From a candidate division TM6 bacterium GW2011_GWF2_38_10 (GTDB taxonomy: Bacteria; Babelota; Babeliae; Babelales; RVW-14), in NCBI GenBank assembly GCA_000992305.1, contig LBTY01000007.1, positions 28,620 to 92,619 of the forward strand: a stretch of 64,000 bases of DNA. Reading direction: 5' to 3'. Position numbers and translations under genes: made by a program. The notes below the pieces were generated by a model. That model was given only the letters and a program-made list of their open reading frames with translations. It was not told the origin of the DNA and did not search any database. Of this stretch, positions 1 through 64,000 are shown one piece after another. Within the stretch, counting starts at the first letter, position 1. Each line of letters opens with the position of its first letter.

Positions 1-563
1 TCTATAACTTTTTTATGGGCTTCCCACTGCTGCGTAACCCAATACACCATTAATGCATTATTATATACACATGCAGGCCGAAACGCTTTGCAAAGCTCAA
101 GTTCATCAATAGCAGCGCGCGTAACAAACATATCAACGGGATACTCAGTTGTTCGTAAAAAAGTACGCCAATCTAGATCATAAATTTCAACATCAGTAAG
201 CCCAAGCTGTTCTATCACTTCTAATAAAAACTGCTGTTTTTTCTTAGTAACTTCAATCAGAATAACACGTAAATGAGGAAACATAATCTTAAGGGGCAAC
301 CCAGGAAACCCTGCGCCAGAACCAATATCAGCAATTACTTTATGTTGGTTCATATCAATAAATTTACCAAGGGCAAGCGAATCAACAAAATGTTGACGTA
401 CAATCCCCGACAAATCCGTGATTGCGGTTAAATTAAATTCCTGATTTCTGCGACTCAACAAATCTTCATATCGCTGGAATTGTGCCAATTGGAGATCCGA
501 AAGCCCACACTCCTGTTGAAAATCCTGCCATACTCTCTCTGCCGGCTTTTGTTTAATTTTCAT
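1..563 (-). CDS. rsmG: 16S rRNA m7G527 methyltransferase RsmG (GidB); C-terminus cut by window edge
   Basis: Absent from the ORF track because no stop lies in the window. A reverse-strand ATG at 563-561 opens an unbroken frame to base 1: MKIKQKPAERVWQDFQQECGLSDLQLAQFQRYEDLLSRRNQEFNLTAITD...HKVIADIGSGAGFPGLPLKIMFPHLRVILIEVTKKK. It has the SAM-binding DIGSGAGFPGxP block and the NLTAI motif of RsmG. Confidence 0.85.
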   Translation of the reverse strand, partial: MKIKQKPAERVWQDFQQECGLSDLQLAQFQRYEDLLSRRNQEFNLTAITDLSGIVRQHFVDSLALGKFIDMNQHKVIADIGSGAGFPGLPLKIMFPHLRVILIEVTKKKQQFLLEVIEQLGLTDVEIYDLDWRTFLRTTEYPVDMFVTRAAIDELELCKAFRPACVYNNALMVYWVTQQWEAHKKVI

Positions 564-689
564 TTGAAATTCCTTATTAAAATACCATTGCTGCTATTCT
601 GTAGCTTTTACCATTTTTTTTTTGCTATGGTGATAAGTGTAAAAGTTTTTTTAAAAATGTACAAGGTACCCGACAAGAAAGGATAAATT

Positions 690-1442
690 ATGAAAATCCC
701 ACGCATATCCCGCTTTTTAATGCTTCATGTCTTTTTTTTTCTAGCGGCTCCCTTTTTTATCAGCGCAGATACAAGAATTAACCTATTTCTCAAACACCCA
801 CCACAAAAAACAATAACCGAAAGCATTAACCAAATCACTAAAGAACAGCAGAACGAAGAACTTGCCCTCATCACAAAAGCAACCGATGCTCAAACAATTA
901 AAAAAAAACTCAAACAAGAAATAACCTACAAACTTAGTGGTTTTTTTGCCACATATGCAGGATATACTGATACATCAAATCCAGATGGCCTCATTTCATT
1001 TCCTCTACGCCACAGTACCCCTAAACTCTATCTTGCCATTACACCATCGATTAATCTAGTGAAAGTTAAGGGTAAAACAATTTCACACCGAGAATATATT
1101 GTCGATGCAGAAACTAAAATGTACCTTATGGAACAAAAAACCGATGAACACCAAACAACCTACTGGGAAGTGAGCGAACAACCGCTTCCGGAAAATAGAA
1201 AGGTCAATCCACTTACCCTTATTATTTTTGCTAACCCCCAAAACATCATAGTCCCAACGGGAACATTCCTCTCCGAACCGTCATCTCACCTTATTTTGCC
1301 AGAACTATACGTGGTTGGTGATATCCAGCAGGGCTCTATTCTTTTAAAAGCTCTTGATCTTAAACGTTTTTTTGAAAAAATACGCGAAAAAGATACCAAA
1401 CAGGGCGAAAACATAACCCAAACATTAATCACCAATATGTAA
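690..1442 (+). CDS. hypothetical exported protein, no recognisable domain
   Basis: 250-aa ORF with a hydrophobic signal-like N-terminus (FLMLHVFFFLAAPFFISA) and a purine-rich SD-like aagaaagga just upstream. Confidence 0.6.
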   Translation: MKIPRISRFLMLHVFFFLAAPFFISADTRINLFLKHPPQKTITESINQITKEQQNEELALITKATDAQTIKKKLKQEITYKLSGFFATYAGYTDTSNPDGLISFPLRHSTPKLYLAITPSINLVKVKGKTISHREYIVDAETKMYLMEQKTDEHQTTYWEVSEQPLPENRKVNPLTLIIFANPQNIIVPTGTFLSEPSSHLILPELYVVGDIQQGSILLKALDLKRFFEKIREKDTKQGENITQTLITNM

Positions 1443-1455
1443 TTTTATAAAATAG

Positions 1456-1483
1456 TTGAAAAATAAAAACCTTTTCATATAGT
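1456..1483 (+). promoter_or_regulatory. sigma70-like promoter for the 1552 gene
   Basis: TTGAAA (1456-1461), 16-nt spacer, TATAGT (1478-1483), about 70 nt upstream of the ATG at 1552. Confidence 0.4.
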
Positions 1484-1551
1484 ATGATAAGTAGTCTCGT
1501 AGAAGTTCTTTCTAAACCCATGGCACACTGTGTCATAAAAAAGGAGATCTC

Positions 1552-1800
1552 ATGATTTCATCCAAAAAACTGGTGCTTTTGAGCGCATTACTTGCAGCAT
1601 TTGCACTTCCTGGTTGCGGAAAAAAATGTGACAGCAAAAAACCAAAGGCCAAAATAGAACGCCAAGATAGACGTATTAAACGTACAAAAAAATCAAAAAA
1701 AGCACGCTCAATAAAAAGATCTAGAAGATCAAAAAAAGCAAGAAAATCCAAAAAAGTTGAAGACCGCTCCAAAAAAAGCCTTCTTAACCGAAGCTACTAG
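1552..1800 (+). CDS. small polybasic lipoprotein (lipobox plus K/R-rich tail)
   Basis: 82 aa. Signal peptide with lipobox LLAAFALPG|C, then an extremely basic tail (KKPKAKIERQDRRIKRTKKSKKARSIKRSRRSKKARKSKK). SD aaaggag lies upstream and a terminator immediately downstream. Confidence 0.6.
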   Translation: MISSKKLVLLSALLAAFALPGCGKKCDSKKPKAKIERQDRRIKRTKKSKKARSIKRSRRSKKARKSKKVEDRSKKSLLNRSY

Positions 1801-1811
1801 ATAACTATCGA

Positions 1812-1835
1812 GGGAGGCGATCCGCCTCCCTTTCT
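1812..1835 (+). terminator. rho-independent terminator
   Basis: Perfect 8-bp GC-rich stem, gggaggcg (1812-1819) with cgcctccc (1823-1830), a 3-nt loop, then tttct. Confidence 0.7.
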
Positions 1836-1861
1836 GAATCACCAATGTCATAATAAAACCG

Positions 1862-1897
1862 TGTCAATTTGACAAAGTTACAACACCGTGATAACAT
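1862..1897 (+). promoter_or_regulatory. promoter with overlapping palindromic operator of the antitoxin/Doc operon
   Basis: TTGACA (1869-1874), 17-nt spacer, TAACAT (1892-1897). The -35 element sits inside the 13-bp palindrome TGTCAA-T-TTGACA (1862-1874). Confidence 0.45.
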
Positions 1898-1923
1898 TGT
1901 AGTATCAAAATGAAAGGTTTTTT

Positions 1924-2172
1924 ATGATCAAAAAATTAGCAAAACATGGCAATAGCTATGCACTTGTTTTTCCCAAAACATTAATGGAACTTCTTCATAT
2001 GAAGGCGTCAACACCACTTGAACTAACCATAGTGGATGGCAAAATAGTAATTGAGCCAGTTGTATCTGTAAAAAAAATCAAAAAAATTTCTAACAACCCA
2101 AAAGTCCAACAAGCCTTCGAACAAGTACTTTGTAAATATTCCCCCGCATTAAAAAAATTAGCTCAAAAATAA
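1924..2172 (+). CDS. AbrB/MazE/SpoVT-type antitoxin (partner of Doc)
   Basis: 82 aa. MIKKLAKHGNSYALVFPKTLMELLHMKASTPLELTIVDGKIVIEP matches the swapped-hairpin (AbrB/MazE) pattern K-xGNSxxvxiPK...l...g. It ends 8 nt before the Doc gene. Confidence 0.75.
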   Translation: MIKKLAKHGNSYALVFPKTLMELLHMKASTPLELTIVDGKIVIEPVVSVKKIKKISNNPKVQQAFEQVLCKYSPALKKLAQK

Positions 2173-2180
2173 GAATAATA

Positions 2181-2564
2181 ATGATTTGCTTTTTAACTAT
2201 CCAAGAAATTCTCAACATTCACGAAGTTTTGATTGAAAAATTTGGTGGCTCTTTGGGCGTACGCAATAAAGATCTTTTAGAGTCGGCGCTCACCCAACCA
2301 CAAACGTCTTTTGCCGGACATTATTTACATAAAAATATTTTTATGATGGCAGCTGCATATACCTTCCATATCATTAAAAATCATCCTTTTGTTGACGGAA
2401 ACAAACGAACAGGAATGGCGGCTGCAATAACTTTTTTACATTTAAATGGTTATACCGTTAACTTTTCTCAAGAAAATTTTTGTCAGCTTGCCATCAATAT
2501 TGCAACTTCCAAGCTTTCTAAGAAAAAACTAGCCGAAATATTCGAAAAAGCAGTCACCATTTAA
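2181..2564 (+). CDS. doc: death-on-curing (Doc) family toxin, Fic fold
   Basis: 127 aa with the Doc/Fic active-site motif HPFVDGNKRTG (HxFxDGNKR) and the N-terminal pattern EILNIHEVLIEKFGGSLGVRNKDLLESAL typical of Doc. Confidence 0.85.
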   Translation: MICFLTIQEILNIHEVLIEKFGGSLGVRNKDLLESALTQPQTSFAGHYLHKNIFMMAAAYTFHIIKNHPFVDGNKRTGMAAAITFLHLNGYTVNFSQENFCQLAINIATSKLSKKKLAEIFEKAVTI

Positions 2565-2749
2565 AAAATTCGTAAACCCCTAAAAAAGAATTCCGTTATA
2601 CTCATCTTTTTTGCTACCTCAATCCATTTGTTAAGGTAGCCCAACTCTCAGCAATAAATACCCTATACGAAATAAAATTTTATAGCTATGCTAAACCATC
2701 ACTGTAGAAAATAGGTTACTATATTCTTACCACCACAAGGAGTTGGTTT

Positions 2750-3268
2750 ATGAATACAAAAAAACTTTGTCTTTTGTGCCTCAGCTTAGCAGCACCCCTT
2801 TCTGGCTGCAAATGTCCATTTAACGGCTGCCAAGCTGATAAAAAGGTTATCGAAAAAATTAATGCTGACGTAAAAGAATTGAGCGAAAAACAATCCGCAA
2901 AAGAAAGCTCCGAAGCCATATCAGAAGAAAAAATAACACCAATCGCCATAATATCAAAACAAGCATTTGAAAAAGAAGTTTTACAATCAACACTTCCTGT
3001 TATCGTTGACTTCTCCGCAGAATGGTGCGGCGCATGCAAAGCATCTCTTCCTGCGCTTAATGCTGCAGCACAAGAACTTGCAACAACCCACAAATTTGTC
3101 ACCATCAATACCGACGATGCTGCAGAACTTGCTCAAGAATATGGCATCCGTGGCATTCCAACATTTATCTTTTTTAAAGATGGCAAAGAAGTTACTCGTA
3201 AAGTTGGCGGCATCACCCAAAAAGATGCGTTTATCAAAGTAATCAACGAAACATTCGAACAAAAATAA
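2750..3268 (+). CDS. lipoprotein-anchored thioredoxin
   Basis: 172 aa. Lipobox LAAPLSG|C, then a C-terminal thioredoxin domain with active site WCGACK and the cis-Pro context GIRGIPTFIFFKDGKE. Confidence 0.8.
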   Translation: MNTKKLCLLCLSLAAPLSGCKCPFNGCQADKKVIEKINADVKELSEKQSAKESSEAISEEKITPIAIISKQAFEKEVLQSTLPVIVDFSAEWCGACKASLPALNAAAQELATTHKFVTINTDDAAELAQEYGIRGIPTFIFFKDGKEVTRKVGGITQKDAFIKVINETFEQK

Positions 3269-3288
3269 CAACCAAAGGACGAGCGATA

Positions 3289-4614
3289 ATGAACCTAACA
3301 CTCTACAATTCGCTAACGCGAAAAAAAGAATCTTTTACACCACTAGATCCCACAACGGTGCGCATGTATGTGTGTGGCATTACGCCCTACGACTATGCAC
3401 ATCTTGGGCATGGTCGCTCGTCAATAAATTTTGATGTTTTATTCCGCCTTTTAAAACACCTTTACCAAAACGTTTCCTACGTAAGAAATTACACTGATAT
3501 TGATGATAAAATAATTGCTAAAGCAGCTCTAGAAGGCGCACCGGAAAACTTTATTGCTCTTGCCCAACGCTACATATCGATCTATCAAGAAAATATGCAC
3601 CAACTCAACTGCCTCCCGCCAACACATGAACCACGCGTAACCAACTACATAGCTCCCATTATAAATTTTATTGCGGGACTGGTTGATGCCGGCAAAGCAT
3701 ATGTTATTGATCACGATGTCTATTTTGACATTTCCTCATTTCCTCACTATGGCAAACTATCAGGTCGCAGCGAGCAGGACTTGCTCGCTGGAGCACGTAT
3801 TGACATAGATGAACGCAAACACAATCCAGGCGACTTTGTGCTATGGAAAGGAAATACCGAACAAAAATTTTGGCAATCCCCCTGGGGATACGGCCGACCA
3901 GGCTGGCATATCGAATGCTCAGTTATGTGTAAGGAACTTCTTGGTGAAACGATCGATATTCACGGCGGCGGTATGGACCTTCTCTTTCCTCACCATGAAA
4001 ATGAAATAACCCAATCAGAAAGCCTTTCTGGAAAACCATTTGCTCGCTATTGGCTTCATAACGCCTTTATTACCATTAACAAAGAAAAAATGTCCAAATC
4101 ACTGGGTAATTTTATTACCTTGTCGGCATTATTTAAACAATATGATCCAATGGTTTTTCGCTACTTTATTCTTCAACACCACTATCGCACGCCCATTGAT
4201 TTTTCAGATAGCGAACTTACGGCAAGCCAAACAGCTTACAAAAAACTCATTGCCGCATTTGCCCACGTGCCCGCAGCATGGGATCAGCATATAACACACC
4301 CGCTCATCGTACAACTCATGCAAGCACTGTGCGATGATTTGAATACCCCTCGATATCTTGGTATTATCTTTGAACATTTATCGCACCTCAAAGATGATAT
4401 TGAACTTGCAGCCCATGTTCGCTTTACCTTGCAAACTATTGTTGGCTTAACTCTTGCCCCACTAGAAAACCCCCAACAAATCACCCCTGAAATTCAGGCA
4501 CTACTTGAGGAACGCGAACAAGCGCGCAAAAACAAAGATTGGGCGCGCGCCGATCAAATCAGATCCCAGCTCACCGCAATGGGATATCAACTTCATGATA
4601 AAAAAACATCATAA
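3289..4614 (+). CDS. cysS: cysteinyl-tRNA synthetase
   Basis: 441 aa. Class I HIGH-type motif (HLGHGRS) and KMSKS motif (KMSKSLGN). CysRS blocks MYVCGITPYDYAHLGH and GWHIECS are present. Confidence 0.95.
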   Translation: MNLTLYNSLTRKKESFTPLDPTTVRMYVCGITPYDYAHLGHGRSSINFDVLFRLLKHLYQNVSYVRNYTDIDDKIIAKAALEGAPENFIALAQRYISIYQENMHQLNCLPPTHEPRVTNYIAPIINFIAGLVDAGKAYVIDHDVYFDISSFPHYGKLSGRSEQDLLAGARIDIDERKHNPGDFVLWKGNTEQKFWQSPWGYGRPGWHIECSVMCKELLGETIDIHGGGMDLLFPHHENEITQSESLSGKPFARYWLHNAFITINKEKMSKSLGNFITLSALFKQYDPMVFRYFILQHHYRTPIDFSDSELTASQTAYKKLIAAFAHVPAAWDQHITHPLIVQLMQALCDDLNTPRYLGIIFEHLSHLKDDIELAAHVRFTLQTIVGLTLAPLENPQQITPEIQALLEEREQARKNKDWARADQIRSQLTAMGYQLHDKKTS

Positions 4615-4641
4615 CAATCCAAAGAGCTCATAAGGAATTTT

Positions 4642-6093
4642 ATGAACACACAAAAACCAGTCGTCAGAACTCGCTTTGCACCAAGCCCTACCGGATTTCT
4701 GCACGTAGGCGGGCTACGCACTGCTTTATACGCATACCTTCTTGCCAAAAAACATAATGGTCAATTTATTTTACGCATAGAAGATACCGACAAAACACGA
4801 GAAGTCCCTGGCGCCATTGACAATATTATCAACACACTTTCGTGGGCAGGCATTGAATTTGATGAAGGCCCAGGAAAACCTGGCCTCTGCACAACGTATA
4901 TTCAATCACAACGACTTCCGTTGTACAAAAAATACGCCGAACAACTTGTTGCCCAAGGTGATGCATACTACTGCTTTTGCTCCGCTGAACGCCTTGACCA
5001 AGTTCGCAAAGAACAACAAGCAAACCACCAACCCCCTGCCTATGATAAACACTGCCGTAACCTTCCTGCTGAAGAAGTTGCCAAACGACTTGCAAACGGC
5101 GAGCCTCACGTTATCCGCATGAAAATTCCACGTGAAGGTGAAATGACCTTTACCGACACCATCCGCGGCATCGTCAGTATTAATTATAAAGCAGTTGACG
5201 ATCAAGTAATTATTAAATCTGATGGATACCCAACCTATCACCTTGCCGTTGTGGTAGACGATCATGATATGTGTATATCACACGTTATTCGTGGCGAAGA
5301 ATGGTTGCCAAGCACTCCTAAACACCTTCTGCTCTACCGCTACTTAGGCTGGCAAGCACCCGTATTTGCCCATCTTCCATTACTTTTAAATCCAGATCGT
5401 AGTAAATTAAGTAAGCGCCAAGGCGATGTTGCCGTTCAAGACTACAAAGAAAAAGGGTACCTTGCGCAAGCGCTTGTCAATTTCATAGCCTTTTTGGGCT
5501 GGAATCCTGGCGATGAACGTGAATTTTTTTCACTCCAAGAACTCATACAAGAATTTTCACTTGAACGCGTTGGCCACGCAGGAGCCGTCTTTAATGTGCA
5601 AAAACTGCAATGGCTTAACCAACAATACATTATGAAAACGCCAACCGATCAGCTTTATCAACTCATCCTTCCTTATCTTGAAAAAACTACGTGGAGCATT
5701 CCTTCACAAGACTATGTTTATAACGTTATTAACATAATGAAAGATCGCGCCGTCCTTCTTCCTGATTTTGTTACACTAACTGAATTTTTCTTTCTTGCCC
5801 CAACCAGTTACGATCAAGCAACACATGCAAAATGTTGGAACGAAGACACCAAACGCCACCTAACAGAACTTGAAGCGCGCTATGCAACACTTGAACCATT
5901 CACCGCACAAACAACTGAAGCAAGTCTCAGATCCTACGCTACAGAACTCAACATTTCGGCAGGCAAGCTGCTTCTCCCCTTACGCCTTGCCGTTACAGGA
6001 TCTGGACAAGGACCAAGCTTATTTCATGCAATCGAAATATTAGGCAAACAAGAAACACAAAAAAGAATCCTCTCTTTTTTAAACTACAAATAA
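4642..6093 (+). CDS. gltX: glutamyl-tRNA synthetase
   Basis: 483 aa. RFAPSPTGFLHVGGLRTALY (HIGH region), LRIEDTD, and KLSKRQ (KMSKS-type). Confidence 0.95.
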   Translation: MNTQKPVVRTRFAPSPTGFLHVGGLRTALYAYLLAKKHNGQFILRIEDTDKTREVPGAIDNIINTLSWAGIEFDEGPGKPGLCTTYIQSQRLPLYKKYAEQLVAQGDAYYCFCSAERLDQVRKEQQANHQPPAYDKHCRNLPAEEVAKRLANGEPHVIRMKIPREGEMTFTDTIRGIVSINYKAVDDQVIIKSDGYPTYHLAVVVDDHDMCISHVIRGEEWLPSTPKHLLLYRYLGWQAPVFAHLPLLLNPDRSKLSKRQGDVAVQDYKEKGYLAQALVNFIAFLGWNPGDEREFFSLQELIQEFSLERVGHAGAVFNVQKLQWLNQQYIMKTPTDQLYQLILPYLEKTTWSIPSQDYVYNVINIMKDRAVLLPDFVTLTEFFFLAPTSYDQATHAKCWNEDTKRHLTELEARYATLEPFTAQTTEASLRSYATELNISAGKLLLPLRLAVTGSGQGPSLFHAIEILGKQETQKRILSFLNYK

Positions 6094-6106
6094 ACATTAT
6101 CCATTT

Positions 6107-6160
6107 AAAACGGTGTATTACGGCGCATTGCTAATCACAATAATACACCGTTTTTTCTTT
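6107..6160 (+). terminator. terminator after gltX
   Basis: 14-bp perfect stem, aaaacggtgtatta (6107-6120) with taatacaccgtttt (6141-6154), followed by a T-run. The 20-nt loop is unusually long. Confidence 0.6.
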
Positions 6161-6314
6161 TTTCTTTATATAAAAAAATACAAAGCGAAATTTAAAATCA
6201 AGCAGTTGACTAAACATCATAACTTCGGCAGAATAAAATCATCAACAATAGAAAACAAGATAGTCTAACCCACATACTTTTTTATAACACAAGAAAAAAC
6301 TATAAGGAGGTTTT

Positions 6315-7151
6315 ATGTTAAAAAACATACTACCGAATAACCACGCTAAAAAATGTTTACACTATGCTTTTTTGTTAGCATTAACAACATCAATGTGTAC
6401 GGCAACAACACCAGAATTTTCAACATCTCAACCAAAACAATCACAAGCTTCCACAGCAACGGTAGAAACACAACCATCCGCTCAAGAATCGACAGAACAA
6501 TTTTCAGTACCACAAATTATCAATATTGTAAGCCAAAATATACCCTCAATTCTTGGGGCACTCAAAGCTAAAGCATTATCACTATGCTCAACCATTGACC
6601 AACTCACACTTTACAAATTTAGCAAAAACAATGAACAAACCTTTAAAAAATTAACCTATGCCCTCACCAACACAATCGAAACAAGTCTCAAGCTACACCC
6701 ACACACTACCAAAACAATAACCATTACAACTGACCAAGCAACCATCGTCATCGAAGAAAATGAATACATACAAGCTCATTCCTTTATCAAAAATCAAATT
6801 ACACCACCACCATCAATATCTCATGACCAAAGAGAACAAAAAAACGTCCACATCAAACAAATAGCTAACGATAAGCTTGTTGAAGCACTCTGCTCGATTA
6901 TCACAGTTTTTGTAACCGGCTCAATTCGACAAAACGATATAACATTACTTGTTAAAAACGACATTAAGAAGACACTGTGCGAATCTATGGCACAATCCCT
7001 CACCCTTCAAGAGCTCACAGAACTGACAAAATTTATTTCAAGCCCACTTTATAAAAAATTATGCGCTAATATCGATGAATTTGTCGCTATTTTCGCATCA
7101 ATTATACCATCGTCCCTCCACACGATTATTACATCATCCTATAAAGAATAA
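6315..7151 (+). CDS. hypothetical exported protein
   Basis: 278 aa with a strong SD (taaggagg) and signal-like N-terminus AFLLALTTSMCTA. The C-terminal segment LTELTKFISSPLYKKL is faintly DUF2059-like, which is a weak impression only. Confidence 0.55.
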   Translation: MLKNILPNNHAKKCLHYAFLLALTTSMCTATTPEFSTSQPKQSQASTATVETQPSAQESTEQFSVPQIINIVSQNIPSILGALKAKALSLCSTIDQLTLYKFSKNNEQTFKKLTYALTNTIETSLKLHPHTTKTITITTDQATIVIEENEYIQAHSFIKNQITPPPSISHDQREQKNVHIKQIANDKLVEALCSIITVFVTGSIRQNDITLLVKNDIKKTLCESMAQSLTLQELTELTKFISSPLYKKLCANIDEFVAIFASIIPSSLHTIITSSYKE

Positions 7152-7272
7152 ACAGTTTTGCTAGACATAACCTAACGGTTTGCTACAATTATTGGTGATT
7201 TTAAACCTTGTTTGATGTATAACAAAAAATGTAAACTTAAATGATTATGCTATTCTGAAAGGCTATTTGACC

Positions 7273-7611
7273 ATGGAATACACAGAAATACCTGTTTTTG
7301 AAAAATACGCATTGTTCCAGACTGGTGGCAAACAATACCAAGCTATTCCAGGGAAAACAGTGGCTATTGAAAAAATTGAAGGTGAAGCAGGACAAGAACT
7401 TGTTTTCAATGAAGTTTTGTTCCGTAAAAATGGCGAAAATTCATTCGAAATTGGACAGCCATTTGTAAAAGGCGCACAAATTAAGGCAAGCATTGTAAAA
7501 CAACACAAAACTGCTAAAGTTGTTGTTTTCAAATTTAAACGCCGCACAAAATACAGAACAAAAACTGGCCACCGCCAAAAACAAACAATTATTCGCATCA
7601 CCGAAATCTAA
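7273..7611 (+). CDS. rplU: 50S ribosomal protein L21
   Basis: YALFQTGGKQYQAIPGKTVAIEKIEG...VVVFKFKRRTKYRTKTGHRQKQTIIRITEI is the classic L21 pattern. The track begins at TTG 7267, but the ATG at 7273 is the more likely start. Confidence 0.9.
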   Translation: MEYTEIPVFEKYALFQTGGKQYQAIPGKTVAIEKIEGEAGQELVFNEVLFRKNGENSFEIGQPFVKGAQIKASIVKQHKTAKVVVFKFKRRTKYRTKTGHRQKQTIIRITEI

Positions 7612-7633
7612 ACATTCTTGTTTATACAGATTT

Positions 7634-7669
7634 AAAAAAAGAAGCCTTTCTGTAGGGCTTCTTTTTTTT
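7634..7669 (+). terminator. rho-independent terminator after rplU
   Basis: A-run, then stem gaagcc (7641-7646) with ggcttc (7656-7661), then T8. Confidence 0.7.
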
Positions 7670-7757
7670 GTACTTTTTTCTCATTACTTGCATACCAAAT
7701 CCCCGATATTTCAAACTATACTTCCTAACAATAACCCCTTTATAAAAAAGGACTTGT

Positions 7758-10577
7758 ATGAAGTACTTACGTCTATCGCCGCTTCTTCTTGCAACAACAC
7801 TCGCCTATACTCCTGTGCAGCTTTTTACTACCCCAGCGCCTACACCAATGACATATCAATTACCAACCCAAAGGCTCTTCCAAGCAGTACTTAATAAAGA
7901 TGCTCTAGCAATCGAAGATCTCTTGAAACAAGGAGCCTATATCAATGCCCAAAACGAAGATGGGGATCGCCCCATTGATATTGCCTATACCCAAGGAGAT
8001 TTTTATCTTGTTTCTCTTTTAAAAAACTATGGCGCCGATGTACAAAAAGAACGCATCGGGAAATTACCTCAAGAATTCAAAGCCCCACCGATATCTGAAA
8101 CTTTTTTTGAAAAATCTAAACTTAAACAAGAATGCATCGCAATACTTGAAGATACCCAAAAAGCATTTGATCTATTTAAACGAGGTAGAAAAACTCCTAA
8201 ACATTATAGCGATATGGATAATGAAGAAAAATTTTATCTCGATTTTGAACATGCAACAGTGCAAGAAAAATATCCGCTCGTTTATTTACTTTTGCGAAAG
8301 CAAGTTAATGCTTTGCTAGCCCATAAACCGATGAATAAATATATCAAACTTGGTATAATTTTCTCACCAACCGAAAAAAATCTCATCTACCATAATGCCT
8401 ATGCAGATACATTCTCTAATACTATACGTTTTGGCTGGGTATATCTTTATAATTACATAACCAATAATTACATTCCCTACACCATATGGAATACGCTTGC
8501 ACATGAGTGGCAACATCTGTATCAACTCGCCTACTCAACAGAAATAGAAATAACTGATGAAACACTCCCCATCGAAAAAGAAATAGATGCTGATTTTCTC
8601 GCGTCTAAAACATCTCTCTTACATATCGATGATACAGCTACATATGAAATCACAAAAGGGCATTTTATTACCCTTATTTATGTATATCTTTCATCAAAAA
8701 CAGCACACCATCCAACGTTACTTATAGAAGGATCAAATCATATTTTAAGGGCTATAACTGACCTGAATCCATATTTTCTGAATAATAACCTTAATTTTAT
8801 AAGAACCGCACTAAAAACCCTTATTGATAAAGCACATACAGATGCCCCTAAAAGACAATCTACTCGTGAATACTATCAATCCATTGTGCAATTCATACTT
8901 AACAACTATCACAAGGAAATTCAAAAACCATACATTCAAGAACAACAAGATTTTAAAAGCGATCACCCCTCTGACAAAGCTCGTAATGAAAACACCCTTA
9001 AAGTACGATGTCTTTATGAAATTTTACTTTTAAAAAAATACTATGGAACACAAGCAAGCGTCACCATATCTCCCCAAAACGCTCCCTTTTTACACACGCT
9101 TATAACTAAAGATCTTGCTATTGCTGCAATTGAAGATAAATCACAAAATCAACCCGCTACCGATTTACCCCAACAAGAAAATAGCACCCCACCACTAAAT
9201 CCTTATCATGATTTTACGTACACCATTCAACTCAGCGACTATAGCAATACCCCAATCTTAAATCCTTTTATTATTAAAAATAACGCTGTATTTGGTATAG
9301 TTTTACCTGAAAATTTTATCATTTTTGCGCTCTGCAACCCTCAACCTCATAAAGTTTTTTCCTCAACTATCATTGATGCTCGAAAAAAAACAAGTAGTCT
9401 CTCAAATGAAAGTAATGCATCTGATCTACCCAAAAAACAAATATACCCATTCAATAAAAACGCATTTACTGTTTTTGAACAACTCTACAACCAAAGCTTG
9501 TCGCTAACTTTACAATCCACAAATCCTTTTTTACATCACGAAAAAGCAATAATACTTTTTGCTCAAGTTGCTCACATTCTTCCAGAACTTGCATCACACC
9601 TTGTAGATGCTATAACAAAAGAAAAAATCGCAGCAGCCCTTGAATATATTACAATAACTATTTTTTCAATCCCCGAAGAAAATAATATAAACAACATTAG
9701 CCTCTTATCATCACGAAAAAAAAGCGAAGATATTGTCAATAAAGTTTCCCTTACACTTTTTGCTTTTTTTGCAGGTCTCGATAACTCAATTAAATTAACT
9801 ACTATAACTACAGAAATAAATAAAAAACTCCTTATAGCAGCAGATAATCTCCGCTTCAAAACTCTCATAGAAAAAATATTTTCAATTTTTTTTGGAACAC
9901 AGCAAATATCATTATTAGAAAAACTTATTGAATTTAAACTCAAAAAAACATTTTACAGCTATATAAAAAAAGGAGCCAATGTCAATACTCAAAACCATCA
10001 AGGCGATACGCCTTTACATCAAGCCATTAAAACTAATAAAAAACTATTTACACAACTACTATTAAAACTAAAAACTATAAACCCTGATATAGCAAATAAA
10101 GATGGCGAAATTCCATTACACATTGCCATTAAAAAAAAGACGGGCCAACCAATCATCGGTATGATTCTTGCAAAAACAACCAACATCAATGCCCAAAACA
10201 CCTATGGCAACACCCCCTTGCACATAGCCATAATTTTATCACAATTCGATATTATAGAACTTCTATTAAACCAAAATACAATAAATACTGATATAGCTAA
10301 TAAGGATGGCGAAACTCCATTACACATTGCAATAAAAAAAAGGATGGGCCAATCAATCATAGATATGATCCTTGCAAAAACAACCAACTTCAATATTCAA
10401 GACAATCAAGGAAACACTCCTTTATACAAAGCAATCGATGAAAAAAATATCCCAACAGTCCAACTATTACTGCAGCACAATGCTGATCCTTCAATTAAAA
10501 ATAATGCTGGAAAAACTCCCGCAAGTCGTGCTCTTGAAAAAGATATAGACCTAAATGAAATAAAGGAAGATCAATAG
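7758..10577 (+). CDS. ankyrin-repeat protein with a central HExxH (zincin-like) motif; candidate host-interaction effector
   Basis: 939 aa. There is an N-terminal ANK repeat (LLKQGAYINAQNEDGDRPIDIAY) and at least 5 C-terminal ANK repeats (GDTPLHQAI, GEIPLHIAI, GNTPLHIAI, GETPLHIAI, GNTPLYKAI, GKTPASRAL). HEWQH lies at nt 8502-8516 in the context LAHEWQHLYQLAY. A hydrophobic N-terminus is present. Confidence 0.85.
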   Translation: MKYLRLSPLLLATTLAYTPVQLFTTPAPTPMTYQLPTQRLFQAVLNKDALAIEDLLKQGAYINAQNEDGDRPIDIAYTQGDFYLVSLLKNYGADVQKERIGKLPQEFKAPPISETFFEKSKLKQECIAILEDTQKAFDLFKRGRKTPKHYSDMDNEEKFYLDFEHATVQEKYPLVYLLLRKQVNALLAHKPMNKYIKLGIIFSPTEKNLIYHNAYADTFSNTIRFGWVYLYNYITNNYIPYTIWNTLAHEWQHLYQLAYSTEIEITDETLPIEKEIDADFLASKTSLLHIDDTATYEITKGHFITLIYVYLSSKTAHHPTLLIEGSNHILRAITDLNPYFLNNNLNFIRTALKTLIDKAHTDAPKRQSTREYYQSIVQFILNNYHKEIQKPYIQEQQDFKSDHPSDKARNENTLKVRCLYEILLLKKYYGTQASVTISPQNAPFLHTLITKDLAIAAIEDKSQNQPATDLPQQENSTPPLNPYHDFTYTIQLSDYSNTPILNPFIIKNNAVFGIVLPENFIIFALCNPQPHKVFSSTIIDARKKTSSLSNESNASDLPKKQIYPFNKNAFTVFEQLYNQSLSLTLQSTNPFLHHEKAIILFAQVAHILPELASHLVDAITKEKIAAALEYITITIFSIPEENNINNISLLSSRKKSEDIVNKVSLTLFAFFAGLDNSIKLTTITTEINKKLLIAADNLRFKTLIEKIFSIFFGTQQISLLEKLIEFKLKKTFYSYIKKGANVNTQNHQGDTPLHQAIKTNKKLFTQLLLKLKTINPDIANKDGEIPLHIAIKKKTGQPIIGMILAKTTNINAQNTYGNTPLHIAIILSQFDIIELLLNQNTINTDIANKDGETPLHIAIKKRMGQSIIDMILAKTTNFNIQDNQGNTPLYKAIDEKNIPTVQLLLQHNADPSIKNNAGKTPASRALEKDIDLNEIKEDQ
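10086..10403 (+). repeat. intragenic tandem duplication, period 204 nt (two ANK repeats per unit)
   Basis: 10086-10199 and 10290-10403 align base for base with few substitutions (gatatagcaaataaagatggcgaaattccattacacattgcc... against gatatagctaataaggatggcgaaactccattacacattgca...). Confidence 0.7.
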
Positions 10578-10642
10578 AAAAAAATTAATAACACCCACTT
10601 GCAACAATCATAAAATATGCTAATATTCTCACATGTAACTTT

Positions 10643-10718
10643 GCGGGAATAGCTCAATTGGTAGAGCATTGCCTTCCCAAGGCAAGGGTTGCGGGTTCGA
10701 GTCCCGTTTCCCGCTCCA
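10643..10718 (+). tRNA. tRNA-Gly (anticodon CCC), CCA encoded
   Basis: Manual cloverleaf. Acceptor gcgggaa/ttcccgc, D arm gctc-aattggta-gagc, anticodon arm ttgcc-TTCCCAA-ggcaa, T arm gcggg-ttcgagt-cccgt, discriminator T, then CCA. Confidence 0.9.
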
Positions 10719-10742
10719 AAATGTTATCACATAGAATATATA

Positions 10743-10766
10743 CCCTGGCACGTGCCAGGGTTTTTT
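10743..10766 (+). terminator. terminator after tRNA-Gly
   Basis: Palindrome ccctggc-acgt-gccaggg (10743-10760) followed by T6. Confidence 0.7.
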
Positions 10767-10805
10767 GTCCTTACCTGTTTTATTATTATAAGGAAGCATT
10801 TTTTT

Positions 10806-11564
10806 ATGGTTAAACACATTTTCACACTTTATGCATTATTTATTTTTGCATTTTCAATCAACACCCATACACTGGATTGCAGCATACAACAATGTTCAAG
10901 TCTTCAAGAAATAACCAATACTATCGAAAATCAAACCCTTTTTGTTTTCGATTTTGATAACACACTTTTTGAATGTGTTGACGCACAACAAGGAAGCGAT
11001 CAATGGTTTGCTGGAGCAATTAATTATTTTAAAAAACAACATAATGATCAAGCATTTGAACACGTTCTTAATCTTTATCAACAAAAACATCAAACAGCGC
11101 TCATTCAACCAGCAGAAGCCTGTACGCTTGATATTCTGAACCAACTCAAAAAACAAGTTCCTCATATCAACGTCATTATTCTTACGGCACGGTCTATCAT
11201 TCAAGAAACAGAACGTGAATTAGATAACATTCAAAACGCCCCGGTTTCATCATTTTCTTTCGCCCCCTTTCACCTTGATGCTCATAAATCAAAAACATTC
11301 CGCCTTTCAAAAGAAGATGCTTTTTATAAAAATGGCATTATGTTTTGTGGTTGCAATAAAAAAAGCGAAGCGCTTATAGCTTTATTACAGCATTATAAGC
11401 TTACCCCTAAAAAAATAGTTTTTGTTGACGATCGCCAACACCATGTTGAAGATGTGCACTCAGCACTCACCGCACAATCTCTCAATATAATAGGACTCCA
11501 TTACACTCACCTTGCAGATAAAATTAACGCATTTATTTTTAATCCCGCAACACTTGTTGCTTAA
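10806..11564 (+). CDS. exported HAD-superfamily (DxDxT) hydrolase-like protein
   Basis: The track ORF starts at 10689 inside the tRNA. The realistic start is the ATG at 10806 (MVKHIFTLYALFIFAFSINT signal). HAD motif I is FVFDFDNTLF (DFDNT at 10950-10964) and motif IV-like is IVFVDDRQHH. Confidence 0.65.
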   Translation: MVKHIFTLYALFIFAFSINTHTLDCSIQQCSSLQEITNTIENQTLFVFDFDNTLFECVDAQQGSDQWFAGAINYFKKQHNDQAFEHVLNLYQQKHQTALIQPAEACTLDILNQLKKQVPHINVIILTARSIIQETERELDNIQNAPVSSFSFAPFHLDAHKSKTFRLSKEDAFYKNGIMFCGCNKKSEALIALLQHYKLTPKKIVFVDDRQHHVEDVHSALTAQSLNIIGLHYTHLADKINAFIFNPATLVA

Positions 11565-11596
11565 ATAACTCTATTTCTTACCATAAAGGATTTTTT

Positions 11597-12346
11597 ATGT
11601 TTTTAAAAAAACTACTACTTTCAATTGCTCTCACAACTTGTACCATAACCTCATACGGGTTAACTGCAGCACGCGAACCATTAAATAACCCTTCGCCAAA
11701 TATCAATTACGTTAATTCGCTTAATAACTTAACCCAATACAATAACAGTATTATCATTATGCCGCTTGAGCTATTTTTTAATATTGGCCATTCATTTGAT
11801 GAGCACAACCGAAGCATCCCCCGTCCATCGACAATAAATGTATTTGCCGCCTCATTACTTAACAGAACATTTTACTCATACCAAGCCGTTATTGCATGCC
11901 AAGAAACACTTTTTATAAAAAAAGGTTTTAACAGCGAAGAATACAGCCTCGAAGAAGATATCCAAGAAGTTGAAGCACTTATTAAACGCTATGATACGTT
12001 GCATCACAAAACCAACTATTACAAAAAAAGTACCCCTGATACAACTTTTATATCCCAACTTCACCTTGCAAACGATACCCTTATACTTGAAAGCCAGAAC
12101 GGTCAAATCATCTATAAAAACGGTGTTTTATACACAGGCAAAAATACAACAAAAAATGCATTAATTGCATTTTTTAATTATTTTGAAAAAAATGATTTCT
12201 CATTTCTTAGAACATTAATCTATGTAAACACAACCCCCTGCAAAACTGCAGTCATTGAATCAATTGCTCAAGATTTTCACTGCGGAGCACTTCAATTTGT
12301 TTGCCCTTATAAAAAATACTACCTACCAGACAACTTTCAATTCTAA
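11597..12346 (+). CDS. paralogue of the preceding HAD-like protein lacking the catalytic Asp motifs
   Basis: 249 aa with a signal peptide. IYKNGVLYTGKNTTKNALIAFFNYF aligns with FYKNGIMFCGCNKKSEALIALLQHY of the upstream gene. Motif I is replaced by IIIMPLELFFN and motif IV by LIYVNTTPC. Confidence 0.6.
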   Translation: MFLKKLLLSIALTTCTITSYGLTAAREPLNNPSPNINYVNSLNNLTQYNNSIIIMPLELFFNIGHSFDEHNRSIPRPSTINVFAASLLNRTFYSYQAVIACQETLFIKKGFNSEEYSLEEDIQEVEALIKRYDTLHHKTNYYKKSTPDTTFISQLHLANDTLILESQNGQIIYKNGVLYTGKNTTKNALIAFFNYFEKNDFSFLRTLIYVNTTPCKTAVIESIAQDFHCGALQFVCPYKKYYLPDNFQF

Positions 12347-12371
12347 TACTCGAATAAAATAGTTTTTTACC

Positions 12372-12406
12372 AAGAGGTGCTTCATTTTCTTAGCACCTCT
12401 TTTTTG
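12372..12406 (+). terminator. rho-independent terminator
   Basis: 10-bp stem, aagaggtgct (12372-12381) with agcacctctt (12392-12401), then a T-run. Confidence 0.7.
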
Positions 12407-12542
12407 TTTTTAATCAGACATTCCATTACTCGATTACAAAAATACCTATTCGTCATTTTGTCAAAATACTTATAATTAGTAACCAAATAAGATAAAATAC
12501 TCATATAAACAAATCGCCAAACCCCAAAGGAGTATTATTATC

Positions 12543-13487
12543 ATGAAGCACGAGCCAATTCTTCAAATAAAAAATCTTACAAAAATATATCCCGCCCCAA
12601 CAAAAACGGGAACCCCTATGGTCGCCGTCAATAATGTTTCTTTTTCACTCCAAAAAGGAGAAATATTGGGATTATTGGGCCCCAATGGCGCCGGAAAAAC
12701 AACAATCATTCATATGATTTTAGGAACCCTCACACCAACAAAAGGTTCGATCATTGCCTTTGGACTTGACAGCTCACAACACACAACACACGTTAGAGAA
12801 AAAATGGGCTTTGCAAGTACCTACGTAGATTTTTCACAACACCTTACCGTCTATGAAAATATCATGGTACATGCCCGACTTTATGGGATGAAGCCTAAAG
12901 ACATTAAGCCTGCAATTGAACAATCACTTAACGACTTTGGTGTTTTAAACCAACATAACAAAGTACTAAGTGCCCTATCTGCAGGACAAAAAACACGCGT
13001 CATGTTAGCAACCGCCTTTGTCACTAAACCACAACTCATCCTCCTGGATGAACCAACCGCATCACTCGACCCAGACATTGCATTCGATGTGCGACAATTC
13101 ATCCTTGATAAACAAAAGACCGATAACATAAGCATTCTCATCACCTCGCACAATATGAATGAAGTAGAACAAGTATGTAATCGAGTTATTGTACTCAAAG
13201 AAGGATCAATCATCGCCCATGATACACCAGCAAATCTTGCAGCCAGCATTAGCACAACTACCATACAACTCAACGTTGGCGATGGGCTTAAACGCACACA
13301 AGCGCTTGCCCAAGAACAAGGCCTTGCCTACACCATTAAAGATCGTTGGATTGATATAACATTAGAAGAACATGCCATCGCAGCTTTTTTAAGTTCGCTT
13401 GCACAAACGGGCGTTCAATACACTGAAATATCAATAGAAAAACCAACGCTCGAAGATTATTTTTTACACATTGCTAAAAATGATTAA
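12543..13487 (+). CDS. ABC transporter ATP-binding protein (ABC-2/DrrA-like)
   Basis: Walker A GPNGAGKTT, signature LSAGQKTRV, Walker B LILLDEPTASLD, and H-loop TSHNM. Confidence 0.9.
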   Translation: MKHEPILQIKNLTKIYPAPTKTGTPMVAVNNVSFSLQKGEILGLLGPNGAGKTTIIHMILGTLTPTKGSIIAFGLDSSQHTTHVREKMGFASTYVDFSQHLTVYENIMVHARLYGMKPKDIKPAIEQSLNDFGVLNQHNKVLSALSAGQKTRVMLATAFVTKPQLILLDEPTASLDPDIAFDVRQFILDKQKTDNISILITSHNMNEVEQVCNRVIVLKEGSIIAHDTPANLAASISTTTIQLNVGDGLKRTQALAQEQGLAYTIKDRWIDITLEEHAIAAFLSSLAQTGVQYTEISIEKPTLEDYFLHIAKND

Positions 13488-13498
13488 AGGAGTCTGCC

Positions 13499-14290
13499 AT
13501 GTATTCTTTTTCACTCAACAGAATAAAAGCCATCATCATTCGAAGTGTACTTTATTACATTCATAACAAAATGACACTCGTTGACCTTATTTTTTGGCCA
13601 GCACTTGATATCATTGTATGGGGAACCACAAGTGTATGGTTTTCCCGCAGCAGCGCATCCCCCGAAACATTTATTGTAGCCATTCTTACAGGACTTGTTT
13701 TTTGGGAAATGACGGTACGTTCTATTTATGAATTATCAGTCGGCATGATTCGAGAAATCGATAATCGATGCCTTATCACACTTTTTACAACGCCATTAAA
13801 ATCAGGTGAATGGATCGCAGCATCATGTACCATTGGACTTTTGCGAGCTTTTATTTCAGCTTTTTTTTGTACATCATTGGTTGCATTATTTTACGGAAAA
13901 AACCTTTTATCTATAGGCCTTGCAAGCATACCTTTTGCGTTAGCCCTTATCGTCGCGGGATGGAGTATTGGCATTTTTGGTGCAAGTATCATGGTATACT
14001 TTGGCCACAAAGTACAAGGGATTCCATGGATGCTGCCTTATTTTTTTGCTCCATTTAGTGGTATCACCTACCCTATATCTGCCCTCCCTTCATGGATGCA
14101 AAACTTTGGCTATGCATTGCCTACAACCTATATTTTTGAAAGTGTCAGAACCACCATTATGACAGGCCACACTCCTTGGAAAATTTTCTTTACAGGCGTT
14201 GGTATAAGCTGCATCTTTCTTATCGCAAGCCTTGCTTTTTTTTCATACATGTTTAACAAAAGCAAAGACAAAGGCCTTGCGCGACTTTAA
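13499..14290 (+). CDS. ABC-2 type transporter permease
   Basis: 263 aa with about 6 hydrophobic segments. It starts 11 nt after the ATPase gene, the usual ABC-2 pair arrangement. Confidence 0.8.
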   Translation: MYSFSLNRIKAIIIRSVLYYIHNKMTLVDLIFWPALDIIVWGTTSVWFSRSSASPETFIVAILTGLVFWEMTVRSIYELSVGMIREIDNRCLITLFTTPLKSGEWIAASCTIGLLRAFISAFFCTSLVALFYGKNLLSIGLASIPFALALIVAGWSIGIFGASIMVYFGHKVQGIPWMLPYFFAPFSGITYPISALPSWMQNFGYALPTTYIFESVRTTIMTGHTPWKIFFTGVGISCIFLIASLAFFSYMFNKSKDKGLARL

Positions 14291-14408
14291 TGGTGAATAA
14301 AAAATTCCTTTTTTTTTTACCCAATTTGCACTAATATTTCTGTGTATGGTTACAATACACCGTACACAAAAAATGAATGCTTACAATTATCCTTGTATGG
14401 AGCCACTT

Positions 14409-15650
14409 ATGATAGATTTGACAAAATTACGTGAAAATCCAACCCACGTTAAAGAACTTATTTTACGCAAAGAACCAACGTTTCCGATCGATCAATTAAT
14501 TGAACTTGATCAAACGGTTAAAAATCTTAAATCAACCCTAGAACAACTACGTAAAGAAAAAAATGACCTTGCCGCACAAGGAGCCAAAGGCATCACCGCC
14601 GAATTACGCGAAAAAGGCAGTGAACTAGGAAAAAAAATAAAAGAACAAGAAGCAGAACTTGCAACCCAAGAAGAAACATTTAATAATCTCTGGCTCTCAT
14701 GCCCAAATCTTCCGCAAGACGACCTCCCTATTGGCAACAAAGAAGCAAACAAAGCAGTACGCACGATTGGCAGCAAGCAAGCGTTTTCTTTTACGCCTAA
14801 AAACCATGTTGAACTTAATGAAAAAGCTGGCTGGTTTGACTTTCAGGCTGGAGCAAAAATGTCTGGAGCTCAATTTGCCCTTTATCGTGGAATTGGAACA
14901 AAAGTTATTTATGCACTTACACGCATAATGCTTAAAAATAACGTTATGCACGGATTTGAACCAATAATCCCCCCATACCTTGTAACAGAAAAAGCACTCT
15001 ATAACTCCGGCAACTTGCCTAAATTTCGCGGTGATTATTATGAAGTACCGGCCCATGGATTAAACCTTATCCCAACCGCAGAAGTAAGTTTAACCAACCT
15101 CTATGCCAACCAAATTTTAGACACCAACCAACTCCCATTACGCATGACAGCATGGACCAGTTGTTTTCGTAGCGAAGCGGGAACCTATGGTGCCTTGGAG
15201 CGCGGCCTTATCCGCATCCATCAATTTGAAAAATGTGAAATTTATAGCATTTGTGCAGCAGAACAATCACACCAGGAATTAGAAATGATGGTCGGCTGCG
15301 GCGAAAAAATTTTACAACAATTAGGACTTCATTACCGCGTCAGTCTTTTGGCAACACAAGACTGTTCATTTTCTTCATCACGAACATATGATATTGAAGT
15401 ATGGCTCCCGGGCCAACAACAGTACTATGAAGTATCATCATGCAGCAATTGCACAGATTTTCAGGCACGCCGAGCCCAAATACGCCACCGCCGCTCTGCC
15501 GATGAAAAACCTGAAATTGCCCACACACTTAATGCATCCTCGCTCGCCCTTCCTCGCCTAATGGTGGCGCTTATGGAGACATATCAACAAGAAGATGGCT
15601 CAATAAAACTCCCTGAGGTACTCCAAAAAGAAATGGATGCTTTGTGGTAA
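14409..15650 (+). CDS. serS: seryl-tRNA synthetase
   Basis: MIDLTKLRENP start (ATG 14409; the track ORF starts upstream at 14346). An N-terminal coiled-coil arm is present, with class II motifs FRSEAG, GLIRIHQFEKCE and TLNASSLALPRLMVALMETYQ. Confidence 0.93.
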   Translation: MIDLTKLRENPTHVKELILRKEPTFPIDQLIELDQTVKNLKSTLEQLRKEKNDLAAQGAKGITAELREKGSELGKKIKEQEAELATQEETFNNLWLSCPNLPQDDLPIGNKEANKAVRTIGSKQAFSFTPKNHVELNEKAGWFDFQAGAKMSGAQFALYRGIGTKVIYALTRIMLKNNVMHGFEPIIPPYLVTEKALYNSGNLPKFRGDYYEVPAHGLNLIPTAEVSLTNLYANQILDTNQLPLRMTAWTSCFRSEAGTYGALERGLIRIHQFEKCEIYSICAAEQSHQELEMMVGCGEKILQQLGLHYRVSLLATQDCSFSSSRTYDIEVWLPGQQQYYEVSSCSNCTDFQARRAQIRHRRSADEKPEIAHTLNASSLALPRLMVALMETYQQEDGSIKLPEVLQKEMDALW

Positions 15651-15672
15651 TGTTATAAACAAGGAGTAAACC

Positions 15673-16548
15673 ATGATTAATGAAGCAATACGAAAGAAAA
15701 TCAAATTAATAAAAATCCATACAAATCGCCTCATGCAAAGCACCATTATGGGAGATTACACATCGGCGATTAAAGGGTCTGGACTTGAATTTGATCAAAT
15801 TCGTGAATATCAATTTGGTGATGATGTTCGCAGGATCGACTGGAATAGCTCGGCCAAAGGCGACAAAATCATGGTTAAACAATTTATAGAAGAGCGTGAA
15901 AGAACCATTATACTCGCTATTGATATTTCACGCTCTTGCCAATATTCCAGCAAAGAAGAACTTCGCCAAGACGTCATTGCGCAACTTGCAGGCACCCTTG
16001 CACTCGTTGCAGGTAACAACAAAGACAAAGTCGGCGCATTATTTTTTTCTGACAAAATTGAAAAATGGATTGCTCCCAGCCGTGGGCCACTTCATGTTGG
16101 AAAAATTCTTGAAGCAGTATTTACCATTGAACCACAAGGAACTAAAACATCATTAGAAAACGCTCTCAAATTTCTTATTAATCTTAAACACCGCAATGCC
16201 ATTGTATTTATGTTATCAGACTGGATTGATGATGAAGCATCATATAAAAATGCACTCCGCATCGCCAGTTGCAAATACGACCTCATTGGCATTAGAATCC
16301 TTGACCAATGCGAACACACCTTCCCCAACATCGGACTCCTTGAAATCGAAGATCCTGAAAGTGGCGAACGCTTTATCATCAATACAACATCACTCAAAAA
16401 TCGCTCTACGTTTCTTCAAACACGCCTTGCTGAACAAAAACAATTTTTTGACCGCCATGCTCTAGATATTCTCGATATCACCATTGGAAGACCATTTATT
16501 AATAGTATTATTTCATTTTTCCATCGAAGAATTAAACGACAAATTTAA
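15673..16548 (+). CDS. DUF58 (vWA-like, MoxR-associated family) protein
   Basis: GSGLEFDQIREYQFGDDVRRIDWNSSAK is the DUF58 signature, followed by a vWA-like ILAIDISRS block. Confidence 0.8.
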   Translation: MINEAIRKKIKLIKIHTNRLMQSTIMGDYTSAIKGSGLEFDQIREYQFGDDVRRIDWNSSAKGDKIMVKQFIEERERTIILAIDISRSCQYSSKEELRQDVIAQLAGTLALVAGNNKDKVGALFFSDKIEKWIAPSRGPLHVGKILEAVFTIEPQGTKTSLENALKFLINLKHRNAIVFMLSDWIDDEASYKNALRIASCKYDLIGIRILDQCEHTFPNIGLLEIEDPESGERFIINTTSLKNRSTFLQTRLAEQKQFFDRHALDILDITIGRPFINSIISFFHRRIKRQI

Positions 16549-16571
16549 TCACATAAAACTGCGAGGATACC

Positions 16572-17078
16572 ATGCCATCAAATCCTACTTTTTACGATAT
16601 TTATGAATACTATGAACCAGCCTGGTGGACACAAAAATGGGCTCTTGGCCTCTTTGCATCTTTTGGAATTCTTATTATTCTCTTAGTCGTCTGGCTCATT
16701 ATAAAAAAGAAGAAAAAAAAGATCCTCCCTTGGGATTGGGCAATAGCGCAAATTAATAAATTAACAACCTCAACACTCTCCACGCAAAAGGACTTTAAAA
16801 CATTTTATTTTACCCTCACAAGCATTTTAAAACACTATTTTCACTTACGTTATTTTTGGCAAACGGCTGATAAAACAGATCAAGAACTTATTACACTTTT
16901 GCAAGAACAGCAATTTGATGAGCAGCATCTTGAATTAGTAAAAAAAATACTCTCAAGTGCATTATGGATTAAATTTGCAAATGAAGGTGCCTTGAAAAAT
17001 CAGATAGAACAAGATAAACTACACATCCTTGATATCATAGAAAAAACAAAACCGTCAGATTATAAGAAAGTTTCATGA
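16572..17078 (+). CDS. single-pass membrane protein, DUF4381-like (Bat/MoxR operon accessory)
   Basis: 168 aa. PAWWTQKWALGLF, then a TM segment, a poly-K stretch, PWDWAIAQINKL, TDQELITLL and ALWIKFA. This matches the DUF4381 layout as I recall it. Confidence 0.55.
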   Translation: MPSNPTFYDIYEYYEPAWWTQKWALGLFASFGILIILLVVWLIIKKKKKKILPWDWAIAQINKLTTSTLSTQKDFKTFYFTLTSILKHYFHLRYFWQTADKTDQELITLLQEQQFDEQHLELVKKILSSALWIKFANEGALKNQIEQDKLHILDIIEKTKPSDYKKVS

Positions 17079-18241
17079 TAGATTACGATTATCACGCTCA
17101 AACAAAGTCACTGTATATTCACTGGCCATTCTGCGCGCAAAAGTGTCACTTTTGCGATTTTATATCATTTGAAAACCATGAAAACTGGCAGCAAGAATAT
17201 TTAGAGACGTTATGCACAGAAATTACACAATTTGCAATACAACACCAACAAGCCGGCAATACCCCCATAGAAACAATTTTTATCGGAGGTGGCACACCGA
17301 GCTTATGCCCGCCGCATCTTCTTACTAAACTATTTACAACGCTCTATGATTCATTCACCATTGCACCGAATCATGAAATCACCATTGAGGCTAATCCAAC
17401 CGATATTTGCCATGACACCTTGCAACTCTGGAAATCGCTGGGTATCAATCGCCTCAGCCTTGGCGTTCAAATACTTAATGATGCTGTCCTTCAAGGGCTC
17501 AATCGACGACAACGAACAACCGATGTAGTTACCGCGGTAGAACTTATCCCATCGTTTTTTTCCAATTTCTCAGTAGATCTCATGATCGGCCTTCCTGGAA
17601 TTTCTTCATCAGAATGGTTTTCAACACTCGCAACCGTAACATCATGGCCAATAACCCATATTTCAGTTTACTTATTAACTATTTATGAAAAAACCCCACT
17701 TTTTTTTCAACTTCAACAACAGGCTTTATCGGTATGGACCGAAGATGAATTTGCTGATCACTATGAAGCAAGTGTTGCTTTTTTAGAAGAAAATAATTTC
17801 AACCAGTATGAAATTTCTAATTTTTCTTTAAAAAATTTTGAAAGCAAGCACAATATAGCATACTGGGATAGACTTCCTTATCGAGGGTTTGGAGTTAGCG
17901 CTGCATCGTTTGATGGATCTTGTCGATTTATTAACGAAAAAAACCTATCAAAGTACTTCAAAAAGGTTACTCTCAATAAAGAAATTCCCACACAAACGAC
18001 TGAGAGGCTATCTCAAGAACAGCACAACTTGGAAACCATCATGCTGAGCCTTCGCCAAACCAAAGGGCTTAATTTGCAGCGTATGCTATACTTAGTAAAA
18101 GACCAGCAAAAACAACAACAACTTGAAACCACCATCGATATGCTCGCACAACAAAACTTACTAACCCAAAAAAATAATATTATCAAACTAACACCAAAGG
18201 GCATGGCTCTTGAAAATGAGGTAATTTTAAAATTATTATGA
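17075..18241 (+). CDS. hemW: radical SAM HemW/HemN-like protein (heme chaperone / oxygen-independent coproporphyrinogen oxidase family)
   Basis: 388 aa. YIHWPFCAQKCHFCDF (CxxxCxxC), FIGGGTPS, and GINRLSLGVQ. The ATGA start/stop overlaps the previous gene. Confidence 0.85.
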   Translation: MIDYDYHAQTKSLYIHWPFCAQKCHFCDFISFENHENWQQEYLETLCTEITQFAIQHQQAGNTPIETIFIGGGTPSLCPPHLLTKLFTTLYDSFTIAPNHEITIEANPTDICHDTLQLWKSLGINRLSLGVQILNDAVLQGLNRRQRTTDVVTAVELIPSFFSNFSVDLMIGLPGISSSEWFSTLATVTSWPITHISVYLLTIYEKTPLFFQLQQQALSVWTEDEFADHYEASVAFLEENNFNQYEISNFSLKNFESKHNIAYWDRLPYRGFGVSAASFDGSCRFINEKNLSKYFKKVTLNKEIPTQTTERLSQEQHNLETIMLSLRQTKGLNLQRMLYLVKDQQKQQQLETTIDMLAQQNLLTQKNNIIKLTPKGMALENEVILKLL

Positions 18242-18362
18242 TTTTTTTCTGACTTTTCATATAAATAGTGTATCATATCTCACACATGACACCAGGCATA
18301 ACACATAATCGTAACGTAACAATAATGATTATTAATTCCCACATTAAAACGTAAGAGGGGTT

Positions 18363-18824
18363 ATGGCTAAACATATAGGGGTAAAGTTACCCGAAGATCT
18401 TATTGAATTGTTAAAAAAAGAAAAAACAGTTGCCATTCTTGCAACATTTTCTGAAAAGGGTGTACCAAATACCACGCCAATATCCTGCATTTATCCTAAG
18501 GGACAAGAAAGCATTTTGCTCAGCATTCATAAGGAACATAGCGGATATTTAAATATGGTCTGGCAAAAAAAAGTAATGCTGTGTATCATTGGTGAAGGAA
18601 ATATTGCATACAGTATTCTAGGCAGAGCTGGCGTTGTACGAGCACCATCCAATGTGCATCCGCTCATGAATGTCGTAAGAATTGATATCATCGACATAAA
18701 ATGTGACCGATCAATACTTGCCCGTGTAGATCAAGGCATTCAGTGGAGCTATACTTCTCCAGAAGCTGAAGAATTATTAACAAATATATTTAAAGAACTT
18801 AAAGATTTATCAAAAAATCTTTAA
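18363..18824 (+). CDS. pyridoxamine 5'-phosphate oxidase-like (split-barrel) family protein, tentative
   Basis: 153 aa. The pattern LPEDLIELLKKEKTVAILATFSEKGVPNTTPIS...ILGRAGVV resembles the PNPOx-like FMN-binding split barrel. This is a pattern-level call only. Confidence 0.45.
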   Translation: MAKHIGVKLPEDLIELLKKEKTVAILATFSEKGVPNTTPISCIYPKGQESILLSIHKEHSGYLNMVWQKKVMLCIIGEGNIAYSILGRAGVVRAPSNVHPLMNVVRIDIIDIKCDRSILARVDQGIQWSYTSPEAEELLTNIFKELKDLSKNL

Positions 18825-18882
18825 ACTTTCTTTGAAAGCTGAGTGGTAATGAAGTATAAATTATAACTAAAAGGTCATAATC

Positions 18883-20595
18883 ATGAATGGCTCAACATTG
18901 TGGGACTTTAAAAAAACACTGCATACAATGCTTATAATTTCGCTGTGTGTACCATCCCTAGTGGGAATGCCACGCGCAAGCAAATCATCAACAAGCACAC
19001 TCTCAACGTCTATGCCAAGCGCAAAAGCAACTCCTCTAACAATCCCAACAACACCAAAGCAATCGCCGTTTACATCTATGCCCCAGATAAAACCTCTATC
19101 ATTGGCAAGCAACGCTTCACAAGCAGCCCCACTACAACTCCCCACTACCGCTCCTAAGCTTCAAACACCCAAACCAACCCTCCCTCTTACCACCGCTGTA
19201 CCACAACTTCAAACACTTTCCCCCACCCCTTCACAACCACTTGCAACTCAAGTAACAATGCCAATACAACCAAGCACGCCGCCTCAAGCAAAACAACCCC
19301 CAGTCCAACTCACATCACGTTCAATCCCGCAACTGCCACAAGCAACATCAGCACCACTTTCATTACCAACAGTTTCACTTCCACAAGAACCAAACGGTTC
19401 TCAAACAATCGCTCTTCCAGACGAAAAAATTGGCATCCAAGGTAATTGGATGAAAAAAAAAGATTGGCTCTTACGTTCTAACGAAGTATTTGATGCACTC
19501 CAAGCAAGTGTCAATAACCTTCAAACCGTTCGACAAGACTATCAAAAAAAATATCACGCTATAGATAAAGAATTTGACGCCTTTTATAAAAAAGCAAGTC
19601 TTGAACAAGGAAAAATACAAGAACTTTTTGCAGGGCTTGAACGATATCTTGAAAAAAAGAAAAAAGAAAAAGAAGATGAATATACACAAGAAAATCAAAC
19701 ACCAGAACAAGAAGAATTAGCCAACCGAGAATATCTTTTAAAAGTTGAATTGCTCAATGATGAAATCAAAAAAAATCGCGAAGAACTTGAACAACTCAAA
19801 CTTGATCTGCAATCCATTGAAGACTTAGATAAATCAATTATTGCACGACTTGAACGTTTTGATGAACAATTTGAAAAGGCTCATGATCTTTATGATCAAG
19901 CGGAACAAGATATTGAACAACTATGGGATATAATCGATGATTCTCTTGCCCGAGAAATTTATTACAAACTTAAAAACAATATCACCCTGCACATTGAAGC
20001 AATTACAGGATATTTGCAAGAAGATCTTGCAAAAGACCTTGACAGCGTTATAGAAACGGCACGTTCACAAATAAAAAAAACCGAAGAAGAAATAAAAGCA
20101 TTAGAAGAAAAAGGATTTATTGTTAAAGATAGATCTCGCCGTATTGAAGAAATAAAATTACAAGAAATACAACAACAAGAACAAGCCAAAAAAGAAGCTG
20201 AGCAAATTCCAACTAAAATTGAAACAATCGATCTTAAAAAAATAAAACGGAAACCAACACGCTGGTATGAAAAGGCCTACGATTGGTTTACGACCATGAT
20301 TTCAAAAATCTACGAATATTTTGGTATTGCATATCCCCAAAAGTCAAAAGATGAACAACTACAACAAGAATCGAAGATTAAAGTAACAATGCCGACCGCC
20401 ATTAACATGCCAACAACACAAGAATCTGAATCGCCCAAGCTACAAACGATAATGCCATCTAAAAGTACACCACCTTCGACCATTCCCTTAAATATCAATC
20501 CAACACCTATATCAAATACTTCAATGATGCCTCAATCTGAACTTCCTAACCCCAATCTATCCCCAGATAATCAAGCTCCTATGAGCATGGAATAA
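18883..20595 (+). CDS. hypothetical secreted protein: Pro/Thr/Ser-rich, then coiled coil, then amphipathic Trp-rich segment, then a Pro-rich tail
   Basis: 570 aa. Hydrophobic N-terminus MLIISLCVPSLVG, roughly 150 aa of P/T/S/Q low complexity, then a long heptad-like E/K/L/Q region, then RWYEKAYDWFTTMISKIYEYF. Confidence 0.6.
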   Translation: MNGSTLWDFKKTLHTMLIISLCVPSLVGMPRASKSSTSTLSTSMPSAKATPLTIPTTPKQSPFTSMPQIKPLSLASNASQAAPLQLPTTAPKLQTPKPTLPLTTAVPQLQTLSPTPSQPLATQVTMPIQPSTPPQAKQPPVQLTSRSIPQLPQATSAPLSLPTVSLPQEPNGSQTIALPDEKIGIQGNWMKKKDWLLRSNEVFDALQASVNNLQTVRQDYQKKYHAIDKEFDAFYKKASLEQGKIQELFAGLERYLEKKKKEKEDEYTQENQTPEQEELANREYLLKVELLNDEIKKNREELEQLKLDLQSIEDLDKSIIARLERFDEQFEKAHDLYDQAEQDIEQLWDIIDDSLAREIYYKLKNNITLHIEAITGYLQEDLAKDLDSVIETARSQIKKTEEEIKALEEKGFIVKDRSRRIEEIKLQEIQQQEQAKKEAEQIPTKIETIDLKKIKRKPTRWYEKAYDWFTTMISKIYEYFGIAYPQKSKDEQLQQESKIKVTMPTAINMPTTQESESPKLQTIMPSKSTPPSTIPLNINPTPISNTSMMPQSELPNPNLSPDNQAPMSME

Positions 20596-20613
20596 TAACA
20601 CTAATAATCACGT

Positions 20614-20652
20614 AAGGGAAAGCTCTTTAAAAAGGGCTTTCCCTTGTTTTTT
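20614..20652 (+). terminator. rho-independent terminator
   Basis: 10-bp stem, aagggaaagc (20614-20623) with gctttccctt (20636-20645), then gtttttt. Confidence 0.7.
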
Positions 20653-20739
20653 ATACGACTTATTGACAGAAATAAAAAGAATATTTTTATACTGCCTATA
20701 GGTTTTATGCACATATTCTAAACTTTCTAGGGAGTTGTA

Positions 20740-21381
20740 ATGAAAAAAAAATTACTCATACTTGGTGCCCTAACAGGGTGCATCTATTGGCATAACCCCA
20801 TACTTAACGCCATGATGGATGATGAAATGGCAACCGAAGAATCCGAAGAAACAATGGAAGCCCCCGCCGAAGAATCTCCAGCGGAAGAATCAATGGACAT
20901 GGAAGCGTCCCCTGCAACACCTGAAGCACCCGACACCTCTATGGGAATGAATGAGATGCCTTCAGCACCATCATCGAGTGAACCTTCCATGGGTATGGAA
21001 ACCCCGCCAGCACTGCCACAAGAGACATTACCCCTACCAACAACACCTCCCGCTGGCTCACCGCTCTCACCGTCAACTCTAACAACGCCCACACCTCAAG
21101 AAGCATCAACCCAACTTAAATGGCCAGATACCATAGAACTTACTGAAGAAACAAAACCAATAAGCACCACCAGTAATCCGACAATATTAAAGCATTTTCA
21201 AGAAGCAAAAAAAATAAAAAAGGAAACAAAAAAAACAATAAAAAAACTTGCCGATCATGAAAAAACACTCTTTGATACCTATAACGAAATGAATACGGCT
21301 ATTGACAACTTCTTACAAGAATCATCGTTTATCCAAGGAAAAATAACGAAACAAATTTCAACCGTAACCAGTGAAGAATAA
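20740..21381 (+). CDS. hypothetical lipoprotein, acidic/Pro-rich N-half, helical C-half
   Basis: 213 aa. Lipobox LGALTG|C, an E/P/M/S-rich region, and a C-terminal TAIDNFLQESSFIQGKITK that resembles AIDKEFDAFYKKASLEQGKIQE of the 18883 protein. Confidence 0.6.
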   Translation: MKKKLLILGALTGCIYWHNPILNAMMDDEMATEESEETMEAPAEESPAEESMDMEASPATPEAPDTSMGMNEMPSAPSSSEPSMGMETPPALPQETLPLPTTPPAGSPLSPSTLTTPTPQEASTQLKWPDTIELTEETKPISTTSNPTILKHFQEAKKIKKETKKTIKKLADHEKTLFDTYNEMNTAIDNFLQESSFIQGKITKQISTVTSEE

Positions 21382-21393
21382 AAAAGGAGTATT

Positions 21394-22809
21394 ATGAAAA
21401 AAATAATAAATAATGCACTACTCATAACCCTTGGATCAACATTTTACATAACACATATGGGAGCAATGCCCATGGTCGATTCTACAGTCCCTTCGCCAAT
21501 CCCAGCAAATCCCACCCCAATCATAACGCCAACACCCACTCCCGCACCAACCATACCCACCCCTGTTTCCCCCACTCCACCAGCAGCAACTCCATCAGTT
21601 CTCCCTGCAGCCGGAACACCAATGCCATCTCCTCAAGTTGCTCCATCCGCAGGATCAACCGCACCGGTAGCCGCAATAGATTCCACACAGGCACCAACTC
21701 AAGAAATTGAACAACTTAATAAAATTGTTGAAGAAATAAAAACCATAAAACAAACACTCCAACAAGAATTATCAAAAACGCAAGATGAAATTCAAAATGC
21801 TCGAACAAACTATGCACAAATGCGCGAAAAAAGTAAATCCATACTTCAAAGTTCACAAGAATCTGAAAGTCAAGAATTGCTCAAAAGCGTTGCCGACCTA
21901 CAAGAAACAATCTCAACCATAAATACAAATGTTACATCAACAATGAAAAAATCAATCGATGATGCCCAAGAAAAACTCCAAAGTCTTATTAAACAAGGAA
22001 CTGAATTAACACAAAAAATTCAAGAAAAAGGACATCAATACCACGTCAGTCAATTAAAAATTAAAGAACGTGAAGAACAAATTAAGCGTGAAGAAGCACT
22101 AGCCAAAAAACGAGCACTTGAAGAACAAAGTATTTGGAATCGTATCACATCATGGATAGCAAAAGCAGTTAAACGCGTTCAAAAATTTATTCTCGGATTT
22201 AAAAAAATAATTGCACAACCGGAAGAGCAACAACCACAAAAAAATACCACTCCAGAGTCGGTAGAAAAAAAAAAATCTAGCGACGCAACACCCACTCCAA
22301 ACTCAGCCGACAACCCCACAACCAGCACAACCTCAAACGCAGAACCCACAACTTCCACAAGCGAACCCAAAACAGAATATGCAACTTCCACTCAACTAGA
22401 AACAGTACTTCAACAAACAAATACTGCGCTTTTAGAACTTGAAAAAACACAAAAACAGACCGCCAAACAACTTGTAAAACTCGATGAACAAACAACACTT
22501 TTCGGCAACATGGAAGACGCTCCGGAGCTTTCAGAAAACATTGCATCAACAGAATCAGCTCCACGCTGGAAACGCATGATTTTATTTATCACCAGTGAAT
22601 TAATTGATGCCGGCGAATACGCAGTCCGTGGAGTTATCGCACTTGGAAAAAAAATATATGATTACCTTTTTTCAGGAATCGTACAGCGCGTTGTTGTTGA
22701 TGTTCACGAAAAACTACAAGAAAAAGATGCACTCCAAGAACAACAAAAAAAAGAACAAGAATTACCCGAATATCAACCATCACCAGAAGCAACAAAAAAC
22801 GAAGAATAA
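21394..22809 (+). CDS. hypothetical secreted Pro-rich/coiled-coil protein
   Basis: 471 aa. Signal peptide, then a P/T/A-rich stretch, coiled coil, and IWNRITSWIAKAVKRVQKFILGF (compare the 18883 protein). It starts 12 nt after the previous gene. Confidence 0.6.
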   Translation: MKKIINNALLITLGSTFYITHMGAMPMVDSTVPSPIPANPTPIITPTPTPAPTIPTPVSPTPPAATPSVLPAAGTPMPSPQVAPSAGSTAPVAAIDSTQAPTQEIEQLNKIVEEIKTIKQTLQQELSKTQDEIQNARTNYAQMREKSKSILQSSQESESQELLKSVADLQETISTINTNVTSTMKKSIDDAQEKLQSLIKQGTELTQKIQEKGHQYHVSQLKIKEREEQIKREEALAKKRALEEQSIWNRITSWIAKAVKRVQKFILGFKKIIAQPEEQQPQKNTTPESVEKKKSSDATPTPNSADNPTTSTTSNAEPTTSTSEPKTEYATSTQLETVLQQTNTALLELEKTQKQTAKQLVKLDEQTTLFGNMEDAPELSENIASTESAPRWKRMILFITSELIDAGEYAVRGVIALGKKIYDYLFSGIVQRVVVDVHEKLQEKDALQEQQKKEQELPEYQPSPEATKNEE

Positions 22810-22832
22810 AAACAAGTAAAACCACAAAAAAA

Positions 22833-25577
22833 ATGATGAGTATGTCCAAAATGGTAAAAAAATATAGTGTACTAATCAGCATTGGTCTACTCATCATACT
22901 CCTTTTTCTCATCAACCACCGCAGCCCTATAATCACTATCGCAACCATCACCCAACAGGATACATCAACAATTCACCACTATGTTCTATCCAATGGGCTC
23001 ACCCTCCTTATTCATCACAAACCTCAAGCACCTCATACCTTTCTCCAAATAACCTATAATGTTGGCTCAGCAAAAGAATCGCATGCACCCAAAGGCATTG
23101 CTCATATCATTGAACATATGCTTTTTAAAGGAACAACTACCTACGCAGAGCGCGATATTCCTGCTATTGCACGTATGTTTGGTGCAAAAATCAATGCGGC
23201 AACCTCATTCGATTTCACCTGGTACTATGTTGATACAAGTAATGATCACTGGAAACCTTTTATCGATATTTTTGCCGATTGTATGTGTAATGCACGCTTT
23301 GCCAAACAACACCTTGCCTCAGAAATTAAAACAATTATTCGAGAAGTAAAAACAGCAAAAAATACAATCCATAAAATACTCCGTGAACAAATGTTTGAAT
23401 ATGCATATCCTCCTAATCATCCATATCATTTTTCGATTGGAGGCTATTATGAGGATCTTAATCGCATAACGCCACAGGATTTACATACGTTTTATAAAAA
23501 GCATTATCGCCCCGACAATGCAGTACTTTTTATAACAGGAGGATGCGACCCTGAAAGCGTAAAAACCTATGTACAAAAAGTATTCGGTCCAATTAAACAA
23601 CCACAAGAACCAAAACCTTCGTCGTTCAATAGCACATCTTGGAGTAACCAACTCGGCAAGAACGTAACGCTCTATAAAAAAGTAGCACACCCGCGCATTG
23701 CATTTTTTTGGACCATTCCCGGGCTTAAAGATGAAGATGAAATTGTATCATCAGATCTAGCCTTTCTGATTGGTAACACCATGCATGGAAGTTTGTATCA
23801 CGAAGTAATAACCAATCAAAAACAAGCCATATCACTTTCTGTTGCTGCAACGAAACATTTGTATGGAGGATTATTTATCATCACCTGCACACCAACAAAA
23901 AATGAATACACCGCACTGGCTCAAACAATAACAACCCATTTACAAACATGTGCCAAGCAAGGTTTTTCATCAGACGCCATAAAAACCATGACCGCCCATA
24001 AACAACGTATTTTTTATCAAGACTATCTTCAGCCAGAAACAATGACGCGCAACTGGAGTAAATCATTTTTAGCAACACATAATCCCTTTATCTTTTTCCA
24101 ACGACCACACCACTACAACCTTTCAGACCCCAAAAAACTCCAAAGCTTTATTGCGACCTATTTGCAACCAGAATTCATGCACCAACTAACAATTCTGCCT
24201 CTTAATAAAAAAAGAAAAAGAAGCCTTGAAAAAATCACGGAAAAAAAGGAACAGCGTGATGCACAACTCTTACAGTCTAACCCACGCTCCACACCGCTTG
24301 ATACGCTCAAAAGAGCGCTAACACTTACCCCACCGCCACTCATCATTCCCTCATATCCACAACCAAATACAACCGTTACCTACCCTCATGGGCTCACCGT
24401 AATCATGGCTCAACGTCATGACACCCCCTTGGTTACACTACAATTCGGACTTAAAAACGCATGTTTCTTTGAAACATCGTACCAAAGCGTATTCCTTGAA
24501 ACCTTTATGAAAATCGTATGTGAGCAGATCAAGCATCATCCAAACTTACCACGCTCACTCACCATAACACACAATACAACAAGTATTACCTGTTCATGTT
24601 TGGCATCAGATGCTGATGCCACTATCGATCTTATTGCTTCACTTTTTAGTCTTGAAACACTCACGAACGCCGAACCGGAATACAAATCGAGTCGGCGTGC
24701 CATATATAACTTGTATAAAAAAAGAAAAAACCGACATAAAGAAACACTCTACCGAACAATCACGCAACACCTGTATCCGCAAACATGTTTTGATTGGTCA
24801 TTTAACGATGCACTTGCAACACTAAAAACAATAACTGCCACTGAACTTTTCAACTCACTTACACCCCTTATCCACGCTCAAAATTTGATTTGTGTTATTG
24901 TTGGAGACATTGATTGCACAAAACTTGAATCACACCTACAAAAAACCTTCGGTACTTTTGCAACCAACACACCATTGCCGGTACCGAATACACCGCTCAC
25001 ACCGAGTCATCATAAACCTCATATTGAAATCAAAACACAAAGCCCCATGATTACAACCGAGCTCGCAGCACCCCACACCATTTCTCTATTTTCTTATGAA
25101 TATGCCACCTGCAACATCCTTGAACATGTTTGTTTTCATGGATGGGGATCTCGTCTTTTTTCTCTACGAGAATCATACGGACTTTTTTATTCCAACTTTG
25201 GAGCATTTGCACAGAATGCAGAAATCGGCCATGGATTTCATTATTGGGGAGCAATAACAACACACGACGCGTTTGCACAAACAACTCAAAAGCTTACAGA
25301 ATCAATAACAAAACTTTTTACAACAGGAATAACTACCCAAGAATGCGCCGCCGCTAAACAACTCATTATAAAACAATGGAATAATGCCTTTGCATCGCCC
25401 CAAACACAAGTTCGCATACTCTTTAATCTCTATGCACATAATCACAGCATTCAGGATCTTAATGAATATCTTAGAACCATAGAAACATGTTCTTATAATG
25501 ATGTTAGCATAAGCACACACCGCCTTATTAACCCGCATAATTTTTTTCAGGCCACGATAGGAAATCAAAACAACTAA
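22833..25577 (+). CDS. M16 (pitrilysin/insulinase) family zinc peptidase, double-length, N-terminal membrane anchor
   Basis: 914 aa. Inverted zincin motif HIIEHMLFKGT (HxxEH) and a TM segment YSVLISIGLLIILLFLI. The length fits two M16 active/inactive domain pairs. It starts 23 nt after the previous gene. Confidence 0.85.
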   Translation: MMSMSKMVKKYSVLISIGLLIILLFLINHRSPIITIATITQQDTSTIHHYVLSNGLTLLIHHKPQAPHTFLQITYNVGSAKESHAPKGIAHIIEHMLFKGTTTYAERDIPAIARMFGAKINAATSFDFTWYYVDTSNDHWKPFIDIFADCMCNARFAKQHLASEIKTIIREVKTAKNTIHKILREQMFEYAYPPNHPYHFSIGGYYEDLNRITPQDLHTFYKKHYRPDNAVLFITGGCDPESVKTYVQKVFGPIKQPQEPKPSSFNSTSWSNQLGKNVTLYKKVAHPRIAFFWTIPGLKDEDEIVSSDLAFLIGNTMHGSLYHEVITNQKQAISLSVAATKHLYGGLFIITCTPTKNEYTALAQTITTHLQTCAKQGFSSDAIKTMTAHKQRIFYQDYLQPETMTRNWSKSFLATHNPFIFFQRPHHYNLSDPKKLQSFIATYLQPEFMHQLTILPLNKKRKRSLEKITEKKEQRDAQLLQSNPRSTPLDTLKRALTLTPPPLIIPSYPQPNTTVTYPHGLTVIMAQRHDTPLVTLQFGLKNACFFETSYQSVFLETFMKIVCEQIKHHPNLPRSLTITHNTTSITCSCLASDADATIDLIASLFSLETLTNAEPEYKSSRRAIYNLYKKRKNRHKETLYRTITQHLYPQTCFDWSFNDALATLKTITATELFNSLTPLIHAQNLICVIVGDIDCTKLESHLQKTFGTFATNTPLPVPNTPLTPSHHKPHIEIKTQSPMITTELAAPHTISLFSYEYATCNILEHVCFHGWGSRLFSLRESYGLFYSNFGAFAQNAEIGHGFHYWGAITTHDAFAQTTQKLTESITKLFTTGITTQECAAAKQLIIKQWNNAFASPQTQVRILFNLYAHNHSIQDLNEYLRTIETCSYNDVSISTHRLINPHNFFQATIGNQNN

Positions 25578-28500
25578 ACGGTTACTGCAATTTTAATCGC
25601 CTGACTGGCAAGCTGCTGCAAACTCTCTTTGGCGCAATCAACTTTAAATGCTGCTTGAAGTACTAACGTTTCTTGATTTTCCTCAAACAAAATTTCCAAC
25701 GGAACCTTACCATTTCCCAACGAAGTTCGCACATCCTTTAAAAAGTCGCCTTGCATTGCGGGGGGGAATGTCAGCCGCATGTGATACACATCTTTGTACT
25801 CTACAAACAAATGCTCAGCAGGAATTAACGCATTTGCTTTAATTTTGCATTTATTTTGACTGGTAATATCAACAGCCCCTTTAACAACAAAAACTGAAAA
25901 TTGATCTAACAACGCCTCCACTTTGGCAAAGGTTGTAGGAAACACAACAAGCTCATAACGACCCGTTGCATCTTCCATTTCAACAAACGCCATACGATCG
26001 CCCTTTTTGGTGGTAATAACCTTACAACTTTGCTTGAGTCCAACGCACGTTACAAAGGGCTCTTTTAATGACGTAACATTTTGAATTTTTTCAAGACATG
26101 TTGTTACCGTATCAACCTGTAGCCAAGCAAGCTGTGGATAACTTTGTAATGGATGTGAGCTAATATAAAAACCAACCACTTCTTTTTCTTTTTCAAGTTT
26201 TTGCTTATCTGACCAATCGTCAAGTGGTTGAAAAATAAATGAAGCATCATGCGCCCCTTTACCGGCGGAAGATAATGCACCAAAAAGTCCCATTTGCCCC
26301 GTCTTTGCCGATTCCTTTTCTTGAAGTGCAAGATCAATAATTTTATCAAGTTCGGCCGTTTTTTGAGCACGATTTCCCGAGAGACAATCAAACGCTCCCG
26401 CCGCAATTAAATTTTCAAGCACACGCTTATTCACCGTCCGCAAGTCAACACGCTTACAAAAATCTAAAAGGTCGATAAATGGTTTTTTGCTTCGCTCGGT
26501 AATAATTGCTTGCAAAGCCGTAGTCCCCACATTTTTAACCCCTTTAAGACCAAACAATATCGATTTTCCGCGAGAAGCAAATTCAATTTCTGATTCATTA
26601 ATATTGGGCGGTAACAATTCCAACCCCATTTCATGAATCGATTGTAAATAGTGCGTAAATTGTGCTGGGTTTTCGGTTTCATAAGAAATCAATGCCGCCA
26701 TAAATTCGTAAGGATAATGCGCCTTGAGATACGCGGTATGATAAGCTACCAGAGCATATGCGGTAGAATGCGACTTGTTAAAACCATAACCTGCAAAATA
26801 TGCCATAAGATCAAATAATTCACCCGCCTTCTTTTCATCAAAATGTAAAGAGGCCGCGCCTTTACAAAACAATGATTTTTGCTCAGCCATAACCTCAGCT
26901 TTTTTCTTACCCATAGCACGACGTAAAATATCGGCGCCGCCCAATGAATACCCACCAATGGCAGAAGCAATCTTCATAACCTGTTCTTGGTAAACAATAA
27001 CACCATAGGTCTCAGCCAAAACAGGTTCCAGTTCAGCAAACATGTAGGTCGTTTTTTTGCGCCCATGACGACGCTCAATATAGTCATCCACCATACCCGA
27101 GCCCAACGGTCCTGGACGATACAACGCGTTAACCGCAATTAAATCTTCAAATTTATCGGGCTGTAATTTACGTAAAACATCTTTAATGCCATCAGATTCA
27201 AATTGGAACACACCATCCGTCTCGCCACGGCACAATAATGCAAATGTTTTCGGATCATCAAGCGCCAACAAATCAAGGTCTATTTCGACATCATGATTTT
27301 TTTTAATAGTTGTTAACGCAGCCTGAATAATCGTTAAGTTCTTTAACCCCAAAAAATCCATCTTCAAAAAACCAAGTGCCTCCAAATCGGTCATCGTATA
27401 TTGCGATACAAGGTCACTTGTTTTAGGCGGAATATACAATGGCATGGTCGATGAAAGACGCGATGGAGAAATAACAACGCCAGCAGCATGTTTAGACGCA
27501 TGCCGCGTCAACCCTTCAAGCTTAAGACAAATATCGATAAGATGCTTAATCTTGGGATTTGTTTCTATCATTTGAGCAAGCCGCGGCTCTTGTTCAATAG
27601 CCTCATTAATCGTAATTTTTAACTGCTCTGGAATCAATTCGGTAATCGCATTAGCATCCTGAAACGGAAAACCCAATACACGAGCAACGTCCTTAATCAC
27701 GCCCTTTGCCATCATGGTACCAAACGTAATAATCTGGCACACACAATCATGCCCATATTTATCTTTAACGTAATTAATAACTTCTTCGCGACGCTCAATG
27801 CAAAAGTCAATATCTATATCAGGCATGCTTACACGTTCTGGATTCAAAAAACGCTCAAACAGCAAGTTATATTTTATTGGATCAACGTTGGTAATTTGCA
27901 TCGCCCACGCAACAAGCGACCCCGCAGCCGATCCGCGTCCAGGGCCAATAGGAATACCTTGCTTTTTGCCCCACTGAATAAAATCACTCACCACCAAGAA
28001 ATAGCCGATGTACCCCATGTTCGTAATCAGATCAATCTCAATCTTTAATCGCTCATCGTACACAGCATACAAATCAGCGGGAATAATGCCTCGTTGTTTT
28101 AAAAGCGTAAGCCCATCCCAACATAATTTTGCAAAAAATGACTCCTGGGTATGCTCCTCAGGAATAGGAAATTGAGGAAAAAATAATTTTCCAAACACAA
28201 ATTCAAATTCACACGAATCTGCAATTTTTCCTGTTTGCCAAACAACCTCTTGATGATCTTTAAAAATTTCAAGCATATCATCAGTTGTACGTAAATGCCC
28301 CTGAAAGTCCCCAAACGAAAAACGGTCAGGATTATCCAATGTATCTTTAGTTTGGATAGAAAGCAAAACCTCATGAGCCTCACGATCATCAGGCCTCAAA
28401 AAATGCGCATCACACGCCGCCGTACAATGTATTTCTAATTCCCGCGACAACGTAAGTAATCCATCATTAACAATAATCTGTTCCGGCATTTGCGGCGGAT

Positions 28501-29020
28501 GAAGCTCCAAAAAAAATCGATCCTGCCCAAAAAGGTCCTTAAACCATTGCGCTTGTTGACGAGCCGCATCCATTTTTTGTTCTAAAATAAGACTCGGAAT
28601 ATGCCCGCCAATACACGCAGATGTTGCAATAAGCCCCGCAGAATGCTTCTCAAGATGAGCATAGTCAATACGTGGTTTAAAATAAAAGCCCTCATTAAAG
28701 GAAAATGATATCAGCTCACATAAATTTCGATACCCCTCTTCATTTTGCACAATTAACAACAAATGATCATATTTATCATTAACATTTTTAACACGCACAT
28801 CAGGAGTACAGTACATTTCAATGCCAAGAATAGGCTTAATTTTTTCTTTTTTTGCCATCTGAAAAAATTTCACCGCACCAAAAATATTTCCATGATCCGA
28901 AATACCAACGGCTTTCCACTGCTGCTCTTTTGCCATTGCAAGCAATTTATTGATACGAACAGCGCCATCAAGCAATGAAAATTCAGTATGAAGGTGCAAA
29001 TGAACAAAATGTTTATTCAT
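25574..29020 (-). CDS. dnaE: DNA polymerase III alpha subunit
   Basis: 1148 aa. PHP domain start FVHLHLHTEFSLLDGA. Also PDIDIDF, GLLKMDFLGL, ALYRPGP and FNKSHSTAYA. Confidence 0.95.
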   Translation of the reverse strand: MNKHFVHLHLHTEFSLLDGAVRINKLLAMAKEQQWKAVGISDHGNIFGAVKFFQMAKKEKIKPILGIEMYCTPDVRVKNVNDKYDHLLLIVQNEEGYRNLCELISFSFNEGFYFKPRIDYAHLEKHSAGLIATSACIGGHIPSLILEQKMDAARQQAQWFKDLFGQDRFFLELHPPQMPEQIIVNDGLLTLSRELEIHCTAACDAHFLRPDDREAHEVLLSIQTKDTLDNPDRFSFGDFQGHLRTTDDMLEIFKDHQEVVWQTGKIADSCEFEFVFGKLFFPQFPIPEEHTQESFFAKLCWDGLTLLKQRGIIPADLYAVYDERLKIEIDLITNMGYIGYFLVVSDFIQWGKKQGIPIGPGRGSAAGSLVAWAMQITNVDPIKYNLLFERFLNPERVSMPDIDIDFCIERREEVINYVKDKYGHDCVCQIITFGTMMAKGVIKDVARVLGFPFQDANAITELIPEQLKITINEAIEQEPRLAQMIETNPKIKHLIDICLKLEGLTRHASKHAAGVVISPSRLSSTMPLYIPPKTSDLVSQYTMTDLEALGFLKMDFLGLKNLTIIQAALTTIKKNHDVEIDLDLLALDDPKTFALLCRGETDGVFQFESDGIKDVLRKLQPDKFEDLIAVNALYRPGPLGSGMVDDYIERRHGRKKTTYMFAELEPVLAETYGVIVYQEQVMKIASAIGGYSLGGADILRRAMGKKKAEVMAEQKSLFCKGAASLHFDEKKAGELFDLMAYFAGYGFNKSHSTAYALVAYHTAYLKAHYPYEFMAALISYETENPAQFTHYLQSIHEMGLELLPPNINESEIEFASRGKSILFGLKGVKNVGTTALQAIITERSKKPFIDLLDFCKRVDLRTVNKRVLENLIAAGAFDCLSGNRAQKTAELDKIIDLALQEKESAKTGQMGLFGALSSAGKGAHDASFIFQPLDDWSDKQKLEKEKEVVGFYISSHPLQSYPQLAWLQVDTVTTCLEKIQNVTSLKEPFVTCVGLKQSCKVITTKKGDRMAFVEMEDATGRYELVVFPTTFAKVEALLDQFSVFVVKGAVDITSQNKCKIKANALIPAEHLFVEYKDVYHMRLTFPPAMQGDFLKDVRTSLGNGKVPLEILFEENQETLVLQAAFKVDCAKESLQQLASQAIKIAVTV

Positions 29021-29251
29021 AGTAGTTTTTTCTCACGACAAAAAAATTGAACTTAACCGGGGTAAGTCTAACGTGATTTTTACAAAAGTACAACGACGAT
29101 AATTTTTGAACATTCATCCGCCTAACAAATTATAAAATAAACAAAAAGGTTGTGTGATCTCTCAATATAGTTATACTGCTTCGTACCCGCTCATATAAAA
29201 AAAGTATTGGTTTGTAGAACACGTGGTGTTTGTTTAAGAGGGGAACAACGT

Positions 29252-31176
29252 ATGAATACACCCAAAATACATGTGTTATTTCAACGCATAAAAGACCTTG
29301 GCTTTTCTGGCTTATTAACCTGGGGATCAACTAAGTATTTGCGTTATGCCATAAAAACTCGTTATAAAAAAAAGGCACTCGCCAAAAGAGCAAACCATCA
29401 ATGGTTGACCATTGCAAAGCGACACAAACGAGATGAATCGTTTGCCCAGTTTTTTGCCCTTCTAAAAACAAATCGTGTGTTTGAAAAAATGCTTAACTCA
29501 AATACGTTCTGCACGCATATACCCACCAGCTATCTTAAAGACCCTAATCTTTTTGGACAAGCGGACGCGTATGTCAACAACACCTTTTCTGTATTAGGAT
29601 CCCCAAACGTTAAATTCAATGAAAAAATCAATTGGCATGTTGATATCAAACTCCCTAAAGAAAAATGGGGAACCGAATACTGGAACCAACCACCACTTCG
29701 CTTTTATCAAGAAATCAAGGCTCAACAAATCTCTGAACCCACTTCAACCTATAACCCCGACATCAAGGTTCCATGGGAACTCTCTCGCATGCAACACCTG
29801 TTTGTACTCGGCTTGGCTTATAAACGCGCTATGGAAATTGAAGACTTTGTACTAGCAAGCCGCTACAGCAGTACATTTGTAACACACATCGACCATTGGA
29901 TTACCTACAATCCATTTCTCCTTGGTGTTAATTGGGTTTGTCCAATGGAAGTTGCAATTAGAGCAATCAACCTTATAGTTTCTCTCCAATTTTTTAAAGA
30001 GTGCACAAGTATTCCCGTTGCATTTTGGGAAAAACTCGTTTGTTCCCTCTATGACCACGCCTATTACCTAGAATACAACCCAGAAACTTCAGACCGTCCA
30101 AATAACCACTACATTTTAAAATCATTCATGAATATAACGAAAAGCAGACATCAACACTAGCCGAACTCTGGCGACAAATGAACAAGCAAATCAACCCAGA
30201 CGGCAGCAGTTACGAGGGATCAACAAACTACCACAAACTCGTAACCGAAATGTTTGAGCACGTCATTCTACTCTGTACCATTCAAGAAATACCCGTACCT
30301 CAAAAAAATATCAACCTTTTGCACATGATGAAAACATTTTTGCAGGATTGCACCGACATCGGCGGCAATTTAACGCAAATTGGCGATAATGATAGTGGTA
30401 AATGCATTACAGGCTATACTATTACACCAAGCCGATCTCCAAAATTATTGCAATATCGCTGGGCCGGTATCAGTATTATTAACACGCACGGGTGGCACTG
30501 CACCTTTAGACATCCCACCTTTTTTTCGTATCAACCAAGTGGTCATTTTCATCATGATGAGCTTGCCTTAACACTGTCACTCGACGGCAGACCACTGCTT
30601 GTCGATTCTGGAACCTTTTTATACACGAGCAATATATCACAACGCAATGCATTTAAAAGTGCGCATGCACACACAACCTATTACATTCCAGAACTCGAGC
30701 CAAGAAGCTCTATAGATCTCTTTCAGACAAAACGCTCGCACACAAATCATGACGCGATGATAGAAATTAAAGATAAGAACATTGTCATTCAAGATTACCA
30801 CAAAAAATATGAATCTTACGGAATTAAGGCGCACAGACGATTACTTTTTGACACCTACAAAGAAATATTTGAAATTCAAGACTGGCTGGAGCCATCAACA
30901 CAAAAAACCCAAATTAAATCAACTCATGAACAACATAACCTTGTATGGAATATGCATTGGGCCCCAGACATTGAACTTATTCAAAACGACGATCACGCAT
31001 GGATAATTACAAAAAAAACCAAACCTATAGCCCATCTAACCACAACCCTTTCGTTTGACTGCCAGGAAACACATATCAGCCCAGCATATGGAGCATTGGA
31101 AGCAACAAAGACCTTATCAGCGCAACAACCTGCAATACCAACAAAAGTCTATTGTACAAAAATTAGACGGTTTTAA
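29252..31176 (+). pseudogene. heparinase II/III-like (polysaccharide lyase family) gene split by a frameshift/deletion
   Basis: Two ORFs in different frames (29207/29252-30160 and 30178-31176). The first carries the N-terminal domain pattern (WELSRMQHLFVLGLAY...WITYNP...VNWVCPMEVAIRAINL...PNNHY). The second carries NPDGSSYEGSTNYH and GHFHHDELALTLSLDGRPLLVDSGTFLY...SAHAH. The NNH-to-DG spacing looks shortened. Confidence 0.7.
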
Positions 31177-31178
31177 TC

Positions 31179-31730
31179 TTAACATAAACTCAAAAGTGGT
31201 GCGGCATTCACCAACAGCTCTTTTTTACGAGCAACTGCTGGCTGATGATCTTCAAACAACAAAATACCTTGATTACTGTGACGCATTCCCCAGGTAATAA
31301 ATGATGGATTTTTAAGACCAAGCTTTTCTGCAAGCTCCAAAAGATCATCCGGATTGTGCGTATCAATGCACATATTCCCTACGCATTTATTTTGAGAAAA
31401 TTCTTTTACTTTGTTATGAAAATCTGCATTTTTCATATCATGACAAAAGCAATGTGGCTCGTCCCACACATCATGCTTATGTAATTCACACTCATGATGA
31501 TCAAATCCTGCAACCCCTTTAAGACAATCAAAATCAGGGTTATTAACTAAATAAACAGCTTTTTGTAAAGAAAAATGGGCATCATGTCCAAGATCATGCA
31601 ACACCATTGGCGACAAATCTTCAACATCATGATGGCGCAAGATTTTGTTTGGTAGTTGTAAAATTTTTTGTAAAAGAACAAGACCATTATCAGAATCGCC
31701 TCCAAATACTACTTTTTTTGCTTCATCCAT
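31179..31730 (-). CDS. hypothetical His/Cys-rich protein
   Basis: The best start is ATG 31730 with SD aaggag (the track ORF extends to 31814). The sequence contains HHDVEDLSPMVLHDLGHDAHF and FDHHECELHKHDVWDEPHCFCHDMKNADFH. No family recognised. Confidence 0.5.
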   Translation of the reverse strand: MDEAKKVVFGGDSDNGLVLLQKILQLPNKILRHHDVEDLSPMVLHDLGHDAHFSLQKAVYLVNNPDFDCLKGVAGFDHHECELHKHDVWDEPHCFCHDMKNADFHNKVKEFSQNKCVGNMCIDTHNPDDLLELAEKLGLKNPSFITWGMRHSNQGILLFEDHQPAVARKKELLVNAAPLLSLC

Positions 31731-31913
31731 TGCCTTCTCCTTTTTTATCTCGGCAACATATTCAGATAACTCACTATTGCTTTTAAGTATTGCTTTTTTT
31801 CTTAAGAGAAACAAGGATTAACAAAAATACGACCTTTTTTATCGGAAATTAAAGGATAGTTTTGATCATTCAATTAGATTTTAAAAAATACAGCATCTTC
31901 CTATTGCACGCCG

Positions 31914-33474
31914 TTACGCCTTCTGGGTAAGCCATTTTAACGAAACACTCTTGCCCTTGGTAAAATAAAAGCTAATGCCAACATGCACCACAGGCTTACC
32001 ACTTTGAGCAACATACTTAAAGGAATAATTATTCTTTTTAATTTGCTCCAGCGCCGCCATTGGATTACGGTCCTTTTTAAACTCAACCACATACACGTGA
32101 TGTGGCGTAGTGATAACCCCATCAATAAAACCAAGATCAGTAGCATCTTCAACAAACATCTGCACACCCAATAACTTGCAAATCATAAAAAAATTTGCCT
32201 GGTAGCACTTTTCGCGATTCACAATCACATTGTGCGGAATCAAACGCATAAAAGTTTGCATATGTGTCAAAAACGTATCAAGATCGCCCGCAAGCAACGC
32301 ACGACGAAACTTGCTCAAGCTCCAGCATGATCTGCTCCGTACACGAGCGGCGAACTTCTTCGTTGGGATAATGCAGGCTATACATCGTTGCAAAATCGTC
32401 GTATTCCTTGATAGTTAAATATCCCGTCTGTAAAAACAACACCAGTAAATTATCATACAACCGCGCAATATTAAAACTTTGAATCGACGAAGAAGAAATT
32501 CGTTGCAATTCAAGCGTAAGCAACTGCTCTTTGAGCTCATTGCGTTTTTCTTCGGGCGCATCAGTGAGCGCGCTCAACATAAATTTAGGCGTGCCGCTTG
32601 AAAACCAATAATTTTCAAACGATTGAGCCTTAAAACAATTGGAAATCGAAAAAGGATTGTAGACTTTTTCGCCTTGATTTGAAAACTTAAACCCATTGTA
32701 CCATCGCTTAAGCTCCACAAGCACCTGCTCATGCGTCCAGCCCTTTGCCTGTGCCAGCGCATTAATATGTTCCTTAAAATTTGCTTCCAGTTCTTGCTGG
32801 GTGTAACCACACATTATTGCAAAAGACTCACGCATTGAAAGATCTTCCAAATTATTCAACTCAGAAAAAAGTGAAACCTTAGAAAATCTACTCACGCCGG
32901 TGATAAACAAAAAGCGCATGCAACTACTTACATTATTTCCTTTAAAAACACCATACAAACTGCGCATGAGTTTTTGCATTTGCTCAACCATCTCTTTATC
33001 ATCAATGTGATCTAAAATAGGCTTATCATATTCATCAATAATCACCGCAACTGGACCATGTTTTTCATAAAGTTTTATAATCAATTGTGCTAAACAAGCA
33101 CCAGGAGTCATTGTTTGATCAATGCTGACACTATATTTTTGTGCACAATTATATAAATTAATTTTTATATTATCGATCAACTCTTTGTCAGTTTTATGTT
33201 CAATCTCTGCAAAACTCATATGAATAACCGGATATTCTTTCCAATCATACTCCATGCTGCTAATTGCAAGGCCCGCAAATAATTCTTTTTTCCCCAAAAA
33301 AATTGCTTCTAAGGTAGAACACGTCAACGATTTACCAAACCGGCGGGGACGTGATAAAAAAAATGCAACGTAATTTTTAACAAGTTTACAAAGATGGGCT
33401 GTTTTATCAACATACGCACACCCCTGTTTGATTAACAATTCAAAACTCGAAATCGACACGGCAAGTTTTTTCAT
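31914..33474 (-). pseudogene. predicted AAA-ATPase (PF09820-like) + PD-(D/E)XK nuclease (PF08011-like) gene interrupted by a 1-nt frameshift
   Basis: ORF 32278-33474 (SSFELLIKQGCAYVDKTAHL...FFLSRPRRFGKSL) and ORF 31914-32393 (ALLAGDLDTFL...EDATDLGFIDGVITTPHHVYVVEFKK) overlap by 116 nt in adjacent frames. Together they form the usual single roughly 520-aa protein. Confidence 0.75.
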
Positions 33475-33635
33475 CGCATTCCTTTTGCATTATGATTATC
33501 ACTATTTTACCACCTCTGAGGCTAGCCGAAAATGAGTATACCACAGACAAAGTAAAAACAAAATTCCGCACGCAGCAATCCCCATATTACTTACCCCTTA
33601 AATCCCTCTATACCTGTGATCAAATATCAACAAAC

Positions 33636-33667
33636 AAAAAGCCCGCGATGAACTTCGCGGGCTTTTT
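33636..33667 (-). terminator. terminator after trpS (symmetrical, A-run/T-run on both sides)
   Basis: 8-bp GC-rich stem, gcccgcga (33641-33648) with tcgcgggc (33655-33662), flanked by aaaaa and ttttt. Confidence 0.75.
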
Positions 33668-33675
33668 GTTAACAA

Positions 33676-34680
33676 CTAAAAATAAGAAATTTTCATAGCG
33701 CGGCGCACCGCATCCATAGTTAATGATGCTTTTTGCCGTGCTTCATGCGTACCTTTTTTTAGTAATGCCAATACATCACCCTTTGATGAAGCATACTGCG
33801 CTCGACGATCACGAATAGGTTGCAATACCACCTGCATAATATCATTAAGATAACGCTTAACGGTAATATCCCCAAGACCACCACGTTGATAATGAGCTTT
33901 TAACTCAGCAACTTTTTGCTTATCTGGATCAAACACATCAAGATACGTAAAGACCATATTACCTTCAATACGCCCTGGATCTTGAACACGGATATGCCCA
34001 GGATCTGTGTACATGCTCATAATTTTTTTAGTAACCGTATCAGCATCATCAGATAAATAAATCGCATTACCCAACGATTTTCCCATTTTAGCTTTTCCAT
34101 CTATCCCTGGTAATCGCCCAGCATCCTGCGGTACCAAGGCCTGTGGTTCAATCAATGTGTTCCCATACAAACGATTAAATGTGCGCACAATTTCTATGGT
34201 TTGCTCGATAACAGGAACCTGATCTTGCCCAACAGGAACAAGATTGGCCTGAAAAGCCGTAATATCAGCCGCTTGGCTTACCGGATAACACAAAAATCCT
34301 GCGGGAATAGAAGCCCCAAAACCTTTTTGCTGAATTTCATCTTTAACCGTTGGATTACGTTGTAATCGAGCAACCGTTACTAAATTAAGATAAAAAATAG
34401 TTAATTCAGCAATTTCAGGAATACATGACTGAATAAAAATCGTTGTAAGAGTGGGATCAATACCAACAGCCAAATAATCCAAAGCAACCTGCTCAATATT
34501 ATTGCGTACCTTATCTGGATTTTCAGCATTATCGGTAAGCGCCTGCACATCAGCAATCATAACATATTGCTGATAGGTGTGCTGCAACGCTACTCTATTT
34601 TTTAATGATCCAACATAATGACCAATATGAAGGGGACCGGTTGGCCGATCCCCTGTTAAAATAATTTTCTTACTATCCAT
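33676..34680 (-). CDS. trpS: tryptophanyl-tRNA synthetase
   Basis: [26 protein letters not shown] (HIGH), KMGKSLGN (KMSKS), and GQDQ. The start is the ATG at 34680; the track ORF is 17 codons longer. Confidence 0.93.
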
Positions 34681-34778
34681 AATAACATCCCTTTGAAAAA
34701 TCCATATACAAACACCAGCATCATATGGCAATCAGTATACCGCATGTTTTTTTTTTCAAAAGAACCTAACAATCTTTA

Positions 34779-35657
34779 TTATATTCCAAGCACCTTCTTT
34801 GCACCCTTTTTGACGCTTTCAATAATTTTTGCCTTTTCCTCCTCAATCTGCTGTTTCAAAAGTTCCTCTTTATAGCGCGCAAATTTTTCTTCACTTTCTT
34901 TGTGCATATCCTTAAGCATCTTTACATCATCACGCACAACTTTATCGCCACGTTTTTTTGCAAGCACATTCTTCATAGCTTGTTTTTTTTCATGGTCAAT
35001 GTTATTATTCGCTTGGTCATTTTGCGTATGAGACGGAGATCGTGATGATGCATCTGCACCACCGTTGGGTAACATATCTCTTAAAACATTATTCGCTTCG
35101 GCCTGCTCAAGAACATTGTTCAACATATCAAAAAAGCCATCCTCCTCAGCTGGAGTAAGTGGTGTCATATCGCGCCTAGTATCATGTGCACTTTTGTTAT
35201 CTTTTGAATCTTTTTTTTCAATAACCGTATGATTTGCTGGCGATACAACACGTTCTTTTGGCACTTCTAATACTTTTGACGTTGACTCATCTTTTTTCCT
35301 CTTTAACTCATTAAGCTCTTTTTCTTGTTTTTGAGCATTAGCCAAAGCCTTATCAAGTGCTTCTTGAGCGTGCATCATATCGTCAGAAGAATTTCCTGTT
35401 ATTGAAGATTGTTGCATTTTTTTTATATCATTACTTAATTTATTAGCCAATTTCATCGTTTTGGCAAGCTCTACTTCAAGCGCTTCCCGACGTTCCCGTT
35501 CAGCTATAACTTCAAGCTGCTCAGGAGTTGGTCCACGCTGCTTAAAAAACACTAAGTAAATTGCGCAAACCAAACAACTTCCTATAATCGCTGCAATAAT
35601 AATGTTTCGTTTATGTAAAAAAATCGTCTTTTTTCCTATTTTTTTATTATTATCCAT
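34779..35657 (-). CDS. hypothetical membrane-anchored coiled-coil protein
   Basis: 292 aa with a strong SD (aggagg). One N-terminal TM segment IIIAAIIGSCLVCAIYLVFF, then a charged helical region. Confidence 0.6.
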   Translation of the reverse strand: MDNNKKIGKKTIFLHKRNIIIAAIIGSCLVCAIYLVFFKQRGPTPEQLEVIAERERREALEVELAKTMKLANKLSNDIKKMQQSSITGNSSDDMMHAQEALDKALANAQKQEKELNELKRKKDESTSKVLEVPKERVVSPANHTVIEKKDSKDNKSAHDTRRDMTPLTPAEEDGFFDMLNNVLEQAEANNVLRDMLPNGGADASSRSPSHTQNDQANNNIDHEKKQAMKNVLAKKRGDKVVRDDVKMLKDMHKESEEKFARYKEELLKQQIEEEKAKIIESVKKGAKKVLGI

Positions 35658-35875
35658 AATTTATCGCCTCCTTACCAAGCATTTTACTGAGAATAATGCA
35701 TTTTCTATCAGAATAACATATATAAGATTATTTTCAAGTTTTATTCATAATTGAAAATAATTATTTTATAATCGACAAAATAATTGATTTATGCGACAAC
35801 TTTGTACAAAACAACCGATTATGTTAGCATACTCAAAATTACGCGACTATTGCGTGATTAAATAAAGGATTTTTT

Positions 35876-36844
35876 ATGTTTTTTCAGTCTGTTTGCGCAA
35901 CAACTCGTTCATTGCTCAGTCAACTTGCACACCAAAAACCTACCATAATACTTGGTTTTTCGGGTGGCCCCGATTCCCTATTTTTATTGCATGTTCTTGA
36001 TGTTCTTAAAAATGAAGGAATTATTACGCTCGTCGCTGCGCACCTTGATCACCAATGGCGCCAAGAATCAGCAGCCGAAGCTCTATTTTGCAAAAAATAT
36101 TGTGCGCAAAAAAACATTGAATGCATCGTCCACACTGCTGACCAATACGCAGCAAACGTTCCTCATTCAACCTCTAAGGAAGCAACGGGACGCAATCTTA
36201 GGCGAGCATTTTTAACGACAATAAAAAACCACTATAGCGCCCAGGCTATTGCGCTTGCACATCATCGACAAGACCAATTTGAAACTTTTTTTGTTCGTAT
36301 TATCAGAGGGGCAAGCCTCAGCGGGCTCACCTGCATGAAACAGTATAATCCACCCTACCTGCGCCCCCTGCTTACGTACAATAAATCTGATATCCTCACG
36401 TATCTTGAACAACACGCTATTCCTTTTTGTTTGGACCCAACAAATAATCATGAAACTTTTTTACGAAATAGAATACGCCATAGCATTATACCAGCATGCA
36501 CAAACGCTGACGCACGATTTGAACAAAAGCTAGAAAGCACGATTCAACAACTTCAACAAGAAGATACTTTTTTACAACAACTCACCATAAAAAAATTAAC
36601 CGAATTATCACATACAAATCACGCAGGGCGCAGCGTAATCAATCTTTCGGGCTTTCAAAACACAGACCCTGTACTTCAACGACGCATGCTTCTTGACCTT
36701 CTTATTACACAGCAGCGACACTTTTTACCAAGCAGTGCAACCATTAATGAAATTATTCGATTTCTTATGGGAATCAAAGGCGGTCAACATTGCGTAACAC
36801 CGTGGATTATTAAAAAAAAATCAAACATTTTTTGGATTGAGTAG
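35876..36844 (+). CDS. tilS: tRNA(Ile)-lysidine synthase
   Basis: PP-loop GFSGGPDSLFLLHVL, also AAHLDHQWR and AHHRQDQFETFF. Confidence 0.88.
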   Translation: MFFQSVCATTRSLLSQLAHQKPTIILGFSGGPDSLFLLHVLDVLKNEGIITLVAAHLDHQWRQESAAEALFCKKYCAQKNIECIVHTADQYAANVPHSTSKEATGRNLRRAFLTTIKNHYSAQAIALAHHRQDQFETFFVRIIRGASLSGLTCMKQYNPPYLRPLLTYNKSDILTYLEQHAIPFCLDPTNNHETFLRNRIRHSIIPACTNADARFEQKLESTIQQLQQEDTFLQQLTIKKLTELSHTNHAGRSVINLSGFQNTDPVLQRRMLLDLLITQQRHFLPSSATINEIIRFLMGIKGGQHCVTPWIIKKKSNIFWIE

Positions 36845-36933
36845 AAAAAAATAAAAAATAGGGTAATCTAGAGACTCGCAACAAAATAACCTATACAAAT
36901 TATTAACATAAAAAAATGCAAAGGAGCCTTACA

Positions 36934-37182
36934 ATGGCATTTACAAAAGAAGATACCCAACAAAAAGTAATAGCAATTATCGCAAATAAATTAAGCACCC
37001 CTGCGGCCAACATAACCACTGAGTCAACCTTTAAAGATCTCGGCGCCGACTCTCTTGATATTGTTGAAATGATTATGAACTTTGAAGAAACATTTGGTAT
37101 TGAAATTAAAGATGAAGATGCTGAAAAAATAAAAACCGTCGCACAGGTTGTAGAGCTTATCCACGGCGCACGTACCAAATAA
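36934..37182 (+). CDS. acpP: acyl carrier protein
   Basis: [23 protein letters not shown] with the phosphopantetheine Ser. ATG 36934 is preceded by aaggag at 36921-36926; the track start 36916 is less likely. Confidence 0.92.
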
Positions 37183-37208
37183 CAATCAATACAATACAAC
37201 GAGCTATA

Positions 37209-38459
37209 ATGAACACAAAACACCGCGTTGCAATTACCGGCATTGGCATGATAACCCCGCTTGGGAACAATGTTGCAACAAATTGGAACAATATTATTGC
37301 TGGCAAGTCAGGGATTTCAACCCTTGATGAATCAATCAACCTTGCAGGTTTTTCGCAACGAATCGCTGGCATTGTGCGCGGTGAACAAGCTCTCATAGAT
37401 GCTCTCATACCAGCAAAAAACCAACCCAAAGCCGATAGATTTATTCATCTTGCCATGGTTGCAGCCCAAGAAGCCTTACACAATGCTCATCTTGACCACC
37501 ATAATCCAATTGATCGCACACGTTTTGGATGTTATCTTGGCGTTGGCATGGGCGGGCTACCTAGCCTATCACAAGCAATTTTAGCGCTTCAAGAAGGTTA
37601 TCGAAAAATTTCACCTTTTACTATCCCTAAAGCACTCAGTAACGAGGCTTCCAGCTGGCTAAGTATGACCTGGGACTTGCAAGGCCCCAGTGCAGCTATT
37701 TCAACGGCATGCGCATCAAGCAGTGATGCCCTAGGACTTGCTATGCGAGCTATTCGTGATGGTTATTGCGACTACATGCTTGCTGGAGGAACCGAAAGTA
37801 GTCTTGCCCCAATCAGCATTGTTGCATTTGGTAACATGAAAGCGCTCTCCTCATGGACTGGTGCTCCTGAACAAGCAAGCCGACCATTTGATACACATCG
37901 ATCAGGATTTGTTATTGCTGAAGGTGCCGCAATGCTGCTCCTTGAACGTCTTGATCTTGCACAACAACGAGGTGCCACTATTTATGCAGAACTTGCAGGT
38001 TATGGTGCAACATCCGATGCCTACCACCTCACTGCAATGCACCCTGATGGTAAAGGTGCTCAAGCCGCCATCAACGCTTCCCTCAATGATGCTCAAGTTG
38101 CCCATCATTCCGTTGAATACATTAATGCACACGGAACAGCAACCATTATGAATGACATCCTAGAATCACAAACAATAGAAAAAACGTTTGGATCTCACGC
38201 AAACTCAATTGCTATCAGCAGCACAAAATCAATGACCGGACACATGCTCGGTGCTGCCGGCGCCGCTGAAGCCGCCTACACCGCATTGGCAATTCATCAT
38301 GGCATAATCCCTCCAACCATTAATTTAACCAATCAAGATCCATTATGCACCCTTGATTATGTTCCACAAACAGCACGTACAAAAAAGATAACCGTTGCCC
38401 AATCGAATTCTTTTGGATTTGGGGGGCACAACGCCGTTCTTACCTTAAAAAAAATATAA
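37209..38459 (+). CDS. fabF: 3-oxoacyl-ACP synthase II
   Basis: 416 aa. Active-site context AISTACASS, also INAHGTAT and SNSFGFGGHNA. Confidence 0.93.
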   Translation: MNTKHRVAITGIGMITPLGNNVATNWNNIIAGKSGISTLDESINLAGFSQRIAGIVRGEQALIDALIPAKNQPKADRFIHLAMVAAQEALHNAHLDHHNPIDRTRFGCYLGVGMGGLPSLSQAILALQEGYRKISPFTIPKALSNEASSWLSMTWDLQGPSAAISTACASSSDALGLAMRAIRDGYCDYMLAGGTESSLAPISIVAFGNMKALSSWTGAPEQASRPFDTHRSGFVIAEGAAMLLLERLDLAQQRGATIYAELAGYGATSDAYHLTAMHPDGKGAQAAINASLNDAQVAHHSVEYINAHGTATIMNDILESQTIEKTFGSHANSIAISSTKSMTGHMLGAAGAAEAAYTALAIHHGIIPPTINLTNQDPLCTLDYVPQTARTKKITVAQSNSFGFGGHNAVLTLKKI

Positions 38460-38502
38460 AAAAATATCCCATTTATTTTTAAAATTGCTATCCTAGAACA
38501 AC

Positions 38503-38530
38503 ATGCGGATGGTCCGCATTGCTGTTTTTA
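38503..38530 (+). terminator. probable terminator after fabF
   Basis: Stem atgcgga (38503-38509) with tccgcat (38513-38519), 3-nt loop. The T5 run begins 5 nt after the stem. Confidence 0.45.
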
Positions 38531-38560
38531 TTAACCTAAATTGGTTAAAGGAGTTACGCG

Positions 38561-39544
38561 ATGAAAAAAATAATTATTTCTTTTTCCTATATAGCATTTA
38601 CACTCTTTTTTGCAGGATCATGCGCTACACCAGATGTACTTGAACAACAACGCAAAACCTTACAACAAAGCCGCCAAAAAACATCAGTAAAAAAAACAAC
38701 ATCCACCACAAAAAAAAAGGCAAAAACTCCAAAGCGTTCGCGTATTGCAGAAATAGCACAGTTTAATGCTAATGGTGACATAAAATCATTTACTGAGGCA
38801 GCAGACCGCTTTGTTGCATATCTTAAAGAACAAAAATCGTCAATAGATCTACGAAAACAACTTCAGTTAAATCGAAGCCTCTTGCGCTTCACTAAGGCTC
38901 TTGGAAAACCAAAATTTGCAACTAAAGATCACATTTCTGCCGTAAACACAGTCATAAAAACTATAAAAACCCAAAAAGATATCTTTACACTTCCAAGTCT
39001 TGCAAAAAGTATTGAACGTCAAATAAGCGAATTTGAAAAAAACACCATAAACGAAGAAGCTTTTGAACTCTATAAAAAGGAACAAGAAACTCGCATCGAA
39101 AAAGCTCAGACCAGAAAAACACAACGCAAAATAAAAAAAGAATCACAAACAAAAAAGAAAACTGCCCGCACATCTAAAAAGGGAACAAAAACAAGTAAAA
39201 AGGCTACTCGAAAATCTAAAAAATCACCAGCTAAAAAAGTAAAAACCACCACCACCAGCAAAAAAGAAAAAGTAGAACCAAAGAAAAAAACTACAGCTAA
39301 AAAATCTCAAACAAAAACCTCTGGCAAAACTAAAAAGAGTAAAAAATCTCAAAAAAAATCTAAACCTGTAACAGCACAAAAAAAACAAGAGGAAAAAACC
39401 AAGAAACTCACTCCACAACAAGAAGAAAAAGAAGTAAAGCCATCAACCGAATCAGAAGAAATTACACCTGAAGCTGCTCCTTTAGCAATTGAATCAGATG
39501 AAGAAAGTCCAATTGCCACCGAAGAAGAAATGGCAACTAAATAA
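38561..39544 (+). CDS. lipoprotein with a long lysine-rich, histone-H1-tail-like C-terminal region
   Basis: 327 aa. Lipobox LFFAGS|C. The region from about residue 180 is K/T/S/A-rich (TSKKGTKTSKKATRKSKKSPAKKVKTTTTSKKEKVEPKKKTTAKKSQTK...), followed by an acidic tail. Confidence 0.65.
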   Translation: MKKIIISFSYIAFTLFFAGSCATPDVLEQQRKTLQQSRQKTSVKKTTSTTKKKAKTPKRSRIAEIAQFNANGDIKSFTEAADRFVAYLKEQKSSIDLRKQLQLNRSLLRFTKALGKPKFATKDHISAVNTVIKTIKTQKDIFTLPSLAKSIERQISEFEKNTINEEAFELYKKEQETRIEKAQTRKTQRKIKKESQTKKKTARTSKKGTKTSKKATRKSKKSPAKKVKTTTTSKKEKVEPKKKTTAKKSQTKTSGKTKKSKKSQKKSKPVTAQKKQEEKTKKLTPQQEEKEVKPSTESEEITPEAAPLAIESDEESPIATEEEMATK

Positions 39545-39554
39545 ATTACGCACC

Positions 39555-39582
39555 CATACGGGAGCATGTATGCTCCCGTATG
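39555..39582. terminator. hairpin between convergent genes (possible bidirectional terminator)
   Basis: Near-perfect palindrome catacgggagcat-gt-atgctcccgtatg. There is no strong T-run on either side. Confidence 0.45.
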
Positions 39583-39593
39583 TCATTTATAAA

Positions 39594-41723
39594 TCAAACA
39601 CCCATATCATCAAAAAAAGCTTCAACACTCGCCGGACGCTTTAAAACATTTTTTAAAATAAGGTCAGGCGCCACACTTCCGCCTTTTCCTAAAAATTCAT
39701 TGCGTATGCACGCACCAACCTCAGGATCAAACAATCCTCGTTCTTTAACCGCATAGAAAACATCAAGCGCATAAACCTTTGCCCATAAATAATTATAATA
39801 TTTTGATGCGTATAAATCGCTTGCTAAATGACCAAAACTTGCAAAAAATCTATTTTCTTTATCCGCCTTAATAAAAGGCATATACGTCCGAGCAATCTCA
39901 TCCCACAACTGGCATGGATGGCTCTTTTTTTCATGTAATGTTAAAGCATACATTGACAACCCAAGCTGACGCAAAATAAAGGTGCCAGAATCAAAATGTT
40001 TTATTGCTCGAATCTTTTTGATCATATCAGGATTAAGGGGTTGTTTAGTTTTATAATGACAACTTACTTGCTGTAAAATCGTTTCATCATACATCCATTC
40101 CTCAAACATTTGCGACGGAGTTTCAACAAAATCACTCTTCACATTTGTACCAGCAAATGCCGAAAATCTCGTAGCCCCTAAAATATAATGCATAGCGTGT
40201 CCAAACTCATGGAAGAATGTTACAACATCATCAAACTTTAAAAGTGCAGGCCGTTCAGCCGTTGGCTGAGGAAAATTAGCAATAATTAATGCCGCCGCAA
40301 CACTTGCCTTGCCACTTGTTTTATCAAGAAGACTTGGAAGTAACCCAGCCATGCAAGCATGTGTATATTTATTATCTCGAGGATACAAATCAACAAATAA
40401 ATAGCCTATTAATTCCTTTGTTTTTGCATCGGCAATCGTAATAAGATCAACTGACTCATGCCAAGCCCAAACAGGCTTTACCATGTTAAATGAAAGACCT
40501 AAAAATGATTGGTAAACATTAAAAACACCTTCTAATGTTGTTGCAACAGGAAAATACTCAGCAAGCTCATGCTCATCAACTGACAAGTATTTTTTCTTAA
40601 AATAATTTTTTACAAACCCAAAAGACCATGGATCAAATGCTGTGCCATTAAATCCAACACCAACAGGCAAATCTTGTGACCATGTTTCAATTTCTTTTTG
40701 AGCCTTACCAAACACGCGCTGCTCAATTTCCCGTAAAAATTCATGTACTCGAGCAGGAGTTTTTGCCATCGTATCGTCAATTTGAAACTGAGCATAACTT
40801 TCAAAACCTAATAACGTTGCAACTTTTTGTCGTTTTTCAAGCAATTCTACAAGCACCCGTTCATTTGCAGGATATGCCCTTTTATTATACAATTCGTACA
40901 TTTTTTTTCGCGTATCCGCCACGCTACAATGCTCCATAATTTCTAAATACGAAGGGGTATTGCACCGAATTATATAAGCACCCTGAGCATCACGCTCACA
41001 CGACTCTATAAAGGGCACACTAACACCATCAAGCTCTTTTTTAGCTACCGCAAAAAAAGAATTATCTTGCGCAATCGCCGATTCAAAAGAAATACTCAGT
41101 GCAGCCATATCTTTTTTTAATTGTATAACTTCATCTAATAAATCCTGTGACAAATGAAGACCCTCACGTGTAAATTCACGCATAGTTTCATCAAGTAACA
41201 ACTGCTCTTCGGGCTGATGCTGCAATTTCAACACCTCAGAACGTGCTTGATATTCTTTGCATGCTTGATACAAACGCTTTTCGTGAAAAGCATCAACAAG
41301 AAATCGTTGCATCGTTAAAAAAGCTTCCTGACAAGCGTTTCTCATAGCCTGATCCGGATGAATCATTTCAAGAACAGACATTGCTTCAGCAATAACACAC
41401 AAACGATGACGAATCGTATCAAGTGCACCAATAGTATTATTAAAAGTACGCTTATCATCCGAGCACGCCAAAACATCATTCAAGGCCTGCCGTGCCCTTT
41501 GAATAGCTCCTGCCGCGTAGTCGTTAACCTGTTGCACGGTATGAGGAAATAATGCAACCACATCTGCAGCACCCAATGCTACTCCACGACCATGTTCTTC
41601 TATTATTTTTTCAATATCCATATATGCATCCTTTTGATAATAATAACTACATCCCCCACAAAAAATACTACACCATACAACAACACAACTTAAAACCATT
41701 TCATACTTGACTCTCACCAGCAC
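39594..41723 (-). CDS. M3 family oligopeptidase (thimet oligopeptidase / Dcp / oligopeptidase A family), probably lipoprotein-anchored
   Basis: 709 aa. Zinc motif FFHEFGHAMH with a downstream ETPSQMFE. The N-terminus is VVVWCSIFCGG|CS. The start may be the internal Met at 41699. Confidence 0.88.
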   Translation of the reverse strand: MLVRVKYEMVLSCVVVWCSIFCGGCSYYYQKDAYMDIEKIIEEHGRGVALGAADVVALFPHTVQQVNDYAAGAIQRARQALNDVLACSDDKRTFNNTIGALDTIRHRLCVIAEAMSVLEMIHPDQAMRNACQEAFLTMQRFLVDAFHEKRLYQACKEYQARSEVLKLQHQPEEQLLLDETMREFTREGLHLSQDLLDEVIQLKKDMAALSISFESAIAQDNSFFAVAKKELDGVSVPFIESCERDAQGAYIIRCNTPSYLEIMEHCSVADTRKKMYELYNKRAYPANERVLVELLEKRQKVATLLGFESYAQFQIDDTMAKTPARVHEFLREIEQRVFGKAQKEIETWSQDLPVGVGFNGTAFDPWSFGFVKNYFKKKYLSVDEHELAEYFPVATTLEGVFNVYQSFLGLSFNMVKPVWAWHESVDLITIADAKTKELIGYLFVDLYPRDNKYTHACMAGLLPSLLDKTSGKASVAAALIIANFPQPTAERPALLKFDDVVTFFHEFGHAMHYILGATRFSAFAGTNVKSDFVETPSQMFEEWMYDETILQQVSCHYKTKQPLNPDMIKKIRAIKHFDSGTFILRQLGLSMYALTLHEKKSHPCQLWDEIARTYMPFIKADKENRFFASFGHLASDLYASKYYNYLWAKVYALDVFYAVKERGLFDPEVGACIRNEFLGKGGSVAPDLILKNVLKRPASVEAFFDDMGV

Positions 41724-41779
41724 TCCTTCGTTTTATACAACCATACAAAACCAAACCCAATGTCCTTACACCATAATCA

Positions 41780-41817
41780 AAAAAGCCAAAACTGTATACG
41801 AACAATTTTGGCTTTTT
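41780..41817 (-). terminator. probable terminator downstream of the 41838 gene
   Basis: Stem gccaaaa (41785-41791) with ttttggc (41806-41812), 14-nt loop, flanked by an A-run and a T-run. Confidence 0.45.
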
Positions 41818-41837
41818 AAAAAAGGTATGAATATGCG

Positions 41838-42383
41838 CTAAGGTAATAAAAATTTTCGTCTAATGTGGTCAATAAGATTGTCTTTTGTAACGTACCCCTG
41901 CACCATCAAAACCGGGTCATGTAAGGGTGCATATAATTGACCATCTTTAAAGAACATAAACAATGGTAACGCCACCGAGTCAACACGACTTAACGTCATT
42001 AACTGCACAAACAACTGATTGTGTGTAATAATATCAATTGCAGCACATGCAATATGTGGATACAACGCCTTGGCAACCTCCTGAAATATCGGTAGAACCT
42101 TTATACAGTCAATACTTTGTGGCGCATATAATTTAACCACAACTGGCCGCTGAAACGATTGCGCTATAACCATCTTGTCAAAATGACGTTGAGCCTCAAT
42201 AATAAAAACCTTTGAAGGATCTTTTGAGCCAACTAACGGCTCATAAGCTGGAACATCCTTATGCTTCTTTTCTTGCACAAGATGATTAACATAAGTGTAA
42301 AAAAAACCTTGTTCTTTTTTTATATGAGCATCGAGAGGTATTACCATACAAACAACAGCAACCCCCATTAAAAACATCCTCAT
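41838..42383 (-). CDS. exported thioredoxin-fold-like protein lacking a CxxC active site (tentative)
   Basis: Signal MRMFLMGVAVVCMVIPLDA (start ATG 42383; the track ORF extends to 42410). VVVKLYAPQSIDCIKVLPIFQEVA...PLFMFFKDGQL mimics the Trx layout, but WCGPC is replaced by PQSIDC. Confidence 0.45.
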   Translation of the reverse strand: MRMFLMGVAVVCMVIPLDAHIKKEQGFFYTYVNHLVQEKKHKDVPAYEPLVGSKDPSKVFIIEAQRHFDKMVIAQSFQRPVVVKLYAPQSIDCIKVLPIFQEVAKALYPHIACAAIDIITHNQLFVQLMTLSRVDSVALPLFMFFKDGQLYAPLHDPVLMVQGYVTKDNLIDHIRRKFLLP

Positions 42384-42472
42384 GTCCCCCCCCAGGTTTT
42401 GCGGATGCATCAGTTATATTTTCTAAAATAATCATACCGAATAATAAATCAACAAGGCAATAAAACAAAAAA

Positions 42473-43186
42473 CTATGTTGTAATGTTACTTCCCTGAGGC
42501 TTTTTCTCTATATCAGCAACCCCCATCCCCAACTGGGATGCCGCCAGAGAAACCCCTTTGTGATCAGGAGCTAAATACAATGCCGCCTGAGCCGACTGCT
42601 TGGCAAGATACGTATCCCCATGATCTTTTGCCAACAACATTAAGTAATAATGAGCATCAACATAATCGGGAGCCAACGCCAACGCTTTTAAAAATGATTC
42701 TTTTGCTTTTGGATAATCATCTTTAAGAGCAAAAATACGACCTTGATTAACAAACGCTAATTCTGGCGTGGGATAATACTCATCATGCCCCAGCTCTTGC
42801 CACATCTGCAATGCTCGATCAACCTTCCCCATCTGTGCTAATAAACACGCATAATTATTTAAAATTTCGCCACGAAGCGCCCCTGAATCAACTTTTTGTA
42901 AAGCCTGCTCAAATAAGCGCTCACTTAACGTAAATTGTTGCATTTTAAACAAAACGGTTGCCTTAAACGCCTTATATTCTGCACGATCATCAAGTTCGAT
43001 GGCCTTGTCAATGGCCTCAAGTGATCGCCGATATGCCACCGCTTCCTCCTCAGGAACACTCATTGCCAAAGCAGCATGCGCCACACTTTGCTGGTGATAC
43101 ATTTGTGCAAGTTTCTGCGGGCGCCGCTTTGAACACCCACACGACAAAGCCATTGCCGCGCAACACAAAATAATAATCGATTTCAT
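42473..43186 (-). CDS. TPR-repeat lipoprotein, PilW/PilF-like
   Basis: 237 aa. Lipobox AMALS|CGC. TPR repeats with NNYACLLAQMGKVDRALQMW...YYPTPELAFVNQGRIF...AKESFLKALALAPDY resemble the type IV pilus biogenesis/stability TPR lipoprotein family. Confidence 0.6.
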   Translation of the reverse strand: MKSIIILCCAAMALSCGCSKRRPQKLAQMYHQQSVAHAALAMSVPEEEAVAYRRSLEAIDKAIELDDRAEYKAFKATVLFKMQQFTLSERLFEQALQKVDSGALRGEILNNYACLLAQMGKVDRALQMWQELGHDEYYPTPELAFVNQGRIFALKDDYPKAKESFLKALALAPDYVDAHYYLMLLAKDHGDTYLAKQSAQAALYLAPDHKGVSLAASQLGMGVADIEKKPQGSNITT

Positions 43187-43214
43187 ACGTTCTCCAATTT
43201 TTTATTTTTTCTTA

Positions 43215-43243
43215 TTCACCCGCGCCCCAACAATTGCTATACT
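43215..43243 (+). promoter_or_regulatory. candidate dnaA promoter (extended -10)
   Basis: TTCACC (43215-43220), 17-nt spacer, TATACT (43238-43243) preceded by TGc. Confidence 0.4.
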
Positions 43244-43308
43244 GTACAACACCTTGAAAAAAGATACCGAATTAAAAAACAGCTTGTAAATGTTTTACTA
43301 TTATTACA

Positions 43309-43317
43309 TGAGGATAA
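43309..43317 (+). promoter_or_regulatory. DnaA-box-like 9-mer overlapping the dnaA ribosome-binding site
   Basis: TGAGGATAA has one mismatch to TGTGGATAA (complement of TTATCCACA) and ends 3 nt before GTG 43321. Confidence 0.3.
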
Positions 43318-43320
43318 ACA

Positions 43321-44766
43321 GTGCTCATCGCGTGGGAAGAATTTTTAAAAATCATAAAAGAAGAAGCCGGTGCTCAGGTTGTTGAAACCTGGTTTAAGGC
43401 AGTTATTCTTCATGATTGGAATTCTGCAACACAAACAGCAATCTTACAAGCACCAAACCAATTTGTTATCTCATGGATACAGGAACACTATCTTGAACTT
43501 TTAAAAAAACACCTAAGCAGACTGTTAAATGCCCACGCTATCAAAATTTATTTTATTAATACCCCTACACAACAAGATCTTGTTCCAAAAACATTTATTC
43601 CTGCCTCAAGCATCAATCACGTTATTCCGCTAACCCAATCTCCCGCGCCAATCAAGGAACACAACCCTCCCCAAACAACGCTGCCCGTTAAAAGTGGATA
43701 TGGTTACATAACACCATCATCAAAAAAACACAAACCTAAAGAAGAATCTCAACTCAATCAACTCTACACATTTGACACATTTATTGTAGGTCCCAGTAAT
43801 TCGCTTGCCCACGCCGCTGCCAGCGCAGTAAGCAAAAACCTTGGCAAATCATATAATCCATTATTTATTTACGGTGGAACAGGGCTTGGCAAAACACATC
43901 TTATGCATGCAATTGGCAATGAAGTCAAAAAAAATCATCCTGACCTTATTATTAAATATGAAACTTCTGACCATTTTATCAATGAATTTATCAATTGCAT
44001 ACGTTTTGATAAAAATGAGCAATTTCGCAATAAATACCAAAAAGTTGATCTTTTACTCCTTGATGATATTCAATTTTTATCAAACAAAGAACAAACACAA
44101 GAAACGTTTTTTCATATTTTTAATACTTTATATGAAAAACAAAAACAAATTATTCTTTCAAGTGATACGTTTCCTAAAGAAATTACCGGATTACAAAGCA
44201 GGCTTAAATCTCGCATGGAGTGGGGCCTGGTTGCCGACATACAACTTCCAGATCTTGAAACAAAAATTGCCATTTTGGATAAAAAAGCACATATGACGTC
44301 CATAAACCTTCCCAATGACGTTGCTCATTTTATCGCATCTCGAGTTATTTCAAACATCCGCGAATTAGAAGGGGCCCTCATTCGTATAGGTGCCTTTTCA
44401 TCACTCACCAACCAACCCATCACTCTTGAAATGGCCCGCCGTGTTTTACTTAATCTCAATGAAAAAAAGAAAGAGGCAATCCCTCTAGAAAATGTTCTTA
44501 AAGTTGTTGCAAAACATTACAATGTTTCGGTAAATGACCTACGCTCAAAAAAACGTCAAAAAGACATCGCTCAAGTACGCCAAGTTGCATGCTTTTTAAT
44601 GAAAAAACTCACCAGCAGCTCCCTACAATCAATTGGAAGCTTTATAGGCGGGCGTGATCATTCAACCGTTACACACGCTATTACCAAAATAGAATCACTC
44701 CATAAAGCTGATATGGTATTCGCTCAAAAAATAAAAATGATCGAGCAAGAAATTTTAGTAAATTAG
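43321..44766 (+). CDS. dnaA: chromosomal replication initiator protein DnaA (GTG start)
   Basis: 481 aa. Walker A GGTGLGKTHLMHAIGN, Walker B LLLLDDIQFL, NIRELEGAL, and a C-terminal DNA-binding HTH IAQVRQVACFLMKKLT...GGRDHSTVTHA. Confidence 0.95.
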   Translation: MLIAWEEFLKIIKEEAGAQVVETWFKAVILHDWNSATQTAILQAPNQFVISWIQEHYLELLKKHLSRLLNAHAIKIYFINTPTQQDLVPKTFIPASSINHVIPLTQSPAPIKEHNPPQTTLPVKSGYGYITPSSKKHKPKEESQLNQLYTFDTFIVGPSNSLAHAAASAVSKNLGKSYNPLFIYGGTGLGKTHLMHAIGNEVKKNHPDLIIKYETSDHFINEFINCIRFDKNEQFRNKYQKVDLLLLDDIQFLSNKEQTQETFFHIFNTLYEKQKQIILSSDTFPKEITGLQSRLKSRMEWGLVADIQLPDLETKIAILDKKAHMTSINLPNDVAHFIASRVISNIRELEGALIRIGAFSSLTNQPITLEMARRVLLNLNEKKKEAIPLENVLKVVAKHYNVSVNDLRSKKRQKDIAQVRQVACFLMKKLTSSSLQSIGSFIGGRDHSTVTHAITKIESLHKADMVFAQKIKMIEQEILVN

Positions 44767-44873
44767 TTGGTACAACACAACATCCTGCACTTATTAAAAA
44801 AAATATTCATACATTCTTATAATTTTTGTTATCTTTGATCAAATTAGTACCGCCATTTCAAGGAGAGCTTATT

Positions 44874-46145
44874 ATGATTAAAAAAAATACGTCACTTCTG
44901 ACCATCTTTCTCATCATGTCACTCCATATATTGATACACGGAATGAATGAACCGATGGCCGATATACACAGTACATCAACACCAAACATATCCAATGAAA
45001 TACACCAAAGCCTAAATACCATTAAAAATGATCCACTCACCCATCTTGACAAAGATGATGCCCTCTGGAAAGTTACACTCATCCCCCAAGCGCCACAACT
45101 TCCTATTGACCACACAGAAATGCCTAACCCGACCGATACCGGTACAGCACTTGCACTCATGCCACAAAAACAACCCAACCCTTCACAAGATCCAGCATCC
45201 TCCATCACACAAACAGCACCAATATCAATTACCCCTTCCTTTCACCAAGCACCTATATCAGGAGGACATCAGACAAAAAAAGAACTCGATTTTTTAGTCG
45301 AAAACAAAACCGGAAAAACAATTTATGTTACTAGTTTTGTCTACCTTAAGCGCCACCGCTTTGCTCGCTGGCGCTGGCACAAATCACCAGTCTACAAACT
45401 CGAAGACAAAGCATTAACCACCATTGACGTTCCAAGCATAGAAGACGATATTGATCGCGACAATACCTTTGGATACTTATCAATATTCAATACGATTGAA
45501 GAAGCAGAAGAAGCGACCTACGAGCTTTTGCCTGATGCACATAAAATAGACCTTGATATTCTTGTGCACCTTGCAGGAAAAAAAGTAACTATAGAAATAG
45601 AAAAATATGGAAAACAAACATTCTATGAATACGACTTTACCCCTACTAAACCTGATGAACACAAACACATTCCAGAACTCGATTTTACCGTAGAAAATAA
45701 AACAGGAAAAACAATCCATGTTGTTGGCTTTACCTTTCAAAAACGCGCCAAAGGAACTTGGCTTGCACAAAAAACTAAAGAGATTTGGTCAAGCGAAGGA
45801 GATACTCGAGATGACATGTCAACATGGCGCTTTGACAAGCTCCCACTCATAACGCTAAAGCCAGGAGAAAAAGGAATCATGGATGTTGACACCATTATTG
45901 AAAAACGCGACCGCAAAGAAGTCCAAGGATATCTTGCCATTTACGATGAAGATGAACTCGAAGCTGCACAAAATGCAGAATATGAACTTCTTCCTGAAGA
46001 AAAAAAAATAACGCTTGGAAAATTAAGTGAAGGAATTGCTAAGAAAAAAGTAGTCATCACCATTGATCAGTACGGCATGCTTGGAGACGTTATTGATTTT
46101 AAAATACAAAAACCAACACGCATTGACTTTAAAAAAATAAAATAG
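44874..46145 (+). CDS. hypothetical exported protein with two tandem copies of an unrecognised domain of about 130 aa
   Basis: The start MIKKNTSLLTIFLIMSLHILIHG follows SD aaggagag. The repeat units begin ELDFLVENKTGKTIYVTSF and ELDFTVENKTGKTIHVVGF, and end YELLPDAHKIDL...KKVTIEIEKYG and YELLPEEKKITL...KKVVITIDQYG. Confidence 0.65.
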   Translation: MIKKNTSLLTIFLIMSLHILIHGMNEPMADIHSTSTPNISNEIHQSLNTIKNDPLTHLDKDDALWKVTLIPQAPQLPIDHTEMPNPTDTGTALALMPQKQPNPSQDPASSITQTAPISITPSFHQAPISGGHQTKKELDFLVENKTGKTIYVTSFVYLKRHRFARWRWHKSPVYKLEDKALTTIDVPSIEDDIDRDNTFGYLSIFNTIEEAEEATYELLPDAHKIDLDILVHLAGKKVTIEIEKYGKQTFYEYDFTPTKPDEHKHIPELDFTVENKTGKTIHVVGFTFQKRAKGTWLAQKTKEIWSSEGDTRDDMSTWRFDKLPLITLKPGEKGIMDVDTIIEKRDRKEVQGYLAIYDEDELEAAQNAEYELLPEEKKITLGKLSEGIAKKKVVITIDQYGMLGDVIDFKIQKPTRIDFKKIK

Positions 46146-46155
46146 CCCGATGAAA

Positions 46156-46191
46156 AGCTCGTCAATCACCATGAGATTGGCGAGCTTTTTT
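46156..46191. terminator. terminator between convergent genes
   Basis: 12-bp stem, agctcgtcaatc (46156-46167) with gattggcgagct (46175-46186), containing one G-U pair, then T6. Confidence 0.65.
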
Positions 46192-46197
46192 AAAAAA

Positions 46198-47349
46198 CTA
46201 TTTCACATGAACATCTAAAAAAGAAACCAATTGATGTCGAATATATTCAATAGCCTCAACCCCATCAATTGATCCTGCAGATAAATCAACATCATCCATG
46301 GCAAACATTTTTTTTAATAAAGGCGTTAAAACTGCCGCATCGCTAAATGTACTGTGCGCCGCCCCTTGCACAACAACTTCTTGTACCTGGGCGCTGCTTG
46401 CCGCACAAAATGCTTCAAATTTTTCTTTAAGTGCTTGCTGCTTATCTTCTGATGCATCAGGAATATTTTTTCGATTACCAAGCATCTGTAAATCATAATC
46501 AGCAAACATAGCGTAAAAACCTGGAGCTCGCACGAGCATAAATGGCTTGGTTGCCCCTTGAGAAAGATCATAATGATAAGGTGGCCCATCCAATGAAATA
46601 CCAGCCTTAATCCAAGGCTCACGCTGCACCAAATTCCACGCTACCATTCCGCCCAAAGAATGCCCTATCATTCCTATACGCTCAAAATCACACAAGTCAC
46701 CCAACGTACCAAGCCCACCACTACGAATTTGCTTCACAACAAAATCAATGTCATCGCAATATACCGAATAAAGCATGTCTGACCGCGGCACTAAAAAATC
46801 AATCCTTGTACCATCAAGATAATAATTTACAGGGCTAATAAAGGTATGCACAGTCCCAACAACAACATAGCCATGGCTCGCCAAATCTTCACACAATGAT
46901 GTATAAGCACCACGCGTTGTTGCGTAACCATGATTAAAAAAAACAACAGGGATCTTGCCAATATCAGGTGCTAAAGGAGCATTTGGTAAGGCATATGTTC
47001 GAATATCATGTAATCGTTCAAAACAATCCTTCATCCGCGCTGAATCTTCAATCATATGAGCAAACTTACGTTTTAACATAACAATCATTTCTTCAGGATA
47101 CGCAGCAGTTTCAATATCTTTGTCATGCTGAACAGATGATGGATACCATACCTGCACAACCAATCGTCGCTCTTTTTCTACCCCCGTTTTTAATGGATCA
47201 TGTCGCGCATAATCAACAAATTCAAACAACATTGTCCCAACCGAAAATCGACCTTGTGGTTTAGGAAAATAATAATATTCAGCACTAAGATTATTCATAA
47301 TCATCACCCAAAAAAAACAAAGAGCATTTACAAAATTTACATAACCCAT
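46198..47349 (-). CDS. alpha/beta hydrolase, PAF-acetylhydrolase-like lipase/esterase
   Basis: 383 aa. Nucleophile elbow GHSLGG. PVVFFNHGYATTRGAYTSLCEDLASHGYVVVGTVH resembles the PAF-AH isoform II family block. Confidence 0.72.
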   Translation of the reverse strand: MGYVNFVNALCFFWVMIMNNLSAEYYYFPKPQGRFSVGTMLFEFVDYARHDPLKTGVEKERRLVVQVWYPSSVQHDKDIETAAYPEEMIVMLKRKFAHMIEDSARMKDCFERLHDIRTYALPNAPLAPDIGKIPVVFFNHGYATTRGAYTSLCEDLASHGYVVVGTVHTFISPVNYYLDGTRIDFLVPRSDMLYSVYCDDIDFVVKQIRSGGLGTLGDLCDFERIGMIGHSLGGMVAWNLVQREPWIKAGISLDGPPYHYDLSQGATKPFMLVRAPGFYAMFADYDLQMLGNRKNIPDASEDKQQALKEKFEAFCAASSAQVQEVVVQGAAHSTFSDAAVLTPLLKKMFAMDDVDLSAGSIDGVEAIEYIRHQLVSFLDVHVK

Positions 47350-47479
47350 AGACTAATTCCTGCGTATATCTTTTTCTATTATTTTATACCATCGTTACCC
47401 TCTGGTAACATATAAAAAATAAACAAAAGAAACAACCATTTTAAAATTATAACTGATACGTAACATAAACGGAAAAGAC

Positions 47480-48394
47480 ATGGATAAACCCCAAGACGAC
47501 AAAAAAGAATTTCTTCACAAATCGGTACTGGTACAAGAAGTCATAACCTACCTCGCCCCTTGCCCCGGCGGAATGTATATTGATGCAACATTTGGCGGCG
47601 GCGGCCACACAAGAGCCATTCTTGACGCCGAACCAACCTGTTCAGTACTAGCTCTCGATTGGGACAATGACGCTATTAAGCAAAATGCCCCAGCGCTTGA
47701 AGAACAATATGGCGATCGCTTTTCAGTTGTGCTAGGAAACTTTTCCCATCTGTATAAAATAATAAAACGTGAAAAAATTAATCATGTTGATGGTATACTT
47801 GCTGACTTTGGCACATCTCAATATCAAATTCACAACAAAGCGGGTTTTTCATTTTTAAAAAATACTCCCTTGGATATGCGAATGTCTGCGGGACATTATA
47901 AAGAAACTGCAGCAGACATCATCAATCAAGCCTCAGAACAAGAAATTGCACACATTTTGTTTACCTATGGTGAAGAACATCAAGCGAAAAAAATAGCACG
48001 CGCCATTGTAAAAACACGTACTGCAACACCATTTAAAACAACAGGGCAACTTGTTGACGTTATTAATAGCGTTCTTCCAATTTCTCATTTCAAGCGCCAA
48101 TATGGCATTCATCCAGCGACAAGAACATTCCAAGCGCTCCGCATTGTTGTAAATCACGAGCTTGATAATATTCATAATTTTCTTAAAACAGGCACTGGAA
48201 TTTTGAGCAGCCAAGGCCGAATGGTATGCATTAGTTTTCACTCTCTGGAAGATCGTATTGTAAAAAACTACTTTCGCGACAACGCTCACCAATACGATAT
48301 TTTAACGCCCAAACCGATAACGGCAACGGAGGAGGAACTTGCCTTAAATCCATCATCACGATCAGCAAAATTACGTGCGGCAAAAAAACATTAA
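47480..48394 (+). CDS. rsmH: 16S rRNA m4C1402 methyltransferase RsmH (MraW)
   Basis: HKSVLVQEV, DATFGGGGHTRAIL, DFGTSQYQ, ISFHSLEDRIVK, and NPSSRSAKLRAA. Confidence 0.92.
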   Translation: MDKPQDDKKEFLHKSVLVQEVITYLAPCPGGMYIDATFGGGGHTRAILDAEPTCSVLALDWDNDAIKQNAPALEEQYGDRFSVVLGNFSHLYKIIKREKINHVDGILADFGTSQYQIHNKAGFSFLKNTPLDMRMSAGHYKETAADIINQASEQEIAHILFTYGEEHQAKKIARAIVKTRTATPFKTTGQLVDVINSVLPISHFKRQYGIHPATRTFQALRIVVNHELDNIHNFLKTGTGILSSQGRMVCISFHSLEDRIVKNYFRDNAHQYDILTPKPITATEEELALNPSSRSAKLRAAKKH

Positions 48395-48412
48395 AAAAAT
48401 GCTGAAATTTGA

Positions 48413-48441
48413 TTGACAACGATAACAATACATTGTAGATT
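48413..48441 (+). promoter_or_regulatory. candidate promoter for spoVG
   Basis: TTGACA (48413-48418), 17-nt spacer, TAGATT (48436-48441). The leader to ATG 48532 is about 85 nt. Confidence 0.4.
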
Positions 48442-48531
48442 ATAACCATGAAATTTGTTTGATTACAGTACTTCATCAATAGGGGCACAGCGAATTTAAG
48501 CGTGCAACCTAGGCTAACTGAGGGAACATAC

Positions 48532-48795
48532 ATGGAGATTACGGAAGTAAAAGTTTTTCCTGCAAATGAAGGAAAACTTAAGGGTTATGCAACAATGATC
48601 TTTGACGGATGCTTTATCGTTCGCGATATGAAAATTATACAAAGCGACAAGGGTTTGTTTGTCTCTATGCCATCCCGCAGAAAGAAAGACGGCTCTTTTA
48701 AAGATATCGTTCACCCTCTCAATGCTGAGACGAGAACGCTTATTGAGAATCGCGTCGTCGAAGAATATAAAAAGACTGTAGGCGAAGGCGAATAA
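48532..48795 (+). CDS. spoVG: SpoVG family protein
   Basis: MEITEVKVFPANEGKLKGYATMIFDGCFIVRDMKIIQSDKGLFVSMPSRRKKDGSFKDIVHPLNAETR is the canonical SpoVG sequence pattern. ATG 48532 follows gaggga. Confidence 0.88.
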   Translation: MEITEVKVFPANEGKLKGYATMIFDGCFIVRDMKIIQSDKGLFVSMPSRRKKDGSFKDIVHPLNAETRTLIENRVVEEYKKTVGEGE

Positions 48796-48814
48796 ATTAG
48801 TTAACAATACGTGC

Positions 48815-48886
48815 TGGGGCGTGGCCAAGTGGTAAGGCAGCGGTTTTTGGTACCGCCATTCGGAGGTTCGAATCCTTCCGCCCCAA
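48815..48886 (+). tRNA. tRNA-Gln (anticodon UUG), no encoded CCA
   Basis: Manual cloverleaf. Acceptor tggggcg/cgcccca, 3-bp D stem gcc/ggc, anticodon arm gcggt-TTTTGGT-accgc, T arm ggagg-ttcgaat-ccttc. It closely resembles bacterial tRNA-Gln. Confidence 0.9.
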
Positions 48887-48909
48887 TATACCAAATACAA
48901 GAAAAAACA

Positions 48910-49743
48910 GTGGATATAAAACGAGAAAAAATTGAGAAAAAAGCTTCTTCATTCGAAGAGGCTTTTTTTAATTTAAAAACAACATACGTTCATCCTACCG
49001 CCGTTATCGGCGACCACGTTACCCTTGAAGAAGGGGTAAAAATTGGACCTGGATGTGTTATTATTGGCAACGTTCATATTGGTGCGCATACCTCATTGTA
49101 TGCTCATGTTTCCGTTGGTTTTCCCGGGCAAGTATTAGGACTTTCCCAATCACACGGCACCATCAAAATTGGAAGTAATTGCACCTTGCGAGAATTTGTA
49201 ACGGTCCATGCCCCTCGCCACGCAGAGGGCTCAACACGCATTGGCAATAATTGTTACATTATGAATTACTCTCATGTAGGACATGATTGTCATATTCACG
49301 ACAACGTAACTATGATTAATAACGTAAACTTAGGTGGACATACGGTTGTTGAATCTCATGCATTTTTGATGGCTAACGCCGCATCGCACCAATTTTGTCG
49401 TATTGGAAGTTACGCATCGATAGCCCCCTTTAGTGCAACACGACAAGATCTTCCACCATACTGTCTTTTTGATGGCAGACCAACACGCTTTGCAGGTCTT
49501 AACATTATTGCACTTAAACGTGCACTGTTTTCCCCACAAGCTATCAATGCATTAAAACATGTTGCCAAATTATTTTTTCAGGATAAACTACCATTTGCAA
49601 CAATCAAAGAACACGTACAACACGATGAATCATTATCTTCAACCCCAAGTGTTCAACATTTTATGCAATTTATAGAAAAAAGTGAGCGTGGCGTATCTCG
49701 ACAGACCGTGCACGCACCAACACACAATCAAGAAGAATGCTAA
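48910..49743 (+). CDS. lpxA: UDP-N-acetylglucosamine O-acyltransferase LpxA; start uncertain
   Basis: Left-handed beta-helix hexapeptide repeats (VHPTAVIGDHVTLEEGVKIGPGCVIIGNVHIGAHTSL...) and LpxA blocks HVGHDCHIHDNV, HQFCRIGSYA and DLPPY. The track ORF begins inside tRNA-Gln. The only canonical in-frame start after the tRNA is GTG 48910. Confidence 0.82.
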   Translation: MDIKREKIEKKASSFEEAFFNLKTTYVHPTAVIGDHVTLEEGVKIGPGCVIIGNVHIGAHTSLYAHVSVGFPGQVLGLSQSHGTIKIGSNCTLREFVTVHAPRHAEGSTRIGNNCYIMNYSHVGHDCHIHDNVTMINNVNLGGHTVVESHAFLMANAASHQFCRIGSYASIAPFSATRQDLPPYCLFDGRPTRFAGLNIIALKRALFSPQAINALKHVAKLFFQDKLPFATIKEHVQHDESLSSTPSVQHFMQFIEKSERGVSRQTVHAPTHNQEEC

Positions 49744-49772
49744 CCCTTTTGTAAAAAAATGAGCGAATTATT

Positions 49773-50720
49773 ATGATCAAATTAGGCGTTATCGGACTCG
49801 GGCACATGGGCGGCTATCATGCCTCCGTTTGTCAACAATCACCTCTTATTGAACTTGTTGGAGCAGCCGACACCAACGAACAAAATCTTCAGAAAATTAA
49901 AAATAAAAATATACAGGTTAGTGCTTCATATCATGACTGGCTTGATCGCGTAGATGGTGTTATCATAGCAGTTCCAACACAAGCTCATTATGCCATCGCA
50001 AAAGATTGCCTTGAACGTAAAAAACACGTTCTTATTGAAAAGCCATTGACCAAAAATATGAGTCAAGCTCGTGAGCTTTTTGATATTGCAAAAAAAAATA
50101 AATGTACCCTTCACGTTGGCCATGTTGAACGCTTTAATGGACCCGTACAAGAATTAAAAAAAATTATTAATGAACCATTTTTAATCGAATGCCACCGCAT
50201 GGGACCGTTTTCCCCACGTGTACAAGACGACAGCGTTGTTCTCGACCTTATGATTCATGATCTTGATCTTGTACTTGGATTTGTACAAAGCCCAATAAAA
50301 GCAATCGCCGCACAAGGCTGCAAAGTGTATAGCCAAAAGTGTGACGTTGCCAGCGTGCAATTAGCGTTTGAAAATGGAACAATTGCTCACTTAGTAGCAA
50401 GTCGAGCATCACAAATAAAAGCCCGTACCATGGTTGTTCATCAAAAAAATGAATTTATCCAACTTGATTTTACAACCCAAGACCTTCTGATTCATCGACA
50501 TAATAGCTCAAGCATTCAAGTAGGTAGCGATCAACTAAAATATAAACAAGAATCATTTATTGAGCGTCTTTTTGTGCACAGAGATAATCCACTTAAACAA
50601 GAAGTTGAATACTTTGCTCAAGCAATTAAAACCAAAACACACGAACTAAACCCTGAGCATGACTTATCTGCACTTGAAGCATGTTTAAACATTGATGATT
50701 TACTTGCAACACAATTATGA
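49773..50720 (+). CDS. Gfo/Idh/MocA family NAD(P)-dependent oxidoreductase
   Basis: Rossmann start MIKLGVIGLGHMGGYHA, also EKPLT, and a C-terminal alpha/beta domain. It lies between lpxA and lpxI. Confidence 0.85.
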   Translation: MIKLGVIGLGHMGGYHASVCQQSPLIELVGAADTNEQNLQKIKNKNIQVSASYHDWLDRVDGVIIAVPTQAHYAIAKDCLERKKHVLIEKPLTKNMSQARELFDIAKKNKCTLHVGHVERFNGPVQELKKIINEPFLIECHRMGPFSPRVQDDSVVLDLMIHDLDLVLGFVQSPIKAIAAQGCKVYSQKCDVASVQLAFENGTIAHLVASRASQIKARTMVVHQKNEFIQLDFTTQDLLIHRHNSSSIQVGSDQLKYKQESFIERLFVHRDNPLKQEVEYFAQAIKTKTHELNPEHDLSALEACLNIDDLLATQL

Positions 50721-51544
50721 TAGCTGTTATCGCTGGTACAGGCAGGCTCCCTATTCACGCCTGCCAAAACTTAATACACAAAAATGAACCTTTTTTTGTC
50801 ATTTCATTGTTTCCACAAAACAATGAACAAGAGTTACGCAACGCAGTTGACGATAAAGCTGAAGTTGTTGTTCTTCCATTTTTTAAAGTACAAGCAATTT
50901 TAGATGTACTCAAAAAACGCCATACAACAAAGCTTCTTTTTATTGGTAAAGTAGACAAACAAAACCTTCTTTCAAATGTAAAACTTGATTGGCTTGCCCT
51001 AAAGCTTTTGGCATCTATTTTGTGTAAAAGTGACTCCGCCATCATGGAAAAACTTATCAGTGAACTTGAAAAACACGGAATTTCCGTAATTAGTCAAGCT
51101 GATGTACTTGGTGGTCTTATGGTAGAACCAGGAGTTTTGTGCGGATCACTCAATAAAGAAATCGCTGCGTCAATAGAACTTGGCATTACAACAGCTATAA
51201 AATTATCTGAGTGTGATATCGGACAAACGGTTATTGTAAAAGACAAAATGGTTCTTGCCCTTGAAGCCATTGAAGGAACCGATGCATGCATTCAACGCGG
51301 CATTGCGCTTGGAAAAAATAATATTGTTATTTGCAAAGCAGCACGAGCAAATCAAAATAAAAAATTTGATTTACCAACACTTGGACCATCATCGCTTGAA
51401 TCATTACAAAAAGGTGATGTTGCAGCTATTGCATGGCTTTCGACTCATACTTTTATTGCTGATAAAGAATTATTTATACAAGAAGCCAAAAAAAAGAATA
51501 TAACACTTGTTTCTTATGAACCACCGTTGCGACCAACAACCTAA
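50717..51544 (+). CDS. lpxI: UDP-2,3-diacylglucosamine pyrophosphatase LpxI (DUF1009)
   Basis: MIAVIAGTGRLP, GQTVIVKDKMVLALEAIEGTDACIQRG, and FDLPTLGP. It overlaps the upstream gene at ATGA. Confidence 0.8.
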   Translation: MIAVIAGTGRLPIHACQNLIHKNEPFFVISLFPQNNEQELRNAVDDKAEVVVLPFFKVQAILDVLKKRHTTKLLFIGKVDKQNLLSNVKLDWLALKLLASILCKSDSAIMEKLISELEKHGISVISQADVLGGLMVEPGVLCGSLNKEIAASIELGITTAIKLSECDIGQTVIVKDKMVLALEAIEGTDACIQRGIALGKNNIVICKAARANQNKKFDLPTLGPSSLESLQKGDVAAIAWLSTHTFIADKELFIQEAKKKNITLVSYEPPLRPTT

Positions 51545-52062
51545 GTGTTCCACAAAACAATGTCCCCAAGCATAATGTGATTGCGCTCACAACTACCAGC
51601 GCACAATTCAAGCGCATAACATGCAGCACATTCTGATGGCAAAACATCGCATGATAACGGTTTTGCATATTGATGCATCTTTACAATTTTTTTCTCTTTA
51701 TCTAAAAAAAGAATGTCCAACGGAATGTACGTATTTTTCATGTAAAAAAAACGTGGTCGCTCAGAATCAAAAATAAAAAGCATACTTTGAGTATCTTTCA
51801 TATGGGCCCGATACATAAGCCCACGAGCACGTTTTGCAGGCGTATCTGCACGCTCGTATTCAAAAGAAATGCGTTCAGAATGTGCACGAATAATTGATAA
51901 GGTTCCATCACATGAAAAAAAAGATTCCTGTACATTCAACGGTTTATACATCGTCTTATGATGAGTAATACTGTTGTAATTATCATGTATGCGTCCCTGA
52001 TTATTACAACCACCACATAAAACGGTTAACAATACAATAAACCCTAGGACATACCTCTTCAT
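51541..52062 (-). CDS. DUF192 family protein, lipoprotein signal
   Basis: RARGLMYR...MLFIF...FYMKNTYIPLDILFLDKEKKIV is the DUF192 pattern. The N-terminus is MKRYVLGFIVLLTVLCGG|C (ATG 52062; the track ORF extends to 52104). Confidence 0.75.
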   Translation of the reverse strand: MKRYVLGFIVLLTVLCGGCNNQGRIHDNYNSITHHKTMYKPLNVQESFFSCDGTLSIIRAHSERISFEYERADTPAKRARGLMYRAHMKDTQSMLFIFDSERPRFFYMKNTYIPLDILFLDKEKKIVKMHQYAKPLSCDVLPSECAACYALELCAGSCERNHIMLGDIVLWNT

Positions 52063-52188
52063 TGTGCAAATCCCCTTAACAAACACAATAAAACACCCAC
52101 GCACCTGGTAAGTCTATCACGAATTTATCAAAATGGTTAACAAATTTTAACTCAATGCAACTTTATCATATTAGTTAAAAAACAAAAC

Positions 52189-54540
52189 CTATTCATGGTT
52201 TTTAAAGTGTGCTTGCAACATCCCATTTACTCGAGAATAGAAAGGTCCATGCCGACGCATAATATAATCACCTGCCTTGCCGCTCAACCACGTACCGATA
52301 GACTCACCAACCGCAGCCCAAATATTTCCTTTAATGTATCCTCCAAGATCTACAATGAGCTGGCCAATATTGGTCGACTGAGCATCATATTTTGCAATAA
52401 GATCCAAAGCTTCTAAATAGGTAATAAGTCTGCTTTCCGCAACGTAATATACGACACATTCAAAAATCTTTTTATTTTGCCCCTGATAATCAAGCTCCGT
52501 TTCTTCAAGAAAAATATCACTACGTTGTTGCAATAACGAAATAATATCTTTGCGAATGAGAGAATTTTGATCAAATGCATATTCCAATAACGCCGCGAGC
52601 ATCGAAACTATAGATTCAATATTAGAAGTAATCTCTTGCTTTGCATACGTAAAATACTCTAACGCTTGCTCACTCAATAGCCCTATTTTTACACACGCAC
52701 TTAAAGCATATTCTATTCCTTTGTCACAAGCATTATGCAATGAGGCATGATAGCGCTTGCCAAGCCTATTCCCTATGTAACCGCCACATGATGTAAAAAG
52801 ATATTTTAAAAATCGATATTCTATATAATATTTTTTTATATCAATCCCATGTTTTTCTGCGTAATTTTTAAGACCCTGCTCAACAGAACATGTACCCTTA
52901 GCACTACCTTCCTGACTCATAATCATAGATAAAAATGCAGGATCATAGACATCGCCAGGTTGCAAATGCGCAAGAAATTTTTGCACCACACCATGTTCAT
53001 CAAGCAACATTAATGGCAAAAATGTTTCAAGCGAATATCCCAGCAACTCTGGTTTTATCACCCCAAGTGTTGCTCGTTCAACCTTCTCAACAGCTGCAGC
53101 AGTCACGGAAGATGAACGAAGCTTGCGCTCAACCCCATGTGTTATGGATTTTTGAGCTTCATACATAATACTCGCCATTGCCTGTTTAAAATAACTATCA
53201 TCACGAGGAATAATACGATCCAGCAACGGCAACGTCGACTTCTCATCAACTACACTATGCCGAGCCCTTTCATATGCTGAAAAAAGAGGACTCTGCCTGA
53301 TATGATAATAAAACAAAGCACTAAACCCACGACCTAAAGACCGTACAAATTTCGAATGTTGTCGGCTCCACATCTGTGGATTAAACAATAATAATAATGA
53401 TGATATTTTTTTAACTAAGGAGACATTAAACCCAAGCTGATCAATAGGCTGACTCCCGCCAATAATGTTAACCATTTGATTAACATCATTTTTTTGTGAT
53501 GCCAACAAAAAATTCCACACGGCTAAAATACTTCTTAGTGCACCATCAACAGCATAAGGCGCTACTCTGTAAGCAACATTGTTTGGGTGAACAACACCAA
53601 GCGCAACATCTTTTTTATAAAATGAAAATAACGTTTCATAAAAAGCAACTGCTTTATCAAGCAAAAAATAAAGTCCCTGTGTTTTGCCAACAATGTGCAC
53701 AGCACCATCATAAAGTTTTTGAAATGCCTGGATGGTATCACCATATCGCCCAAGCTCAACACAGAATGTTTTGTATGCGGCATACAGTTCCCCTGCAGGC
53801 AATCCCTCAATCCGCAAAGTTAACTTTTGCTGAGCAGAAGCACAAATAACCGCAACATCCGCCAATTCTTGCGCTAACAATGCATGATACGCTTTAATAA
53901 AATCATCTTGATTATTATCCATAAGTGCTTGCAAAAAGGCACAAAAATGTGCAACTTCAACACCACACGTGTCATGCGTAAGCTTTTCAATCTTTTTTAG
54001 ATTATTAATCAATAACGTAATCTGCTCATAACGTTCCTTTTTACACGTTTCACAAAAGATCACGCGTACCAATTCATCATATTCAACGGTTTTTTCTGGC
54101 AACCATGATTCAAGCGCAGTTAACGCATCGTCAATAAGTGATATATCCTTATGAGTCATTACATCGCTATGCAACCAAGAACGAATCGCATGAATACTCT
54201 TTTGCAGACGAACGGTACACGTCAATCCTGCAACAAACTGTTCATAAGCATTGCGCGCAGCATTAATAAGATGCTGATCATCAACATCTACTAACGTTAA
54301 TAACCGAGCTTGCTCCTTGAGAGCTTGATCATGCTGCTGTTTCATCATCTGCATAAATAATAATTGCAACTGATCAGCATGATCGTCATTACATAGCATA
54401 TCATGATCATAAAGCTCTTGCTCAGCTAACCCATCGTCATGTGCTGATAACGAGACATATGAGATTCCACCCAACATCGTCAACGTTGTGACAACACAAA
54501 CACCAAAACGCTTACCTTTACGAAAAAATGATAGGTTCAT
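52189..54540 (-). CDS. large hypothetical exported protein, no recognisable domain
   Basis: 783-aa uninterrupted ORF with a signal-like N-terminus FGVCVVTTLTMLGGISYVSLSA. It appears mostly helical. Confidence 0.6.
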   Translation of the reverse strand: MNLSFFRKGKRFGVCVVTTLTMLGGISYVSLSAHDDGLAEQELYDHDMLCNDDHADQLQLLFMQMMKQQHDQALKEQARLLTLVDVDDQHLINAARNAYEQFVAGLTCTVRLQKSIHAIRSWLHSDVMTHKDISLIDDALTALESWLPEKTVEYDELVRVIFCETCKKERYEQITLLINNLKKIEKLTHDTCGVEVAHFCAFLQALMDNNQDDFIKAYHALLAQELADVAVICASAQQKLTLRIEGLPAGELYAAYKTFCVELGRYGDTIQAFQKLYDGAVHIVGKTQGLYFLLDKAVAFYETLFSFYKKDVALGVVHPNNVAYRVAPYAVDGALRSILAVWNFLLASQKNDVNQMVNIIGGSQPIDQLGFNVSLVKKISSLLLLFNPQMWSRQHSKFVRSLGRGFSALFYYHIRQSPLFSAYERARHSVVDEKSTLPLLDRIIPRDDSYFKQAMASIMYEAQKSITHGVERKLRSSSVTAAAVEKVERATLGVIKPELLGYSLETFLPLMLLDEHGVVQKFLAHLQPGDVYDPAFLSMIMSQEGSAKGTCSVEQGLKNYAEKHGIDIKKYYIEYRFLKYLFTSCGGYIGNRLGKRYHASLHNACDKGIEYALSACVKIGLLSEQALEYFTYAKQEITSNIESIVSMLAALLEYAFDQNSLIRKDIISLLQQRSDIFLEETELDYQGQNKKIFECVVYYVAESRLITYLEALDLIAKYDAQSTNIGQLIVDLGGYIKGNIWAAVGESIGTWLSGKAGDYIMRRHGPFYSRVNGMLQAHFKNHE

Positions 54541-54742
54541 AAATAGACATTCCTTAATTAATGTTCTTATAATGCTTGGTTATTTTTTAACAGCTTAAAA
54601 TCATCATACACAAAAAAGAATAAATCAATGATAAGCTATGATAAAATACTCAACCACAATGGTCAAACGCATAGCATACCCCCTTTATAAAACATACATT
54701 TTTTAATAAAAAAGCTTCTTCTAGCACTGTATTTATTACAAC

Positions 54743-54770
54743 TTGACATTCCTCCCACATCGGGTACAAT
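54743..54770 (+). promoter_or_regulatory. candidate promoter for the 54834 gene
   Basis: TTGACA (54743-54748), 16-nt spacer, TACAAT (54765-54770). Confidence 0.45.
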
Positions 54771-54833
54771 TATAAAACATACCTACTTTAGTTTTGCTTA
54801 AACCAAAGTACTTAGTATAAAATGGGGGTTTTT

Positions 54834-55628
54834 ATGAATTTTATTAAAAATTGTACACTTTTTGCTATTATTTTTACCGTGACAAACGGATGTTATGCTC
54901 AACCTCATTACAAACATTATCACAAAAACAACAATGGTAATATGCATCATACCAAATATCAAAAAAAAGAATTATACCATAAAACTAAATGGGAACAACG
55001 TATTACATCAAAAAATCAACCAACACCTCAAAAAGCCCAATCATCAACATCACAGCAACCTACAGAACAATCTTCGTATAATGATTGTTCACGTGTAAAC
55101 GCACCATGCCTTTTGCTCATGCTGTTTCCCATTATTACTAGCGCAATCCCAACCCAATCGTTCGATACAAACTTTGAACAACAAGACACCCTTGTTTTTA
55201 AAAAATATAAAAATTGTTTTTGCAAAAATTATTCCCAACCCACGCAAGTAACATTTCTTCCCGCATCTGCAGGCGCTTATGCGTTTGAACAATGTTTTTG
55301 TTTGAAAAATAATAACAAAAAAGTAAAAACCACTGAAGCAATCCCGACCGCGCTTTTTCATAAATATTCAGGTATTATTGCCAAAAAAGTTGGTATGTAC
55401 TTTGTAAAGATCCTTTTTGTATCACCCATTGTTGGTGGCATAATGTTAGCAAAAAATAAATGTATGCCTATCATCATTGCGGCAAAAAATATGTTACTTC
55501 AAACTAACACCGCCATCACTGCCCCTGCTAAAAAAATAACCTTACAAATAAGCACCCCAGCGGCATTTGATTTTAATCCCAGCAAAATCATTGACTCAGC
55601 AGATCATGAAGCATGTCGAGCATTATAA
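54834..55628 (+). CDS. hypothetical protein with signal peptide, His/Asn/Lys-rich N-region and C-terminal hydrophobic segments
   Basis: MNFIKNCTLFAIIFTVTNGCYA signal, then QPHYKHYHKNNNGNMHHTKYQKK. The track ORF starts 4 codons earlier, at 54822. Confidence 0.5.
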   Translation: MNFIKNCTLFAIIFTVTNGCYAQPHYKHYHKNNNGNMHHTKYQKKELYHKTKWEQRITSKNQPTPQKAQSSTSQQPTEQSSYNDCSRVNAPCLLLMLFPIITSAIPTQSFDTNFEQQDTLVFKKYKNCFCKNYSQPTQVTFLPASAGAYAFEQCFCLKNNNKKVKTTEAIPTALFHKYSGIIAKKVGMYFVKILFVSPIVGGIMLAKNKCMPIIIAAKNMLLQTNTAITAPAKKITLQISTPAAFDFNPSKIIDSADHEACRAL

Positions 55629-55630
55629 TG

Positions 55631-56761
55631 TCACGAAAGCTCACGCCTGGCAAAATTAATAATAAAACCAACCATTGCAAAAACAGCCATGAGCGCTGAC
55701 CCTCCGTAACTCATAAAGGGAAGCCCTAAGCCCTTTGTTGGCAACAACCCCGTGGCAACCATAATGTTTATTACCGCTTGCAAGGTAATAAAAATCACAA
55801 ACCCGAGACTTGTAAAAAACGTAAATGGCTGCTTCATCGCCAAAGTTAAACGCAAGCCAAACCATAAAAAAAGAAAGAAAAGTAAAAGAATGCCTATTGA
55901 TCCTACAAACCCCATTTCCTCCGCAATAATAGGAAAAATAAAATCCGTATGCTGCATGGGCAAATAAAAAAATTTTTGTTTTGAATTTGAAATCCCCAAT
56001 CCCCACACACGCCCTGAGCCAATGGCAATAAGTGATTGAATAATCTGAAACCCTCTTCCCTGCGGATCAGACCATGGATTAAGAAATATCAAAATACGAT
56101 TCATGCGATATGCTTTTGATACAATGAGCACCACGGCAAGCGGCAGCGTTACCGCCAAAGTTGTTAATAAATGACTCATCTTAAAATTAGCAACAAAAAA
56201 AATAATCCCCGCCGTAATAAAAATAGTTACCACCGAACCAAAATCAGGTTGCTTTAAAAGTGCCACAAATGTTATCCCCAAAATACATAAAAAAGGAACA
56301 TATCCATACCACAATGAACGCACCGCACCTTTTTTTTTCTCAAGAAAAAAACCAATATACATAAAAAGAGCAACTTTAAGAAATTCACTCGGCTGTACAC
56401 TCATCCCTGCAATGTACAACCATCGATTAGAACCATGGCAACGCAATCCCAACCCGGGAACTAATGTTAATATGGTAAGTGCTAACGATCCTAAAAAAGC
56501 ATACGGCGCTAATCGACGGCACCATGCAATAGGAACATGGGCACAAACGATAAAAACACACAACGCAGCCAACACATACACAAACTGCCTAATCAAAAAA
56601 TAATGCGCTGCCCCAAACTTTTCTAATGCAAAAACCGAGCTCGACGAATACACAAACAATAATCCTATTGCCGTTAAAAGCGCAACAACCGATAAAAAAA
56701 TACGCATATCACGACGAACATAATTTTTTATTACCACAATCCAAACTCCTTTCCTACACAA
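55631..56761 (-). CDS. ftsW: SEDS family cell-division protein FtsW
   Basis: About 10 TM segments. PSEFLKV, QHTDFIFPIIAEEMGFVG, and GLPFMSYGGSA. It lies directly downstream of murD. Confidence 0.88.
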   Translation of the reverse strand: MCRKGVWIVVIKNYVRRDMRIFLSVVALLTAIGLLFVYSSSSVFALEKFGAAHYFLIRQFVYVLAALCVFIVCAHVPIAWCRRLAPYAFLGSLALTILTLVPGLGLRCHGSNRWLYIAGMSVQPSEFLKVALFMYIGFFLEKKKGAVRSLWYGYVPFLCILGITFVALLKQPDFGSVVTIFITAGIIFFVANFKMSHLLTTLAVTLPLAVVLIVSKAYRMNRILIFLNPWSDPQGRGFQIIQSLIAIGSGRVWGLGISNSKQKFFYLPMQHTDFIFPIIAEEMGFVGSIGILLLFFLFLWFGLRLTLAMKQPFTFFTSLGFVIFITLQAVINIMVATGLLPTKGLGLPFMSYGGSALMAVFAMVGFIINFARRELS

Positions 56762-56766
56762 CCACG

Positions 56767-58206
56767 TTATAAAAAAGCAGCGACCAATTTTTTAAAATGC
56801 TCCCCACGCTCATGATAATTTTTATACAAATCAAAACTTGTTCCGCTCGGTGAAAAAAGAACTTGATCACCAAAAGCTACAGATGCCATAAGATCATCAA
56901 AAACATCATCGAGCGTTGCATAACACGCAGCCCCAGCAGCAAATTCATGACACGCTGGCCCAAAACAATAAATCTTTTTTACTAAAGAAAGTCCTTGCAA
57001 AAGCTTAAGAAGCGGAGCTCTATCAACGCCCTTTCCTAGCCCTCCCAAAATAACAATGACCGGCCGAGCCCCCGCCGCAAGACGAGCTGCCGCTGCATAA
57101 GTCGATTGAATTACCGTTGCCTTTGAATCATTGTAAAAATCAACCCCACGAACAGTCGCTACCAATTCACATCGATCTTCATTTGCCAAGGTAAAAGAAG
57201 CCCCGCGCTCGCAAAACCAAGAATACAAGAAAGAAGACGAAACGCCAAGCCGATATAATGCTGCAAGCACGCATAACCAATTGTCCATGAATGTTAACGT
57301 TGACGAAAGATCAGAACTTGCCGCAAGCGGCGTATGGAAACCATTATGTTCAAAAACTACCTGACCATAAGCGCAATAAACCATCCCCGCACACATCCCT
57401 AACCGTTCAGCCGCCGTTACGCAACGAGATCGCTCAACATCCACAATAATAACATCGGCAAACAACTCATGCCAATAAGCAGCAATTATATCACCAACCT
57501 CACCCTCACACAAGCAAGCCGCCAGCAAGGCAGTCTGCCCTTTTTTTTGATGCCGCATAACATTCAATTTTGCCAACACATACGCGTGCATGGTTTTATG
57601 CCGATCAAGATGATTTGCAAAACAATTAGTCCACACAGCAATATCCGGCGCCCAGGTATGGTTATGCTCAAGCTGAAAGCTTGAAAGCTCCACAATAAAT
57701 GCCGAAAAATCATGCTCCCGCGCCGCAATATCAAGCATTCCAATACCAACATTGCCACCAATCGCCACCGGTAATTGCGCCACGCCTTGCCCCATTAACT
57801 GATCAGCCAATGCACCAAGTAGTCGAGTTATGGTTGTTTTGCCAAGCGAACCAGTAATCCCAACCGTTGGTAAACGATTACATGCAGCAAGCAGATCAAG
57901 CTCACACACTATGGCAGCATTGCACCAAGGATACGCCGAAAGATCAACCCCAGGGCTTGGCAAAATCCAATCTGCTTGAGTAAGAACTTGCTCAAGCGAA
58001 CTCGTTAAAGCATCACAAACCACGCCTCCAACGCTTTCAATTTCAGATCGTGCTTCATTTTTAAGCGGTTCTTTATCCCATACCATAAGATCAAATGGCT
58101 CTCCATGGCACCACCGCGTACTCATCACGTGCTTGCCATAGTCGCTTGTTAAAAACTGAACAAACGAACGCCCAACAACCCCATACCCAATAACTAAAAC
58201 AAGCAT
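56767..58206 (-). CDS. murD: UDP-N-acetylmuramoyl-L-alanine--D-glutamate ligase
   Basis: MLVLVIGYGVVGRS start with aggag SD (the track ORF extends to 58320, overlapping hldE). VGITGSLGKTT P-loop, and a C-terminal SFDLYKNYHERGEHF. Confidence 0.9.
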   Translation of the reverse strand: MLVLVIGYGVVGRSFVQFLTSDYGKHVMSTRWCHGEPFDLMVWDKEPLKNEARSEIESVGGVVCDALTSSLEQVLTQADWILPSPGVDLSAYPWCNAAIVCELDLLAACNRLPTVGITGSLGKTTITRLLGALADQLMGQGVAQLPVAIGGNVGIGMLDIAAREHDFSAFIVELSSFQLEHNHTWAPDIAVWTNCFANHLDRHKTMHAYVLAKLNVMRHQKKGQTALLAACLCEGEVGDIIAAYWHELFADVIIVDVERSRCVTAAERLGMCAGMVYCAYGQVVFEHNGFHTPLAASSDLSSTLTFMDNWLCVLAALYRLGVSSSFLYSWFCERGASFTLANEDRCELVATVRGVDFYNDSKATVIQSTYAAAARLAAGARPVIVILGGLGKGVDRAPLLKLLQGLSLVKKIYCFGPACHEFAAGAACYATLDDVFDDLMASVAFGDQVLFSPSGTSFDLYKNYHERGEHFKKLVAAFL

Positions 58207-58216
58207 AGAAAAGCTC

Positions 58217-59743
58217 CTATACAGTTGTTTCTCGACCTTTTTGAGCAGTCTCCATATTTTTGACAATCGTTGTTGTTGATCTGCCAGGAACATAATCAAT
58301 AACTTTAACGCTCCCCCCAAGCGCGGTTACATAGTCATGCCCAACAATTGTTTCAATTTTATAATCCCCACCCTTAACCAACACATCAGGATTTAAATAT
58401 TCAATAAGCTCACGCGGCGTATCCTGATCAAATGATACAACAAAATCCACCATACCTAGCGCCGCAACCAACGCTGCACGTTCTGCCAATTGATTAATCG
58501 GACGTCCCGGACCTTTACCCAGCCGACGAACCGACTCATCCGTATTTAATGCAACAACAAGAATATCCCCCAAGCGCTTGGCTTCTTTTAATAAGTGAAT
58601 ATGGCCCGAATGAAGAATGTCAAAACACCCGTTAGTAAAAACAACCCGTTTTTTGCCACGACGAATCCAGTCAATCTCAATTTTTAAACGAGTCCAATCG
58701 GAAAAAACTTTTTCAATGGGGTCAGCTTCACGATCAATCAACTCATCAAGGCTCACGGCATAAGTTTTTAAGTGAGAAACCGCAACAGCTGCCGCCCGAT
58801 TAGCAACTTGTAAACATTGCCCAATAGGCAATCCATTACTCAATGAAAAAGCAAGAAAAGCAAAAACCGTATCGCCAGCTCCTGTAAGGTCAAAAACCTC
58901 GCGCTTAAATACCGGACAATACAACGATGTCTGCTCATTAACAAACTGAATACCCTGCTCGCCAAGAGTTACAAATAAACCTTTAAGCCCAAGCTTTGCA
59001 CACAAAACCCGCCCTGCAACTTCAAGCGGCTCATGATCAGCTATATCAAAAAATCGCATCATTTGTTTAAATTCATGAATATTAGGTTTAATATAATCAA
59101 CCCCAAGATATTTACTAAAATCAGGACCTTTAGGATCAACTAATACCATACCTCCAAGCTCCGCAACACGCTGCACTACATATTCAATTAATTCACGAGT
59201 CACCACCCCTTTGGCATAATCAGAAATCAACACCGTAACGCCAGGACACAACCGTGCATTAAGCGCCGCACGCAAAGCGTGCTGCTCCTCAGCTAAAAGA
59301 GGCGATACAACCTCTTGGTCAACACGTAACAATTGATGACCTTTTACCATCATCCGCTTTTTACATGTTGTAACACGCTGCTCACTTTTTATTAAACCAC
59401 TTCCATCAATCCCAATTTCTCGGACCATTGACGCAAGACGTGCCCCAGCAGAATCAGAAGCTCCAACAACCCCCACCAAAGAAACATTAAACCCAATATG
59501 TTTGCAATTTGCAGCAACGTTAGCCGCCCCGCCCAAGCACCACTCTTTACTTTCTTGTTTTAATACAGGAACCGGGGCCTCTGGCGACACGCGTGAAACC
59601 GACCCAAACCAATATTCATCCAGCATAACATCGCCAAGTACAACAATTTCTTTAGTACTGCACGATTTGAGATAACTAACAATCTGTTTCATTTTTAATC
59701 CGTACAACCCCACATTGTTTGTTTTAATATCTTGATTATTCAT
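58217..59743 (-). CDS. hldE: bifunctional D-beta-D-heptose 7-phosphate kinase / heptose 1-phosphate adenylyltransferase
   Basis: N-terminal PfkB kinase (GGAANVAANCKHIG, DLTGAGDT) plus a C-terminal cytidylyltransferase (VVFTNGCFDILHSGHIHLLKEAKRLGDILVVALNTD). Confidence 0.9.
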   Translation of the reverse strand: MNNQDIKTNNVGLYGLKMKQIVSYLKSCSTKEIVVLGDVMLDEYWFGSVSRVSPEAPVPVLKQESKEWCLGGAANVAANCKHIGFNVSLVGVVGASDSAGARLASMVREIGIDGSGLIKSEQRVTTCKKRMMVKGHQLLRVDQEVVSPLLAEEQHALRAALNARLCPGVTVLISDYAKGVVTRELIEYVVQRVAELGGMVLVDPKGPDFSKYLGVDYIKPNIHEFKQMMRFFDIADHEPLEVAGRVLCAKLGLKGLFVTLGEQGIQFVNEQTSLYCPVFKREVFDLTGAGDTVFAFLAFSLSNGLPIGQCLQVANRAAAVAVSHLKTYAVSLDELIDREADPIEKVFSDWTRLKIEIDWIRRGKKRVVFTNGCFDILHSGHIHLLKEAKRLGDILVVALNTDESVRRLGKGPGRPINQLAERAALVAALGMVDFVVSFDQDTPRELIEYLNPDVLVKGGDYKIETIVGHDYVTALGGSVKVIDYVPGRSTTTIVKNMETAQKGRETTV

Positions 59744-59839
59744 AGAAAATTACCTAATTGTTGCCGCATTTTTTTATTTACAGTAACTTATGAGCTATAC
59801 TTATACCTTATTTTTTAAATAAAAAAAAGGAGCTTTCAT

Positions 59840-60460
59840 ATGAAATTACATATCTCTTATAATATTCCCGATCTGACCAAGGCACTCGAAATTGCCGAAC
59901 AAACCGCAGAATTTGCCGACATCATGGGAATAGGGTCTCTTCTTCTTTACAAAGAAGGCATAAAAGCAATCAAAACGTTCAAAAGCACATTTCCCAACAA
60001 AGATCTTTTTGTTGAGGCAAAAATAATAGAAAAAGCACCGGATGCTATTACTATGATGGCGCAAGCAGGCGCCCGTTACATTTCAGTCCTTGCTGGAGCT
60101 TTAAATAGTACCATAAAAAAGGCTGTCGAAACAGCAAAACTTTTTGATACACAAATTGCACTTGATCTTTTTGATGGTAAAGCAAATGGCCAAGCTGCAT
60201 ATGATGCAAAAGCAATGGGAATAGATATCCTTATTATGAATCGACTCCCCAACAAAATTGATGAGTTAACCGGATTATCAGCTGACTGGCCAAGCGTTCG
60301 AGAAAATACCAACCTTCCCATTTTTATCACGGGAAAAATTGATCGCTCAAATCTACAACAAATTATTGACCTAAAGCCTCAATGTATTATGATTGGTGCT
60401 GCTATAACAAAAGCAAGCTCTCCCTACCAAGAAGCTCAATACATTAAATCACTTTTATAA
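59840..60460 (+). CDS. OMP-decarboxylase-suprafamily protein, 3-hexulose-6-phosphate synthase / KGPDC-like, divergent active site
   Basis: 206 aa, co-linear with HxlA/UlaD-type proteins (ADIMGIGSLLLYKEGIKAIKTFKSTFPNKDLFVEAKIIE...ISVLAGALNSTIKKAVETAK). The DxKxxD block reads ExKxxE and the N-terminal ALD reads SYN. Confidence 0.65.
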   Translation: MKLHISYNIPDLTKALEIAEQTAEFADIMGIGSLLLYKEGIKAIKTFKSTFPNKDLFVEAKIIEKAPDAITMMAQAGARYISVLAGALNSTIKKAVETAKLFDTQIALDLFDGKANGQAAYDAKAMGIDILIMNRLPNKIDELTGLSADWPSVRENTNLPIFITGKIDRSNLQQIIDLKPQCIMIGAAITKASSPYQEAQYIKSLL

Positions 60461-60475
60461 TTACAAAGGAATTTT

Positions 60476-61069
60476 ATGACCTATACACTGTATAAGCCTA
60501 AGGAACAATTAAAGCCTCAAGGACTTACCAATATTAGCGATGCACAAATTAATGATCATTGGAATTTATATGTTGGATATGTCAATAATACCAATCAACT
60601 TAATACCGACTTGCAATCGCTTATCGCACAAAAAGCAAGTCCGCTCCTTATTGCAGATCGTCGCCGCCGCTATGGTTTTGAGTACAATGGCATGATTCTC
60701 CATGAATATTATTTTGAAAACCTCACATCGGCCGCCCCACAAAATCCAACCAACAATCTCGCACAAGCACTGCAAGCAACATGGGGCAGTATTGATGCTT
60801 GGAAAGAAGATTTTTGCAACACAGGAAAATCTCGCGGCATTGGGTGGGCTATTTTATACGGCGATCCTCTAACCAAAAATCTCACCAATCACTTTATTAT
60901 GGACCACGAAAACGGCCCAATCACTCACTTCAAGCCACTTTTAGTTATGGATGTTTGGGAACACGCATATATGGTAGACCACAACGCCGGAGGTCGCGCC
61001 AATTACATCCAGGCCTTTTTGGAAAATGTTTCCTGGCAAACCGTTGAGCAACGATTTGCCAATCTTTAA
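60476..61069 (+). CDS. sodB: Fe/Mn superoxide dismutase
   Basis: C-terminal metal-ligand motif DVWEHAYMVDH. The N-terminal helical hairpin carries DHWNLYVGYVNNTN. GWAIL is present. Confidence 0.88.
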   Translation: MTYTLYKPKEQLKPQGLTNISDAQINDHWNLYVGYVNNTNQLNTDLQSLIAQKASPLLIADRRRRYGFEYNGMILHEYYFENLTSAAPQNPTNNLAQALQATWGSIDAWKEDFCNTGKSRGIGWAILYGDPLTKNLTNHFIMDHENGPITHFKPLLVMDVWEHAYMVDHNAGGRANYIQAFLENVSWQTVEQRFANL

Positions 61070-62832
61070 TTACGTTTTTTCTTATCGAATTGATGTTGAA
61101 AAAGTGTAGCAATTTCTTGAACCGTCGTTGCATCTTCGGCATTTTTGTCAGGTCGATATCCCATAAATCGTGGGAACCGTAATGCAAAACCCATTGAAAC
61201 ATCAGACTTGCCAGCCGTATGCAACGGCGACAACGTTATTTCATCTGCGCGAATCATACATACAATCGCTGGAGTAACCCATACGTCTGGATACAATTCC
61301 TTAGCACAAGCAACACGCGCCGGCTTATGATCAATACGAATGTCATCACATTCTTTTTTTTGAGCCCGCCACTCGCCATCAGTCATTCCTGTCCCAATTT
61401 TTGCAATCGTTTGAAACATATCCATATCAGGATTATAAATCCCAACAAGTAACGCCCCGATACCAAACGCAGCACGCTTACCCTGCCCAAGATAGTAACC
61501 GAGAATCACACAATCAATGGTATCATCCAATGAGCCAGATTCTTCTCGTTTATACTTAATCCAATTAAAATTACGTTTTCCGGCTTGATAAATTGCATCG
61601 GTTCGCTTAACTACAACACCTTCAAGCCCTGCCGAAATATTTTGCTCAAAATAACTTTTGAGTAGCTGCCCACTCGTAATCACCACTTCTTCTATAGGAA
61701 ACATAACCTCTTGCTTGCTTACTTCCTTGCCCGCAAACAATTTCTCTAATGCTAATCGACGATCAGTATGGGGCTGCTCAAGCAATGAATCCCCATTAAG
61801 ATAAAGTATATCAAAAAAATAAAGTCGTAATGGATAATCCTGCATAACCTTATCAATGCCATGTTTGCGTTTTCTTTTTACCGTTTCTTGAAACGGTAAA
61901 AAGCTCCCTGTTTGTAAATCATACGAAATTGCCTCGCCCTCAATAATTGCCGATTCAACCGGCAAGCATAGCGCAACCTCTTTAAGATCAGGAAACATAG
62001 ATGACATATCTTGCAAATTACGTGAAAAAAAGAAAATATGCGGTTCATGACCAGTTTTATCAATATGAACCTGTAACCGAAATCCATCAAGTTTCGGTTG
62101 CGCAACACATTTGCCAAGTTTTGCCACAATAGCTGCCGCATCATCCATACGTTCTGCTGCCGCAGGACGAATCGGTATACCAGGTTGTATTGTTATTTTT
62201 TCAAGCCCAACAGATCCATCTTTTTTTATAACGCTCGCCAAAAAACCAATGTCTGCACATAAATTATAGGCATTTTCAAGAGCCTCACGAAGAGATTTAT
62301 CACCTCGCGTCATAAAAGAAAACGCATCAAGGAGCGTCATATCAGAAAAACCAAGTCGCAGCTTACCCAAAATAATACGAACAACAAACTTTGCAGAAAT
62401 AGAATCTAAAGAACGAATAAGTTGCTCAACAAGATCCTCTTTTACCTCTTGCGAACCAACCCCTGAAATATTATGAATATGAACCAAAAGCGCATTAACA
62501 TTTAAGATAGTAAGCGGCTCCTCAACAATGCTACCCCAACCCCCTTGAGCAACAAGCAATCCATAATCACCCACATTTTGCAAATCTTCTTTTACCTGCG
62601 CAATCTCAACCCCTTTAATCCGCGCAATAACCTTAAGTAAGCTTTTTTCGGCAATATTAAATTGCGTTCCAATATAGGGAGGGTTCAAACAGCCAAGAGC
62701 CATATATGAAATTATCGCGGACTCGGCTGCCGTTGCTGATTTAAAAAGATCCGCTAACAATGCCGTCATTGCATTTCGAGATGGCTCACGCTCGATAAGC
62801 TCAAAAACTCCAGCAAGTTCCTTGAATAACAT
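61066..62832 (-). CDS. ATP-dependent DNA ligase, Lig1/archaeal-type with N-terminal DNA-binding domain
   Basis: 588 aa. Motif I AQPKLDGFR, motif III IIEGEAISYD, IIIa YFFDILYLNG, IV LEGVVVKR, V NWIKYKRE, and VI LRFPRFMGYRPDK. Confidence 0.9.
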   Translation of the reverse strand: MLFKELAGVFELIEREPSRNAMTALLADLFKSATAAESAIISYMALGCLNPPYIGTQFNIAEKSLLKVIARIKGVEIAQVKEDLQNVGDYGLLVAQGGWGSIVEEPLTILNVNALLVHIHNISGVGSQEVKEDLVEQLIRSLDSISAKFVVRIILGKLRLGFSDMTLLDAFSFMTRGDKSLREALENAYNLCADIGFLASVIKKDGSVGLEKITIQPGIPIRPAAAERMDDAAAIVAKLGKCVAQPKLDGFRLQVHIDKTGHEPHIFFFSRNLQDMSSMFPDLKEVALCLPVESAIIEGEAISYDLQTGSFLPFQETVKRKRKHGIDKVMQDYPLRLYFFDILYLNGDSLLEQPHTDRRLALEKLFAGKEVSKQEVMFPIEEVVITSGQLLKSYFEQNISAGLEGVVVKRTDAIYQAGKRNFNWIKYKREESGSLDDTIDCVILGYYLGQGKRAAFGIGALLVGIYNPDMDMFQTIAKIGTGMTDGEWRAQKKECDDIRIDHKPARVACAKELYPDVWVTPAIVCMIRADEITLSPLHTAGKSDVSMGFALRFPRFMGYRPDKNAEDATTVQEIATLFQHQFDKKKRN

Positions 62833-62882
62833 AAATAAACCCTATCAAGTAAAATTCATCTCCATGAAGACCTATCATACTA

Positions 62883-62918
62883 AAAAAAATTCCGCCTCAT
62901 CTTGACGATAAAGCGGAA
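62883..62918 (-). terminator. possible terminator after the CAU tRNA
   Basis: Read on the minus strand: ttccgc, 17-nt loop, gcggaa, then T8. The stem is short and the loop long. Confidence 0.3.
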
Positions 62919-62929
62919 CGTGTAATTTT

Positions 62930-63006
62930 TGGTAGCGGCACTGGGATTCGAACCCGGGACCTACGGATTATGATTCCGTCGCTCTAACCAACTGAGCTAT
63001 GCCGCC
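62930..63006 (-). tRNA. tRNA with anticodon CAU (elongator Met or lysidine-dependent Ile2), CCA encoded
   Basis: Reverse complement GGCGGCA-TA-GCTC-AGTTGGTTA-GAGC-G-ACGGA-ATCATAA-TCCGT-AGGTC-CCGGG-TTCGAAT-CCCAG-TGCCGCT-A-CCA. It has a G1-U72 wobble and one C-A mismatch in the T stem. It lacks the initiator signatures: it has neither the C1xA72 mismatch nor the 3 GC pairs in the anticodon stem. Confidence 0.85.
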
Positions 63007-63020
63007 ATACAATACAACCT

Positions 63021-64000
63021 TTAAAAGCGCATTGTTTTAATATCGAATATATCAATAAAGAAATTAAACATCGCACGCATAAACAAGATACCTGCCAATA
63101 CCGTAGCGATAATACCCAACATCCATGCTGTTGCAAAATTTCTTACAACCGGACCGCCAAACTTAAACAAGATAATACCAGTCAATAATGCCGTTACGTT
63201 TGAATCGACAATAACCATCAAGGCTCCAGCAAAACCTTCAGACAAAGCCTTGCGTAATGGATTCCCTTCCGCAAGCGACTCCTTGGTACGCTCAAATATC
63301 AAAATTGAAGAGTCAATTGCGACACCAATTGCCAAAACCATACCAGCAATACCAGATAGCGATAACGTAGCACGGAAGTATGATAAAAACATAAATACAA
63401 AGAACATATTCACAATCAATGCTATTACAGCAAATAACCCTGGAATCTTATAGTACCATATACTAAAGATAAACAACAAAAGCAACGCCATAAAGCACGC
63501 AAGAGCACCTTTATTAATCGCATCTTGCCCAAGTGAGGCACCAACACGTATCTGATGTTCTTCACGCAATGGAGCCGACAACGAACCAGACTTCAACACA
63601 ATTGACAATTCAAGAGCTTCTTTTTGTGATGACATACCCGTAATGATTGCCTGTCCACCAGTAATTTCAGACTGTACATTTGGAGCCGAGATAACAACGT
63701 TATCAATAATAATCGCCACTTGACGACCAATATTATTTCCTGTTAACTCGCCAAACTCACGCGCACCAATCCCATCAAGCTTAAGTCCTACGCACAACTT
63801 ATTGTATTGATCACGCTGCACATTTGCATCGACAACACGCTCTCCAGTCATATCAGGGAACGCGGAAACCAAATACCAACGGCCAGCTTCTTCAATACCA
63901 GCATCGCCCATATCACGCTTACCTGGAATAATCATCTTATCAGAAGGCAAATCACCATCATACTCTGCCAACAGAGCCTCTTGAGATCCTGCTGTTTTTT
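63021..64000 (-). CDS. secD: protein translocase subunit SecD; N-terminus outside the window
   Basis: The frame stays open to base 64000. VAIIIDNVVISAPNVQSEITGGQAIITG (P1 head), then 6 TM segments with LSGIAGMVLAIGVAIDSSILIFER. Confidence 0.88.
   Translation of the reverse strand, partial: KTAGSQEALLAEYDGDLPSDKMIIPGKRDMGDAGIEEAGRWYLVSAFPDMTGERVVDANVQRDQYNKLCVGLKLDGIGAREFGELTGNNIGRQVAIIIDNVVISAPNVQSEITGGQAIITGMSSQKEALELSIVLKSGSLSAPLREEHQIRVGASLGQDAINKGALACFMALLLLFIFSIWYYKIPGLFAVIALIVNMFFVFMFLSYFRATLSLSGIAGMVLAIGVAIDSSILIFERTKESLAEGNPLRKALSEGFAGALMVIVDSNVTALLTGIILFKFGGPVVRNFATAWMLGIIATVLAGILFMRAMFNFFIDIFDIKTMRF

Follow-up and report, generated by a model that had tools for sequence, protein, structure and literature searches.

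Peptidases of family M48 (Pfam PF01435), among them Ste24/ZMPSTE24, HtpX, Oma1, BepA, LoiP and YcaL, are identified by the pattern H-E-x-x-H-x(30,140)-H-P-x(4)-R, whose HPx4R element is conserved across the Pfam family (PMC7950410). In BepA, a periplasmic protease of E. coli with a TPR domain, zinc is bound by H136, H140 and E201, and additionally by H246 of an active-site plug, which holds the enzyme in an autoinhibited state; the H246N substitution deregulates the enzyme and E137Q abolishes its activity (PMC7950410). A second group of zincin-like domains, DUF4157 or PVC-metallopeptidase (PF13699), is associated with extracellular contractile injection systems and has HExxHxxQ as its hallmark, with a Glu signature further on (PMC3482391). 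DUF4157 domains typically precede variable effector domains at the C-terminus, and a role in release or processing has been proposed for them (PMC3482391, PMC8213781).

Members of the Dependentiae (candidate division TM6) have a host-dependent lifestyle (PMC6561590, PMC4776705), and ankyrin proteins with signal peptides are presumed to constitute a class of secreted effectors in this phylum (PMC6561590). In the Dependentiae representative Chromulinavorax, signal peptides were found on 78% of ankyrin proteins, and secreted M48 peptidases were predicted (PMC6561590). The fusion of ankyrin repeats to an enzymatic or uncharacterized module in a host-dependent bacterium is a feature of the Ank effectors of Legionella and Coxiella as well as of the Dependentiae expansions, and no combination of ankyrin repeats with an M48-like domain has been described in the literature that we searched.

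Here we describe a fast-evolving, 939-residue ankyrin protein of the intracellular candidate division TM6 bacterium GW2011_GWF2_38_10, encoded in a 64,000-nucleotide stretch of DNA that was analysed as a whole (the window). Its central region carries an invariant set of motifs that resembles the active site of M48 peptidases and is accompanied by a putative export signal, an arrangement that would be consistent with a secreted protease.

Results

A constrained gene in a variable locus

The open reading frame at positions 7,758 to 10,577 is real, its product being identical to the NCBI hypothetical protein US69_C0007G0039, and a ribosome-binding-like AAGGA is located about 8 nt 5' of its ATG. 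A preliminary description of this DNA had portrayed the gene as more AT-rich than its neighbours and as following a terminator, and both observations hold: GC content is 33.7% in the gene, against 38.5% in the whole window and about 44% in gltX, and a terminator-like hairpin separates the gene from rplU (Ribosomal_L21p by Pfam, 7267-7611). Because this hairpin closes the rplU transcript, the gene probably has its own promoter. The locus is delimited as follows.

7634..7668, + strand: intrinsic-terminator-like hairpin, a stem of 15 pairs with a T run behind it; ends the upstream rplU transcript
7758..10577, + strand: coding sequence of the 939-aa protein, stop codon counted in
10643..10718, + strand: tRNA-Gly(CCC), directly 3' of the gene; conserved, bounds the variable locus on its right-hand side and is 100% identical in the related locus L001

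No secretion system was seen near the gene, SecDF being the only such component within the window, and domains of extracellular contractile injection systems (eCIS; sheath, tube, baseplate, AAA) were absent from the scanned open reading frames of the window and from the related loci L001-L003. The window also encodes an M3 peptidase.

Comparison with L001 revealed a sharp local divergence, in that the flanking ABC transporter genes are 98-100% identical between the two loci, while the 939-residue protein is 52% identical to its counterpart. The dN/dS ratio of 0.31 indicates that the protein is still under constraint, and its dS, at 1.16, is higher than in the flanking ABC transporter genes by a factor of 2.5-6. 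Given this high dS together with the low dN/dS, we rejected positive selection in situ as the source of the 52% identity, which is better explained by older paralogy or allelic replacement. The gene upstream in L001 is a tandem paralogue bearing the tail of the central domain. A derivation of the C-terminal repeat array from the upstream ankyrin gene of L001 by translocation was likewise rejected, the two being only 37-38% identical, a level typical of any pair of ankyrin sequences.

A putative export signal, ankyrin repeats and an orphan central domain

Outside the putative catalytic core and its associated motifs, which are considered below, the protein can be divided into the following parts.

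7758..7817, + strand: Sec-type signal-peptide-like N-terminus by heuristic, aa 1 to ~20, MKYLRLSPLLLATTLAYTPV
7869..8042, + strand: aa ~38-95, one or two N-terminal ankyrin repeats in degenerate form, detected by hhalign and present in every full-length member
9045..9962, + strand: C-terminal half of the conserved central region (aa ~430-735), in which strands and helices are mixed; no relatives detected outside the family
9972..10547, + strand: six C-terminal ankyrin repeats, aa ~739-930, supported by Pfam, PDB matches and repeat anchors

The N-terminus has two K/R residues in its first 6 positions, no D/E in its first 22 and a hydrophobic core with a Kyte-Doolittle value of 1.7. By the same heuristic, a signal-peptide-like pattern (positive n-region, hydrophobic core, small residues near positions ~16-20) is shared by all four full-length members of the family and would fit Sec-dependent export.

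Ankyrin repeats had initially been placed at both ends of the protein. At the C-terminus this is borne out by six repeats, with Pfam matches to Ank_2 (1e-33) and Ank (1.3e-29) whose best stretches cover aa 799-916, in the C-terminal part only, and with matches to ankyrin and DARPin structures in the PDB down to 2e-69. At the N-terminus it stands in part: hhalign relates aa ~62-90 to the repeats at the C-terminus of the same protein (94% probability, P 1.5e-7), and Pfam recognizes ANK at aa 39-88 of the homologue P0003, while Pfam gave no match to aa 1-110 of the window protein at E<=0.001. The C-terminal module is variable among members: P0002 lacks it, and both P0003 and the L003 protein have a longer version. 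The NCBIfam models AnkY, AnkH, AnkG and AnkX matched weakly, over the repeats only, and every cut-off for a Legionella Dot/Icm Ank equivalog was missed by a wide margin (best T4SS_AnkY, scoring 92 bits where 600 are required, again repeats only). Legionella Ank proteins are Dot/Icm type IV substrates, unlike the protein described here.

Between the repeats lies an orphan domain of about 630 residues. An exhaustive hmmsearch of 1.84 billion representative proteins returned only P0002 and P0003 as relatives. Neither of two genome-contig scans nor a first metagenome scan yielded a relative, and a second metagenome scan added the L003 protein as the fourth full-length member, together with a partial tandem paralogue. 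One homologue search with alignment A3 returned empty and also missed the query's own family. Among ~15 billion proteins, the family has about five members, in two deep lineages only; identity among full-length members falls to 31%, with P0003 and the L003 protein 70% identical. The central regions of three members matched nothing in Pfam at E<=10 (PF01435 and PF13699 included), and there was no real match to the central domain in NCBIfam, in PHROGs (central region) or in the PDB (family profiles). Library matches at chance level (a Gla domain at E 0.19, phrog_7942 at E 0.041 and a ligand-binding receptor at E 0.87) were set aside.

A set of invariant motifs in the central domain

The preliminary description had singled out HEWQH at nt 8502-8516, and this motif, at residues 249-253, is the sole HExxH in the protein. 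It belongs to a larger, ordered set.

8340..8627, + strand: aa ~195-290, putative catalytic core of zincin type; three strands, then a short helix, the HExxH helix and the Glu helix
8394..8405, + strand: NAYA, aa 213-216; putative counterpart of the M48 NA[FW]A strand motif, A216 invariant
8502..8525, + strand: HEWQHLYQ, aa 249-256; H249 and H253 proposed zinc ligands, E250 proposed general base
8580..8594, + strand: EIDAD (ExDAD/ExxAD motif), aa 275-279; E275 proposed third zinc ligand, D279 the ExxxD aspartate
8595..8963, + strand: aa 280-402, inserted after the Glu helix and ahead of the HP motif; predicted by AlphaFold to form about four long helices (pLDDT ~57-73)
8964..8984, + strand: HPSDKAR, aa 403-409, HPx4R; invariant in four of four full-length members, would correspond to the autoinhibitory plug in the M48 active site

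All four full-length members contain a NAYA-like motif, AHExQHxxQ, ExDAD and HPxxxxR, each once and in the same order. AHExQHxxQ is invariant in these members with its leading Ala included, and PYTIWNTLAHE is one of the three most conserved 11-mers in the family; HExxH itself is kept in every homologue found, down to 31% identity. At the first position the members read NAYA, NAHA, DNFA and NYFA, so that the final Ala alone is invariant. EIDAD, 22 residues past H253 and invariant in the same four proteins, forms an island of five conserved positions out of five within a variable, indel-rich loop in which even P0003 and the L003 protein, at 70% identity, differ from each other. Such invariance inside a freely varying loop is typical of active-site rather than packing residues, and E275, which corresponds to the zinc ligand E201 in the ExEAD motif of BepA, is the candidate third zinc ligand.

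A lone HExxH is within chance expectation for a protein of this size and composition (~0.04 expected; present in 3.7% of shuffles). The combination of an HExxH kept in every homologue with three further invariant motifs goes beyond chance. Given HExxH, the chance expectations for NAYA, EIDAD and HPSDKAR are ~1e-3, 2e-3 and 1.3e-2, respectively, estimates that are post hoc because the motif definitions were loosened by one residue after the sequence had been seen.

The two AlphaFold models have a mean pLDDT of 52, falling below 50 around residues 260-290, and a Foldseek search of them against the PDB returned nothing at E<0.7. They agree in secondary structure, both predicting the strands, the HExxH helix (aa 240-260), the Glu helix (277-287) and the location of HP in an inter-helix loop, with EIDAD at the start of the low-confidence helix 277-287. 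At this low confidence, the predicted secondary structure matches that of a zincin (clan MA).

Distant resemblance to M48 and DUF4157

The four E. coli M48 proteases that were compared contain NA[FW]A, HExxH, ExEAD and HPx4R, in that order. The window protein has four motifs that resemble these, in an identical order, and the predicted order of secondary structure elements is likewise matched, in low-confidence models. The differences are also considerable. The Glu motif follows HExxH at 22 residues, compared with ~55-80 in M48; the middle residue of EIDAD is D instead of the E or H of M48; the spacer from HExxH to HP is 149-162 residues in the family, just outside the published M48 range of 30-140; and the window protein has an additional helical insertion of 124 residues ahead of the putative plug, a conserved domain of ~300 residues and the ankyrin repeats. 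In profile comparisons, an HMM built from the four E. coli proteins scored the family at <=2.7 bits, within six-frame decoys, and hhalign aligned the family to E. coli M48 over aa 193-265 (P 0.0038). With HExxH held fixed, the flanks of this alignment brought no significant gain, as the real score was reached by 9 of 80 conditional shuffles. A collinear-chain score of sub-optimal M48 alignments was dropped as support, since this test had no power (44 of 100 shuffles reached the real score). Comparisons by hhalign with SprT and with the window's own M3 peptidase gave nothing.

Among profile-profile partners of the family, DUF4157 is the best (hhalign probability 65%, P 6e-5, 42 columns over aa 211-260, including A.A..I.FG), and it is the first non-family match of the family HMM. 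The alignment scores 37.1, of which the HExxHxxQ block accounts for 30.4; motif-keeping shuffles score 30.4 +/- 2.1, and none of 60 reaches the real value, leaving a modest extra signal. In sampled DUF4157 proteins, HExxHxxQ was present in 111 of 117, and ExxA[DE] occurred 21-28 residues past the second His in 10 of 20, compared with 5% by chance. HExQHxxQ in all four members and ExxAD at 22 residues, inside the DUF4157 interval, are in keeping with this likeness. An HMM from 120 verified PF13699 proteins gave 1.2 bits for the window protein, 3.4 for P0003 and 9.7 for P0002, not above decoys. The window protein also has HPx4R; DUF4157 was compared in the form of short fragments. The likeness of HExxHxxQ to the metallopeptidases of polymorphic toxins, suggested at the outset, is thus real, but weak and mostly driven by the motif; the full motif set fits M48, with its HPx4R plug, better than it fits these small toxin domains.

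Discussion

On balance, we favour the view that this is a Sec-exported, ankyrin-flanked protein in which residues ~195-410 form a very divergent gluzincin near M48 and DUF4157, probably a secreted protease that acts on a protein of the protist host. Since the organism belongs to the host-dependent TM6/Dependentiae and the gene lies in a hypervariable locus with tandem paralogues, a secreted protease directed at a host protein would be its most likely role. The candidate secreted effector protease of the preliminary description is partly supported, in that the signal-peptide-like N-terminus and the host-dependent lifestyle fit a secreted effector. The architecture, the motifs with their invariance, the orphan status of the central domain and the variability of the locus are direct observations; zinc binding, proteolysis, regulation by a plug, passage beyond the periplasm and into the host, and a host target are inferred, and a host-targeting secreted protease is a credible candidate.

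By analogy with BepA, H249, H253 and E275 would bind zinc, E250 would activate the catalytic water, and D279 would complete the ExxxD motif of gluzincins. H403 of HPx4R may act as a removable fourth ligand, maintaining autoinhibition for as long as no substrate or partner displaces it. Selection of the protein target would fall to the ankyrin modules, and the secreted enzyme would cleave a protein of the protist host.

Several other explanations deserve consideration. The central region might be a domain of a new kind that serves an ankyrin effector as a non-catalytic scaffold or binding module, with motifs that are structural or bind metal without proteolysis. The failure of any peptidase profile or fold to match it would agree with such a role, as would the appearance of HExxH alone by chance in ~4% of proteins of such size and the large share of the motif block in the profile-profile signal; moreover, with just two deep lineages the invariance of the motifs is thinly sampled. 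We nevertheless regard this explanation as unlikely, given that four motifs occur once each with the order and chemistry of the M48 zinc ligands, invariant at 31% identity, and that EIDAD is retained inside an otherwise free loop. A different possibility starts from the layout that the protein shares with BepA, consisting of a signal-peptide-like N-terminus, M48-type motifs and a helical-repeat interaction module, and would make it an active M48-like protease of the bacterium's own periplasm or outer membrane, with ankyrin repeats in the role of TPRs, engaged in envelope quality control and having no host target. No dedicated effector secretion system is found near the gene, in keeping with this role. 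The parallel in function is an analogy, however: BepA is a conserved housekeeping protein with a TPR domain, while the window family is hypervariable, orphan and equipped with ankyrin repeats. Housekeeping envelope proteases are conserved, which is difficult to reconcile with a family so rare, with tandem paralogues, with an ankyrin array that is gained and lost, and with only 52% identity where the neighbouring genes are 98-100% identical; and signal-peptide ankyrin proteins are the presumed secreted effectors of Dependentiae (PMC6561590). An envelope role therefore appears rather improbable to us.

Improbable to a greater degree is that the zincin module acts in cis as a peptidase on its own protein, releasing or maturing the downstream ~300-residue domain and ankyrin array, which together would be the real effector. 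This idea draws on DUF4157, the best hhalign partner, which shares HExxHxxQ and ExxA[DE], and in whose proteins the peptidase-like domain also lies N-terminal to variable effector domains (PMC3482391, PMC8213781), as the putative zincin region does here. Against it, the DUF4157 HMM does not recognize the family, contractile-injection genes were not found in the window, the protein has a putative Sec-type signal, unlike eCIS cargo loaded into the lumen, and DUF4157 is dispensable for cargo loading (bioRxiv 10.64898/2026.05.27.728243).

If the protein is indeed a Sec-exported protease acting on the host, it would be the first M48-type protease to serve as a host-targeting effector, and it would represent a zincin lineage beyond the reach of current profile libraries. 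The M48/DUF4157 zincin sequence space would then extend to a lineage that is invisible to profiles and in which the M48 plug is combined with ankyrin targeting. We raise tentatively, as a doubtful but specific extension, that Dependentiae deploy a hitherto unrecognized, hypervariable family of ankyrin-armed, plug-autoinhibited, Sec-exported metalloprotease effectors of the M48 type, in which binding of a protist-host protein to the ankyrin modules would displace HPx4R and trigger site-specific cleavage. Ankyrin proteins make up a large share of Dependentiae coding capacity and, to our knowledge, none has a known activity; the present analysis offers concrete, testable chemistry for one of them, with E250 and H403 as defined residues. 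Because the encoded protein is only 52% identical between loci whose flanks are 98-100% identical, and because tandem paralogues are present, the locus is also a candidate for tracing an evolutionary arms race between hosts and parasites in this uncultured phylum.

Results

The ankyrin gene at 7758..10577 (+) encodes 939 aa identical to the hypothetical protein US69_C0007G0039 of the candidate division TM6 (Dependentiae) bacterium GW2011_GWF2_38_10 and, as the preliminary description had it, is AT-rich (GC 33.7%; the window has 38.5% and gltX ~44%) and preceded by a strong terminator-like hairpin at 7634-7668, after rplU. rplU (L21) and this terminator occupy 7267..7668; the usual operon partner rpmA (L27) is not next, and no L27-size ORF lies between rplU and the ankyrin gene. 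Residues 249-253 (nt 8502-8516) indeed read HEWQH, the sole HExxH of the protein; chance would put about 0.04 bare HExxH motifs in such a protein, so that the pentapeptide by itself proves nothing. Ankyrin repeats had been placed at both ends. The C-terminal ones are clear, with six at aa ~739-930 according to repeat anchors, and ankyrin repeats, all C-terminal, are the only Pfam and PDB search matches. The N-terminal claim is weaker but holds: aa 1-110 have no Pfam match, a profile of this segment aligns with the protein's own C-terminal repeats (probability 94%), and in the homologue P0003 Pfam detects ANK at the equivalent position. Residues 113-166 (window 8094..8255; ETFFEKSKLKQECIAILED) weakly resemble the Gla domain of vertebrate protein C, a match judged to be chance (E 0.19 against PDB).

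The central ~630 aa (residues 100-730) gave zero matches in Pfam, NCBIfam, PHROGs, and PDB sequence profiles. When 5.8 billion clusters were searched by word index, the protein retrieved itself and a single relative, P0002 (743 aa, 52% identity). Exhaustive hmmsearch against 1.84 billion representatives contributed only P0003 (1163 aa, 31% identity), and scanning metagenomes yielded a further member on contig L003, a protein of 1175 aa that is 70% identical to P0003. Just downstream of the 1175-aa protein (L003 4602..6869) lies a 755-aa leucine-rich-repeat protein, another eukaryote-like repeat protein adjoining this family. Common to all full-length proteins of the family are an N-terminus resembling a signal peptide, the central domain, and one or two ankyrin repeats on its N-terminal side; at the C-terminal end the ankyrin array varies and is missing from P0002. 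On L001, the related contig carrying P0002, a partial gene directly upstream of P0002 starts with the same central-domain tail and runs into an ankyrin array, and is therefore a tandem paralogue.

Family members on contig L001
3..1133: partial paralogue (central-domain tail and ankyrin array), in tandem with P0002
1212..3443: P0002, without array, in tandem with the partial upstream paralogue

Three motifs are invariant in 4/4 full-length proteins: A-H-E-x-Q-H-x-x-Q (248-256), E-I-D-A-D (275-279), and H-P-x4-R (403-409). Loss of the HExxH motif among orthologues had been named as grounds for refuting the protease reading; the motif is conserved, so the protein passes this check. PYTIWNTLAHE is among the three most conserved 11-mers of the family alignment, and EIDAD forms an island with 5/5 residues invariant within a loop that varies and takes indels even between the 70%-identical P0003/L003 pair. 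E275, the candidate third ligand, lies 22 residues past H253.

M48 proteases (PF01435) are identified by the pattern H-E-x-x-H-x(30,140)-H-P-x(4)-R, with HPx4R conserved throughout PF01435 (PMC7950410). In our reference set from the annotated E. coli genome, NA[FW]A, HExxH, ExEAD, and HPx4R occur in this order in 4/4 M48 proteases. The ankyrin protein has NAYA213, HEWQH249, EIDAD275, and HPSDKAR403, one copy each and in M48 order, although with spacings unlike those of M48; given HExxH, the chance expectations of the other three are about 1e-3, 2e-3, and 1.3e-2, figures that are post hoc because two motif definitions were relaxed by one residue. The M48 HMM detected nothing in the family, hhalign against M48 (P 0.0038) was not significant with HExxH held fixed (9/80 shuffles reach the score), and a collinear-chain test of secondary matches to M48 was null.

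The PVC-metallopeptidases (Pfam DUF4157, PF13699) are defined by an HExxHxxQ-E signature and a three-strand, three-helix core (Zhang et al., PMC3482391). A synthetic consensus, used as bait only, retrieved 188 proteins (PF13699 annotation on 120/120 listed). HExxHxxQ is present in 111/117 sampled proteins, and ExxA[DE] follows 21-28 residues past the second His in 10/20 with enough downstream sequence (chance 5%). Alignment of the family with this sample by hhalign (probability 65%, P 6e-5, 42 columns) paired NAYADTFSNTIRFG..Y.PYT..LAHEWQHLYQ with A.AYTvG.dIVFg..yaP.t..LLAHELaHVvQQ of DUF4157. In column-shuffle controls the motif block alone gave 30.4 +/- 2.1 of the score of 37.1; the flanks add modestly, and 0/60 shuffles reached the real score. 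The DUF4157 HMM did not recognise the family. As PF01435 and PF13699 profile tests both failed, the protein is filed in neither family.

Two AlphaFold models (mean pLDDT 52 each) have an identical secondary-structure order, their sole informative feature, which is compatible with a zincin without proving one.

Secondary-structure elements in both models, in order
before the strands: helix
aa 197-202, 214-217, 222-226: three strands
between strands and HExxH helix: short helix
aa 240-260: HExxH helix
aa 277-287: helix beginning at EIDAD
after the EIDAD helix: four long helices
after the four long helices: HP in a loop, then another helix

The locus, hypervariable and adjoining a tRNA gene, is flanked by rplU and tRNA-Gly(CCC). 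Identity between L001 and the window is 100% for the tRNA, 98% for the ABC ATPase, 100% for the ABC permease, 84% for the DUF2608 gene, and 52% for the ankyrin gene, whose dS is 1.16 (ABC genes 0.19-0.47) and whose dN/dS is 0.31; together these values indicate a variable, paralogue-bearing locus still under constraint.

Downstream lies the DUF2608 (HAD-like) gene (10689..11564), whose mechanical start, TTG 10689, overlaps tRNA-Gly (10643-10718), so that it probably begins at ATG 10806, with a signal-peptide-like N-terminus (MVKHIF...). The following 249-aa gene (11597..12346), absent from L001, is weakly related to the L001 DUF2608 gene (28% identity, tblastn). Elsewhere, heparinase II/III N-terminal and C-terminal domains on adjacent ORFs (29207..30160 and 30178..31176) represent either a split or a frameshifted gene. 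A three-domain ATP-dependent DNA ligase (61066..62832, -) and a PAF-acetylhydrolase-like alpha/beta hydrolase (46198..47349, -) are eukaryote- or archaeon-flavoured genes within a small parasite genome. Canonical M16 and M3 metallopeptidases, dnaA, and SecDF are found at 22833..25577 (+), 39594..41723 (-), 43321..44766 (+), and 63021..63971 (-); given dnaA, the replication origin is probably nearby. Four large ORFs (213-783 aa; 18883..20595, 20740..21381, 21394..22809, and 52189..54540 (-)) have no Pfam match and are further orphan proteins. No type II, III, IV, or VI secretion or contractile-injection genes were found among the window ORFs scanned.

Discussion

The motifs, their invariance, and the secondary-structure order are best explained by a divergent gluzincin from the neighbourhood of M48 and DUF4157. 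Judged from its sequence, the ankyrin protein probably bears a zinc-peptidase-like active site, and we lean slightly towards the effector-protease reading as a whole. It appears to work like PF01435/PF13699 proteins. In BepA, an E. coli periplasmic M48 protease with a TPR domain, zinc is coordinated by H136, H140, E201, and H246 (Bryant et al., PMC7950410), and H246 is part of an autoinhibitory active-site plug (PMC7950410). On the BepA model, the zinc ligands would be H249, H253, and E275, with E250 as general base and H403 as a removable fourth ligand.

The phylum Dependentiae consists of host-dependent parasites of protists; its ankyrin proteins are expanded and mostly bear signal peptides, and it is predicted to secrete M48 peptidases (PMC4776705; PMC6561590). 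The protein might alternatively be a housekeeping, BepA-like one; the variable, paralogue-bearing, constrained locus counts against this and favours a host-interaction role. It might also be a cis-processing peptidase, as proposed for DUF4157.

The literature searched describes no ankyrin and M48-like combination. On the reading favoured here, the ankyrin protein would be a new and very divergent case of a known arrangement, in which secreted proteins combine a zincin protease with repeat modules.

Follow-up and report, generated by a model that had tools for sequence, protein, structure and literature searches.

An apparently Babelota-specific family of predicted exported helical proteins and its split tandem paralogue beside an M16 peptidase gene

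Do four consecutive reading frames of an uncultured TM6 bacterium, three for Pro-rich secreted proteins and the last for an M16 peptidase, constitute one envelope, surface or host-contact module with a dedicated processing protease? Such a module was proposed by the first-pass annotation of the window, that is, the whole stretch of 64,000 nucleotides analysed here, which comes from candidate division TM6 bacterium GW2011_GWF2_38_10 (Candidatus Babelota, alias Dependentiae). TM6 bacteria, obligate parasites of protists, are widespread, and their cell biology has hardly been described. The three reading frames of 570, 213 and 471 aa are designated below as genes A, B and C, respectively; the features of the block are as follows.

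18363..18824, plus strand: PNPOx-like gene, 153 aa, invariably next to A on its upstream side wherever a related locus includes upstream DNA
18883..20595, plus strand: gene A, reading frame of 570 aa, core family member
20612..20647, plus strand: intrinsic-terminator-like hairpin with a 16-bp stem (6 GC pairs) followed by TTTTTT, kept in L002
20740..21381, plus strand: gene B, reading frame of 213 aa, Shine-Dalgarno sequence AGGGAG; this longer reading frame is kept in L002
21394..22809, plus strand: gene C, reading frame of 471 aa, Shine-Dalgarno sequence AAAGGAG
22833..25577, plus strand: predicted PqqL-type M16 zinc peptidase of 914 aa, its two halves fused, assigned by Pfam domains and the HxxEH motif, with an N-terminal hydrophobic anchor or signal

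The four reading frames were found exactly as annotated, as were the gaps of 12 nt (B to C) and 23 nt (C to the M16 gene), which follow from their coordinates, and the terminator after A, a strong hairpin of this kind. A promoter-like TTGACA...TATACT lies upstream of B, and both this site and the hairpin are kept in a relative with 77% identity. The longer start of B is favoured because AGGGAG precedes it; no obvious Shine-Dalgarno sequence was found before the M16 start. As for the operon proposed from 20740 to 25577, the gaps are short and no terminator-like site was found on the plus strand from C to the M16 start, so that B, C and the M16 gene may be co-transcribed in the window genome.

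The layout claimed to be common to the three proteins, a hydrophobic signal-like N-terminal segment followed by a low-complexity spacer, was also recovered, and each of A, B and C carries a predicted export signal. In A, the signal-like segment (residues ~1-28) precedes a Pro/Thr/Ser/Gln spacer (~29-172), a helical core (173-480) and a Pro-rich tail (481-570). In B, the signal peptide is followed by an acidic Pro-/Met-rich spacer (~25-124) and a single helical module (~125-213), while C possesses its own signal peptide, a Pro-rich spacer (25-99), an N-terminal module (100-268), a Thr/Pro linker and a second helical module (~331-445). Proline makes up 21, 19 and 29% of the spacers of A, B and C, respectively, and the spacer of B additionally contains 17% Glu and 11% Met. 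The signal peptide of B ends in LTGC (LAGC in L002), matching the lipobox pattern [LVI][ASTVI][GAS]C, hence B is a predicted lipoprotein in these two loci; the lipobox is absent from most other, more distant B orthologues and is therefore not a family feature.

Apart from this general layout, the proteins could have been alike purely in composition, i.e., by low-complexity spacers and generic coiled coils, with no shared ancestry. Indeed, pairwise BLASTP among A, B and C gave marginal values only (E 0.008, 0.6 and 0.003), and reversed coiled-coil profiles can reach an hhalign E of about 1e-6. Against this, the profile-profile comparison, which had been recommended as a check, revealed significant similarity well above the reversed-alignment controls: B matched A with 97% probability (E 1e-10, score 81.5, reversed controls about 24), and C matched A with 98.8% probability (E 1e-16, score 132.7 over 171 columns, reversed controls 53-58). 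The C-terminal module of B and the first half of C were placed on separate parts of A.

19468..19650, plus strand: B-like module of A (residues 196-256), part of predicted helix 1, containing ID.E.D.FY......QGK, located by hhalign of A with B
19771..20313, plus strand: C-like module of A (residues 297-477), covering predicted helices 2 to 4 and the W helix, located by hhalign of A with C

Both pairs of recurring motifs noticed in the first reading lie inside these significant alignments, and specific motifs align in register, but in the first pair the Asp register has to be shifted, since Asp189 of B stands opposite Asp232 of A and not opposite the 'AID' proposed; the QGK part aligns as proposed. 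Profiles built from orthologues to delimit the family recovered all three proteins on the window (A with profile Acore at 2e-135, B with Bdom at 2e-38, C with CN at 1e-66 and CC at 8e-47), including the module of B (ID.F.Q....F..GK) and the N-terminal module of C with the W helix. Together with natural fused reading frames that hold both modules in the order of A (see below), the profile alignments and their reversed controls refute the compositional reading, which we regard as scarcely credible. These comparisons show that A, B and C are, as judged from their predicted sequences, homologous and paralogous members of one family, the helical module of B being homologous to helix 1 of A and the N-terminal module of C (100-268, W helix IWNRITSWIAKAVKRVQKFILGF included) to A 297-477. 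The second helical module of C displayed no significant similarity either to A or to the first module of C; it occurs also in one of the fused forms.

The description of these genes as orphans does not hold for A: 19 homologues share 37-100% identity with it, 32 residues are invariant among 19 members, and its profile collected 783 clusters (50% identity) at E<=1e-3, of which 157 reached E<=1e-30. That no known family could be recognised is nevertheless borne out: searches of Pfam, NCBIfam and PDB sequences, as well as Foldseek searches of the PDB, returned only sub-threshold coiled-coil noise. In 125 of 148 family members with complete N-termini, the sequence opens with a hydrophobic segment and continues into a spacer; typical A-x-A-like cleavage contexts come after this segment in many members, and the spacer, Pro-rich or acidic depending on the member, varies from about 10 to over 250 residues. 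The family appears to be specific to Candidatus Babelota, and its sequences point to an undescribed and widespread group of exported, rod-shaped helical proteins, to which a function can be ascribed only by inference. The W helix of A is a basic, aromatic and amphipathic helix at residues 460-480 (RWYEKAYDWFTTMISKIYEYF). The amphipathic helices are the segments of highest hydrophobic moment both in A (most amphipathic 18-residue stretch 452-469, muH 0.67) and in C (residues 249-266, muH 0.75), and distant members of the family terminate right at an aromatic hydrophobic helix.

Examination of the genomic context placed A directly downstream of HemW-like and PNPOx-like genes in every related locus with upstream DNA, and the gene order SerRS, DUF58, DUF4381, HemW, PNPOx, A is kept in every locus long enough to show it, the PNPOx-like gene being 73-85% identical across the compared loci. 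Downstream of A, the relatives possess either B and C as two genes whose products both start with a signal-like segment (at least 15 loci; B orthologues likewise occur in at least 15 loci), or one fused reading frame (L025, L026, L028, L029, L035, L038 and L042), in which the B module is followed, about 20 residues on, by the C N-terminal module. Since either the split pair or the fused frame takes this position, B and C are to be considered as halves of a split tandem paralogue of A; such arrangements show, on the level of predicted gene products, a relationship to an A-like paralogue by fission or fusion. In two loci of one lineage (L006, L007) A stands alone, therefore the paralogue is dispensable or located elsewhere in those genomes. 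In a rough tree, the fused and split states interleave. The first-pass annotation had not seen B and C as two halves of one A-like paralogue.

The 914-aa gene can be assigned to peptidase family M16 by its motif and domains. The predicted HxxEH motif was confirmed as a single HIIEH at residues 91-95 (window 23103-23117), and the protein matched PF00675 (97.6 bits, cut-off 22.3) and, in two stretches, PF05193 (153.4 bits, cut-off 23). In possessing one PF00675 and two PF05193 matches, two halves in about 900 aa, an N-terminal export or anchor segment and the HxxEH zinc motif in the N-terminal half, it resembles the M16B peptidases of PqqL type (Escherichia coli PqqL, 6ofs; the Sphingomonas pair, 3amj; Pseudomonas, 4nnz), although its similarity to the solved structures is modest (E 1e-15 to 1e-32) and confined to the N-terminal half. 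This likeness concerns the 914-aa gene alone, which has no conserved link with A, B or C.

M16 enzymes cleave unstructured peptides, and A, B and C contain long disordered segments. B, C and perhaps A might accordingly be substrates of the adjoining membrane-anchored M16 peptidase within a single envelope or host-contact module, as had been suggested; only 23 nt separate C from the M16 gene, which lies on the same strand, no terminator-like site intervenes, and the genes are arranged alike in L002, a close relative. However, among 27 loci in which the state of the gene or genes downstream was scored, C is immediately followed by M16 in just two, the window and L002, which share 77-83% protein identity; in 13 other loci the next gene codes for a phosphoglucomutase and in one for a C11 peptidase, and in one lineage (L009, L021, L022) an M16 homologue is situated about 8 kb further on, behind unrelated genes. 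The lack of an obvious Shine-Dalgarno sequence at the M16 start also speaks against this proposal. As M16 is adjacent only in these two loci and phosphoglucomutase in 13, a dedicated role of M16 in processing is unsupported, and we hold the substrate reading to be very improbable. Linkage of A, B and C to M16 is not conserved: the orthologues in relatives are unlinked to it, which the first-pass annotation itself had named as refuting its proposal, and an attractive idea is thereby removed. It is with the HemW-like and PNPOx-like genes on its upstream side, rather than with M16, that A keeps a conserved partnership. It should be mentioned that conserved synteny in these genomes need not signal function and may be neutral.

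An AlphaFold2 model of the A core (pLDDT 74, pTM 0.55) contained helices at positions 8-97, 102-175, 181-237, 245-268 and 289-307 of the core, of which helix 1 corresponds to B and helices 2 to 5 to C. The lengths of the helices and the short loops between them suggest packing as a three-helix bundle. In the family plan proposed here, a Sec signal at the N-terminus leads into a disordered, low-complexity spacer that differs among members in length and composition; an elongated bundle would follow, made of three long helices and a shorter fourth one, and then the basic, aromatic amphipathic helix. A is the conserved core copy, fixed below the HemW-like and PNPOx-like genes and having its own terminator; the tandem paralogue right after it is a single gene in some lineages and a split one in the window lineage and many others. 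In the split copy, B carries the helix-1 module, and C, helices 2 to 4 with the amphipathic helix; C has gained its own signal peptide and spacer, in addition to its C-terminal second helical module. After presumed export of all three proteins by Sec, we infer that B and C come together again in an extracytoplasmic, A-like rod, that the rods attach to a membrane surface via their amphipathic helices (the candidates being the cell surface and the periplasmic side of either membrane, inner or outer), and that, in these obligately intracellular parasites, they play a structural or scaffolding part in the envelope. The M16 peptidase would be a general envelope protease of PqqL type, put beside C by a lineage-specific rearrangement. 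To this joint explanation, i.e., membrane-associating helical rods of Babelota formed by A and by the split paralogue B/C as an envelope scaffold, with M16 as a recent neighbour only, we give evenly balanced credence. Should the signal peptides be cleaved, the N-terminal spacers would have nothing to tether, and this explanation gives them no role. Its extension to a Babelota-specific extracytoplasmic rod or lattice of A and its split paralogue that binds membranes by means of the aromatic amphipathic helices and is essential for envelope architecture or for contact with, or escape from, the host vacuole has a slim chance of being correct; if true, it would represent a new class of bacterial exported membrane scaffold, of which the natural split-gene version shows how the rod is assembled.

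Alternatively, the proteins may be secreted, host-directed helical factors, which are released into the phagosome or host cell and bind, remodel or permeabilise host membranes, by analogy with BAR-like scaffolds or multi-component alpha-pore-forming toxins of the ClyA/Hbl/Nhe type. The members of the ClyA family are encoded by adjacent genes and are paralogous secreted elongated helical bundles with membrane-active amphipathic segments. A, B and C share with them (Hbl, Nhe, YaxAB/XaxAB, AhlABC) the adjacency of genes for paralogous exported long helical proteins and the amphipathic segments, but differ in lacking the hydrophobic tongue or head, no hydrophobic hairpin being present between the long helices, and in occupying a conserved housekeeping synteny. 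Weak Foldseek matches include F-BAR, arfaptin and ClyA, yet they are not significant (E >= 0.07, TM <= 0.3; for ClyA E 0.5, TM 0.16), and Pfam Bacillus_HBL was hit in one of six B orthologues only, at E 0.019. In favour of host-directed secretion, the hosts of the phylum are protists, a very large proportion of its proteins bear signal peptides, 44% in Chromulinavorax (PMC6561590), and its members have conserved a type II secretion system (PMC4776705). Nevertheless, wide conservation, a fixed place among housekeeping genes and 32 invariant residues, as observed for A, would be unusual for effectors or toxins, and this alternative is considered to be unlikely.

Another possibility is that the N-terminal segments are uncleaved signal anchors, so that the proteins are tethered to the inner membrane and span the periplasm like TonB, TolA or LpoB, with the Pro-rich spacer reaching through the periplasm so that the helical domain could work at the outer membrane or wall. 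In TonB and LpoB, a hydrophobic N-terminus is followed by a Pro-rich spacer and a folded domain. The same order of parts is seen in A, B and C, which thereby resemble TonB, RcsF and, if lipidated, LpoB, and B bears a canonical lipobox in the window lineage. Unlike those proteins, they contain no homologous domain (no TonB_C or TolA domain was detected with Pfam and NCBIfam), many of their signal peptides look cleavable, the lipobox is not conserved, and the wide variation of the spacer in length and composition speaks against its bridging a constant distance. We regard the anchoring alternative as improbable. Among solved structures, the lowest-rmsd Foldseek matches of the A core model were three chains of the Borrelia burgdorferi PFam12 outer surface protein BBH37 (8s2f, 8s2p; target-normalised TM 0.42-0.51, rmsd 6-8 Å over 211-222 columns), likewise an exported elongated all-helical bundle and from a host-dependent bacterium. 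With E 0.23-0.43 and 8-13% identity, the match falls short of significance and implies no sequence relationship; BBH37 differs in being a lipoprotein of about 185 residues and in lacking both a long spacer and a C-terminal amphipathic helix.

Returning to the proposed envelope rods, their functional significance is unproven, but the family as such is newly defined and large (783 clusters), with no counterpart found in Pfam or the PDB, a fixed genomic position and a fission/fusion relationship. It offers a concrete target for localisation and cryo-electron tomography in the few cultured Babelota, and the split pair predicts that B and C together would reconstitute the fold of A.

Two misleading public annotations can be corrected as well. 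B is named 'Collagen-binding adhesin', while neither B nor five of its orthologues gave a collagen-binding or Cna-B-type Pfam match. Membership of the SMC-like coiled-coil ATPases was considered too, but TIGR02169 scored 14.9 bits versus a cut-off of 729 and there is no ATPase head. The public name of A is 'Ribonuclease Y'; KH and HD matches in Pfam and NCBIfam were absent from A and its 19 homologues, and the name probably came from the combination of an anchor with a coiled coil.

The first-pass annotation described three consecutive genes, here A, B and C, as encoding related exported proteins, possibly processed by a dedicated M16 protease encoded next to them. The product of A shows 100% identity to a protein of candidate division TM6 bacterium GW2011_GWF2_38_10, which NCBI taxonomy assigns to Candidatus Babelota (synonym Dependentiae). 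The four open reading frames were borne out at the coordinates claimed:

18883-20595 (+), gene A, 570 aa
20740-21381 (+), gene B, 213 aa
21394-22809 (+), gene C, 471 aa
22833-25577 (+), gene of an M16 peptidase, 914 aa

The intergenic distances reported for B-C (12 nt) and C-M16 (23 nt) agree with these ORF coordinates, and the terminator proposed after A corresponds to a hairpin with a 16-bp stem followed by a T run (20612-20647). Both this hairpin and a promoter-like site 5' of B (TTGACA...TATACT) are kept in a 77%-identical relative. Ahead of the B start (20740) stands the sequence AGGGAG and ahead of C AAAGGAG, while no obvious Shine-Dalgarno sequence was found in the DNA upstream of the M16 start. 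Translated from 20740, B begins with a signal peptide ending in a lipobox, LTGC; its public annotation starts 24 codons downstream, so that both signal peptide and lipobox are lost.

The low-complexity spacers of the three proteins contain 19-29% Pro, that of B additionally 17% Glu and 11% Met. In this Met-rich B spacer (20812-21111) the motifs SMGM and MGME are repeated, and the B spacer of a related locus, L010 (11557-12567 of that locus), comprises five tandem copies of approximately 18 residues each (EAEAAPAPDMGMPEEKPV). The mature part starts with 'MP' in many close relatives. This 'MP', which follows the signal peptide, and a C-terminal 'GMPxx' were considered as sorting signals and dropped because, though conserved-looking in close relatives, they are lineage-limited family-wide (22/125).

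Pairwise BLASTP comparisons among A, B and C gave marginal values (E of 0.008, 0.6 and 0.003), and word-indexed homologue searches with B and C returned the close relative as the sole match. Homologues of A were gathered, B and C orthologues were recovered by their position in the loci encoding those homologues and by purpose-built HMMs, separate alignments were made for each family (A1, A2 and A3 for A, B and C, respectively), and the profiles were then compared. The A and B profiles matched with 97% probability (E 1e-10; A 196-256 on B 153-212), and those of A and C with 98.8% probability (E 1e-16; 171 columns, A 297-477 on C 100-267), the latter alignment including a basic aromatic amphipathic helix. 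Between B and C the alignment was limited to the signal peptides. Since coiled coils raise profile-profile scores, the comparisons were rerun with reversed alignments. For B the control score was approximately 24 and the true score 81.5; for C the controls gave 53-58 and the true alignment 132.7. These controls, together with the fused ORFs considered below, exclude a purely compositional likeness. Thus the mutual relatedness proposed in the first-pass annotation held in profile comparison (A-B at E 1e-10, A-C at E 1e-16), and both of its recurring motif pairs fall inside the significant A-B and A-C alignments: A, B and C constitute one paralogous exported family. A further duplication, in which the second half of C would repeat its first half or A, was not significant (13-15% probability).

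Genomic contexts were inspected for seven A homologues and 34 metagenomic loci, scanned with purpose-built HMMs (A core, B module and two for C) and searched for the proteins encoded around A. A 153-aa PNPOx-like gene lies directly 5' of A wherever upstream DNA is present, and the block SerRS, DUF58, DUF4381, HemW-like, PNPOx-like, A occurs in nearly all sufficiently long loci. The linkage of A to the HemW-like and PNPOx-like genes is therefore conserved. Downstream of A the loci differ as follows.

State of the paralogue downstream of A in the window and in related loci
Separate B and C: window, L002, L004, L008, L009, L010, L012, L013, L015, L017, L019, L023, L024, L027, L031, plus partial cases
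Single ORF, C N-terminal module about 20 residues behind the B module: L025, L026, L028, L029, L035, L038, L042
Single fused ORF, weaker cases: L034, L036, L037, L040
No paralogue: L006, L007

These separate and single-ORF states show that B and C arose by fission of a tandem paralogue of A or, put the other way round, that the single gene is B fused to C. A is the conserved core copy, and the second copy is either split or fused. In a rough tree the two states are interleaved, and either may be the ancestral one. The split-form C has a signal peptide and spacer of its own and ends in another helical module, the profile of which matches most, not all, split C genes and one fused form (L028).

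Within the upstream block, the PNPOx-like protein (18363-18824, +) shows 73-85% identity over its full length across 16 loci compared, in each of them at least equal to that of seryl-tRNA synthetase (63-82%); the A core shows 19-52%. Its match to Pfam PNPOx_N (30.6 bits) is barely above the threshold of 28.1.

The A core (residues 173-490) was modelled with AlphaFold2 from a 19-sequence alignment (pLDDT 74, pTM 0.55). The model contains helices at 8-97, 102-175, 181-237, 245-268 and 289-307, and the short loops between them suggest an antiparallel bundle of three long and two shorter helices. B corresponds to helix 1 of this model, and helices 2 to 5 have their counterpart in the first half of C. 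The aromatic helices are the most amphipathic segments of A and C (muH 0.67 and 0.75, respectively), and distant A-family members terminate exactly at such a helix. A Foldseek search of the model against PDB gave no match below E 0.07; the lowest-rmsd match, likewise not below this value, was the Borrelia PFam12 surface protein BBH37.

The 914-aa protein carries one PF00675 and two PF05193 domains, with a single HxxEH motif, as had been noted (HIIEH, residues 91-95), and its closest solved relatives are M16B enzymes, the fused PqqL among them. A search with the M16 protein across genome contigs matched solely an unrelated Sphingobacteriales M16. As the gene following the paralogue, M16 was found only in the window and in the close relative L002; phosphoglucomutase occupies this position in 13 loci, and one locus has a C11 peptidase there. 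L009, L021 and L022 do encode an M16 homologue, but about 8 kb farther downstream. Linkage of M16 to A, B and C is hence not conserved, and while the three genes stand as a related exported set, the neighbourhood does not support a protease dedicated to them. As phosphoglucomutase follows the paralogue in most other lineages, a rearrangement breakpoint probably lies immediately downstream of C. The 3' end of the M16 gene overlaps the convergent dnaE (DNA polymerase III alpha, - strand) by 4 nt (25574-25577).

Searching with the A profile retrieved 783 clusters (50% identity) at E<=1e-3 and 157 at E<=1e-30. A hydrophobic N-terminal segment is present in 125 of the 148 N-complete members, followed by a Pro-rich or acidic spacer of about 10 to more than 250 residues. 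Organism names, where present, are TM6 or Babeliales. Searches of Pfam, NCBIfam and PDB with single sequences and profiles gave just scattered sub-threshold coiled-coil matches, and nothing on the family was found in the literature on Dependentiae/Babeliales (proteome, coiled coil, signal peptide). The family is new, sizeable and apparently phylum-restricted, of a broadly familiar kind, i.e., exported proteins with a disordered spacer preceding a helical rod. No support was found for the source names RNase Y, SbcCD ATPase and rubrerythrin attached to A-family members; in the window, the public names 'Ribonuclease Y' (18883-20595) and 'Collagen-binding adhesin' (20740-21381) are without domain support.

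In the favoured reading, A, B and C would be exported by Sec with cleavage of their signal peptides, B and C presumably reassembling into an A-like rod, and the rods may attach to a membrane via their amphipathic helices and play a structural role in the envelope. Alternatively, the same proteins might be host-directed membrane-active factors, a reading that fits the parasitic lifestyle and very large predicted secretome of the phylum (PMC6561590; PMC4776705), or inner-membrane-anchored proteins spanning the periplasm.

Proteins with eukaryote-like domains are encoded close to the conserved block: a 939-aa ankyrin-repeat protein in the window (7758-10577, +), and RING/U-box proteins just 5' of SerRS in L004 (4253-5353), L007 (4249-5355) and L008 (2119-3201). 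Both are consistent with the host-manipulating lifestyle of the phylum. Elsewhere in the window, a heparinase II/III-like protein appears to be divided between two adjacent ORFs 17 nt apart (29207-30160 and 30178-31176, +), one carrying the N-terminal domain PF16889 and the other the C-terminal PF07940; the gene could be truly split, frameshifted or a pseudogene. Over the whole window (1-64000), GC skew of the + strand is negative in all 2-kb bins (-0.05 to -0.33), whatever the gene orientation, and AT skew is positive in all bins but one, a strong strand compositional bias.
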